Shown here piece after piece: positions 1 through 64,000 of a stretch of DNA of 64,000 nt. The notes below the pieces were generated by a model. It was not told the origin of the DNA and searched no databases. It saw only the letters and a program-made list of their open reading frames with translations. How positions within the stretch are numbered: position 1 is the stretch's first letter; each line of letters starts with the position of its first letter. Source of the stretch: Mobula hypostoma (lineage: Eukaryota); the NCBI RefSeq assembly GCF_963921235.1, contig NC_086097.1, positions 35,466,001 to 35,530,000 on the forward strand, in the 5' to 3' direction. Both the position numbers and the translations under genes were made by a program.

Positions 1-169
1 ATGTCTGTGGACCCCAGGTCAGGAACCCCTGGGAGAATACAGTTCCAGTCTGCTCAATCCCTGTCATAAAGTAAATGAGTGGTACTGGTCTAGAGAATCC
101 TCAGGTTGACAGTTCCCTCTTTCTCTCCCCTTCTTTACTTAATTAGTTGGCTTCTCCCGGTTTGCCAAG

Positions 170-1760
170 TAGGAAACAAGAACAAAATTGTACACACCAG
201 TCCAAATGGGGTCTCATAAAGATCATTTGCAATTGAAGTAAGACTTCCAAATTCCAGAATTAAAATCCCTGCGTAATGAGTGCTGGCATACCATTTGCCT
301 TTGTACAGGTATTTTGATCACCAGTGTACAAGTACAGCCTGTTCCCTTTGAAATTCAACACTACCTAAAAGCTCACCATTTATCAAATATTCTGCTTTTA
401 TTTGCACCGAAGCTAATAACTCATTTTGCACATTACATTCCATCTGTCACATTCACTCCCACTTATTTAATTTGTTCATATTCCCTTTAAGCCCTTTTAC
501 ATCATCCTTCGTACTGACAATCCCACCTCTTTTAGTACTATCAATAAACCTGGAAATATGGCATTTGATCCCTTAGGCAAATTGCTGATATAAGTTGTAA
601 ACAACTGAGGCTCAGCATCCTTTCTTGCAATATTCTACCTTTCACAGCCTGGCATCCATCTATCTTCTCCCTTTGCTTCCTGTCCAACAACTGAATGCCA
701 CAGAACAGAGAGACCTAGGGGTTCGGGTACATGGTTTCCTGAAAGCATCGCCACAGGTAGATGGTGGTGAAGAAGGCTTCTGGCATGCTGCCCTTCATCA
801 GTCTGGGCACTGTGAATAGAAATAGAGATGTTATGTTACAGATTTTTAAGATATTGGTGAGGCTACATTTGGAATATAATGTTCAGTTTTGGTCACCCTA
901 CTGTAGGAAAGATGGCTTAACACTGGAGAGAGTGCACAAGAGATTGATGATGAAGTTGCCAGGACTCACAAGACTGAGTTAGGGAGAGAGATTGAGCAAA
1001 TTGGAACTCTTTTCATTAAAAGTATAGGAGAATGAGGGGTGACCTTACACCGAAGTATAAAATTATGAGGGGTAATCTTATACAAATATATAAAATTATG
1101 AGGGGCATGGATCGTGAAAGAACACAGCCCCCATGCTGTGGAATCATGAACTAGGTGTAAGGTGAGAGTGGATACATTTAAGAGGAACCTGAAGGGCAGT
1201 TTATTTCAAACAGAGGACGGTCAAATTGGGGCAGGTACATTAACAAAAGTTAAAAGTTACTTAGAAAGGTACATGGATAAAGAAGGTTTTAAAGGGAGTT
1301 GGGTCAAATACAAATAAGTGGGACTAGCTTTGGTGGGAATCTTGGTTTGCTTGGACAGGTGGACTGAAGGACCTGTTTCCATGCCTACAACTAATTCTTT
1401 CTGTATTAAAGCTTCTTGTATGTGCTCTAACCTTGTTGTTGACCAAACTCTTTATCAAACACCTTAAAATCTAAATAATCACCTTGCCTCCGGAGATTCC
1501 CACTTATCGAATTCACATGTCACAACCTTTAAAAAATTCCAGCAAATCAGCCAAATGTTAGTTTTGTTTAATAAATCCACGTTGGCTGCACTTTGTCCTA
1601 CTGTTCTGTTCATGGTGCTCTTTCATTATAAATTTTATCATTTTCCTTACTGCTGCCAATAGGCTAACAGACTAATAGTTCGCCACTTCTCTCACCCTCT
1701 TTTCTCAAATGGTTTACTATTCTTCAATCTGCAGTCCCAGCATCTATAGAATCAAGTGTC
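170..1760 (-). mobile_element. Old, degenerate CR1 LINE ORF2 fragment, interrupted by a + strand CR1 piece
   Basis: Reverse complement of ~185-620 and ~1420-1760 shows decayed CR1 RT-region sequence (e.g. tgagaccccatttggactggtgtgtacaattttg); no ORF remains. Confidence 0.4.
690..1390 (+). mobile_element. CR1 LINE 3' fragment
   Basis: ORFs 625-819 and 761-982 give EQRDLGV...LVRLHLEYNVQFWSPY, the CR1 ORF2 C-terminus; ends in a gactgaaggacctgtttcc 3' UTR motif. Confidence 0.8.
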
Positions 1761-2361
1761 TCCAGATCAATTTTCTGGTAACTTAACCTTGAACATCATC
1801 ATAATCTATTTGCAAAACATAAGGTAAAAGAAAAGAACAAAATTTAGATGGAAGGTGCTTGCTATTTACTTGACAGATGACTGTAGAGAGTTCACCTGTG
1901 ATGTAATTGAGCCTGCCACCTCATCTTTCATTCAGTGCTCTGAAAGGCACAGAAAATGAGAGATTCTCCTTTGGAATTATCCTGGGCAGAATTTTGATTG
2001 CCGTTGTGATGGATATTGCTCATGGGGATCTCCCAGATAAATACAACTGCAAAATGTAGATGTCACATGCTTCACAAACAGAATAGACAACACACTGCCA
2101 GTCTGCACAGTGACTTGCTCAACTCTAAAAAAAAAATGTTGCTAGGAATTTCAGCTGTGTGACATTGTATGTCAGCATTATATAATTGAATATTGTCTAT
2201 CAGTGTGGGAAGATGATATGCCATGTTCCAATTAATTGTTTCAATCCAGAAGTACAATTGGACACTTCCAAGGTGGCATCAAACTTCTAGTCCAGACATA
2301 TTTTATCCATGAGGGGTGCATAGTTTGATATCAGAAGATAACCAGTCAAACCTATCAAACA

Positions 2362-2462
2362 AGTCCTGGTGATGGGTCTCGGTCTGCAATGTCAACTGTT
2401 TATTCCTCTCCATCGATGCTACTTAACCCATTGAGTTCCTCCAGCATTTTGTGTGTGTTGTG
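2362..2462 (+). mobile_element. Penelope-like element pseudo-LTR fragment with decayed hammerhead motif
   Basis: agtcctggtgatgggtctcggtctgcaatgtcaactg...gagttcctccagcattttgtgtgtg matches the better-preserved copies at 39638 and 42897. Confidence 0.6.
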
Positions 2463-3984
2463 ACTGTCAAACTTCACTTTTCCAGCTCCAACTGGAATGT
2501 CTACCAAAGAAGTTGACCACTAGCTTTGTATCTTTTAAACAACGCCAATCAACCTGCCCTAGCCACCCATCAGCCCATACCCACCCTTTCTGTTCCACCT
2601 CACCCCATTCTACCCTCCCACAGCTTAAAATCATAGGCCCAGTTCCTGGGCTTTGAATGCAGCCAGAGTTTATGATACATAACCAACAATCATAACTGCC
2701 TTGATACTTTCTGATGCTCAATCTTTATAAAGCATTAGAATTTTTTGGCGTAAATGTCTTATCAAGAATGGTAATTCCAACAGCATCAACATTGTTTTTC
2801 AAGCTGAATGTATACTTGATCTTTTTTGTTAATAGTGCATCAGAGTTTGACACTTTTAACCATCCTATTATTAATGTATGTACCAGCAAACTCATGGTAT
2901 TAAGAAACTCAGTGTGTGACAATTTATTATTCTGGTGCACGCCTTACCTAAAGGAGATCTTGCACTTGTTTTTTTGTATTGTTTCATGTATAAATTCTAA
3001 AAGATATTATTTAAATGGATGAAATTGAACTGTTATGAACTCGCAGAAATTGCAGGTTATTTGCCACCAGAGATGCCTTAAAAAGTCTGATGATAATGAG
3101 CAGAATTTCCTCTAGTTTAGAAGTTTCCAGCTCATTCAAGCACATTTCAAATTGTCATTAGAGATTGTAATAGAGTCAGATTTTATCCAACCTTGCCTGT
3201 ACTCCTTTTGTTGTCAATTTTTAACTCATTGTTCTTTGCCTCTCCGTTTTTCACTCTTCACCTCTTCTCCCTTTCTCTATGATGATCTGCTTGCTTCTTA
3301 ATCCTTTAGATTTATTGGTTAAGGAAGTAAGACCACTGTTTAAGGCTGCAGATTTGCTCCCATTAGCATCTTGTGCATCTACCAAATTGTAGTTAAAGTA
3401 TTTCTCTAGATAAATGTTTAACCAATGGCTGCGGGGCTCTAGAGTCTGTCCAAGTGTTGCAGAATGCACAAAGATCAGTGAAGCACATAAGTGTTTCTCT
3501 GTCTGTTTACCTGTCACCCCTTTTCATCTGGACCATTGTCATTGAAACCTGTAAGAGAAAAGCTACATTGAAACTAATGAATAAAGTAGCAAAATAGTAA
3601 GATGTGAGCAATTGAGGGAGGATCAAATTCGATACTGACTTTCTGAGGGTTTAACCCAATCTACCAAAACTCTGGAACAAAGGTAAAGTTCCAGTAGATG
3701 AATGCAAGAACTGCACTGTCCAGGGCCACTGACTTCAATCAGAAGTTAAATTTGGAGCAGAGAGCCTTTTTCAGTTGATGGCCAAGTAGGGGAGAATACA
3801 ATGGGATCGGGGTCAGCTTAGGGTCAATGGATGCTTGATGATTGATATGAACTCAATGTTCCAGAAAATGTGTTTCTGTGCTTTGTCAATCTTTGACTTT
3901 ATAATATAGCATTCTAATTCAGTGAGAGGAATGCATTGGAATTGAATGCAATAGGAGGGCCAATGACTATTTAAGGTAATTGGA

Positions 3985-5970
3985 CAAAGTCAACTAGGTT
4001 TAGTGAAATGCAAATCATACTTGACTAATTTACTGCAGCTTTTTGAATTAGTAACATATACTGCATGTTACTTATGAAAGCTAACTAGAAGATACATTGT
4101 ACTTAGATTTCAAAATTATTTGATGAGGTACAGAATCAAACATCATTGCATAAAATAAAATCACAATAGAACCATAGAACCATAGAAACTACAGCACAGA
4201 AACAGGCCCTTTGGCCCTTCTTGGCTGTGCCGAACCATTTTCTGCCTAGTCCCACTGACCTACACACGGACCATATCCCTCTATACACCTCCCATCCGTG
4301 TATCTGTCCAATTTATTCTTAAATGTTAAAAAAGAACCCACATTTACCACCTTGTCTGGCAGCTCATTCCATACTCCCCCACCACTCTCTGTGTGAAGAA
4401 ACCCCCCCTAATGTTCCCTTTAAACTTTTCCCCCCTCACCCTTAACCCATGTCCTCTGGTTTTTTTCTCCCCTTGCCCCAGTGGAAAAAGCCTGCTTGCA
4501 TTCACTCTATCTATACTCATCATAATTTTATATACCTCTATCAAATCTCCCCTCATTCTTCTATGCTCCAGGAAATAAAGTCCTAACCTATTCAACCTTT
4601 CTTTGTAACTGAGTTTCTCAAGTCCCGGCAACATCTTTGTGAACCTTCTCTGCACTCTTTCAACCTTATTTATATCCTTCCTGTAATTTGGTGACCAAAA
4701 CTGAACACAATACTCCAGATTCGGCCTCACTAATGCCTTATACAACCTCATCATAACATTATATTCAATGTTCCAGTGATATAAAATAGATAGAAAATCA
4801 ACAGTTTAATGGGAAGCACATTCTTTCTTTTCCAGTTCTGACAAAAGCTTTTCAACCTGAAGCATTGATTTTATTTCTTTTCCACCAGATGCAGCCTGAT
4901 CTGGTGAGTATTTGAAATATTTTCTGGGTTTATTTTAGATTTCAATTAACTATCAAAGTTTTTAGGTTTTCAGTGGAAAACTTAGTCTTACCCCAATTGC
5001 TGAGACCCAATGCACGGCGTGACATGGTGTAGCTGGCATACTATTTTGCAGTTTATGTGAATGACTTAAATAAAGCCACCAAAGGAATAGTTGCTGAATT
5101 TACTGTTGACAAAAGATTAGATGGGAAAGAAAGCTGGGAAGAGAACACAAGTGGCCACACAGGAGTATAAACAGAATACACCAATGAACAAGCATCAGCA
5201 GATAGAGTATACTGTGGGAAAAGAAGTGAAATTCTCCATCTATGATGACACAAAACATTAAAACGAAAATTATGATGAGAAGTTGCAAACCTCTGAGATG
5301 CCATGGGATCTGGGTGACCTAGTGAATAATTTGCAAAAGGCAGGTACAGCAAGCAGTTGGAAAAGCTGACCAAGTTATTGCTAGGGAGACTATTGAGATA
5401 AGAGAATTATGATTCAGTTATCTTGGTCACTGTTAAGACCAGGTCTGGATTATTATATACAATATTGTATTCCTTAGTTAAAAAAGAAGTGAATGCTTTG
5501 GAAATAGTTCAGGCAAGATGTTCTAGGAATACTTGGAATAGGTGAGTTATCTTATGTGGAAAGGTTGTGCAAGCTACGTTGCATTTGTTGGAGTTCAGAT
5601 GAATAAGAGGCACCTTCAGCGAATCACATAAGATCCTGAGGGATTGAGAGAGGGTGGATGACTCCCATGGAGGATCTAAAAGTAAGGGTCATTTTTACAA
5701 ATAAGAAATCACCTTTCAAGATGGGGGAGGCAAAAAAACTTTCCCTTTGGATGGTCATGAGTCTTTGGAACTCTTCCTCAAAGGTTGGTCAAGGCAGAAA
5801 TTTGGAATATTTTAAAGGGAGAGATAGAAAGATTCTTCCTAAGCAAGGGGCTGAAAGATTACCATGGGTAGATGGGCGGAGTAAAAGTTACAATCTTGTC
5901 AACCGTGGCCTTACTTCATTTTAGAGCAAAGCTCAAGTGTTCATCTGACTTATCCCTGCTTCTGATTTGG
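3985..5970 (+). mobile_element. Old CR1 LINE ORF2/3' remnant, interrupted at 4166-4760 and ~4825-4945
   Basis: Decayed QHGF-KSCLTNL region near 3990-4050 and 3' features such as SLWNS in ORF 5658-5924. Confidence 0.55.
4166..4760 (-). mobile_element. Young 5'-truncated CR1 LINE
   Basis: ORF 4344-4754 MMRLYKALVRPNLEYCVQFWSP...RRMRGDLIEVYKI; (atagaacc)n 8-bp tail from 4166. Confidence 0.93.
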
Positions 5971-6394
5971 ATGTTGATCTTTTGAGATATACTGGGACAA
6001 GTTATTGTATAGGAGAAAATGAAGCTGTTAAATATTTTCTTTAAATCCTCCAGGATATGTTTTCCAGTGAAGTGGAAAATATTGAAGTAATTAGAGACAG
6101 TTAAACCAAATTAGCTTGCTGTGCAGAGAGTAATATGTGGCTTTTTGTTGTTGTAGTAATGATTAATGTTTGAATTAAATTAACATAATTACTTGCATGG
6201 GACTGGTGATTGGTTTACACTATAGCTTCATTTTAATTTGCTTTTTACAATGAACTGCAGTCCCTGCAGACCTGACACATGTTGTTCAGCTGTACTCTGG
6301 CAAGAACTAACATTTTAGGCAAAGTATTAAAAATTGGTTCAAATTTACTGAAACACACCAGTCAATATTGGAGAGGGTAAGGAGATTTCATTAT

Positions 6395-6905
6395 AAACAC
6401 AAAAGATTCTGCAGATGCTGGAAATCCTGAGCAACACACATAAAATGCTGGAGGGACACAGCAGGTCGGGCAACATCTATGAAAATGAATAAGCAATCAA
6501 TGTTTATCATTTTCAGGACTAAAAAGGAAGGGGGAAGATGGCAGAATAAAAAGGTGGGGGAGAGGGAAAGGAGGACATGCTAGAAGATGATAGATGAAGC
6601 CAGGTGGGTGAAGAAAGGTAAAGGGCTGGAGAAGGAATCTGATAGGAGAGGAGAGTTAGCCATGGCAGAAAGGTAAGAAGGAGAGGCATCAGGGGGAGGT
6701 GATAGGCAGATGAGGGGAAAAGGTAAAAGGCCAGAGTGGGGAAAAAGAAATTGATGTTCATGCTATCAGGTTGGAAGCTAGCTAGATGGAACATGAAGTG
6801 TTGCTCCTTCGCCCTGGGAGTTGCCTCATCGTGGCAAAAGAGGTCAAGGACGAAAATGTCAGAATGGGAATGGGGATAGGAATTAAAGTGGTTGGCCTCC
6901 GAAAA
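6395..6905 (-). mobile_element. Penelope-like element 3' fragment (endonuclease C-terminus plus pseudo-LTR)
   Basis: ORF 6519-6794 starts FHLASFQPDSMNINF, matching IFRLGSLQPDGMNIDF at 40034-40249; followed by a pyrimidine-rich UTR and a ccagcatctgcagaatc end. Confidence 0.75.
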
Positions 6906-7079
6906 ATTTATTATTAACTAGTGTGGAGGAAAACTAAGGATTCGAGGGCCAAGGAGAGAAACTAAATATTTGAGGAAGAGAACCAAGGATTAGAGGGAAA
7001 AGGGAGAGGTATAATGGTTAGAAAGGAATAGGGAAAATGGCAGGGACCTGCAGAGTACTGATATACAGAGAAACCGAAG

Positions 7080-7520
7080 AGTGTAAGTCCATAACATCCT
7101 GAAAGTACGATACAAGTGGATAGGGGAGTGAAAAGTTGAAAAATTAAAATTCACCAGGAATGTTGACAGGGATGGAGAGCTGTAGTTATATGGATAGATT
7201 GGATAGCTTGTGTTTATTCTCATTGGATTTTAGGAGGCTGAGGGGTGACCTTCTAAAATACTGAGACAGGATGGATAGTCCAATATACTTCCACAGAACT
7301 GGAGAGTCTAGAGCTCAGGGACACTGTTTTAGGAGAAATTTAAAGGAAATGTGGGGTAGGGTCTTCACATAGACGGTGGTGAATATGTGAATGAACTATG
7401 AAAGAAGTAGTGGCAGTAGACACAATTACAATGCTTAAAAGGAATTTGAACAGGAACTTAGAAAAGAAAAGTGCAGAGAGATATGGGCCTCTTACATGCC
7501 AATGGCACCGGCGTAGATAG
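7080..7520 (+). mobile_element. Old CR1 3' fragment
   Basis: ttcaccaggaatgttg, ggaggctgaggggtgacctt and cttcacatagacggtggtg are CR1 3' landmarks. Confidence 0.6.
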
Positions 7521-8105
7521 ACTTTACCTTACTTTATTGTCGCCAAACAATTGATACTAGAGTGTACAATCATCACAGTGATATTTGATTCTGCGCTTCG
7601 CGCTCCCTGGAGTACAAATCAATAGTAAATAATAAAAATTTAAATTGTATATCATAAATAGAAAATTGAAAAGGGAAAGTAAGGTACTGCAAAAAACTGA
7701 GAGGCAGGTCCAGATATTTGGAGGGTACGGCCTAGATCCGGGTCAGGATCCATTCAGCAGTCTTATCACAGTTGGATAGAAGCTGTTCCCAAATCTGGCC
7801 GTATGAGTCTTCAAGCTCCTGAGCCTTCTCCCGGAGGGAAGAGGGACGAAAAGTGTGTTGGCTGGGTGGGTCGTGTCCTTGATTATCCTGGCAGCACTGC
7901 TCCGACAGCGTGCGGTGTAAAGTGAGTCCAAGGACGGAAGATTAGTTTGCGTGATGTGCTGAGCTATGTTCACGATCTTCTGCAGCTTCTTTTGGTCTTG
8001 GACAGGACAACTTCCATACCAGATTGTGATGCACCCTAGAAGAATACTTTCTACAGTGCATCTATAAAAATTAGTGAGGGTTTTAGGGGACAGGCCAAAT
8101 TTCTT
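7520..8105 (-). mobile_element. Rex1/Babar-type LINE 3' fragment
   Basis: ORF 7743-7973 IIKDTTHPANTLFVPLPSGRRLRSLKTHTARFGNSFYPTVIRLLN, the typical C-terminus of this clade; AATAAA near the 3' end. Confidence 0.8.
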
Positions 8106-8330
8106 TATGATTTATTTAAGACCTTATGATCAGCATGGGCCAGGTGTCCACTTCTGTGCTGTATGTTTCTTTGATTCTAATAAAGTTGAATTAAGCACGA
8201 TGACTACAAGTGACCTAACAGTCTGCAAGTCTGCAAGTCCACCGAGGAAGTCAAGGTCCAATGTTTGTGAGCCCCCAAGTCCACCAGAGGCTGAGGCCCA
8301 GAGGCAGCCTGTCCTATGGTTGAAGGACTC

Positions 8331-8377
8331 TGTGTGTGTGTGTGTGTGTGTGAGTGTGTGTGTGTGTGTTTGTGTGT
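8331..8377. repeat. (TG)n microsatellite
   Basis: About 23 TG units with two interruptions. Confidence 0.95.
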
Positions 8378-10925
8378 CGTTGAGCATCGTGAGCATGCTA
8401 TGTTGGTGCCAGACACTTACAGACTGCCCCTAGCACATCCTTAGGTATGTTTCCTTTCAAAACATCCGTTTACTGTATAGTTTCATGTACATGTGATAAG
8501 TAATCTTAATCTGAATCTGAATCAGAAAACTTGTTTCAGATAGCTGCTGGGGAAACCTTAAAATAGCCTGTTTTAAATTGCCAGCCTGGGCAAGATAGTA
8601 CATAGGAAATTGCATTGCAAAACTGGATTCCTCAGAAAGAATTTTAGTCCCAAACTCCAGACAACAAAACATTGAATTTATCACCCTGTTGTACCATGAT
8701 TTCATCACAGAAATGAATGCATGCTTAAAAATTATACAGGTTTGGAATAAAGGTGAAGAAATTAGCAATTGCTTTAATTAAACTTCCACCATGTAACACT
8801 TTGATACTGCACCTTTTCGTAAATTAAACATCCTTGCTTTTCCTCTTAAATTAATGATTTGTAGGTTGATATTGCTTTCATTCAAATAACTCACCTCAAA
8901 TCTAATTTGAAGTAATCTATAATAAGATTTCACACAAAAGTTATTTATAACCTGATGCATTAATTTCCACTACTAACGTACAAACTCCATACAGACAACA
9001 TTAATGCATGTGAGATGGTTTTCATGATGGATTAGGCTGCTTTCATAACTCTGTGCAATCTCTTGCAGTCTTGGGCAGAGCAGTTGCCATAGCAATCTGT
9101 GATGCATCGGGGCAGGAATAATAAAAGTCTGTAAGGGTCGCTGCGAACATACTAAAATTTCATAGCCTTCTGAACAAGTAGAGGTGTTTGGTGCACTTTC
9201 TTAGCTCTAGCTGAAGAGAGGTTGTTTGTTAACCATAACTATGTTTCTGGAGGAAAATAAATAGAGGAAGATGAACGGGGTACTAGAGAGTGGAAAAGCA
9301 AAAAAAAGATGGCCTCCTGCACATTCCCTATAAAGTACAATGTAAGTTCAAGGATAAGCACCTCACCCTCAGATTGCAGCCCCTGACACCCAGAACTGAA
9401 TTCACCATTTCAGATCACCAGCCTTTCGGTTTGTGACAAGACTAGCCAGTGCCACCCGCCACATTAACTCCATTTTCATCTCTCTACAGGTGCTACTTGC
9501 TCTGCTGAGTATTTCCAGCATGCCCCTTTATTTCACGTTTCTATCAATTGTCGTGCTCTGCATCTCGACTCCAATTTTATTTTTCCTGCCGCTGTATTTC
9601 ATCTCATCCTATATACACTCCTGTAGATTGATCAGCTGTAATTAAAAAAAAGCATTCACTGCTCTCTCTTAGAAGGCACCAACAGCATATCTTAGTCTCC
9701 ACTCACCGCAGATAGTCCCCTGTACTCTCCACCCCTCCTCATCTCTGCAAATGACAAGATACTTGTTTTTTTCTCACTTTTCTAGTTCTGATGAAAGTTC
9801 ATCCACCTCAAAAATAACTCTGCTTCTCTCTTTATAGATGCTGCCTGCCTTGCTAATTATCTTGAATATCTTCTGTTGTTATTTCATATTTCTAGCATCT
9901 GCAGTTTTATTTTTGCACTGAGTAACCTTGCTGATGTGGCATCTTGACATGATATGGAAATTGTATTTTTAAAAGTTATTTAAGCACATTCTTGGGACCT
10001 CTAGCAGTGTGTTAACATTCTCTTCTGTGGTAAAACCAAAACGCTGAAACCGCAATTTGGGTCTGCTCCGTTAAAATACTCCTGATTGTCTGCGGAAGCC
10101 ACATCCATATGAACATAACGTTACTTTATTCAAGTCTGCTGAACGTGATATGAACTGCTTCAGTTCGAACATATATCAAAATCCCTTCACTGTTGGAGGA
10201 AGATTGCATCAGCTGAAATAACAAACTGAATCCCACAAAAGGACAATAAGATACTGAGGAAGGAATGAACCCTTATGAAAGCAAATCATTTCATACCAGA
10301 ACAGGAATGTTGACTGATTCTCCAACATATCCAAGAAGACAAAAATGCCCTCCTGTATATGGATCCATATGTGATTTCAAGTTGATTAACCTAGGGAGAA
10401 AACAATTGCCCATGTTTCAATCTAGCATTGATTTGGAGAACATTGTGCATGATCTGCTTGTACAATGTGCAATCTCCCAACTATCAGAAAATGGAAATGG
10501 AGGCTTTTGAAATTAATGTTCACAAAGTTAAAATCTCACTGGCCTGTGCCCTCCTCCTAGAATTGCAGCCCTCAATCTTCCCATCCCATTTTTACTGCTG
10601 GGGATGCAGAGAGCCTATAATGTTGGAGCAAGGTGTTCTGGACTCCAGTAGCAGGATCTCCAGCAATGTCTTTGATAGAAAAAAAGGCCTCAAAATTACC
10701 CTATGTAATTTCTAAAGTGAGTACATGTTCAGCACAGCATTGTGGGCCAAAGGGCCTGTATTGTGCTGTAGGTTTTCTATGTTTCTAAATTTGTCAGTGG
10801 GATGGGAACCAGAGTGATAGGACTGAGGATGGAGCATTTAGTATACAACCAAATGCAGTGTATATTGAGACTGCATGGAAGGATAAGGCTCAGTGGGATG
10901 AGTTAAAGTGTAACAGGAAGTGTGA

Positions 10926-11505
10926 TAGTCATAGTCATACTTTATTGATCCCGGGGGAAATTGGTTTTCGTTACAGTTGCACCATAAATAATAATTAGTA
11001 ATAGAACCATAAATAGCCAGTAAATTATGAAATAAGTCCAGGACCAGCCTATTGGCTCAGGGTGTCTGACCCTACAAGGGAGGAGTTGTAAAGTTTGATG
11101 GCCACAGGCAGGAATGACTTCCTATGACGCTCTGTGCTGCATCTTGGTGGATTGAGTCTCTGGCTGAATGTACTCCTGTGCCCACCCAGTACATTATGTA
11201 GTGGATGGGAGATATTGACCAAGATGGCATGCAACTTAGACAGCATCCTTTTTTCAGACACCACTGTGAGAGAGTCCAGTTCCATCCCCACAACATCACT
11301 GGCCTTACGAATGAGTTTGTTGATTCTGTTGGTGTCTGTTACCCTCAGCCTGCTGCCCCAGCACACAACAGCAAACATGATAGCACTGGCCACCGCAGAC
11401 TCGTAGAACATACTCAGCATCATCCGGCAGATGTTAAAGGACCTCAGTCTCCTCAGGAAATAGAGATGGCTCTGACCCTTCTTGTAGACAGCCTCAGTGT
11501 TCTTT
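10926..11505 (-). mobile_element. Rex1/Babar-type LINE 3' fragment inserted in CR1
   Basis: ORF 11049-11540 LYFLRRLRSFNIC...HPLH...TERHRKSFLPVAIKLYN; (tagtca)n tail; CR1 sequence resumes on both sides. Confidence 0.85.
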
Positions 11506-12367
11506 GAACACAGGACTGAAGGTGTTATGTTTGAATGCATGCAGTATATGGAATAAGGTAGATGATCTTGTAGTTCAGTTGGAGACTGGCATGTATTATG
11601 TTGTTGGCATCTCTGAGTAGTGGCTGAAAGAAAATCATAGTTGGGAGCTTAACACGGAAAGGATTGGCATTAGGCAGAGGGGGTTGGATGGCTCTTTTGA
11701 TAAAAAATGAAATCCAATCCTTAGAAAGAGGTGACATGGGATCAGAAGATGTAGAATCCTTGTGGGCAGAGCTAAGAAACTGTAAGGGTAAAAAGACCCT
11801 GATGGGAGTTATACACAGGCCTCTGATCAGTAGCCAGGATGTGAGGTACAAATTACAATGGGAGATAGAAAAAACAATGTCATTTCTGGAATGGGTGTTA
11901 TGTAATGACACAGATTTGATTAGAGAGATCAAGGTAAAGGCAGTGATTATAATATGAAAGAATCCACTCTGCAGTTTGACACAGAGAAGCTAAAGTCAGA
12001 TACATCAGAATTTGAGTGGAAGAAAGGGAATTACAGAAGCTTGAGAGAGGAGCTGGTTGAAGTTGATTGGAAGGGGACACTAGCAGGGATGATGGCAGAC
12101 AACAATGGCTGGAATTTTTGGGACCGATTCGGAAGGCACAGGATAGATACATCCCAAAGATGAAGAAGAATTCTAAAGGAAGGATGAGGCAACTGTGGCT
12201 GACAAGGGAAGTCTAAGACAACACAAAAGGAAAAGAGAGTCTATATGATAGATCAAATAACACTGGGAAGGTAGAGGATTGGGGAGCTTTTAAAAACCAG
12301 CAGAAATCAACTAAAAAGCCATAAAGAGAGAAAAGATGAATATGCAGGTAAGCTAACCAATGATGTA

Positions 12368-13982
<1,615 letters not shown>

Positions 13983-14487
13983 TATAAGAGGATACTCAAA
14001 AATTTTTCAGTTATATAAAGACTAAAAGAAAGAAGGAGTGGAAATTTGGACTACTAGAAAATGATGCTGGAGAGGTAGTAATAGAAGACAAAGAAATGTC
14101 GGACAAACTAAATCAGTATTTTACATCAGTCTTCACTGCAGAAAACACAAGCAGAATGCCAGAAATTCGAGAGTGTCAAGGGGCAGAAGTGATTGTTGTT
14201 GCTATTACTATGGAGAAGGTGCTTGGGAAGCTGAAAACCCTAAAGTTAGATAAGTCACCTGAACCAGATGGACTGTACCCCAGGGTTCTGAAAGAGTAAG
14301 CTGAAGAGATTGTGGAGGTATTAGAAATGATCTTTCAAGTATCCCTAGATTCTGGAATGGCTCCGGAGGACTGGCAAATTGCAAATGTCACTCCACTCTT
14401 TAAGAAGAGAAGAAGGCAGAGTAAAGGAAATTATAGGCAGTTCGTCTGACTTCAGTGGTTGGGAAGATGTTGGAGTGTATAATTAAG

Positions 14488-14717
14488 ACCATAACACCAT
14501 AAGATATAGCAGCAGAATTAAGCTAATCGGCCAATCGAGTCTGCTCCGCCATTTCATCATGGCTGATCCATTTTTCCTCACAGCCCCAATCTCCTGCCTT
14601 CTTCCAGTATCCCTTCTTGCCCTGACCAATCAAGAATCTATCAACCTCTGACTTAAATATACATAAAGACTTGGCCTCCACGGTTGCCTGTGGCAACGAA
14701 TTCCATAGATTCGCTAC
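14488..14717 (-). mobile_element. Short CR1 3'-end insertion inside CR1
   Basis: accataacaccataag tail; aattaag target-site duplication at 14481-14487 and 14718-14724. Confidence 0.8.
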
Positions 14718-17239
14718 AATTAAGGACGAGTTTTCAGTGTACCTGGAGGCACATAATAAAATAGGCCAAAGTCAGCATGGTTTTCTAAAAGGAAAATCTT
14801 GCCTGACAAATCTGTTGGAATTCTTTGAGGAAATAACAAGCAGGATAGACAAAAGAGAGTCAGTAGAAGTTTACTTGGTTTTTCAGAAAGCCTTTAACAA
14901 GGTGCCATAAATAAGGCTGCTTAGCAAGATAAGAGATATGGCATTATCGGAAGTGTACTGCTATGGATTGAAGATTGGCTGAGTGGAAGGAGGCAAGGAG
15001 TGAGAATAAAGGGGGCTTTCTCTGTGTGGCTGCCAGTGACTAGTGATGTTCCACAGGGTTCAGTGTTGGGATCACTTCTTTTCAAAAGTTGATGGCTTTG
15101 TGGCCAAGTTTGCAGATGATAGGAAGGTAGGTGAAGGGGTAGGCAGCTTTGAGGAAGCAGGATGTCCGCAGAGGCACTTAGACAGATTGGGAGAATGGGC
15201 AAAGAAGTGGCAGATGGAATAAAGTGTAAGGAAGTGTATGGTCATGCACTTGGTAGAAGAAAGAAAGGTGTAGATTTTTTTTGTAATGGAGAGAAAATTC
15301 AAAAATTAGAGGTGCAAAGAGACTTGGAAGTCCTTGCGCAGGATTCCTTAAAAAATAATTTGCAGGTTGAGTCGATGGTAAAGAAGGCAAATGCAATGAT
15401 AGCATGCATTTTGAAAGGATGAGAATACAAAAGCAAGGATGTAATGCTAAGGCTTTATAAGGCTTCTGTCAGATCACAGTTGGGGTATTGTGAGCAGTTT
15501 TGGGCCCCATATTTGAGAAAAAATGTGCTAGCATTGGAAACAGTCCAGAGGAGGTTCATGAGGATGATCCCAGGAATGAAAGAGTTAACATTTAAGAAGC
15601 GTTTGATGGCTCTAGGCTTGTACTTTCCAGAGTTTAGAAGAATGGGTTGGGGGGTGATGTCATTGAAACGTATTGAATGTTGAAAGGCCTCGATAGAGTG
15701 TATTTGAAGAAGATATTTCTTCTATTTAGGGAGTCTAGGACTAGAGGGCACAGGTTCAAAGTTGACTGTTGTCCATTTAGAACAGATGTGGAAAAATTTC
15801 TTTAGCCAGAGGGTGGTGAATCTGTGGAATTTTCATTGCCGTAGACAGTGTGCATGCCAATCATTGGGTATTTTTACGGCAGAGTTTGATAGGTTCTTGA
15901 TTAATCAGGGTGTCAAAGATTACAGGGCAAAGGCAGGAGAATGGGTTTGAGAAAGGTAATATATCAGCATGATGGAATGGTGGAGCAGACTCAATGGTCT
16001 GAATGATTTAATTCTGCTCCCATGTGTTTGGGCTTATAGTTCTATATTTCAAAATGAACTAACTAAAAGAAGAGCTTGCTATCCCTTTTATATCTTCAAT
16101 ACTATAAATCCCTTCCTGATTAGGGATTCCCAGACCCTGCACTGGGTTTAATCTGAGCAAGAGCTCAGAGGTTATTCTCCAGTGTAAATGCTGTGGAATC
16201 CTAGCAAGGTGAAGGTCTACAAAAACTAGTGGAGAAACGGTGACAGTCTGGACAATGCCAGTAAGTTTTTGAAAATGCAACTATAGAATTCCTAGACTTG
16301 TCAACTTGAATGGGTAAATTCCTGTAGGTCTCTTCAGAACTGCTGGCATTTATGTACTACCGAGAAAATAGGCCAATGTTTTCAGTACTCAGTTTAAATA
16401 TTCAGTTATTCACAGGTGTTGTGAATAGAGGTGTTGTGATAAAAGGCAAAAGTAGTGAGTAATATGTTTGAAATTGGGTTTAATTTGCCATGTAGTTGTT
16501 AAATGAATCTTTCTGCATAAACCTTTACACTAGGCAACAACACAACATAAAAGTGTAATTATTTGCAATATAGCCCAAGGTATTGCTAACAATCAACAAG
16601 ATAAAAGTAGTTCAGTATGTCCCTATCTTATAGGCTGTATATAAATTATCATTATTTTTTATTCAAACCAATGCTCTTCAGTGAATTGCCTATATTACAA
16701 AGTAATATGCAAATTTCTAAACTTTAAGCTGTTCAAAAGTAAAATATCTAAACTATAAACTTTTATATTTTTATAATGTTTTGTGTAAGTGAGTTACATC
16801 AGAGAGAAAAGCCATTCTGTCCATTATGTCTGCCCAAATATTTGGGCAATGAGTCAAAAAGAGTTCCATTTTGCTGTGATCTCCCCAAAGCCTTCATCTT
16901 TCTTTACCTTAAATATTTAAACAAAGCAGACAGTATATTTGCATATATCTTTTGCTATTACTGATCCATTTGAGCTGGCAGTGAAATTCATTGTAAAAGT
17001 ATTATTAAAGATTGTTCATGTATTTTAAATAAGTCTGCCAATTTGTCTTCAGTTGGTAGTTCTATTTTAAATGTCACAACACTAGATTGCAAAAAGACTA
17101 TCAGACATTCTTGGGAATGTACAGCGGTTTTGAAAACTAGCCAATGGTCAACATTTTGAGTGACTTCGTTCTCAGAACTGACATTCTGATCAACAAGTCA
17201 GGATGAAGGATTGACACCAGTTGCTAATGATCCAACATT

Positions 17240-17480
17240 TTATTTAGAGATTTGAGATTAATTGTGGCCCAACGAGCCTACGCTGCCCAATTACCCTCAT
17301 GTGACCAATTAACCTACTAACCCATACGTCTTTGGAATGAGGGAGGAAATTGGAGCACCCAAAGGAAACCCACACGGTCATGGGTACAATGTATAAACTC
17401 CTTACAGGCAGTCGGGAATTGAACACAGGTCACCGCACATAATAGCATTACACCAACCGCTATGCCACTGTGCTGCCCCA
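17240..17480 (-). mobile_element. V-domain SINE (HE1-like, tRNA-derived head)
   Basis: Minus strand: A-box-like gtggcatagcgg, B-box gttcaattccc, V-domain gtgggtttcctttgggtgctccaatttcctccc..tccaaagac, A-rich tail. Confidence 0.8.
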
Positions 17481-18780
17481 AGCACATTTCATGCACATTG
17501 AGGTTTGCTTTCAAAATAAGTTTCCACTGAAGTAAAATTTCAGAAGCAGAATTAACAGACGCACTATACTATGTATTTAGTGCATGCAACAGGAGACACA
17601 TTTCTATCCTGTTATGCCTTTTCAACATTTGCTTATCATTTTTTAAGTGCCCTGCCTTAAGTTAGACAAAAATGACCAAGATATAAATGAAAGAGCAAAT
17701 CTCTTTTGTTCTACAGCACAAATCATAGCTCAAAGTTATCTGTCATATTTCAGCTGTGTTTAATTATAACACAAAAATTTCTACTCTCACCAATACACTG
17801 CTGCATAAAACCCACAGCTATTACATATTTTACTTCATATTAATTGGCTAGGATTCCTCCTATTATTTGAACTCAGTTAAGTCTTATCAAATCTTGTGAG
17901 ACATTTATAGAACCAAAGCCAGAAGCAAACTAATATGTGGAACTTGATGCATAATTTTAGAAAAGCTTATGATATAAGGATCCTTAAGTTCCCCCTGAAG
18001 TTTATGCCCTGAAGAATAATATAATGAAATTAGTCCCTGGTTTAAAATCCATCCACTAATAGAAATATATTAATATTATCTTGATGCCCACACATATTAA
18101 AAATCAGTGTTCTCTAATTTGATTTGAACATCATATTAAATCTTTGACAGAATCATTGCTTTGCTACATTATTTCATTATACATACCAATAAGCTTAGCA
18201 GTCTCTCCCAAAGGATTTGTAGCTGATTTTTTGTTTGTCACTTTATTTAAAACAGTAAAGCACAGGTATGTCTTTTCCTTGTATCCGAGCCACTCAATAA
18301 CATACAACTTCCTACAAGAACTGTATTGCTAACTCCTATAAATTGAAATGAAAAGGGCTTTAAAGGTAAGAATATTTCCCTTCTCTTTCTTGAACTCCAA
18401 AATCCAGTGATGTGCAACATAATTTAAGTATGAACATTTTTGGAACAACATTTTAAACACATATTATCTACGGTATATACTCAATGTATATCATGGTTTT
18501 GCAACTTGTTTAATGATTATTGAAGGGTTGTTGCCCATGCGGGAAGATCTCTCGGAATCTGAATCGGGTTTAATATCATTGGCATATATTGTGAAATTTG
18601 TTGTTTTGCAGCAGCTGTACATTGTAGTATATAATAATTTAAAAAAAAACCTATAAAATACAATAAGAAATATATATAAAATTAACTTGAGTAAGTAGTG
18701 CAAAAAGAGGGCAAAAAAACACTGATTTAGTGTTCTTAGCTTCATTGTTCATTCATAAATCTGATGACGGAAGGGAAAAA

Positions 18781-19581
18781 CTGGAGCTGGATGAACTTCA
18801 GATCATTCGAGAGGCAGAGGCAGAAATAAACAGGAGTTACAGGGAGATAGTCACCCCTAAGAGTCAGGAGGCAGGTTGCTGGGTGACTGTCAGGAGAGGG
18901 AAGGGGAATAGACAGAATGAGCAGAGCACCCCTGTGGCCGTTCCCCTCAACAGTAGGTATACCGTTTTGGATACTGTTGGTGGGGACGACCTACCAGGGA
19001 CAAGTTGCAGTGGTTGTGTCTCTGGCACCGAGACTGGACCCTCAGCTCAGAAGGGAAGGAGGGAAAAGAGGAGTGCAGTCATGATACGGGATTCGATAGT
19101 TAGGGGGACAGATAAGAGGTTCTGTGGGAGAGATTGAGAATCCCGGATGGTCTGTTGCCTCCCTGGTGCCAGGGTCCGCGATATCTCGGATCGAGTTCTC
19201 GGTATTCTCAGGAGGGAGTGTGAGCAGCCAGATGTCGTGGTCCATGTAGGGACCAACGACGTGGATAGGAAGGAGGAGGAGGTCCTGCAAAGAGAGTTTA
19301 GGGAGTTAGGTGCAAAGTTGAAGGACAAGACCTCCAGGGTTGCAATCTCAGGATTGCTACCCATGCCACGTGCTAGTGAGGCTAGAAAAAGGAAGATAAT
19401 GCAGCTAAATACGTGGCTAAGGAGTTGGTGCAGGAGGGAGGGCTTCATGTTTCTCGACAATTGGGCTTTGTTCCAGGGAAGGTGGGACCTGTTCCGACGG
19501 GACGGGTTGCACCTGAACTGGAGGGGGATGAACATCCTTGCGGGAAGGTTTGCTTGTGCTGCTCCGGGGGGTTTAAACTAG
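18781..19581 (+). pseudogene. CR1 ORF1 (coiled coil plus esterase-like domain), one in-frame stop
   Basis: ORFs 18730-19137 and 19147-19581 are in the same frame, separated by TGA at 19135-37. Confidence 0.85.
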
Positions 19582-19679
19582 ATTTGCAGGGGGAGGGGAA
19601 CCAGAGTGTTAGAGCAGATAATGAGGTGGAGGAGGATAAAGGTCATGAGAGAACTGCAAGTATAGTACATGGAGATCTA

Positions 19680-22530
19680 ACATGTAAAGAAGCTTTGATG
19701 AAAGAGAAACAGAATAAGGGGTGTAAAGGTAGTAAGACTAAGGGCTAGTGCATGTACTCCAATGCAAGAAGCATCAGGAACAAAGGTGATGAACTGACAG
19801 CTTGGATACATACATGGAATTATGATGTAGTGGTCATTACAGAGGCTTGGCTGGAACCAGAGCAGGAATGGATTCTCAATATTCCTGGATTTCAGTGCTT
19901 TAAAGGGGATAGAGAGGGGGGAAAAGGGGAGGAGGGGTGGCATTACTGGTCAGGGATACTATTACAGCAACAGAAAGGGTGGGTAATGTAGCAGGATCCT
20001 CTTTTGAGTCAGTATGGGTAGAAGTCAGGAACAGGAAGGGAGCAGTTACTCTAATGGGAGTATTCTATAGGCCCCCTGGTAGCAGCAGAGATACCGAGGA
20101 GCAGATTGGGAGGCAGATTTTGGAAAGGTGCAAAAATAGCAGGGTTGTTATCATGGGTGACTTTAACTTCCCTAATATTGATTGGCATCTGATTCGTTCC
20201 AATGGTTTAGACGGGGGAGAATTTGTTAAGTGTGTCCAGGACGGATTCCTGTCACAGTATCAAGTTGACAGGCTGATTAGGGGGAATGCCATACTAGATC
20301 TAGTACTAGGTAATGAACCGGGTCAGGTCACAGATCTCTCAGTGGGTGAGCATCTGGGGGACAGTGACCACCGCTCCCTGGCCTTTAACGTTATCATGGA
20401 AAAGGATAGTATCAGAGAGGACAGGAAAATTTTTAATTGGTGAAGGGCAAATTATGAGGCTATAAGGCTAGAACTTGCGGGTGTGAATTGGGATGATGTT
20501 TTTGCAGGGAAATGTACTATATTCATGTGGTCGATGTTTAGGGATCTCTTGCAGGATGTTAGGGATAAATTTGTCCCAGTAAGGAAGATAAAGAATGGTA
20601 GGGTGAAGGAACCATGGGTGACAAGTGAGATGGAGAATCTAGTCAGGTGGAAGAAGGCAGCATACATGAGGTTTAGGAAGCAGGGGTCAGATGGGTCTAT
20701 TGAGGAATATAGGGAAGCAAGAAAGAAGCTTAAGAAGGGGCTGAGAAGAGCAAGAAGAGGGCATGAGAAGGCCTTGGCGAGTAGGGTAAAGGAAGATCCC
20801 AAGGCATTCTTCAATTATGTGAAGAACAAAAGGATGACAGGAGTGAAGGTAGGACCGATTGAAGATAAAGGTGGGAAGATGTGCCTGGAGGCTGTGGAAG
20901 TGAGCGAGGTCCTCCATGAATACTTCTCTTCGGTATTCACCAATGAGAGGGAACTTGATGATGGTGAGGACAATATGAGTGAGGTTGATGTTCTGGAGCA
21001 TGTTGATATTAAAGGAGAGGAGGTGTTGGGGTTGCTAAAATACATTAGAATGGATAAGTCCCTGGGGCCTGACGGAATATTCCCCAGGCTGCTCCATGAG
21101 GTGAGAGAAGAGATTGCTGAGCCTCTGGCTAGGATCTTTAAGTCCTCGTTGTCCACAGGAATGGTACCGGAGGATTGGAGGGAGGCGAATGTTGACCCCT
21201 TGTTCAAAAAAGGTAGTAGGGATAGTCCGGGTAATTATAGACCAGTGAGCCTTACGTCTGTGGTGGGAAAGCTGTTGGAAAAGATTCTTAGAGATAGGAT
21301 CTATGGGCATTTGGTGAATCATGGTCTGATCAGGGACAGTCAGCATGGCTTTGTGAAGGGCAGATCGTGTCTAACAAACCTGATAGAGTTCTTTGAGGAG
21401 GTGACCAGGCACATAGATGAGGGTAGTGCAGTGGATATGACCTACATGGATTTTAGTAAGGCATTTGACAAGGTTCCACATGGTAGGCTTATTCAGAAAG
21501 TTAGAAGGCATGGGATCCAGGGAAGTTTGGCCAGATGGATTCAGAATTGGCTTGCCTGCCGAAGGCAGAGGGTCGTGGTGGAGGGAGTACATTCAGATAG
21601 GAGGATTGTGACTAGTGGTGGCCCACAAGGATCTGCTCTGGGACCTCTACTTTTTGTGATATTTATTAACGACCTGGATGTGGGGGTAGAAGGGTGGCTT
21701 GGCAAGTTTGCAGATGACACAAGGGTTGGTGGTGTTGTGGATATGGTAGAGAATTGTCACAGATTGCAGAGAGACATTGATAGGATGCAGAAGTGGGCTG
21801 AGAAGTGGCAGATGGAGTTCAACCCGGAGAAGTGTGAGGTGGTACACTTTGGAAGGACAAACTCCAAGGCAGAGTACAAAGTAAATGGCAGGATACTTGG
21901 TAGTGTGGAGGAGCAGAGGGATCTGGGGGTACATTTCCACAGTTCCCTGAAAGTTGTCTCACAGGTGGATAGGGTAGTTAAGAAAGCTTATGGAGTGTTA
22001 GCTTTCATAAGTCGAGGGCTGGAATTTAAGAGTCGTGGGGTAATGATGCAGCTCTATAAAACTCTGGTTAGGCCACACTTGGAGTATTGTGTCCAGTTCC
22101 AGTCGCCTCACCATAGGAAAGATGCGGAAGCAATGGAAAAGGTACAGAGGAGATTTACCAGGATGCTGCCTAGTTTAGAAAGTATGCATTATGATCAGAG
22201 ATTACGGGAGCTGGGGCTTTACTCTCTGGAGAGAAGGAGAATGAGAGGAGACATGATAGGAGGTATACAAGATATTAAGGGGAATAGATAGAATGGATAG
22301 CCAGCGACTCTTCCCCAGGGCGCCACTGCTCAATACAAGAGGACACGGCTTTTAGTTAAAGGGTGGGAAGTTCAAGGGGGATATTAGAGGAAGGTTTTTT
22401 ACTCAGAGAGTGGTTGGTGCGTGGAATGCACTGCCTGAGTCAGTGGTGGAGGCAGATACACTAGAGACTACTAGACAGGTATATGGCGGAATTTAAGGTG
22501 GGGGGTTATATGGGAGGCAGGGTTTAAGGG
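19680..22530 (+). pseudogene. CR1 ORF2 (APE endonuclease plus RT), disrupted
   Basis: ORFs 19752-19991, 19937-20443 and 20483-22291 align to the 963-aa ORF at 35231-38122; frameshift near 19930, stop at 20441, frameshift near 22260. Confidence 0.93.
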
Positions 22531-23649
22531 TCGGCACAACATTGTGGGCTGAAGGGCCTGTACTATGCTGTACTGTTCTATGTTCTATGTTCTAAAAAGC
22601 GGTTCCTGAAACGTTGAGAGTGTATCTTGTTGATAGCAATGGGAAGACTCCAAGTTCCTAACGATGGACGCTGCCTTCTTGAGGCATTGCCTTTTGAAGG
22701 GGTAGCTACTGCCCACAGTGGAGCTGGCTGAACATTTTGCAGTCTTCTTTCGCTCCTGTGCAGTAGCCCCTCAATACCTGATGGTTAGAATGCTCCCCAC
22801 GGTACACCTGTAGAAATTTGTGAGAGTCTTTGGTGACAAACCAAGTCTCCTCTAACTCCTAATGAAATATAACCGTTCTTGTACCTTCTTTGTTAATTGC
22901 ATCAATATGTTGGGTCCAGGACAGATCTTCAGTGATGTTGACACCCAGGAACTTGAAACTGCTCCCCCTTTCCACTGCTGACCCCTCCGCGAGTACTGGT
23001 GTGTGTTCCCCCGACTTCCCCTTCCCGAAGTACACTGTTCTCCCACAGTGATAGATAAGGAAGGCATCACTGTGCGTTGTTTCATGTCTGCTGATTACGG
23101 CGCTCAGCTCCGCCAGAGCCTGTTTGAATTTGGCCTGAGGTGGAATGTACACCGCTACCAGGATGGAAAACTCTCTCGGCAGATAAATTGGGCGACACTA
23201 GATGTTTGAGGTCGGGTGAGCAAGACCGAGACAGAACCATGGTCTGTGCACCATGATGAGTTATTCATAAAACGTACTCCATCTCCTCTACCCTTAAACA
23301 CTTGACTTCCCATCAATTCCCCTCGAACACGCACATGCTGAGCAATGAGAGAAAGCAGCTGAAGTCAGAATCCACATCTGTAGATTATGCATAAATATGT
23401 TATTCACAATCAGTAGATGTGCATTTGTACCAGCTAGTGTACCTATGATTTTAATGACTTGAACCCTGTAGTTCTAATCTATATATTATGAACATAAACA
23501 TTTCAATGAATATTACACATTGGGTATTTAGGAAAAGAATACTAGTGAAATGTTTCTGAGGCTTGATCAATGTACACTCAGTAACCACTTTTATTAGGTG
23601 CACCTGTAAGCCTGTTTGGTCATGCAAATATCTAATCAGCCAATCATGT

Positions 23650-24213
23650 TGTCGATGAGTGAATGAAGTCACCGGAGATGAGTACTGGTAGTTATGAGGC
23701 AGTCTCTTTATGGGGCAAAATGAGGTACCACTGGCATCAGATTGAGACCCTCTCAGAGGAAAATGTCTGCTTGACCCAGCACTACATGACATTTTATGTG
23801 CTAACGATCAAAGGAAGTCTCGGATAATTCCATGTTTACAATGTTTCCCTCGTACTACACACCACCTTTACACCTCCCTCTATTGCACCCACACTACAGA
23901 CAACCTGATAAACACAGATAACGAACGAAGAGTCTCGGCCTGAAACGTCGACTGTACCTCTTCCTAGAGATGCTGCCTGGCCTGCTGCGTTCACCAGCAA
24001 CTTTGATGTGTGTTGCTTTAACGAATTTAAATCAGCATTGTCTGGTCTTCCAAATAACTGTTGTGTTTTCCAATTGACTTGGTTCCCATTTCTTAGGAGT
24101 TCATTGTTCAGAGTTGCATTTTAGAGTTAATCTTCAATGCATACTCAGATCTGAAGGCTGGTCACTGAAATCGATATTCACTATATGTCCTAACCCTAAA
24201 AAAATCCCTGACA
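23650..24213 (-). mobile_element. Probable solo LTR inserted in the Tc1-like element
   Basis: Host reads caatcatgt|...|tttgtggcag around a block with TGTC...GACA ends; minus-strand cataaa ~50 nt from the 3' end; TSD imperfect. Confidence 0.45.
23926..24018 (+). mobile_element. Penelope pseudo-LTR fragment (hammerhead 5' half missing)
   Basis: cgaagagtctcggcctgaaacgtcgactgtacctc...atgtgtgttgct flanked by taacgaa at 23919-25 and 24019-25. Confidence 0.85.
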
Positions 24214-25617
24214 TTTGTGGCAGAAACTCAATGCATAAGAATATGCAGGTTCTGTTGTTCAGACCATATACCCGAATGGGGAAGAAATGTGACCGTGGAA
24301 TGATTTCTGGTGCCAGACGGAGTGGTTTGAGTATCTCAGAAACTGCTGATCTCCTGGAATTTTCACACATAAGAGTCTGTGGAGTTTCTAGAGAATGATG
24401 CAAAAAAACACAACATTCAGTGAGTGGCAGATCTGATGGCAAAAATGCCTTGATAATGAGATAGGTCAGAGGATAATGGCCAGACTGGTTCAAGCTGACA
24501 GTAACTCAAATAATTACATGTTTAGACAGTGGCGTGTAGAAGAGCACCTCTGAATGCACAACACATTGAACCTTGATGCAGCACAGAAAACCATGAACAT
24601 ACACACAGTGGTGACTTTATTAGGTATAGAAGGGACCTAATAAAATGGACACTGAGTATACATCTTTAAATTGATTTGTACATTATTTTGTTAGAAATTG
24701 TCTATATAAAATGTTTATTACCAGCTTAATTATATCTTGCTTAATTATATCCAGCTATCCAGAGATAATACAGCATACATTAATTCTTATTCTGATATTG
24801 GTTACGGAGAACCATTTATATTCCACTAAGTAAGAACATCTCTACATAAAGAGAAAGTCAGTCGTTTATTCATGGAGTTATACAATTATTCTTACAGTGT
24901 ATTAAGATTTACTGATAATTGACCTTGGCATTAATTGTACCACTAGCAGTTTCACTTTAAAATCTTCAAAAGCACTAGAGCAAAATTTTTAAGAGTGTCA
25001 ACGGATTTGAGTGGATGCAACTATAATGAGATTTTGAGAAGGCTGGATTTCATTTTCTCGCTTAAGAAAAAATAAGGAGAAAATGACAAGGCAAGAAAGC
25101 CGTAGGTTCTGGACATCTGAAATGAAACTAGAAAGTGTTGGAAATACTCATCCCTGGTAAGAGCAAAACAAAGGCTATGCCATTCATCAGAACTGGAGAG
25201 GTGAAAAACACAAGTATGCTTTATTTAAGAAGCAGAGATAGCAAAGGGTAGAGAGATCAAAGGGAATATCTGTGACAGGGGGAGACCAAGTCTGTCCAAT
25301 GGCAGGCAGTAATGTGGTTAACTTGCTAATCACAGCTTGTGTATCTGGAGGAAGGTAAATGGGGAAGATGGAGATAAAGAACACACAAAGAAACAATACA
25401 CTGGAGCTTTGAGAGACAGAACCACTGCTGGAAATCTAAAATAAAATACAATACTGGAAACATTTAGGACAGGTACCATGGAAAGAGGAATACTTAGTTA
25501 ATGTGCTCGTAGTTGACCTTGCATCAAACAGAAAGGGCTGGTTATCTGAAATTGTTCAATTAGATTTTGAGTCTTAATATCCCAAGGCAGAAAATGTAAC
25601 TTTTTTCTCAAGCTTAC

Positions 25618-26472
25618 CGGAGTGAGATACGCCAACTAGTGGAATGGTGCTGCAGCAGCAACCTGGCACTCAACATCACTAAGACGAAAGAGCTGAATGT
25701 GGACTTCACGATGGGTAAGACGAAGGCACACATTCCAATACTCATAGAGGGAACAGAAGTAGAGAGAGTGAGCAGTTGCACATTCCTGGGTGTCAAGATC
25801 TCTGAGGATCAAACCTGGTCCCAACATATTGATGCAGTTATAAAGAAGGCAAGCCAACGGCTATACTTTATTAGGAGTTTGAAGCAATTTGGCATGTCAA
25901 CAAATACACTCAAAAACTTCTATAGTTGTACCATGGAGAGCATTCTGACAGGCTGCATCACTGTCAGGTATGGAGGGGCTACTGCACAGGACTGAAAGAA
26001 GCTGCAGAAGGTTGTAAATCTAGTCAGCTCCATCTTGGGCACTAGCCTACAAAGTACCCAGGACATCTTCAAGGAGTGGAGTCTCAAAAAGGCAAAGTCC
26101 ATTATTAAGGACCTCCAGCACCCAGGGCATGCCCTGTTCTCACTGTTACCATCAGGTAGGAGGTACAGAAGCCTGAAGGCACACACTCTGCATTTCAGGA
26201 ATAGCTTCTTCCCCTCTGCCCTCCGATTCCTAAATGGACATTGAAGCTTTGGACACTACCTCACTTTTTTTTAATATACAGTATTTCTGTTTTTGCACAT
26301 TTTAAAAAATCTATTCAATATACATAATTAATTTACTTGTCTATTATTATTATTTTTATTTAATTCATTATTTTTTTTCTCTCTGCTAGATTATGTATTA
26401 CATTCAACTGCTGCTAAGTTAACAAATTTCACATCACACGCTGGTGATAATAAACCTGATTCTGATTCTGAC
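25618..26472 (+). mobile_element. Rex1/Babar-type LINE 3' part
   Basis: ORFs 25639-25995 and 26035-26244 (WCCSSNLALNITKTKEL, FLGVKISED, HPGHALFSLLPSGRRY); (ttctga)n tail; possible gcttac TSD. Confidence 0.88.
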
Positions 26473-27319
26473 GCTTACATCGGACTTTGTCAAAAAAGCA
26501 TCAGAAGCCAAAGGTAAATAGTGTTTTTTTTGAGAGATTGATGATGAAACATATCAACACTTTTGAGAAATGACTTGGATCCGCTCCAATTTGCCTGCCG
26601 GCACAACAGATCCACAGCAGAAACCATTTCATTGGCTCTTCACTCAACCCTGGAACATCTGAACAGCAAAGATGTATATCTCAGGATGCTCTTCACTGAC
26701 TGCAGCTTGGCATTCAATACTATCATTCTCTCAAAACTAATCAATAAGCTTCAAGACCTTGGCCTCAGTACCTCCTTGTGCAACTGGAGCCTTGATTTCT
26801 TCACTTGTAGACACCAGTCACCTCAGATTGGAAACAACATCTCCTCCACAATCTCCCTCAGCAGCAGGCTGTGTGCTTAGCCCCCTGCTTGACTTTACAC
26901 TTATGACTGTGAGGCTAAGCACAGCTCCAATACCATATTTAAGTTTGCTGATGACACCACTGTCATTGGACAAGTCAAAGGTGGGAGATTTAACATCTGG
27001 CTGAGTGGTTCCACAACAACAACCTCTCACTCAGTGTCAGCAAGACCAAAGAGCTGATCATTGACTTCAGGAGGAGTAAAGTGGAGACCCTCGAGCCAGT
27101 CTTCATGGGGGATCAGAGATGGAGAGGGTCAGCAACTTTAAATCCCGGAATGTTATCATTTCCGAGGACTTGTCCTGGGCCCAGCATGTAAGTGCAATTA
27201 TGAAGAAAGCCTGGCAATGCCTCTACTTCCTTGGAAGTTTTCAAAGATTCAGTACGACATCTAAAAGTTTGACAAACTTCTATAAATGTGTGACGGAGAG
27301 CTGAACCAAAGTCAATATA

Positions 27320-27755
27320 CAGTCGGCCCTCCGTAACCGCGGGTTTGGCATCCGCGGATTCAACCAACCATGGATCGAAAATATTTGAAAAAAATTCCAG
27401 GAGGTTCCAAAAAGCAAAACTTGAATCTGCTGCGCGCCGAGCTCTACGCTTAATCCACGTGAATGAAGTGGTGTATAGGCATACCCTGCTGTAGCCTCCC
27501 ACCATTTCACAGATCCTCAGTCTCTCTCCAGCACTCGTTGTTTGAGCATCGTTCGCCTCTCGTCTCGTTTGTTCGCTACTTGTGTTGTGTGCACCCTTTG
27601 TTTCTTTAGCATTTACATTGTATTAGGTATTATAAGTAATCTAGAGATGATTTAAAGTATACGGGAGGATGTGCATAGGTTATATGCAAATACTACGCCA
27701 TTTTATACAAGGGACCTGAGCATCCACGGATTTTGGTATCCGTGGGGGGGTCCTG
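27320..27755. mobile_element. Tigger/pogo-type MITE resembling mammalian MER2/MER2B; right TIR truncated
   Basis: TA|cagtcggccctccgtaaccgcggg start and ...ggtatccgtgggggggtcctg|TA end; interrupts a LINE; family similarity is from memory, not a search. Confidence 0.75.
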
Positions 27756-28001
27756 TACTCTCATGAAACACTAATGCCCTTAAACAGAAAACCTGACAAA
27801 ATGTAGTGAATATGGCCCAGTCCATCATGGGTAAAGCCCTCCCTACGATTGAACACATCAATATGGAACGTTGTTGCAGGAAAGCAGCATCCATCATCAG
27901 GGACCCCAACCACCAGGTCATGCTCTCTCTCTTCTCGCTGCTGCCATCAGGAGGAAGGTTCAGGAGCTTCAGGACTCACACCAGCAGGTTCAGAGATAGT
28001 T

Positions 28002-28221
28002 CTTCTTCTTTCTGGGCCCTCAGATCCCAGTGGAGCATAGTACATCTATCTCTATTGTCCTCTGAAGCTGATGGTATAGTTGGAGTTTGTCAATCCTTCT
28101 GCAATCCATTGCATCCACTCTCTAGAGGATTAGCCTATACAGCTTCATCTGAGTGCTGTTGGCTGGCCTTACCTGTCTCCAACCTCTCACGATGGGTATG
28201 TAGGGTTGGACTTTGAGAAGC
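28002..28221 (-). mobile_element. Short retroposon 3' end with (GAA)n tail, RTE-like
   Basis: tcttcttctt tail; TSD tcagagatagtt (27990-28001) / tcagggacagtt (28222-28233). Confidence 0.55.
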
Positions 28222-28619
28222 TCAGGGACAGTTATCACCCCTCAACCATCAGGCTTTTGAATCAGAAGGGATAACTTCACTCAACTTCACTTGCTCACCT
28301 GTTCCAGCAACCTATGGACTCACTTTTGACTCTTCATTTCATGTTCTCAATATCTATCATTTATTTATTTGTTTGTTTGTTTGTTTATTTATTTATTTAT
28401 TTTTCAGTTTGTTGTCTTTTGCACATTGGTTGTCTGCCCTGCTGGGTGCTGTCTTTCATTGATTCTATCATGGTTATTGGATTTACTGAGTATGCCCATA
28501 AGAAAACAAACCTCAGGGTTGCCTGTGCTAACATATGTATGTACTTTGATAATAAATTTACTTTTAACTTTTTGAACTTTGAAATAGGTCAGACAGTGAT
28601 GAGGAGGTGTGCAAGAGTG

Positions 28620-29692
28620 AGCTAGACCTGCTTGTTGTGGTACCACAAAATGCACTCTTATTCAACGTCAACGAGATCAAGAAATTGATTGTGGACTTCA
28701 GGAAGGGGAAGTGGGGAAAACACACACTAGTCCTCATTGAGGAACACGCAGAAGTTGCTGGAAGAACTTAGCAGGTCTGGTGGCATGGTAGCGTAGTGAT
28801 TAGTACAATGCTTTACAGTTCCGTCGACCCGGTTCGGTTCTCACCGCTGCCCATTTGGAATTTGTATGTCCTCCCCTTGACCATGTGGGTTTCTTCTGGG
28901 TGCTCTGGTTTCCTCCCACAGTCCAGTTATTGGGTTAATCGTTCACTGTATATTGTCCCGTGATTAGGCGAGGGTTAAATTGGGATTTACTGGGCAGTGA
29001 GGCTCAAAGGGCTGGAGGGGGCTGTTCCACACTCTGTCTCAATAACATAAAAAATAAATAAAACATCAATGGAGAGGATTAAGTTGTCAATGTTTTGGAC
29101 CAAGACACTTTGGGGTCAGTGGTGGAAAGAATGAGCAGCTTTGTTCCTTAGGGGATTTAGGCCAACACATTGACGCAATCATGAAGAAAACACACTAGAA
29201 GTTTCATTTTGTTGGGTGTTTGAGGAGAACTGGGATGTCACCAAAGACTTCTGTAAATTTCTACAGATGTACCGTGGAGAGCATTCTGACAGGCTGCATC
29301 GCTGCCTGTCACGGAGGCCTCAAAGTGCCAGATTGCAAGAGGTTGCAGAGGATTGTAGACTCAACTACCTCCATCACGGACAGAACCTTCCCCACCCTCG
29401 AGGACATCTTCAAGAGCCAGTGCCTCAAGAAAGCGGCATCTATCATCAAAGGCCCTCACAATCCAGCACATTCCCTCTTCAGATTCTGAGGACTCATATT
29501 CAACAAGTCAGAAACAGCTTCTGCCCCTTTGTCATCATATTTTTGAAAGGTCCATGAACCTATTGATCCCTTTTGCACTATTTATTTATTTTGTAGGTTT
29601 ATAATAATTTCATGTCTTTGCATGGTATTGCTGTTGCAAAGCAACAAATTTCACATCATATGTCAGTGATTCAGATTCAGGTTTAGATTCAG
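28620..29692 (+). mobile_element. Rex1/Babar-type LINE 3' part, interrupted by a Penelope pLTR and a SINE
   Basis: ORF 29220-29489 NFYRCTVESILTGCI...KKAASIIK; (gattca)n-like tail. Confidence 0.75.
28779..29063 (+). mobile_element. V-domain SINE (HE1-like)
   Basis: ggtggcatggtagcgtagtg head, ggttcggttc B-box-like motif, gtgggtttcttctgggtgctctggtttcctcccacagtcca V-domain, A-rich tail. Confidence 0.8.
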
Positions 29693-30444
29693 AGTGATTG
29701 CATCATAAAGGGGGAGAAGAGTCATTAAAATTATGAAGAAAAGTTCTGTTGAATATGAAGGCAAGTGGGGCAGAAGTAGTGTACCAGGAATCCTTCTGAT
29801 TGGGAGAAGGTGAGAACAGAGGTCTGGGAAACAGGATACATGATGGAGAATATTGTCAACTGTAGCAGAAAGGAAAAGGGAAGACATTTCAGAAGCACCA
29901 GTGCAGAAAGTGGTGACATCAGAACAGATAAGGTGGAGACAGAGGAAGTGGGAAAATGGAATGTAAATCCTTTACAGAAAGCATGATGGAAGGAAGTACA
30001 ATCAAATTAACTACAAAGTGTGAGAGGGCGTAATTGGTATTGGTCCCTAACATATTGACTGAGATGGAGTGGAGTTAGAAATGTCAAGAAAGGGAAGGCA
30101 AGAGTGCTGGTGAAGGGGTTCAGCCGGAACATCGACTCCATCGATGATGCCTGACTTGCTGAGTTCCTCCAACATATTGTGTTAATTTCTCAGGAGCTGG
30201 AGGTGAATCATCTCGGAGTGACCACAGAATGGAATTTGACAACAATGATAATGACGTTTTTGAATTCTTTATCAGTTTATGGAAACAACACTAAAACAAA
30301 CATCAATGCACTGGAAATTGAGTGGACAGAGGGAGTGTTGTCTGATGACCAAAATAATGACTACTCCACAAGTGAGGAGGAGACGTGGTGGTGCTATGTA
30401 AAATGCTGACAGTGCTAGGTAAAACAGATGTAAAAAGAACAATT

Positions 30445-30846
30445 CTCTCCCTCTCCCTCTCCCCCCTCCCCCCCTCTTCCTCCCCCTCCCTCCCCTCCCC
30501 ATCTCCCTCCCCCTCCCCCTTCTCCCTCCCCCTCCCCCTTCTCCCTCCCCCTCCCCCTTCTCCCTCCCCTTCTCCCCCTCCCTCCCCCTCTCCTTCCTCT
30601 CCTTCTGTCTCTCCTCCCTCTCCTCCCTGTCCTTTTCCCTCTTCTTCTCCCTCTCCCTCCCTCCCCATCCCCTGTCCCTCCCCCTCTCCCTCCCCCTCCC
30701 CTTCTCCCTCTCCCCTCCCCTCCCCCTCCCCCTCCTTCTTCCTCTCCTTCTCTCTCCTCCCTCTCGTTCTCCCTCTCCTCCCTGTCCTTCTCCCTTTTCC
30801 TCTCCTTCTCTCTCCCTCCCCATCCCCTCTCACCCTCCCATCCCCT

Positions 30847-30931
<85 letters not shown>
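30445..30931. repeat. Polypyrimidine low-complexity tract (CCCTCC/CCCTCT-like) ending in a perfect (CT)n
   Basis: Nearly all C/T over ~485 bp; about 34 CT units at 30852-30920. Confidence 0.97.
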
Positions 30932-30932
<1 letters not shown>

Positions 30933-31339
30933 ACAATATGTCTACTTTTAGAAATTCACTGAAACTGAAATCATTCCACAATGATAGTTTAGTTTAAAAG
31001 CCGCTGGATGAGTTTTTAGGTAGGAATTTTACAAGCACTCTCAAGGATATAACAGCTCAGTGCACATGTGGTGCTATTATCGATTTTAAAGCTCACAGAC
31101 AAAAGCCTTTAAGAAAGAGACCATTTTAATAGACTGCACAAAAACAGAATTTATTAATGGCTTAATAAGGTGAAACTAAATACCTCCAAAGGTATATTGA
31201 ATAATTTGAAGTACAAATACATACCCTTGTACATCAAGCAAAGATTAATGTGTAACAAGAAAGGACATGATTTTGGGATCTTCAGAAACCCACAGTCCAG
31301 AAATGTAGGCAACAGCTGAGGCTAAACAAAAGAATGAAA

Positions 31340-33370
31340 TTATGTGGGCATGAAGACAGGTAATGAAAAACAAATGGTAACTAAGAGAGGGCAAAACTGT
31401 GAATGCAGAAAACTTGCACCCCACAATTCAGAAAGTGGAGGAGGTGGAGGGGGGGGATGGATTGGTTGTTACCTTCCAAAATTCTGTCTTTTCTAGAATG
31501 GTTCGTACAGCTGGGAAGGGAGCAAATACAACACACAGTGTAAGGGGGAAAGAGGAGAGAAGATGAGTAGCTACGGACTCTAGGACACAAGAGGAACTGC
31601 AGATATTGCAGATTCTGACCACAGGAGTTGGGAAGGTGCTAGAATTTACTACTAGGAAGTAGCTTGAATGGATTTAGAAAATAAGGATGGGAAGGATTCA
31701 ATGTGCATTTGTGAAAGGGAAATTATGTTTGACAAATCTGTTGGATTTTTTTTATCTGCTGAATAGATAAGGGGCTGGAGAATCAATGGGTATAGTGTAT
31801 TTGGACTTTCAATGAACTTTGTTAAGAAACTGCACAGGAGTTTTTTAAAATAAAATGAGAACTGGCATAATATGACGATGGATGGATATTGGCTAATGGA
31901 TAGAAACAGAGAGTAGGGATAAATGAATCACTTCCAGTTTGCAAAAGGTTGCGTCATGTGGAATGCTGTTGGGATCATTACTGGAGAACCAACTATTCAC
32001 ATTCTATATCAATAGCTTGGATGAGGGGCCATGTTGTACAGGTTAGGATTTTATTCCCTGGAGCACAGGAGAATGAAGAGAGGAGGGTGTATAAAATTAT
32101 GAGAGGTGGAGATGGGGTAAATACCTGCGGGCTTTTTCTCCCGAGGTTGGACGGTACTAGAATTAAAGGTCATACATTTAGGGTAAAAAGTGAAACCTGA
32201 GAGGATCTTCTTCAACCAGAGGGTGGTGCGAGTTGGACCAAGCTGCTAGAGGAAGTGGCAGATGCCGGTTCAATTGCAACATTTAGACCATAAGATACAG
32301 GAGCAGAATTAGGCCATTTGGCCCATCGAGTCTGCTCCATCATTTCATCATGGCTGATCCATTTGCCTCTCAGCCCCAATCTCCCACCTTCTCCCTGGAA
32401 CATTTCATACTCTGACTGATCAAGATCCTATCAACCTCTGCCTTAAATATACACAATGACTTGGCCTCCACAGCCGCCTGTGGCAATGACTTCCACAGAG
32501 AAGTTTGGGTAAGCACATGGATGGGAGGGTTATGGAGGGCTATGATCCAGTGCAGGTAGATAGGACTAGTCAGAAAAATAGGTTGGCACAGTCTAGATGG
32601 GCTGAAAAGCCTCTTTCTGTGCTGTAATGCTCTATGACTGTGTCTGATGATACTAATTTGGGTAGTAATGTGCGTAATGTGAGTTTGAAGGGAATATGGG
32701 CAGGCAAAGTGAAAAAATAAGGATGTAGCAGATTGAATATAATGTAGAAAAATGTGAAGTCATGCATTTTGACAGAAAATGAACAGAAAAGCTACATATT
32801 AAATAAAATATAATTAGTGAGAGATTGAAAGGTGTTGATGATCTCTGTGTTCTTGTATTTTAAAAGCAAAGCAAGTGATATCAGACTTTATTGCAAGTGG
32901 ATTTTAATACAAGAACAAGAATATTTCATAGCAGTTTAGTAGAGCCCCGGTGAGAACACGTTCAGTACACTGTGTACAGGTCTGGTTTTCCTACTTAGGG
33001 AAGAGTATACTTGCAACAGCATGAACGCAGTAAACGTTGAGCAGATTGATTCCTACGATGAGACAGTTTGATTGATGAGAGGTTATGGAGAACGGGGCAG
33101 TGCACACGAGCTTAGAAGAATGGGAAATCATTTCATTGAAACTTAGAACATTTTATGGCACTTGTCAGGAGGGACGTGTTCTTGATATTTCCCCTCACTG
33201 AGTTATTTAGAACTAGAAGTTACAGTTCCAAAACAAGAAATTAATTATTCAGGATAAGGATTAGAAGAAATTTCTTCAGCTTGGGAGCAATGAACCTTTG
33301 GAATTACTTACCCAAGGTGCTGTAGCATAGTCAAGAGAGAGGTGAATAGATTTTTGAATATAGAGTGGAT
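31340..33370 (+). mobile_element. Very old CR1 remnant with nested CR1 3' ends (32030-32640 +, 32286-32497 -)
   Basis: Decayed gtgaaagggaaattatgtttgacaaatctgttgga RT region; accataagatacaggagcag tail of a minus-strand insert. Confidence 0.6.
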
Positions 33371-33374
33371 TGTG

Positions 33375-33660
33375 TTTATTTATTTAGCGATACAGCGCAC
33401 AATAGGCCCTTCTGGCCTCATGAGCTGAACCAGCCAGCAATCCACCTGTTTAACACTAGCCTAATCACAGGCCAATTTTCAATGGCCAATTAACCATTAC
33501 CTCTTTGGGCTGGAGGAGTAAACCGGAACACCTGGAGGAAACCCACGCATTTCACAGGGAGATCGTGCAAACTCCTTACAGACAGTGACAGATCTGAACT
33601 CTGAACCCCAGAACACCCTGGGCTGTAATGGAGTCGCACTAACCACTATGCTACCAGGCG
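33375..33660 (-). mobile_element. V-domain SINE
   Basis: (ttta)n tail at 33376; aaaccggaacacctggaggaaacccacgca is the V-domain reverse complement. Confidence 0.75.
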
Positions 33661-33964
33661 CAAATTGTTAAGGATGAGGTAAGCACAGGAAGCTGCTGCT
33701 GTGAATAAAGAACAACAATTGGATTATTGATGTTGGCAGCAATCTGTTGCTGATTATGTCACAATGGGAATGATTGGCCTTCTAGACAGGAGAAACAGGC
33801 ATGCCCATCTATGAAGGGCCTATATCCACAAAGCATTCAGTAAGATCACATCTGACCTGGGCCTCTCTGGGGAGCACTGTCTCACAGGTTCAAATTTCCT
33901 AAGCTGTCATCACTGCGATGTTGTATGTGACACACAGCGGAAAAACTTACAGCAACAGTACCGA

Positions 33965-35060
33965 GCAAAGTGCTGGATGGAATCAGCAGGTCAGGCAGTA
34001 TCGATGGAGAGAGGTAAACAGTCATCAGGCCCTCATCAGGACTGAAAAGGAAAAGGGGCAGAAGCCAGAATAAGAAGGTGGGGGGAAGATCAGGAGTACA
34101 ATGGGCAAGTGATAAGTAAACCCAGCTGAAGGGGAAGGTGGATGTGTGAGGGGGATGTACTAAGAAGCTGGAGGATTATAGATGGAAGATCTGAAAAGGG
34201 AATCTGATTGGAGAAGACAATGAACATGGAAGAAAATGAGGGAAGAGACACGCCAGAGGGAGGTGATGGGCAGGTGAAGAGAAGAGGTGGGAGGAGAACC
34301 AGAATGGGGAATGAAAAAGAGAGAAGGGGGAGGGTGAAAAATTACTGCAAGTTAGAGTATTCAATGTCCATGCTTCAGGCTGGACTCTACCCAGAGAGAA
34401 TATGAGATATGCACCTCCAATCTGAGGGTGGCAGTAGGAGAGGCCATAGACTGAAAAGTCAGAATGGAAATGGGAAGTCAAATTGAAAACGACAGTTACC
34501 AGGAAATCGTGCATTTAGTGGCGGATAGAGCGAAGGTGGTCAATGAAGGGGTCCCCGGATCTATGTGATGTATTGAAGCCCACACTGGGAGCACTAACAG
34601 GCTCAAAGATGAAGTGTCACCTCACTTAGAAGGACTATTTGGGGCCCTGAATGGTAGCAAGGAACGGGATGTAAAGGTAAGTGTAGCACTCATCCCTCTT
34701 GTAGGAATAGGTGTCAGGAGGGAGAGCTGTGCATTCAGTGGAGCAGGAACAGGCAGTAGCAATGGGCCTACCTGGACAGTCACGTTTGTGGATCCTGGGT
34801 AGGAGGTAGACACGAGCAGTGTGGTGTAAGGGAAGTAGGCAGAAGATCTTCAGAGTTGACGAGGTTCATGATTGTGTGGGAGACAATGGCCTGATGTTAC
34901 TTAGTGAGGTCCTGCCAAGGGGTAAGTAAGAAAAGGTGTCTGAGAGTTGCCGCCTGGCCTCAGCAAAGCAGAGGTCAGTTCACCAGACTATAAAAGCACT
35001 CCCTTTTCTGCTAAGTACTGGGCCACTCTCTTCTTTGCAGTAGGATCTTCTCAGGTGACC
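33965..35060 (-). mobile_element. Degenerate Penelope-like element (GIY-YIG region plus pseudo-LTR)
   Basis: ORF 34176-34514 LIFSLGRVQPE; minus strand near 34530-34600 encodes a decayed SQCGLQYI...FIDHLR; pLTR end at 33970-34045. Confidence 0.7.
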
Positions 35061-35163
35061 AGAGCTAGTTTTTGCCAGACCTTTCAATTTACTGTTTGCC
35101 TCATTATCAGAGAGGCAACACAGATACGATATTAATCTAGAGATGATGCCACCTACTCTGATT

Positions 35164-38100
35164 TAGAACATAGAACATAGAATAGTACAGCACAGTAAAA
35201 GCCCTTCAGCCCACAATGTTGTTCTGACCCTCAAACCCTGCCTCCCATATTATCCCCAACCTTAAATTCCTCCATATACCTGTCTAGTAGTCTCTTAAAC
35301 TTCACTAGTGTATCTGCCTCCACCACTGACTCAGGCAGTGCATTCAACGCACCAACCACTCTCTGAGTAAAAAACTTTCCTCTAATATCCCCCTTGAACT
35401 TCCCACTCCTTACCTTAAAACCATGTCCTCTTGTACTGAGCAGTGGTGCCCTGGGGAAGAGGTGCTGGATATCCACTCTATCTATTCCTCTTATTATCTT
35501 GTACACCTCTATCATGACTCCTCTCATCCTCCTTCTCTCCAAAGAATAAAGCTCTAGCTCTCTTAATCTCTGACCATAATGCATACTCTCTAAACCAGGC
35601 AGCATCCTGGTAAATCTCCTCTGTACCCTTTCCAATGCTTCCACATCCTTCCTATAGTGAGGTGACCAGAACTGGACACAGTACTCCAAGTGTGGCCTAA
35701 CCAGAGTTTTATAGAGCTGCATCATTACATCGCGACTCTTAAACTCTATCCCTCGACTTATGAAAGCTAACACTCCATAAGCTTTCTTAACTACCCTATC
35801 CACCTGTGAGGCAACTTTCAGGGATCTGTGGACATGTACCCCGAGATCCCTCTGCTCCTCCACACTACCAAGTATCCTGCCATTTACTTTGTACTCTGCC
35901 TTGGAGTTTGTCCTTCCAAAGTGTACCACCTCACACTTCTCCGGATTGAACTCCATCTGCCACTTCTCAGCCCACTTCTGCATTCTATCAATGTCTCTCT
36001 GCAATCCTTGACAATCCTCAACACTACCTACAACACCACCAACCTTTGTGTCATTTTCAAACTTGCCAACCCACCCTTCTACCTCCACATCCAGGTCATT
36101 AATAAAAATCACGAAAAGTAGAGGTCCCAGAACAGATCCTTGTGGGCCACCACTAGTCACAATCCTCCAATCTGAATGTACTCCCTCCACCACCACCCTC
36201 TGCCTTCTGCAGGCAAGCCAATTCTGAATCCACCTGGCCAAACTTCCCTGGATCCCATGCCTTCTGACTTTCTGAATAAGCCTAACGTGTGGAACCTTGT
36301 CAAATGCCTTACTAAAATCCATATAAATCACATCCACTGCACTACCCTCATCTATATGCCTGGTCACCTCCTCAAAGAACTCTATCAGGCTTGTTAGACA
36401 CGATCTGCCCTTCGCAAAGCCATGCTGACTGTCCCTGATCAGACCATGATTCTCTACATGCCCATAGATCCTATCTCTAAAAATCTTTTCCAACAGCTTT
36501 CCCACCACAGACGTAAGGCTCACTGGTCTATAATTACCCGAAATATCCCTACTACCTTTTTTGAACAAGGGGACAACATTTGCCTCCCTCCAATCCTCTG
36601 GTACCATTCCTGTGGACAACAAGGACATAAAGATCCTAGCCAGAGGCTCAGCAATTTCTTCCCTCACCTCGTGGAGCAGCCTGGGGAATATTCCCTCAGG
36701 CCCCAGGGACTTATCTGTCCTAATGTATTTTAACAACCCCAACACCTCCTCTCCCTTGATATCAACATGCTCCAGAACATCAACCTCACTCATATTGTCC
36801 TCACCATCATCAAGTTCCCTCTCATTGGTGAATATCGAACAGAAGTATTCATTGAGGACCTCGCTCACTTCCACAGCCTCCAGGCACACCTTTCCACCTT
36901 TATCTCTAATCGGTCCTACCTTCACTCCTGTCATCCTTTTTTTCTTCACATAATTGAAGAATGCCTTGGGGTTTTCCTTTACCCTACTCGCCAAGGCCTT
37001 CTCATGCCCCCTTCTTGGTCTTCTCAGCCCCTTCTTAAGCTCCTTTCTTGCTTCCCTATATTCCTCAATAGACCCATCTGATCCCTGCTTCCTAAACCTC
37101 ATGTATGCTGCCTTCTTCCACCTGACTAGATTTTCCACCTCACTTGTCACCCATGGTTCCTTCACCCTACTATTCTTTATCCTCCTCACTGAGACAAATT
37201 TATCCCTAACATCCTGCAAGAGATCTCTAAACATTGACCACATATCCATTGTACATTTCCCTGCAAAAGCATCATCCCAATTCACACCCACAAGTTCTAG
37301 CCTTATAGCCTCATAATTTGCCCTTCCCCAATTAAAAATTTTCCTGTCCTCTCTGATTCTATCCTTTTCCATGATAATGCTAAAGGCCAGGGAGCGGTGG
37401 TCACTGTCCCCCAGATGCTCACCCACTGAGAGATCTGTGACCTGACCCGGTTCATTACCTAGTACTAGATCTAGTATGGCATTCCCCCTTGTTGGCCTGT
37501 CCACATACTGTGACAGGAATCCATCCTGGACACACTTAACAAACTCTGCTCCATCTAAACTCTTGGAACTAATCAGGTGCCAATCAATGTTAGGGACGTT
37601 AAAGTCACCCATGATAACAACTCTGTTATTTTTGCACCTTTCCAAAATCGACCTCCCAATCTGTTCCTCGGTATCTCTGCTGCTACCAGGGGGCCTATAG
37701 AATACCCCCAATAGAGTAACTGCTCCCTTCCTATTCCTGACTTCCACCCATATTGACTCAAAAGAGGATCCTGCTACATTACCCACCCTTTCTGTAGCTG
37801 TAATAGTATCCCTGACCAGTAATGCCATCCCTCCTCCCCTTTTTCTGCCCTCTCTATCCCTTTTAGAGCACTGAAATCCAGGAACATTGAGAATCCATTC
37901 CTGCCCTGGTGCCAGCCAAGTCTCTGTAATGGCCACTACATCATAATTACATGTATGTATCCAAGCTGTCAGTTCATCACCTTTGTTCCTGATGCTTCTT
38001 GCATTGAGGTACACACATTTCAGCCCTTCTACCTTACTGTCTTTACACCGTTTATTCTGCTTCTCTTTCCTCAAAGCCTCTCTGTATGTTAGGTCTGGCT

Positions 38101-38243
38101 TTACTCCATGCACTTCTTTCACTGCTCTATTGCTCTGGGTCCCATCCCCCTTGCAAATTAGTTTAAACCCTCCCGAACCATGCTAACAAACCTACCTGCA
38201 AGGATATTGCTCCCCCTTGAGTTCAGGTGCAACCTATCCAATC
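35164..38243 (-). mobile_element. Young CR1 LINE, truncated at the end of ORF1, with uninterrupted ORF2
   Basis: (tagaaca)n tail at 35164; DRLHLNSRGSNILAGRF ORF1 end; same subfamily as 18781-22593. Confidence 0.98.
35231..38122 (-). CDS. CR1 ORF2, APE endonuclease plus reverse transcriptase, 963 aa; RT motif mutated to FEND
   Basis: YLNARS, ITETW, MGDFN, LDLV, SDH endonuclease motifs; NYRPVSL, QHGF, DFSKAFDKV, PQGSVLGP RT motifs. True start codon uncertain. Confidence 0.93.
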   Translation of the reverse strand: MKEVHGVKPDLTYREALRKEKQNKRCKDSKVEGLKCVYLNARSIRNKGDELTAWIHTCNYDVVAITETWLAPGQEWILNVPGFQCSKRDREGRKRGGGMALLVRDTITATERVGNVAGSSFESIWVEVRNRKGAVTLLGVFYRPPGSSRDTEEQIGRSILERCKNNRVVIMGDFNVPNIDWHLISSKSLDGAEFVKCVQDGFLSQYVDRPTRGNAILDLVLGNEPGQVTDLSVGEHLGDSDHRSLAFSIIMEKDRIREDRKIFNWGRANYEAIRLELVGVNWDDAFAGKCTMDMWSMFRDLLQDVRDKFVSVRRIKNSRVKEPWVTSEVENLVRWKKAAYMRFRKQGSDGSIEEYREARKELKKGLRRPRRGHEKALASRVKENPKAFFNYVKKKRMTGVKVGPIRDKGGKVCLEAVEVSEVLNEYFCSIFTNERELDDGEDNMSEVDVLEHVDIKGEEVLGLLKYIRTDKSLGPEGIFPRLLHEVREEIAEPLARIFMSLLSTGMVPEDWREANVVPLFKKGSRDISGNYRPVSLTSVVGKLLEKIFRDRIYGHVENHGLIRDSQHGFAKGRSCLTSLIEFFEEVTRHIDEGSAVDVIYMDFSKAFDKVPHVRLIQKVRRHGIQGSLARWIQNWLACRRQRVVVEGVHSDWRIVTSGGPQGSVLGPLLFVIFINDLDVEVEGWVGKFENDTKVGGVVGSVEDCQGLQRDIDRMQKWAEKWQMEFNPEKCEVVHFGRTNSKAEYKVNGRILGSVEEQRDLGVHVHRSLKVASQVDRVVKKAYGVLAFISRGIEFKSRDVMMQLYKTLVRPHLEYCVQFWSPHYRKDVEALERVQRRFTRMLPGLESMHYGQRLRELELYSLERRRMRGVMIEVYKIIRGIDRVDIQHLFPRAPLLSTRGHGFKVRSGKFKGDIRGKFFTQRVVGALNALPESVVEADTLVKFKRLLDRYMEEFKVGDNMGGRV

Positions 38244-38530
38244 TGTACATTGGAAACATTGTTTCATTGGAAACAGGTGGCAACCAGCCTCTGGAATTTT
38301 CCAGTTTTGCAGCTTTCCCACCAGCACAGACACTGATGGGCACAGTTCACTTCCTGTAAAGGGTCCTTTTCATAACCTTGACCTTTGTCAAGTGGAGCAT
38401 CACTTCAGAATGCTCATTGCCACACTTCCAAGAAGCAGAAAAGATATTCATCCTCGGGGAGACTGAACTGCTAAACAAATATTAATACTTTCCAATATGT
38501 CTTTATGTACCAGGAATGGAATCAGGGGGT

Positions 38531-38930
38531 ACATAAGAACATAAGAAATAGGAGCAGGAGTAGGCCAACTGGCTTTTTGAGCCTTCTCCACCATTCAATA
38601 AGATCATGGCTGATCTGGCCATGGACTCGTATCCACCTACCTGCCTTTTCCCCATAACCCTTGCTTTCCCTACTATGCAAAAATCTATCCAACCTTGTCT
38701 TAAGTATATTTACTGAGGTAGCCTCCACTGCTTTATTGGGCAGAGAATTCCACAGATTCACCACCTTCTGGGGAAAAGCAGTTCCTCCTCATCTCCATCC
38801 TAAATCTACTCCCACAAATCTTGAGGCTATGTCCCCTAGTTCTAATCCCACCTATCAGTGGAAACAACTTTTCTGCCTCTATCTTATCTACTCTTTTCAT
38901 AATTTTATATGTTTCTATAAGATCTCCTTT
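38531..38930 (-). mobile_element. CR1 3' fragment
   Basis: acataagaacataagaa tail; ORF 38522-38764 VNLWNSLP..AVEA. Confidence 0.88.
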
Positions 38931-39265
38931 CTATAAGGTACTGCGTTGTTCCTAAAAAGTTACTGCAGTGGTCTATGGTACCCACATCCAAGGCGAGAGA
39001 GGTCAACTTTGACTTCCCTAGCTCCTGACGCGATTCAGTCATACATTGCAGTTGAGCATCTCACAGAGAGAGACATGTAAGCATCGATATTTCTGTTTTG
39101 AACTTTGGTGGGGATGTGTTAGAGAGAATAAGTTACGGGGGGGGGTACAAGAAAATAATGTGCAAAGAGTGAATGGGATTGATTGGATGGTTTGGGAGGA
39201 AGATAGCATGGAATTGAGGGGTCAAATGGACTCTTTCTGTGTCTCCATATGGAAAATGTCTAAAA

Positions 39266-39351
39266 TAGGGATTCCCAACCTGGGAACATGGACCTGGGAT
39301 CCTTTAGTTAATGGTAGTACTTCATGGCATTAAAAAAGTTGGCTACCCATG
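39266..39351. mobile_element. Possible short hAT-type MITE
   Basis: Imperfect TIRs tagggattcccaacct / aagttggctacccatg; no clear 8-bp TSD. Confidence 0.35.
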
Positions 39352-39637
39352 GGAACAATTGAAAATTGTGTAAATTTGCAGTGGGATACACACAGAAGCT
39401 GGCGGCATATGATTCTGGGTATAAACTTCCATGGCACTCCTTTTCGTGTATTCCCAGCCAAATTCACATGTCTTTATAGACCTGACGGGGTGTGAATGCT
39501 CTGCCATGCACATGTTTAGTGCATTAAGAAAGGGAAATATCCTATTTACTGGCACAAATACTTCATGCTTTCTGATGTGTCTTCATGCACCATTAATGGA
39601 GACAAGAGGGCTGAAAAAAATCCCGTGTTATTCATAG

Positions 39638-40270
39638 CAACACACATCAAAGTTGCTGGTGAACGCAGCAGGCCAGGCAGCATCTCTAGAAAGAGGTACA
39701 GTTGACGTTTCGGGCTGAGACCCTTCGTCAGGACTAACTGAAGGAAGAGTTAGTCAGAGATTTGAAAGTGGGAGGGGGAGGGGGAGATCCAAAATGATAG
39801 GAGAAGATAGGAGGGGGAGGGATGGAGCCAAGAGCTGGACAGGTGATTGGCAAAAGGGATATGAGAAGATCATGGGACAGGAGGCCCAGGGAGAAGGAGA
39901 AGGGGGAGGGGGGAAAACCCAGAGGATGGGCAAGGGGTATAGTGAGAGGGACAGAGGGAGAAAAAGGAGAGAGAGAGAAAGAATGTGTGTATATATATAA
40001 ATAATGGGTGGGGTACGAGGGCGAGGTGGGGCATTAGCGGAAGTTTGAGAAGTCAATGTTCATGCCATCAGGTTGGAGGCTACCCAGACGGAATATAAGG
40101 TGGTGTTCCTCCAACCTGAGTGTGGCTTCATCTTTACAGTAGAGGAGGCCGTGGATAGACATATCAGAATGGGAATGGGATGTGGAATTAAAATGTGTGG
40201 CCACTGGGAGATCCTGCTTTCTCTGGCGGACAGAGCGTAGGTGTTCAGCATATTCATATATTCAGCGTAG
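39638..40270 (-). mobile_element. Young Penelope-like insertion (endonuclease C-terminus, UTR, pseudo-LTR)
   Basis: 40249-40034 translates without stops: AEHLRSVRQRKQDLPVATHFN...LRLEEHHLIFRLGSLQPDGMNIDFSNFR*; 13-bp TSD gtgttattcatag at 39625-37 and 40271-83. Confidence 0.9.
39699..39736 (-). ncRNA. Minimal type I hammerhead ribozyme motif (one helix I mismatch)
   Basis: UAGUC CUGACGA A GGGU-CUCA-GCCC GAAAC GUC AACUG. Confidence 0.6.
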
Positions 40271-42896
40271 GTGTTATTCATAGGTTTGTTCAGTTATTGT
40301 GTCCACATCGGCCACTCCTCTGCACCCTTCATTCTCCCCGTGCATTGTCACTTTACACTGACACTCCACATCTCATGCCTACACTGACACAACCTCTCTC
40401 CTACTGTCTTTTCATATAGCCTACTGCTACTTAGAAGAGTTCCTCTTGCCAAGAGTCACTTTCTCACTTTATCATTTCCTGTCAATCACCGTATGTTCAG
40501 ATTCTCCCGTATAAATGGCCACATTGAACAGTTACTTGTACATTGTATTTTATAGGATTGCTTTTATATTTATATTTGTTTTTTTTCGCTTATTATTTTT
40601 TAATGCTGCATCAGGTCTGGAGTAACAATCATTTTGTTCTGTTTTACACTTATGAAGACTGACAATATATTAACGATCTTGAATGTTGAAAACTGCATGA
40701 AAGGCAAATTTAGAGTGTAGGTAAAATATTTCCACACACAAAGGCTATCCAACACTCAGAACAGAAAAGATGACAGGACTAATTCCAGAGTTGTGTAGAA
40801 AACAAGTGAGTCATTCCTGGGTGATGTAGATTAAAAGTAAATGAGTTTCATGCTTGCCTTGCATGATTTCCAAGTGGATTTTCCTTTCTGATCTTTCATG
40901 AACTCAGCTTTTCTCTAATCCAGTTGCTTATTCTAATGGAGGGAGATGCATAAGATCATACACTTTCCATTGTTACCAGTTCATGATATAAGAACAGTAT
41001 AAACCTTTGGCGATGCTGGTCTGCATGAGACATACAGTTCTGCTGAAATGGCATTTTATGTTAATGGATGTTGTTCAAAGGCCAGCCTCTCCAATTGTGC
41101 TGCCACAGGAGCTAATCTCAAATTTAAACTTTCAATTTCATCCCACCCACACCAAACAGCCCTGCAGACCAAAGTCTTTATGAGTAGGGCACTCTTGGCT
41201 GGACAACCAAGAACAGCATCCTGCTCCTCTAAAGTGTATAAATTATAGTTGTTTAAGCTATATAATTATCATTTTATACACCTGAATTCCCAGCTCTGCC
41301 TACTTATATCCAAGCTCTGCTGATTTATGTAAGTAATGTTTATACTGTGCAATAGAAATATTAAATTTTCAGTGCCTCAGGGAAGCCATCTATTTTCACT
41401 CTCTTGTTTCCCTGTGTTGGGGTATAAACTGTTTCACACTGCCTGTTTTGCAATGGTTATGAAAACCATATTTGAGGTTGTTTGCTGCGCTCATATAAAA
41501 TATCCACTTACCTAAAATAAAGCTTTAATAATGATTGTTGAACTACATAAACACATGGTAATCAGCTCTTCAGTCCAACTGGTCTATATTAACCACATCT
41601 TCCTTCCTGCTAGTCCCATCAGCCCATAATCCCCCAAGCCATTTCCCTCCACGTCTGTTTCAAAATGCCTCTTAAATCTTGCATTTGTACACACCTCTAC
41701 CACTTCTTCTGGCAGCTCATCCCAGCTACTCAGTACCCTCTGTGTAAAGAAGTTACCTTCAGGTCACTTGTAAATCTTTCCATTTTTGTATCTATCTCCT
41801 CTAATCTTCGACTCCCCAACCCTGAGGAAAAGACTATTAGTATCCACCCCTCATGCGTTTATAAACTTCTATCAGGTCAGTCCGTATGCTCCAGGGAATA
41901 GCGATCCATTGTTGTCAACCTCTCCCTATAATTTAGGCCGTCTAGTCCAGACAAGATCCTTGTAAATCTCCTTTGCACCCTCTCTAGCTTGATAGTGCCT
42001 TTCCTATAACAGGATAGCCAGACCTGTACACAGTACTCCAAGTGCGGCTGCACCAATTACATACATAACTGCAATATAATGTCCCTAGCCCTAAATCTGA
42101 TGCCCCAACTGAAGGACAACCTGTTAAATGCTGCCTTCGCCACCCTGTTAACTTGCAAGACCACTTTCAGCATACTGTACCTGTAGTCACAAGTTGCCCT
42201 GTTCCTCAACCCTTGTCAGTGTGTTGTCGTTCACTCTATAAGTCTCACCTTGCTTCGACTGCCATAACTGCATCACCTCACACTTCAAACTCAAATTCAA
42301 GTTCAAGTTTAGTGTTATTCAACCATTCATGAATACCCATGAATACAGCCAAATGAAACAGCATTACTCCAGGGCCAAGGTGCAAAACACAATACCAACA
42401 CTCACACACAGCACATGGCAAATATAGCACATATAAACTAGCAAGCACGTATAAGGTAACAGTAAAATACAGTCACACAAAAAAATATAATCCAAGTCCC
42501 TGAGTCCATGAATGTTGCAGCAGTCTGCAGTCACACATAATGCAGTATGTCTTCTGCTGAGCGAACGTTAGGGGGCAGCACTGACTCCACCATGGACACT
42601 GTGCCTCAATGCCTCCGACACTGCAGTGGAGTACCCGATTCCAACGTCTCTCTTGGAGCGGTTGCAAACAGTCGACACCACAGATTGAGGGCTAGTCGTC
42701 GCTACGAATGAAGCAATGCAGCTCCCCTGCCTTTCGCCAATATACCACTGAATTGGACTTGCAGCATTCCACACCACCAAGATGGTCTTGCTATCACAAG
42801 TTTTCTAAGTTGAAATCCATTTGCCACTCCTCAGCCTATCTCCCTAACTGATCAAGATCTCTGCAACTTACTGTAACCTGTTTTGCTTACAACATG

Positions 42897-43049
42897 CATC
42901 AAAGTTGCTGGTGAACACAGCAGGCCAGGCAGCATCTCTAGGAAGAGGTACAGTCGACGTTTCGGGTCGAGACCCTTCGTCAGGACTAACTGAAGAAAAA
43001 GTTAGTAAGAGGTTTCCAGCATCTGCAGAATTCCTGTTGTTTGTTGTTC
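42897..43049 (-). mobile_element. Penelope pseudo-LTR insertion with an inverted terminal segment
   Basis: 12-bp TSD gcttacaacatg (42885-96, 43050-61); minus-strand pLTR 42897-43010 joined to plus-oriented tttccagcatctgcagaattcctgttgtttg. Confidence 0.85.
42951..42988 (-). ncRNA. Minimal type I hammerhead ribozyme motif, intact
   Basis: UAGUC CUGACGA A GGGU-CUCG-ACCC GAAAC GUC GACUG: helix I UAGUC/GACUG, helix II GGGU/ACCC, palindromic ACGU in place of helix III. Confidence 0.72.
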
Positions 43050-43224
43050 GCTTACAACATGACTCCCTAATTTAGTATCATAAGCAAACTAGCTTATTGT
43101 GTCACATACATTCTTATCCAAATCACTTGCATAATAATGACCACAACTTAATGTTTCAGAGTGTTTGACAAATTCATCCTGTAAATGCAAGCATGGAATA
43201 GAAAAGGGAAAGTTGAAATCATAT

Positions 43225-43600
43225 CACAAGATTCTGCAGATGCTGGAAATCCAGAGTAGCACAAAGAAAATGCTGGACGAACTCGGCAGGTCAGGCAGTA
43301 TCTAAGGAAAGGAATAAACGGTTCACGTTTCAGGCTGAGAATTTTCATCAGGACTGGAAAGGAAGGGAGAAGAAGCCAGGATAAGAAGCTGGGTGGGGTG
43401 GGGGTGTGGGGAAGAGCACAAGCTAGAAGGTGATCGATGAAGCCAGCTGAGGAAGAAGGTAGGTGGCTGGAGAAGGGAGATGAAGTGCGAAGCTGGGAAG
43501 TTGGGATGAAGAAGGAATCTGATAGGAGATGAGAGTGGACCATGGGAGAAAGGGAAGGCGGAAGGGTACCAGGGAGCAGGTGAAAGAGAAGAGGTAAGAG
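43225..43600 (-). mobile_element. Penelope-like 3' UTR/pseudo-LTR, decayed hammerhead at ~43318-43357
   Basis: acaagattctgcagatgctggaaatcc end; minus strand cagtcctgatgaaaattctcagcctgaaacgtg. Confidence 0.75.
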
Positions 43601-43659
43601 TTTTAACATCTTGCAGGGTGGTAAAGATTTGAAAACTGCAACTCTTGCCTGGAGTGAGT

Positions 43660-46600
43660 CTTAAAGAAAGGAGGTGAAAGTGGAGTGGCCATTGTGTGAT
43701 TGGACGGTATTAGAGTGGTCTGGCTTTGACTCCACAGGCTTGGGTAAGCATAGGCGGAGGTTCTAAGTAAGTTTCTAGTAATTTTTTAAATCAGTAGTAC
43801 ATAGCTAGTGCACTGAGAATGAGTCCAGAGTTAGCAAGATGTTCATTGTGTGAGATGTGGGAACTTTGGGAGACCTCCAATCTCCCAGATAAATACATCT
43901 GCACGAAGTGTACCAAACTGCGGCCCCTTAAAGACCATGTTAAGGAACTGGAGTTGCAGCTTGATGAGCTTTGGCTTATATTGGAGAATAAGGAGGTGAT
44001 AGATAGGAGCTACAGTGAGGTAATCAGCCCTAAGTTGCAGGAGGCAGATATCTGGCTGATTGTTTAGGCAGGGAAAGGGAATAGGCAGCCAGTGCAGAGC
44101 ACCCCTGTGGCCATTCCCTCAATAATAAGTACATTGCTATTGACACTGTTGGGGAAAGAAGACTGCAATAGTAATAGGGGATTCCATAGTTAGGGGAGCA
44201 GACAAGAGACTCTGTGAATGTGATAGACACTGGGATGGTATTTTGCCTCCCAGGTGCCAGGGTCAGGGACGTCTTGGATCGGGTCCACAGCATTCTAAAG
44301 GGGGAAGGTGAACAGTCAGATGTGGTGGTACATATTGGTACCAACAACATAGGTAGGAAATGGAAGGAGGTCCTGAAGAGAGAACATAAGGTGTTAGGTA
44401 GAATACTGCAAAGCAGTAAACACAAAATATTCTGCAGATGCTGGGGTCAAAGCAACACGCACAACATGCTGGAGGAACTCAGCAGTTCGGACAGCATCCG
44501 TGGAAATGGACAGTCAACGTTTCGGGCCAAGACCCGACGAGTCTCGGTCCGAAACGTTGACTGTTCTTTGCCACGGATGCTGCCCGACCTGCTGAGTTCC
44601 TCCAGCGTGTTGTGCATACTGCAAAGCAGGGCCTCCAGGGTAGTAATCTCTGGATTCCTGCCTGTGCCATGCACCAGTGAGGTTAAGAATAGGAAGATTT
44701 GGTGGATGAATGTGTTGCTGAGGAACTGGTGGAGAGGGCAGGATTTCAGATTTCTGAATCATTGGAATCTCTTCAGGCGAAGGTATGACACAAAAAGGAC
44801 AGGTTATATCTGATGGGACCAAGTCCTTGTGGGTAGGTTTGATAGAGCTGTTGGAGAAGATTTAAACTAATTAGGCATGGGGATAGAGCCGAGGATAGAA
44901 CAGTTAGTATACAAGTAGAGGCAGTGTGTAGTGAGACTTTGAGAAAGGACAGGCAGCTGATAGGGCAAAACTGCAGTCAGTGGGATGAGTTGAAGTGGGT
45001 GAAAAGGGTGATGAATACAGGACTGAAGGTGTTATATTTGAATGCACACAGTATCCGGAATAAGGTAAATAATCTTGTAGCGCAATTAGAAATTGGCAGA
45101 TATGATGTTGTGGGCATCACTGAGCCGTGGCTGAAGGAAGATCATAGTTGGGAGCTTACCCTCCACGGATACACATTGTATCAAAAAGACAGAGAGGGTG
45201 GTATGGCTCTGCTGGTGAAAAATAAAATCAAATCTTTAGAAAGAGGCTGTATTGGATCAGAAGATGTAAAATCCTTGTGGGTAGAGTTAAGAAACTGCAA
45301 ATGTAAAAGAGATACTGTTGGGAGTCGTATACAGGTCTCCAAATAGTAGCAAGGATGTGGGATACAAATTACAATGGGAGATAGAAAAGATGTGTAAAAA
45401 GGGCTATATTATGATAGTCATGGGGGATTTCAATATGCAAGTAGATTAGGGAAATCCCATGGTGCTGGATTCCCGAGAGAGAGTTTATAGATGGTCTACG
45501 AAATTGCTTTTTAGAGCAGCTTGTGGTTGAGCCCACATGAGGAAAGGCAATTCTGGCTTGGGTGTTGTGTAATGAACCAAAATTTGAGTCGGTGGCTGAG
45601 GGTAAAGAAACCCTGAGGAAACTGTGATCATAGTATACTAGAATTCACCCTGCAGTGTAAGACAGAGATGATGAAGACAGATGTATTGGCACTACAGTGG
45701 AGTAAAGGGAATTATGGAGGCATGAGGGAGGAGAAGGCAAAGTTGATTGTAAGGAGACACTTGCAGAACAGCAATGACAAGGAAAGTCCAAGTCCGCATA
45801 AGAACAAAGGATAGGGCATATAACAGAGCAAAAATTAGTGGGGAATTAGAGGATTGGTACGCTTTTAAAACCAACAGAAGGCAACCAAAAAAAATCATAA
45901 AGAGAGAAAAGATGAAATATGAGAGAAGCTAGCCAATAATAAAACAAAAGATGCAATAAGATTTTTAAATACATAAAGAGTAAAGAAGAGGCAAGACTGG
46001 ATATCGGACAGCTGGAAAATGACACTGGAGAGGTAGCAATGGGAGACAAAGGAATGGCAGAGGAACTGAATAAGTATTTTGTCTCAGTCTTCAGTATGCC
46101 AGAAGTTTCAGTGTCAGGGGGCAGAAATGGATGTTGGTGCTATTAATAACAAAAAGGTGCTTGGGAAACTGGAAGGTCTGAAGGTAAATAAATCACCTGG
46201 AGCACATGAACTACATCCCAGAGTTCTGAAAGTGGTAGGTGAAAAGATTGTGGAGGCATTAGTATCAAGAATCAATATATTCTGACATGGTCCCAGAGGA
46301 CCTGAAAATTGCAAATGTTACTCCATTCTTTAAGAGGGAGGGAGGCAGAAGGAAGGAAATTATAGGCCAATTAGCCTGATTCAGTGGTTGGGAAGATGTT
46401 GGAGTCCATTATTATGGATGAGGTTTCGGGGTACTTGGAGGCACACGATAAAATAGGCCAAAATCAGCATGGTTTCCTTAAGGGAAAATCTTGCCCAACA
46501 AATATGTTTGAATTCTTTGAGGAAATAACAGGCAGGATAGACAAAGGTGAATCAGTGGGTGTTGTGTATTTAGATTTTTAGAAGGCCTTTGACAAGATAC

Positions 46601-47725
46601 TGCGCATGAGGCTGCTTAACAAGATTAGAGACAATTGTATTAGAGGTAAGATACTTGTATGGATAGATGGTTGGCTGACTGGCAGGATGCAAAAAATGGG
46701 AATAAAAGGGGCCTTTTCTGGTTGACTGCTGGTAACTAGTGGTGTTTCTCAAGGGTCAGGGTTGGGACTCCTTCTTTTCGCATTATATGTGAATGACTTG
46801 GATGAAGGAATTGATGGCTTTGCGGCCAAGTTTGCAGATGATACGAAGTTAGGTGGAGGGGCAAGTTATGTGAGGGAGCAGGGAGTCTGCAGAAGGATTT
46901 AAACAGGTTGGGAGAAGGGGCAATGAAGTGGTAAATGGAATATAGTGTAGGGAAATGTATGGTCATGTACTTTGGCAGAAGGAATAAGGACATAGACTAT
47001 CTTCTTAACAGGGAGAAAATTAAAAAATCAGAGGTGCAAAGAGCCTTGAGAGTCTTTATGTAGGATTCCCTGAATGTTAACTTGCATGTTGAGTCTGTGG
47101 TAAGGAAGGCAAATGCAATGGTAGCATTCATTCTGAGAGGACTAGAATATAAGAACAAGGATATAATGATGAGGCTTTATAAGTCATTGGTCAGACTGCA
47201 CCTGGAGTATGGTAAGCTGTTTTGGGCCTCTTATCTATGAAATTATGTGCTGGTATTGGAGGATCACAAGAGTGATTCCGGTTATGAAAGGATTAGCCAA
47301 TGAGGAGTGTATGATGGCTCTGGGCCTGTACTTGCTGGGGTTTAGAAGAATTAGGGGGGATCTCATTGAAACCGATTGAATATTGAAAGGTCTGGATAGA
47401 GTGGATGTCAGAAAGATTTTTCCCACAGTGGTTGAGTCTAGGATCTGAGGGCACAGCCTCAGACTAGAGGGAAATCCACTTAGAACGGAGGTGAGGAGGA
47501 ATTTCTTTAGCCAGATGGTAGTGAATCTGTGGAATTCATTGCGCCAGACAGCTGTGCAGGCCACATCATTGAGTACATTTAAAGTGTAGCTTGATAGTTT
47601 CTTGATTAGTTAGGGCATCAGAGGTTACAGAGAGAAGGCAGGAGAATGGGGTTGAGAGGGATAATATATCAGCCATGATGGAATGGTGGAGCAGAGCAGA
47701 TGGGCCGAATGGGTTAATTCTGCTC
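43660..47725 (+). mobile_element. Near-full-length degenerate CR1 LINE (5' UTR, ORF1, ORF2, 3' UTR)
   Basis: ORF 43819-44067 CSLC...CTKC plus Leu heptads; esterase motifs CLPGA/HIGTN; ORF2 YLNAHS, QHGF, tttgcagatgat near 46831; many disablements. Confidence 0.9.
44417..44615. mobile_element. Palindromic Penelope pseudo-LTR insertion in CR1 ORF1
   Basis: 14-bp TSD atactgcaaagcag (44403-16, 44616-29); inverted arms 44459-44535 and 44539-44615. Confidence 0.9.
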
Positions 47726-48554
47726 CTTTGTCTTATGTCCTTAATAGGGGAGCCAGAGTGGGGAATGGAAGAAGGTGGAAGGGGGAGGAGGAGATTACCA
47801 GAAGTCAGAGAAAGCGATATTAATGCCATCAGGTTGGAGGCTGTCCAGATGGAGTATGTTGTGTATTGTAGGGACTCCTTAATTTCATTAGGTAGAATTC
47901 ACCCAGACTGTTAAGGGTTAAGCTTGCCATGTATGTTACATGTTATGTTGTACGTTGTTACGTTCTGGTATATTCTTAAATATATATGATGTCAAGATTT
48001 GTTGGCGGGTGGCATAAAGTGTACGTTGGAAGTAATTATACTCGTGTCAGTTTTTGTCAACACCCCTACAGTATTGAATTTAAAGTTAAGATTATGGCTT
48101 CACAGGATCACTAGCAATTGGCTCACAAATGTGGTACCTAATATTGCTTTCTAATTTGAGGATAAGGTAAGATCATTGGAATTAGAAATGCCCATTGCAA
48201 AAATTACAATGGAGTTTAATGATTTCTTCCTAAGGTAGAAAATAATCCAGTTGTGAGAAATCTGACTTATTTTAAAGGAGTTGCTACTTGACAATTTTTC
48301 GAGCAATGAAGTGTGTCCACTACCAAGGGCTCTCCTAAAGATTTCACCCCTCACACGCAGCATTATTGAAATGGTGACATACCTAATTTGGAACTGGTCT
48401 AATGTCCATATCATTCACCTAACTCTACCAGATACTTGCCATCTAGGTTAAGGTCTTGAGATGGTTGCCAGCTGTTTGCGAAGGGATTAGTTATTCTAAT
48501 AAAATCAGATCACAGTGTAATCTTTGGGGCCACAATTCCAGCTATAAATTATAG

Positions 48555-50820
48555 CCAGAGGCGGTGGTGTAGCTCTGTTAGTAAAAAATGAAATCAAATT
48601 CTTAGAAAGCGGTGACATTGGATCAGAAGATGTAGAATCCATGTGGGTAAAATGAAGAAACTGCAAAGGTAAAAAGACTCTGAAGGGAGTTATATATAGG
48701 TGTCTGAACAGTAGACAGGATGTGGGCTACAAATTACAATGGGAAATAGAAAAGGTATGCAAAAAGGGCAATGTTATGATAGTCATGGGGGATTTCAATA
48801 TGCGGGTAGATTGGGAATATGATGTTGGTGCTGGATCCCAGAAGAGGGAATTTGTAGAATGCCTTTGTGCCATGTATTCTTCAGACCAGTGTGAGGTGCC
48901 AGAGAGTGCAGGCCCCGGCACTCCGATGAACCTGAACATCACTGATTTGTCTTAATTAGAACTTGTCGAGTGACTTTCTAGTCTTTAAGTTTTTCATGCC
49001 ACTTGTTTTTTTGAATGTGGGTTCCTCGTGCATCCTGTTTTTAGTTTACTGAGTTTTGATTTTGATAGTCGTGTGGTTCCAATGCTATATGCACTATTTA
49101 ATTTCAACATGACTAACATTCATTGCTGAGCCCTGAATTTGGGTTCCATGTGAATTAATGCTCTGTGTACACTAGCCTTCTTGAGAAAGCACACTTTGAG
49201 TCATTTGCTATTCCTCTGTTATGTTCTTAGAATAAATCTTCATTGTTACTTTTACTTTTGCGTCTCAAGTTTACTCTGCATCTGGGTTCATTTACCTGAA
49301 GATCTCGTTACACTATGAGATGGCTTTTTAGAGCAGCTTGTGGCTGAGGAATGACAATTCCTCTAGGGGAAAGACAATTTTGGATTGGGTGTTATGTAAT
49401 GACCCAGATTTGATTAGGGAGCTTAAGATAGAAGAACCCTTAGGAGACAGTGATCATAATATGATAGAATTCACCCTGCAGTTTGAGTAGGATAAGATAA
49501 AATCAAATGTATCAGTATTACAGTGGAGTAAAGCGAATTACAGAGGCATGAGAGAGGAGCTGGCCAAAGTCGATTGGAAAGAGACAGTAGCAGGGATGAT
49601 GATGAAACAACAATGGCTGGAGTTTCTGGGAGAAATTCATAGGGCACAAGAAAGATACATCCCAAAGATGAGGAAGTATTGTAAAGGGAGAATGAGACAA
49701 CTATGGCTGACAAGGGATGTCAAAGACACTGTAAGAGCAAAAGAGAGGAAAGATATTAGCCTGGATAGAAGATTGGCTGACTGGCAGGATGTAAAGAGTG
49801 GGAATAAAGAGGGCATTTTCTGGTTGGCTGATAGTATCTAGTGGTGTGTTGCAGGGGTTGGTTCTTTGGACAACTTTCCACGTTATATGTCAATGATTTG
49901 GATGAAGGAATTAATAGTTTGCGGATGATATGAAGATAGATGGAGGAACAGGTAGTATTGAGGAAGTGGGGAGACTGCAGAAGGACTTAGATTGGGAGAA
50001 TGGACAAAGAAGTAGCAGGTAGAATATAGTGTAGGGAAGTGCATAGTCATGCACTTTGGTAGAAGGAATAAAGACGCAGACTATTTTCTCAATGGGGAGA
50101 GATTTCAAAAAATCAGAGGTGCTAAGGGACTTGGGAGTCCTTATGTAGGATTCCCTAAAGGTTAACTTGCAGGTTGAGGGTTGAGTTGATGGTAAGGAAG
50201 AAAACTGCAGTGTTAGCATTCATTTTGAGAGGACTAGAATGTAAGAACAAGGATGTCATGTTGAGGCTTTATAAGGCATTGGTCAGACTGCATTTGGAGC
50301 ATTGTGGGCAGTTTTGGGCCCTTACATAAAAAAAGATGCGCTGACATGGGAGAGAGTCCAGAAGAGGTTCAAGAGAATGATTCGGGGAATGAAAGAGCTA
50401 GCTGAACGTTGATGGGTCTGGGCCTATACGCCCTGAAGTTTTGAAGAATGAGTGGGGATCTCATTGAAGCATACCAAATATCAAAAGGCCTAGATAGAGT
50501 GGATGTAGAGAGGATCTTATAGAGGATGAGCCTAGGACCAGAGGGCACCATCTCAGAATAGGGGAACATCCATTTAGAGCAGAAATATGGAAAAAAAATT
50601 ATTTAGCCAGAGGGCAGTGAATCTATGGAATTTATTTCCACAGACAGCCAAGTCATTGGGTATATCTAAAGCGGAGGCTGATAAGTTCTTGATTAATCAT
50701 GCTGTCAAAGGTTACTTGGAGAAGGCAGGAGAATGGATTTGAGAGGAATAAATCGGCCATGATGGAATGGTGGGTCAAATGGCCTAATTCTGTTCCTACA
50801 TCTTATAGTATTTGCGGTCT
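48555..50820 (+). mobile_element. Degenerate, internally deleted CR1 ORF2/3' end
   Basis: IVMGDFN (ORF 48722), REELAKVDW (ORF 49548), jump near 49750 to the RT region, tttgcggatgat near 49918. Confidence 0.85.
48866..49312 (+). mobile_element. Probable solo LTR inserted in CR1
   Basis: 447-bp block tgtgcc...gttaca splitting CR1 gtagaatgcct|atgagatggc; aataaa at 49231; TSD imperfect. Confidence 0.5.
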
Positions 50821-51504
50821 TAAGAATATAATTGTACATGGCAGCAGGTGGCCAAACTAATGAAGGAACTGCAGAAGGGCTATCTCCATCATGGCCCCAG
50901 AAGCTTTCATTTATAATCCAGAGAGACTGGAGTGGCCTGCGTGCTTTGGAGAGTTTAAAACTCGCTAAGAAGTTTCTCCATGCCCTTAGCTTCTGATTCT
51001 CAGCTGAGACAGTATAGGTTACAGATTTGTCTCCACACTCACAGAATTGCTTCACCTTTAAAACAAGGTCCAAGGTTTCAGAATGGCTTAGGCCCACCAG
51101 CAGTAGCAGGAATGGGAACTGGCACCATCTGCTTCCACCCCACCCGTTATTCTGTGGCACCTACAATCAACCCTGACACAAAAATTGTGTTAACAGCATG
51201 GAATGTGCTGAAAACATTGATGCCTCGAGCAACTTAGAGAGCTTACTTAACTTTTATCATCAATTTGGTTGCTAGGTTTATTAATTAAACTTCTCTGCTA
51301 GTGATACATTTTGCTGGCTGCCTATTGGAATCAATTAATATTTTAGGTTCTGAGGTGAATTTCCTTTGAAGGGCTGTAAAATACCCATGATAAACCCAGA
51401 AACGCTTTTGGTTTAAGACACCATTAACTTTACAGTTCCCACTGGTAAATTGAAATTTATGGAGAAACTGTACTTTTGTTACTTATCCATGTGCAATAGC
51501 TCAT

Positions 51505-53172
51505 AGGTGCTGAACAAGTGCGATCTGGAATGGGAGAACGTGCAGATAATAAGAAACTTGTATTGGAAACAAAAAGCGGCGGTCAGGGTAGAAAATGAGC
51601 TATCACCATGGGTATGTATTAAACAAGGCATAAGGCAAGGCTGTGTTGGCTCGCCGGATTTGTTCAACCTCTACGGAGAATGGATTTTTCGGGAATGCAA
51701 CCATCAGGATGCAGGCATTCCAATCGGAGGCCGGAAAGTGGATAACAGGTATGCGGATGACACCGCGTTGTTAGCTGACGCGAATGCAAACTGCAAATTA
51801 TGCTGAATAAAGTGAATGAGAAAAGCCTTGACTATGGACTTAAAATCAACTCTAAGAAAACAAAATCAATGGTGGTAAGCGAAACAAATACTAAAGACTC
51901 ACTCATGATGGTATCGTTACAAATGAATGGACAAGACATTGAACAGGTGGGAAAGTTTGAATATCTTGGCAGTCGTCTGACATGACGGGAGATGTGAAGT
52001 TGAGGTCAGAAGGAGAATAGGTATGGCTAAGACACAGATCATGAAGCTAAAAGATCTACTATGCAATCGGAAGGTAGACATCCAAAGTAGAATCCGCTTC
52101 CTCGAGTGTTACGCATGGTCAGTACTGAGGTATGGATCAGAAACATGGACCCTGAAGAAGGATGACATGAAACGAATTAATGCTTTTGAAATGTGGTGCT
52201 ATCGACGAATGTTGAAGATCAGCTGGGTTAGAGAAAGTTTCAAATGAGAGGGTTTTGTCCGAAGTTGATAGACCACGGGTATTACAGGGGAAGTTTATGA
52301 AGTTAAAAGTTGCTTATTGTGGACACGTTACGCGGAGAGATAACATCTTGTCGGACTTGCTATATGAAAAGTACAAGAGCAGGGAGGTTCTACTGCAGTT
52401 GTACAAGGCCTTGGTGAGACCACATCTGGAGTACTGTGTGCAGTTTTGGTCCCCTAATCTGAGGAAAGACATTCTTGCCATAGAGGAAGTAAAAAGAAGG
52501 TTCACCAGATTGATTCCTGGGATGGCAAGACTTTCATATGATGAAAGACTGGATCGACTAGGCTTATACTCGCTGGAATTTAGAAGATTGAAGGGGGATC
52601 TTATTGAAACGTATAAAATTCTAAAGGGATTGGACAGGCTAGATACAGGAAGATTGTTCCCGATGTTGGGCAAGTCCAGAACGAGGGGTCACAGTTTAAA
52701 GATAAAGGGAAAGCCTTTTAGGACCGAGATGAGGAAAAACTTCTTCACACGGAGAGTGGTGAATCTGTGAAATTCTCTGCCACAGGAAACAGTTGAGGCC
52801 AGTTCATTGGCTATATTTAAGAGAGAGTTAGATTTGGCCCTTATGGCTAAAGGGATCAGGGGGAATGGAGAGAAGGCAGGTACAGGGTTTTGAGCTGGAT
52901 GATCAGCCATGATCATACTGAATGGTGGTGCAGGCTCGAAGGGCTGAATGGCCTACTCCTGCACCTATTTTCTATGTTTCTATGTTTCTATGTAAAGGTG
53001 GAGAGAAAGAAAGGAAGAGGAAGGCAAAGAACAACATGGCTGGATAACATCAAAGATCAGACCAAGCTGGACAAGACCAGGGATGTTCTGGACAAGTGTT
53101 GAGACAGAGTGGCGTGGAGGGAAATTGTCTGCCAAATGGAAATTCCAGATGCAACCTAATGAAGATGATGAA
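51505..53172 (+). mobile_element. RTE-clade LINE 3' half, split by a CR1
   Basis: GIRQGCVGSPDLFNLY, RYADD, GLKINSKKTK, FEYLGS, YGSETWTL, AFEMWCYRRMLKISW, GRGRQRTTW; gaagatgatga tail; frameshifted. Confidence 0.88.
52372..52988 (+). mobile_element. Young CR1 3' fragment inside the RTE element
   Basis: LYKALVRPHLEYCVQFWSP...; (ctatgttt)n tail; TSD-like tatgaaaag (52363-71) / tatgtaaag (52989-97). Confidence 0.92.
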
Positions 53173-53362
53173 TAGCTCGGAGATGGTGTTGCTTTTGTGC
53201 TGTCTTTCACAAACAAACTGTCATCATGGTCAAATAAACCCAGTGATTAATAGCCTGCAATTGATCATTGCACCAAAAATATCACCATCATTAGATGGCC
53301 AGCACCACTGAGTGAGTCTGCTCGTTACAGGACGAACAGGAAAATGGTTGATAATGCCCAAG

Positions 53363-53530
53363 GTAATATTTCAACTGGGCATTCTTAAACATTTCCAAGC
53401 ATAGTTCAGGCTATTTTCAAAGACTGCACATTCTGAAGATAATGAGGCCAATAGTAATATTTCAACTGGGCACTCTTAAACATTTCCAAGCAAAGTTCAG
53501 GCTATTTTCAAAGACTGCACATTCTGAAGA
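53363..53530. repeat. Direct duplication, 77 bp twice, period 91 bp
   Basis: gtaatatttcaactgggc...cacattctgaaga at 53363-53439 and 53454-53530, two mismatches. Confidence 0.93.
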
Positions 53531-53600
53531 CTAAATAGAAACTACACCACTGATGGAGCTCCCATGCAGCCTTGGTATCTCTGCAGCCAGGCTCGTCCAC

Positions 53601-53685
53601 TGTACGCTGTTCTTCATTGTATGCTGTTCTCCACCGAATGCTGTTCTTCATTGTATGCTGTTCTTCCCTGTATGGTGTACCTCAT
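53601..53685. repeat. 17-bp minisatellite, five copies
   Basis: Consensus tgtatgctgttcttcat. Confidence 0.85.
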
Positions 53686-53869
53686 TGCTGTTTCAGACTT
53701 TCCTTCTTGCCCTCCAACTTTCCTTCATCTCGAGCAACAGTGCAAAATACTTTGGAGCAATATCATCACCATATTCCCTTCTACCCCTCCACAGTTTTTG
53801 TCGGGGTATAGCTCTACGTTTCCTCTCCTAATTTGGTTTCTGCTGCACCCTGCTCCTTGCCGTTCTGAA

Positions 53870-56800
53870 CATTGCCTCCATCCTCCTGCTGCTCCTGAAC
53901 ATCCTAAACCCTCATGACCCCTTCTCCCTCCTGTACTTCCCTCACATCCACCTCCTCTCCATCCTGTACTTGCCCCCACACCCAAATCCTCTCCCGCCTG
54001 TATTTCACCCACACCCACATCCTCTCCCTCCAGAACTTCCCCCACACCCACATCCTGCCCCTCCTGTACTTCCCCCACACCCGCATCCTCTCCCTCCTGT
54101 ACTTCCTACACACCCACATCCTCTCCCTCCAGTAATTCCCCCACACCCACATCCAGCCCCTCCTGTACATCCTAAATGCTCACATCCTCCTCTCCCTCCT
54201 GTACTTCCCCCACATCCACCCCCTCTTCCTCCCGTACATTCCCCACACCCACATCCTCTCCCTCCTGTACTTCCCTCAAACCCAGATCCTCTACCTCCTG
54301 TACTTCCCCCCACACCCACATGCTCTCCCCGCTGTACATCCGAAACCCTCACATCCTCCTGCTGCTCCTGTGCATCATAAACCCTCACATCCACCTCTCC
54401 CGCCTGTACATCCGAAACCCTCACATCCTCCTCTCCCTCCTGTGCACCCTAAACCCTCACATCCTCCTGCTGCTCCTGTGCATCATAAACGCTCACATCC
54501 ACCTCTCCCTCCTGTACATCCTAAACCCTCACATCCTCCTCTCCCTCCTGTACATCCTAAAACCTCACATCCCCCTCTCCCTCCTGTACATCCTAAACCC
54601 TCACATCCCCCTCTCCCTCCTGTACATCCAAAACCCTCACATCCTCCTCTCCCTCCTGTACATCCTAAACCCTCACATCCTCCTCTCCCTCCTGTACATC
54701 CAAACCCTCACATCCTCCTCTCCTCCAATACATACCAAACCCTCACATCCTCCTCTCCCTCCTGTACATCCTAAACCCTCACATCCTCCTCTCCCTCCTG
54801 TACATCCTAAAACCTCACATCCCCCTCTCCCTACTGTACATCCTAAACCCTCACATCCCCCTCTCCCTCCTGTACATCCTAAACCCTCACATCCCCCTCT
54901 CCCTCCTGTACATACAAAACCCTCACATCCTCCTCTCCCTCCTGTACATCCTAAACCCTCACATCCTCCTCTCCCTCCTGTACATCCTAAACCCTCACAT
55001 CCTCCTCTCCTCCAATACATACCAAACCCTCACATCCTCCTCTCCCTCCTGTACATCCTAAACCCACACACCCACCTGCTGCTCCTGTACAACTTAAACA
55101 CTCACATCCTCCTCTCCCTCCTGTACATCCTAAACCCTCACATGCTCCTCTCCCTCCTGTACATCCTAAACCCTCACATGCTCCTCTCCCTCCTGTATAT
55201 CCTAAACCCTCACATCCTCCTCTCCCTCCTGTACATTCTAAACACTCAAATCCTCCTCTCCCTCCTTAACATTCTAAACGTTCACATCCACCTCTCCCTC
55301 CTGTACATCCTAAACACTCACATCCTCCTCTCCCTCCTATACATCCTAAACACTCACATCCTCCTGCTGCTCCTGTACAACCTAAACACTCACATCCTCC
55401 ACTCCCTCCTGTACATCCTAAACCCTCACATCCACCTCTCCCTCCTATACATCCTAAACCCTCACATCCACCTCTCCCTCCTATACATCCTAAACCCTCA
55501 CATCCACTCCCTCCTGTACATCGTAAACCCTCACATCCTCACCTACCTCCTGTACATCCTAAACCAGCACATCCTACTCTCCCTCCTGTACATCCTAAAC
55601 CCTCACATCCTCCTCTCCCTCCTGTACATCCTAAACCCTCACTTCCTCCTCTCCCTCCTGTACATCCTAAACCCTCACATGCTCCTCTCCCTCCTGTACA
55701 TCCTAAGCCATCACATCCTCCTGTCCCTCCTGTATATCCTAAACCCTCACATCCTCCTCTCGCTCCTGTACATCCGAAACCCACACATCCTCCTCTCCCT
55801 CCTGTACATCCTAAACCCTCACAACCTGCTCTCCCTCCTGTACATTCTAAACACTCAAATCCTCCTCTCCATCCTATACATCCAAAACGTACACATCAAC
55901 CTCTCCCTCCTGTACATCCCAAACCCTCACATCCATTCCCTCCTGTACATCGTAAACCCTCACATCCTCACCTACCTCCTGTACATCCTAAACCTGCACA
56001 TCCTACTCTCCCTCCTGTACATCCTAAACCCTCACATCCTCCTCTCCCTCCTGTACATCCTAAACCCTAAAATCCTCCTAACCCTCCTGTACATCCTAAA
56101 CCCTCAAATCTTCGTCTCCCTCCTCTACATCCTGAACCCGCACATCCTCCTCTCCCTCCTGTACGTCCTAAAACCTCACATCCTCCTGGCCCTCCTGTAC
56201 ATTCTAAACACTCAAATCCTCCACTCCCTCCTATACATCCTAAACGTTCACATCCCCCTCTCCCTCCTGTACATCCTGAACCCTCACATCCTCCTCTCCA
56301 TTCTGTACATCTTAAACACTCACATCCTTTTCTCCCTCCTGTACATCCTAAACCCTCACATCCACTCCCTCCTGTACATCGAAAAAAGGCTCACATCCTC
56401 CCCTACATCCTGTACATCCTGAAGCAGCACATCCTCCTCTCCCTCCTGCACATCCTAAACCGTCACATCTTCCTCTCCCTCCTGTACATCCTAAACCCTC
56501 AAATCCTCCTCTCCCACCTGTACATCCTAAGCGCTCACATCCTCCTCTCCCTCCCGTACATCCTAAACCCTCACATCGTCCGCTCCCTCCTGTACATCCT
56601 AAACCCTCACATTCTCCTCTCCCTCCTGTACATCCTAAACACTCACATCCTCCTCTCCCTGCTGTACATCCTAAACACTCACATCCTCCTGTCCCTCCTG
56701 TATATCCTAAAACCTCACATCTTCCTCTCTCTCCTGTACATCCTAAACCCTCACATCCTCCGCTCCCTCCTGTACATCCTAAACCCTCACATCCTCCTCT

Positions 56801-59800
56801 CCCTCCCGTACATCCTAAACCCTCACATCCTCCTCTTCTCCAATACATACCAAACCCTCACATCCTCCTCTCCCTCCTGTACATCCTAAACCCACACACC
56901 CTCCTGCTGCTCCTGTACAACTTAAACACTCACATCCTCCTCTCCCTCCTGTACATCCTAAACCCTCACATGCTCCTCTCCCTCCTGTATATCCTAAACC
57001 CTCACATCCTCCTCTCGCTCCTGTACATCCTAAATGCTCACATCCTCCTCTCCCTCCTGTACTTCCCCCACATCCACCCCCTCTTCCTCCCGTACATTCC
57101 CCACACCCACATCCTCTCCCTCCTGTACTTCCCTCAAACCCAGATCCTCTACCTCCTGTACTTCCCCCCACACCCACATGCTCTCCCCGCTGTACATCCG
57201 AAACCCTCACATCCTCCTGCTGCTCCTGTGCATCATAAACCCTCACATCCACCTCTCCCGCCTGTACATCCGAAACCCTCACATCCTCCTCTCCCTCCTG
57301 TGCACCCTAAACCCTCACATCCTCCTGCTGCTCCTGTGCATCATAAACGCTCACATCCACCTCTCCCTCCTGTACATCCTAAACCCTCACATCCTCCTCT
57401 CCCTCCTGTACATCCTAAAACCTCACATCCCCCTCTCCCTCCTGTACATCCTAAACCCTCACATCCCCCTCTCCCTCCTGTACATCCAAAACCCTCACAT
57501 CCTCCTCTCCCTCCTGTACATCCTAAACCCTCACATCCTCCTCTCCCTCCTGTACATCCAAACCCTCACATCCTCCTCTCCTCCAATACATACCAAACCC
57601 TCACATCCTCCTCTCCCTCCTGTACATCCTAAACCCTCACATCCTCCTCTCCCTCCTGTACATCCTAAAACCTCACATCCCCCTCTCCCTACTGTACATC
57701 CTAAACCCTCACATCCCCCTCTCCCTCCTGTACATCCTAAACCCTCACATCCCCCTCTCCCTCCTGTACATACAAAACCCTCACATCCTCCTCTCCCTCC
57801 TGTACATCCTAAACCCTCACATCCTCCTCTCCCTCCTGTACATCCTAAACCCTCACATCCTCCTCTCCTCCAATACATACCAAACCCTCACATCCTCCTC
57901 TCCCTCCTGTACATCCTAAACCCACACACCCACCTGCTGCTCCTGTACAACTTAAACACTCACATCCTCCTCTCCCTCCTGTACATCCTAAACCCTCACA
58001 TGCTCCTCTCCCTCCTGTACATCCTAAACCCTCACATGCTCCTCTCCCTCCTGTATATCCTAAACCCTCACATCCTCCTCTCCCTCCTGTACATTCTAAA
58101 CACTCAAATCCTCCTCTCCCTCCTTAACATTCTAAACGTTCACATCCACCTCTCCCTCCTGTACATCCTAAACACTCACATCCTCCTCTCCCTCCTATAC
58201 ATCCTAAACACTCACATCCTCCTGCTGCTCCTGTACAACCTAAACACTCACATCCTCCACTCCCTCCTGTACATCCTAAACCCTCACATCCACCTCTCCC
58301 TCCTATACATCCTAAACCCTCACATCCACCTCTCCCTCCTATACATCCTAAACCCTCACATCCACTCCCTCCTGTACATCGTAAACCCTCACATCCTCAC
58401 CTACCTCCTGTACATCCTAAACCAGCACATCCTACTCTCCCTCCTGTACATCCTAAACCCTCACATCCTCCTCTCCCTCCTGTACATCCTAAACCCTCAC
58501 TTCCTCCTCTCCCTCCTGTACATCCTAAACCCTCACATGCTCCTCTCCCTCCTGTACATCCTAAGCCATCACATCCTCCTGTCCCTCCTGTATATCCTAA
58601 ACCCTCACATCCTCCTCTCGCTCCTGTACATCCGAAACCCACACATCCTCCTCTCCCTCCTGTACATCCTAAACCCTCACAACCTGCTCTCCCTCCTGTA
58701 CATTCTAAACACTCAAATCCTCCTCTCCATCCTATACATCCAAAACGTACACATCAACCTCTCCCTCCTGTACATCCTAAACCCTCACATCCATTCCCTC
58801 CTGTACATCGTAAACCCTCACATCCTCACCTACCTCCTGTACATCCTAAACCTGCACATCCTACTCTCCCTCCTGTACATCCTAAACCCTCACATCCTCC
58901 TCTCCCTCCTGTACATCCTAAACCCTAAAATCCTCCTAACCCTCCTGTACATCCTAAACCCTCAAATCTTCGTCTCCCTCCTCTACATCCTGAACCCGCA
59001 CATCCTCCTCTCCCTCCTGTACGTCCTAAAACCTCACATCCTCCTGGCCCTCCTGTACATTCTAAACACTCAAATCCTCCACTCCCTCCTATACATCCTA
59101 AACGTTCACATCCCCCTCTCCCTCCTGTACATCCTGAACCCTCACATCCTCCTCTCCATTCTGTACATCTTAAACACTCACATCCTTTTCTCCCTCCTGT
59201 ACATCCTAAACCCTCACATCCACTCCCTCCTGTACATCGAAAAAAGGCTCACATCCTCCCCTACATCCTGTACATCCTGAAGCAGCACATCCTCCTCTCC
59301 CTCCTGCACATCCTAAACCGTCACATCTTCCTCTCCCTCCTGTACATCCTAAACCCTCAAATCCTCCTCTCCCACCTGTACATCCTAAGCGCTCACATCC
59401 TCCTCTCCCTCCCGTACATCCTAAACCCTCACATCGTCCGCTCCCTCCTGTACATCCTAAACCCTCACATTCTCCTCTCCCTCCTGTACATCCTAAACAC
59501 TCACATCCTCCTCTCCCTGCTGTACATCCTAAACACTCACATCCTCCTGTCCCTCCTGTATATCCTAAAACCTCACATCTTCCTCTCTCTCCTGTACATC
59601 CTAAACCCTCACATCCTCCGCTCCCTCCTGTACATCCTAAACCCTCACATCCTCCTCTCCCTCCCGTACATCCTAAACCCTCACATCCTCCTCTTCTCCA
59701 ATACATACCAAACCCTCACATCCTCCTCTCCCTCCTGTACATCCTAAACCCACACACCCTCCTGCTGCTCCTGTACAACTTAAACACTCACATCCTCCTC

Positions 59801-62800
59801 TCCCTCCTGTACATCCTAAACCCTCACATGCTCCTCTCCCTCCTGTATATCCTAAACCCTCACATCCTCCTCTCGCTCCTGTACATCCTAAATCTTCACA
59901 TCCTCCTCTCCCTCCTCTACATTCTGAACCTGCACATCCTCCTCTCCCTCCTTTACATCCTAAACCCTCACATCCTCCTCTCCCTGCTGTAGATTCCAAA
60001 CACTCAAATCCTCCTCTCCCTCCTTAACATCCTAAACGTTCACATCCACCTCTCCCTCCTGTACATCCTAAACCCTCACATCCTCCTCTCCCTCCTGTAC
60101 ATCCTAAACCCTCACATCCTCCTGTCCCTCCTGTACATCCTAAACCCTCACATGCTCCTCTCCCTCCTGTACATCCGAAACCCACACATCCTCCTCTCCC
60201 TCCTGTACATCCTAAACCCTCACAACCTGATCTCCCTCCTGTACATTCTAAACACTCAAATCCTCCTCTCCATCCTATACATCCAAAACGTACACATCCC
60301 CCTCTCCCTCCTGTACATCCAAAACCCTCACATCCATTCCCTCCTGTACATCGTAAACCCTCACATCCTCACCTACCTCCTGTACATCCTAAACCCGCAC
60401 ATCCTACTCTCCCTCCTGTACATCCTAAACCCTCACATCCTCCTCTCCCTCCTGTACATCCTAAACCCTAACATCCTCCTAACCCTCCTGTACATCCTAA
60501 ACCCTCACGTCCTCCTCTCCCTCCTCTACATCCTGAACCCTCACATCCTCCTCTCCCTCATGTACATCCTAAACCCTAACATTCTCCTAACCCTCCTGTA
60601 CATCCTAAACCCTCAAATCTTCGTCTCCCTCCTCCACATCATGAACCCGCACATCCTCCTCTCCCTCCTGTACGTCCTAAAACCTCACATCCTCCTGGCC
60701 CTCCTGTACATTCTAAACACTCAAATCCTCCTCTCATTCCTGTACATCCTAAACCCACACATCCTCCTCTCCATTCTGTACATCCTAAACCCTCACATCC
60801 TCCTCTCCATTCTGTACATCCTAAACCCTCACATCCACTACCTCCTGTACATCGAAAAAAGCCTCACATCGTCCCCTACATCCTGTACATCCTAAAGCAG
60901 CACATCCTCCTCTCCCTCCTGCACATCCTAAACCGTCACATCCTCCTCTCCCTCCTGTACATCCTAAACACTCACATCCTCCTCTCCCTGCTGTACATCC
61001 TAAACACTCACATCCTCCTGTCCCTCCTGTATATCCTAAAACCTCACATCTTCCTCTCTCTCCTGTACATCCTAAACCCTCACATCCTCCGCTGCCTCCT
61101 GTACATCCTAAACCCTCACATCCTCCTCTCCCTCCTGTACATCCTAAACCCTCACATCCTCCTCTCCTCCAATACATACCAAACCCTCACATCCTCCTCT
61201 CCCTCCTGTACATCCTAAACCCACACACCCTCCTGCTGCTCCTGTACAACTTAAACACTCACATCCTCCTCTCCCTCCTGTACATCCTAAACCCTCACAT
61301 GCTCCTCTCCCTCCTGTATATCCTAAACCCTCACATCCTCCTCTCGCTCCTGTACATCCTAAACCTTCACATCCTCCTCTCCCTCCTCTACATTCTGAAC
61401 CTGCACATCCTCCTCTCCCTCCTTTACATCCTAAACCCTCACATCCTCCTCTCCCTCCTGTAGATTCCAAACACTCAAATCCTCCTCTCCCTCCTTAACA
61501 TCCTAAACGTTCACATCCACCTCTCCCTCCTGTACATCCTAAACCCTCACATCCTCCTCTCCCTCCTGTACATCCTAAACCCTCACATCCTCCTGTCCCT
61601 CCTGTACATCCTAAACCCTCACATGCTCCTCTCCCTCCTGTACATCCGAAACCCACACATCCTCCTCTCCCTCCTGTACATCCTAAACCCTCACAACCTG
61701 CTCTCCCTCCTGTACATTCTAAACACTCAAATCCTCCTCTCCATCCTATACATCCAAAACGTACACATCAACCTCTCCCTCCTGTACATCCTAAACCCTC
61801 ACATCCATTCCCTCCTGTACATCGTAAACCCTCACATCCTCACCAACCTCCTGTACATCCTAAACCTGCACATCCTACTCTCCCTCCTGTACATCCTAAA
61901 CCCTCACATCCTCCTCTCCCTCCTGTACATCCTAAACCCTAAAATCCTCCTAACCCTCCTGTACATCCTAAACCCTCAAATCTTCGTCTCCCTCCTCTAC
62001 ATCCTGAACCCGCACATCCTCCTCTCCCTCCTGTACGTCCTAAAACCTCACATCCTCCTGGCCCTCCTGTACATTCTAAACACTCAAATCCTCCACTCCC
62101 TCCTATACATCCTAAACGTTCACATCCCCCTCTCCCTCCTGTACATCCTGAACCCTCACATCCTCCTCTCCATTCTGTACATCTTAAACACTCACATCCT
62201 TTTCTCCCTCCTGTACATCCTAAACCCTCACATCCACTCCCTCCTGTACATCGAAAAAAGGCTCACATCCTCCCCTACATCCTGTACATCCTGAAGCAGC
62301 ACATCCTCCTCTCCCTCCTGCACATCCTAAACCGTCACATCTTCCTCTCCCTCCTGTACATCCTAAACCCTCAAATCCTCCTCTCCCACCTGTACATCCT
62401 AAGCGCTCACATCCTCCTCTCCCTACCGTACATCCTAAACCCTCACATCGTCCGCTCCCTCCTGTACATCCTAAACCCTCACATTCTCCTCTCCCTCCTG
62501 TACATCCTAAACACTCACATCCTCCTCTCCCTGCTGTACATCCTAAACACTCACATCCTCCTGTCCCTCCTGTATATCCTAAAACCTCACATCTTCCTCT
62601 CTCTCCTGTACATCCTAAACCCTCACATCCTCCGCTCCCTCCTGTACATCCTAAACCCTCACATCCTCCTCTCCCTCCTGTACATCCTAAACCCTCACAT
62701 CCTCCTCTCCTCCAATACATACCAAACCCTCACATCCTCCGCTCCCTCCTGTACATCCTAAACCCACACACCCTCCTGCTGCTCCTGTACAACTTAAACA

Positions 62801-64000
62801 CTCACATCCTCCTCTCCCTCCTGTACATCCTAAACCCTCACATGCTCCTCTCCCTCCTGTATATCCTAAACCTTCACATCCTCCTCTCGCTCCTGTACAT
62901 CCTAAACCTTCACATCCTCCTCTCCCTCCTCTACATTCTGAACCTGCACATCCTCCTCTCCCTCCTTTACATCCTAAACCCTCACATCCTCCTCTCCCTC
63001 CTGTAGATTCCAAACATTCAAATCCTCCTCTCCCTCCTTAACATCCTAAACGTTCACATCCACCTCTCCCTCCTGTACATCCTAAACCCTCACATTCTCC
63101 TCTCCCTCCTGTACATCCTAAACCCTCACATCCTCCTGTCCCTCCTGTACATCCTAAACCCTCACATGCTCCTCTCCCTCCTGTACATCCGAAACCCACA
63201 CATCCTCCTCTCCCTCCTGTACATCCTAAACCCTCACAACCTGATCTCCCTCCTGTACATTCTAAACACTCAAATCCTCCTCTCCATCCTATACATCCAA
63301 AACGTACACATCCCCCTCTCCCTCCTGTACATCCAATACCCTCACATCCATTCCCTCCTGTACATCGTAAACCCTCACATCCTCACCTACCTCCTGTACA
63401 TCCTAAACCCGCACATCCTACTCTCCCTCCTGTACATCCTAAACCCTCACATCCTCCTCTCCCTCCTGTACATCCTAAACCCTAACATCCTCCTAACCCT
63501 CCTGTACATCCTAAACCCTCACGTCCTCCTCTCCCTCCTCTAAATCCTGAACCCTCACATCCTCCTCTCCCTCATGTACATCCTAAATCCTAACATTCTC
63601 CTAACCCTCCTGTACATCCTAAACCCTCAAATCTTCGTCTCCCTCCTCTACATCATGAACCCGCACATCCTCCTCTCCCTCCTGTACGTCCTAAAACCTC
63701 ACATCCTCCTGGCCCTCCTGTACATTCTAAACACTCAAATCCTCCTCTCATTCCTGTACATCCTAAACCCTCACATCCTCCTCTCCATTCTGTACATCCT
63801 AAACCCTCACATCCTCCTCTCCATTCTGTACATCCTAAACCCTCACATCCACTACCTCCTGTACATCGAAAAAAGCCTCACATCGTCCCCTACATCCTGT
63901 ACATCCTAAAGCAGCACATCCTCCTCTCCCTCCTGCACATCCTAAACCGTCACATCCTCCTCTCCCTCCTGTACATCCTAAACCCTCAAATCCTCCTCTC
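53870..64000. repeat. 36-bp satellite array with higher-order structure, running off the window
   Basis: Monomer cctcacatcctcctctccctcctgtacatcctaaac; 33-bp variant monomers at ~53915-54330 and ~57050-57190; marker spacings of 2858 and 3014 bp. Confidence 0.98.

Follow-up and report, generated by a model that had tools for sequence, protein, structure and literature searches.

The closest described systems are the minimal hammerhead ribozymes of metazoan Penelope-like elements (PLEs; Cervera and de la Pena 2014, PMC4209133). In the available part of that paper they are recognised by four hallmarks: a base between positions 9 and 10.1, the pair G10.1-C11.1, a palindromic 15.2-16.2 and no loop 3. 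They are associated with the 3' repeat of an element with RT and GIY-YIG and occur mostly as single motifs on truncated copies, some of them close together on opposite strands. The motif at 42951..42988 of the window (the whole stretch of 64,000 nucleotides of ray DNA analysed here) is like them in these respects, in all four hallmarks and in a 5-bp helix I, whereas its helix II has 4 bp versus 7-8 bp in the Schistosoma families. One Schistosoma motif showed no cleavage as a monomer and weak cleavage as a dimer, even with adjacent copies. Cartilaginous fishes are unnamed in the available part of the text and in supplement file 2; file 1 may have chondrichthyan examples.

Three further systems were compared, each from the available part of its source. 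Neptune EN+ PLEs (Craig et al. 2021, PMC8557442) carry a C-terminal GIY-YIG after the RT, with a CX2-5CxxC linker as in the proteins closest to this family, and present 5' truncation, an inverted 5' partner and a tail on one end; the inverted partner and one-ended tail, together with a target duplication, form a described Penelope architecture (PMC8557442; PMC3846280). The 42951 copy differs in being non-coding. The Poseidon element of Anolis carolinensis, PAc (PMC11167929), has its hammerhead near the 3' end of insertions; two RT start sites account for its tail, and it cuts and extends the two strands of the target. Cleavage by this hammerhead requires addition of the element's protein, though not its endonuclease activity, and insertion in vitro does not depend on this cleavage. 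The linker motif is absent from Poseidon, and the PAc ORF starts inside the hammerhead, whereas the 38 bases at 42951 contain no AUG. Metazoan non-LTR retrozymes (bioRxiv 10.64898/2026.07.22.740005) are also PLE-derived and non-coding with a type I hammerhead, but their definition requires tandem units, every one with its own hammerhead, whereas 42951 is a lone inverted-arm insertion; among Xenopus retrozyme dimers one of nine was active and eight did not cleave. Our search, which left most subscription literature outside, found no paper on this ray hammerhead family, nor an activity test of it in the literature covered.

The motif and the insertion that carries it

The motif at 42951 is an intact hammerhead motif within a truncated insertion of a high-copy Penelope-like family, and very probably an inert passenger at its locus. 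On direct reading, the minus strand from 42988 to 42951 is UAGUC CUGACGA A GGGU CUCG ACCC GAAA C GUC GACUG, with the following parts:

42951..42988, minus strand: intact minimal type I hammerhead motif, 38 bases (sequence reading, descriptor and feature-by-feature check)
42984-42988 with 42951-42955, minus strand: helix I, 5/5 paired (U-G, A-U, G-C, U-A, C-G)
42977-42983, minus strand: first core box, CUGACGA
42976, minus strand: extra A before helix II
42972-42975 with 42964-42967, minus strand: helix II, 4/4 paired, CUCG loop
42960-42963, minus strand: second core box, GAAA
42957-42960, minus strand: ACGU palindrome without loop, positions 15.1-16.1 (helix III region)
42956/42955, minus strand: predicted cut after GUC (C17 = 42956)

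Position names (C17, 10.1, 15.1-16.1 and the like) follow the usual hammerhead numbering. The 38 bases are the minimal hammerhead kind already known from Penelope-like elements and described in 2014: they contain the CUGANGA and GAAA boxes, a UH cleavage site, helices I and II, the base between 9 and 10.1, the pair G10.1-C11.1 and a palindromic helix III region with no or only a tiny loop. The sequence-only reading had given the same boxes, paired helices, GUC and loopless ACGU, exactly as found, together with the same predicted cut between 42956 and 42955; its assignment to the Penelope type is borne out by this anatomy and by a same-subfamily copy beside an endonuclease remnant. The base after the cleavage triplet falls in a CpG (GUC/G; sites 39703-39704 and 42917), and a G-to-A change there recurs in the copies at 39699 and 2362, so the closing pair of helix I may be lost preferentially through decay of the methylation type.

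A relaxed descriptor of type I (CUGANGA; an extra base allowed; at least 3 bp in each of helices I and II; GAAA; N paired with N' across a loop of 0-6; UH) gave one match on both strands of the 64 kb, the 42951 motif, and any match at all in 9 of 400 dinucleotide shuffles of bases 1-54000. A stricter form (helix II at least 4, helix I at least 5, no loop), with a threshold set after the motif was seen, matched in 0/400. The bare CTGANGA..GAAA pattern was found 17 times against 7.5 expected, which is weak on its own. No Rfam model scored the motif at the gathering threshold over the window, no hammerhead family was among the six matches at 39000-45000 with E<=10, and the folding energy of the motif did not reach significance (z -1.67; 11 of 200 shuffles were as stable), which is no surprise in a motif of this size.

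The motif lies in a 150-bp 5'-truncated Penelope-like insertion, formed by a 115-bp 3' end and an inverted 35-bp tail:

42897..43011, minus strand: 3' end of a Penelope-like element, truncated at its 5' side to about 115 bp, with about 23 element bases upstream of the hammerhead
43012..43046, plus strand: inverted 35-bp tail, head-to-head with the sense arm
42882..42896, unstranded: target-site duplication, near copy, 14/15 identical to 43047-43061
43047..43061, unstranded: target-site duplication, far copy
42803..43133, minus strand: old CR1 LINE reverse-transcriptase fragment split by the insertion (tblastn with the window's CR1 ORF)

Read along the minus strand, one target copy (43061-43047) comes first, followed by the inverted tail at 43046-43012, the sense arm at 43011-42897 and the other target copy (42896-42882). 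Tail bases 43013-43031 are identical (19/19) to the tails at 6406-6424 and 43231-43249; the tail region has very high summed contig depth in all four runs, and contigs link the 3' end of the unit, near 42890, to the tail. By chance, 29 of 3000 random zone pairs (about 1%) share a 13-mer with at most one mismatch. Target duplications of 13-15 bp were identified in three of the seven copies searched and none in the other four. CR1 coding sequence resumes on both sides of the insertion, with amino acids 693-727 on 43133-43029 (E 0.06, weak) and 729-748 on 42862-42803 (E 3e-4). One contig of a related organism (organism C, run X9) matches the flank 43047-43252 and its match ends at 43047, the edge of the duplication, which fits an empty site on alignment evidence; the empty-site joint itself was not among the matches listed, and the joint 42862 to 43065, also present in organism A, may stem from paralogous CR1 copies.

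The sequence-only reading had placed the motif in a Penelope pseudo-LTR (pLTR), and here it needs correction, the copy being a solo truncated insertion with its own 15-bp target duplication. The layout of an intact PLE (pLTR-ORF-pLTR, with RT-EN between the two pseudo-LTRs) is absent at 42951, where the 150 bp contain no ORF and no second pseudo-LTR and have no intact partner in the window. A terminal-repeat location is seen in the same-subfamily copy, which follows the endonuclease C-terminus; the 42951 copy is a solo truncated 3' end. Taking 42951 and 39699 as the two pLTRs of one element was rejected, each having its own target duplication; between them, 40284-42881 gave no Penelope coding match and contains CR1 pieces instead.

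Sister copies, parent element and abundance

Searching the window by nhmmer with the 131 bp around the motif gave 12 homologous places, among them all six sister sites listed earlier (39699, 2362, 23926, 30108, 43318 and 44513-44563). Seven copies were judged feature by feature, and 30108 and the others (five extra copies) from the alignment only. The main relatives are:

39638..40270, minus strand: same-subfamily 5'-truncated copy with GIY-YIG endonuclease C-terminus (40255-40034) and pyrimidine-rich 3' region
39699-39736, minus strand: near-intact hammerhead of that copy
39625-39637 / 40271-40283: 13-bp target duplication of that copy
43216..43625, minus strand: older second-subfamily copy with tail, boundaries approximate
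43319-43356, minus strand: dead hammerhead of that copy (both boxes kept; helix II 2/4, helix I 3/5, GUG)
44417..44615, unstranded: pair of truncated copies joined head-to-head, just one of the arms having a tail and neither the CUGANGA box
44403-44416 / 44616-44629: 14-bp target duplication of that insertion
23922..24015, plus strand: same-subfamily copy truncated inside the first core box
2358..2461, plus strand: decayed second-subfamily copy (CUGGUGA, GCAA)
30103..30174, plus strand: decayed copy (CUGGUGA, GGAA)
33951..34787, minus strand: longer copy, decayed, retaining a linker and an endonuclease remnant, with half of its hammerhead lost
6391..6907, minus strand: decayed copy that keeps a tail and an endonuclease remnant, its hammerhead being broken

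Of the 12 hammerheads, only that at 42951 is intact; in a second one helix I has lost its closing pair, and the remaining ten are broken or truncated. The earlier description of 39699 as near intact is accurate: boxes and helix II are intact and the closing pair of helix I is a C-A mismatch. In the copies at 2362, 23926, 30108 and 43318 and in both halves of 44511-44563, a core box, helix II or the GUC/UH site is missing, and at 34045, 6520, 4832 and 9783 the hammerhead is deleted or decayed. The copies at 42951, 39699 and 23926 form one subfamily at 91-93% identity, the sense arm 42897..43011 being 91% identical over 126 bp to the copy at 39638-39763 and 93% over 91 bp to 23925-24015, and older copies are about 72-78% identical where blastn aligned them. 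The hammerhead at 42951 is probably intact because its copy is young.

The mini-insertion at 44417-44615 sits in a CR1-like 5' region, and in both its arms the break falls inside the hammerhead, which results in a long hairpin; the miRNA-like Rfam matches at 44498-44576 were discarded as chance matches, being due to this head-to-head structure. Isolated Penelope coding remnants without a recognised hammerhead were seen at 29834-29962 (minus strand, post-RT region) and 47777-47863 (minus strand, endonuclease end). Among the other repeats of the window are a pair of young LINE copies of CR1 type with about 90% protein identity, at 35231-38182 (minus strand), which keeps a 983-aa open endonuclease-RT frame, and at 19563-22524 (plus strand); an SGNH/GDSL esterase-like ORF1 remnant at 19138-19581; a broken Tc1/Sleeping Beauty-like transposase at 12677-13724 (plus strand) with HTH_SB and DDE_3 matches; and a 36-bp C-rich minisatellite at 54086-64000 with 277 copies, a marked skew between strands and what looks like a higher-order repeat near 2858 bp (the ORFs at 54176 and 57034 are identical).

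The protein of the parent element is represented by a 70-aa frame at 40246-40037, about 300 bp upstream of the 39699 hammerhead. It matched nine of 16 candidate proteins, with 93% identity to P0001 of Mobula hypostoma (E 1e-33) and 76-87% to proteins of Hypanus sabinus, the highest being P0002 (87%). P0001 aligns over 119 aa, continuing into the 3' region. Homologous proteins contain RT-type YIDD/YVDN motifs and a GIY-YIG-like core. Pfam gave no match to the 70-aa fragment, and in four of six homologues GIY-YIG scored 18.8-20.9 bits, below the cut-off of 22.6 (E 5e-4 to 2e-3). A CX3-4CxxC linker was present in the five proteins checked (P0001-P0004 and P0008); the homologues thus have the Neptune arrangement, a CX2-5CxxC linker upstream of a C-terminal GIY-YIG, of which the window keeps a decayed trace near 34700. 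According to the partial texts available, this linker marks Neptune or Nematis rather than Penelope/Poseidon (PMC8557442), and Neptune and Poseidon are found in vertebrates (bioRxiv 10.64898/2026.07.22.740005); the parent element therefore likely belongs to the Neptune clade, judging from protein motifs, with a linker that Nematis shares. Three Hypanus sabinus proteins, P0004, P0006 and P0007, named as kinase-domain, ATP synthase subunit or mucin isoform, include Penelope endonuclease sequence and are likely gene models that absorbed the element.

The family carrying the motif is very large. In run X1 (DNA), summed contig depth over the motif, which is no copy number, was 5.8-10.7 million versus 11-13 for exact single-locus flank contigs, and it was also in millions in X5 and X9 (other organisms). 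The family sequence was abundant in X20 too, a run of contigs only which is guessed to be RNA; there, bins 42631-42696 and 43159-43191 had no cover and the repeat was deeply covered, a contrast that is not taken as evidence. For hundreds of contigs the alignment is confined to 42951-42987, both ends continuing into second-subfamily flanks, so the 38 bases are a block common to subfamilies, and this conservation fits selection on the motif in active lineages. At position 42967 (top pair of helix II) the 42951 copy has U-A and 97% of family depth has U-G, the pair being kept. The earlier expectation that this density implies very many self-cleaving motifs in the genome stands as regards the abundance of the family, but it counted relics, with one intact copy of 12 in the window. 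Across these 12 mostly decayed copies, 79% of helix cells are paired versus 15-45% when the alignment is slid, the covariation score was reached by 33 of 500 shuffles and the number of double changes by 199 of 500. A 28-base family pattern had no matches in viral contigs and none in metagenome contigs.

Folding, cleavage and alternative explanations

In the parent element, as known from the literature, the motif would cut tandem precursor RNA after GUC, acting as a dimer through the ACGU palindrome, and cutting would likely be aided by the element's own protein. For the insertion, the endonuclease would nick both strands 15 nt apart, and each nick would prime reverse transcription, at one or other of the two start sites of the element; one arm would end after the 35-nt tail and the other after about 115 nt, and the arms would join head-to-head. 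Such a twin-arm origin is likely for the 42951 insertion, by analogy with work on the Anolis element.

At its own locus the motif is not likely to cut RNA, as modelled folds suggest. The best monomer fold pairs the core GACG with CGUC (-12.6 versus -8.6 kcal/mol for the open form in a nearest-neighbour model), with a probability of 0.98-1.0 alone and 0.8 in a 171-nt context, where helix I pairs reach 0.01-0.02; in the predicted fold of the 150-bp copy the catalytic box is likewise paired to its own cleavage strand. These energies omit Mg2+, tertiary contacts and proteins or chaperones and are suggestive only, and they separate dead from working minimal hammerheads poorly since the perfect homodimer is also disfavoured (-16.1 versus 2 x -12.6).

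It had been proposed that the same-strand copies at 39699, 42951 and 43318 could pair within one transcript. A long minus-strand RNA joining 42951 with 39699 or 43319 would then cleave itself as a dimer, which we regard as very improbable. The copies are separate insertions, 42951 and 39699 each having its own target duplication. Their spacing of 3252 bp resembles the roughly 3 kb between natural pLTR hammerheads (PMC4209133, available part), so the distance is no objection in itself, and the modelled heterodimer of 42951 and 39699 forms 21 of 22 pairs, including all helix I pairs of the hammerhead that cuts the 42951 site. However, this dimer scores -13.1 versus -24.2 kcal/mol for the two monomers folded separately, and imposing it on the 3311-nt RNA costs 18.3 kcal/mol; with 43319, which has GUG and broken helices, the dimer scores +2.0. 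The weak cleavage of adjacent Schistosoma dimers and the eight inactive Xenopus dimers, both from partly available sources, also speak against it. Regarding a transcript to carry the pair, 134 of 140 repeat-free frames of at least 55 aa were scanned (leaving out six low-complexity frames at 30275-30994) and no host exon was identified, although shorter exons would be missed; the domains found were only those of transposons, namely Tc1-like transposase, RVT_1 and one ALKBH8_N match which is presumably LINE-derived. No RNA data set was listed for 40200-43300, which carries no weight as to expression. Cutting in trans, in which read-through RNA from 42951 would be cleaved by other family RNA or with the element protein wherever the element is active, is unlikely. 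It would agree with the protein dependence of the Anolis hammerhead and with the abundance of the family in X20, but the available part of the Anolis study (PMC11167929) reports no RNA-seq ends at the cut site and a minimal template that needed the first 172 nt of the ORF, a proposed protein-binding motif, whereas the 42951 insertion has an inverted tail and only about 55 nt of element after the cut.

Two other explanations concern what the insertion is, and both are scarcely credible. A non-LTR retrozyme would be a non-autonomous hammerhead unit that multiplies through tandem repeats and circular RNA; such units come from PLE pLTRs and were found in the one chondrichthyan sampled (bioRxiv 10.64898/2026.07.22.740005, available part), but no tandem array exists at 42951, which largely refutes this for the locus: a single unit with inverted tail and target duplication is found, and sister copies are continuous with endonuclease sequence. 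A ribozyme maintained by the host would explain why 42951 is the sole intact copy of the 12, but the whole sense arm is 91-93% identical to its sisters, so that few changes are expected in 38 nt anyway; the site is surrounded by a decayed CR1 fragment, no exon turned up near it, and the related-organism contig ends at the duplication edge as an empty site would. The inert passenger in a young truncated copy is the reading that we retain.

The 42951 motif is thus an ordinary example of a known motif in a known kind of truncated insertion, and it has little significance as it stands, since Penelope minimal hammerheads, truncated or inverted insertions and high copy numbers are already described. 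The locus is a clean small two-arm insertion with a one-sided tail and a possible presence/absence marker. Quite unlikely, as we see it, is a built-in off fold of the ray family hammerhead (GACG with CGUC, hiding the palindrome) that the element's protein would unlock, with cleavage at many host read-through sites. If it were true, a density of about one intact copy in 64 kb would mean that host RNAs are cleaved at very many read-through sites once the element is expressed, and an orientation bias of intact versus decayed copies would be expected in introns. A protein-switchable ray family would matter for the role of PLE ribozymes in living cells, and natural sites for testing it are plentiful in this genome.
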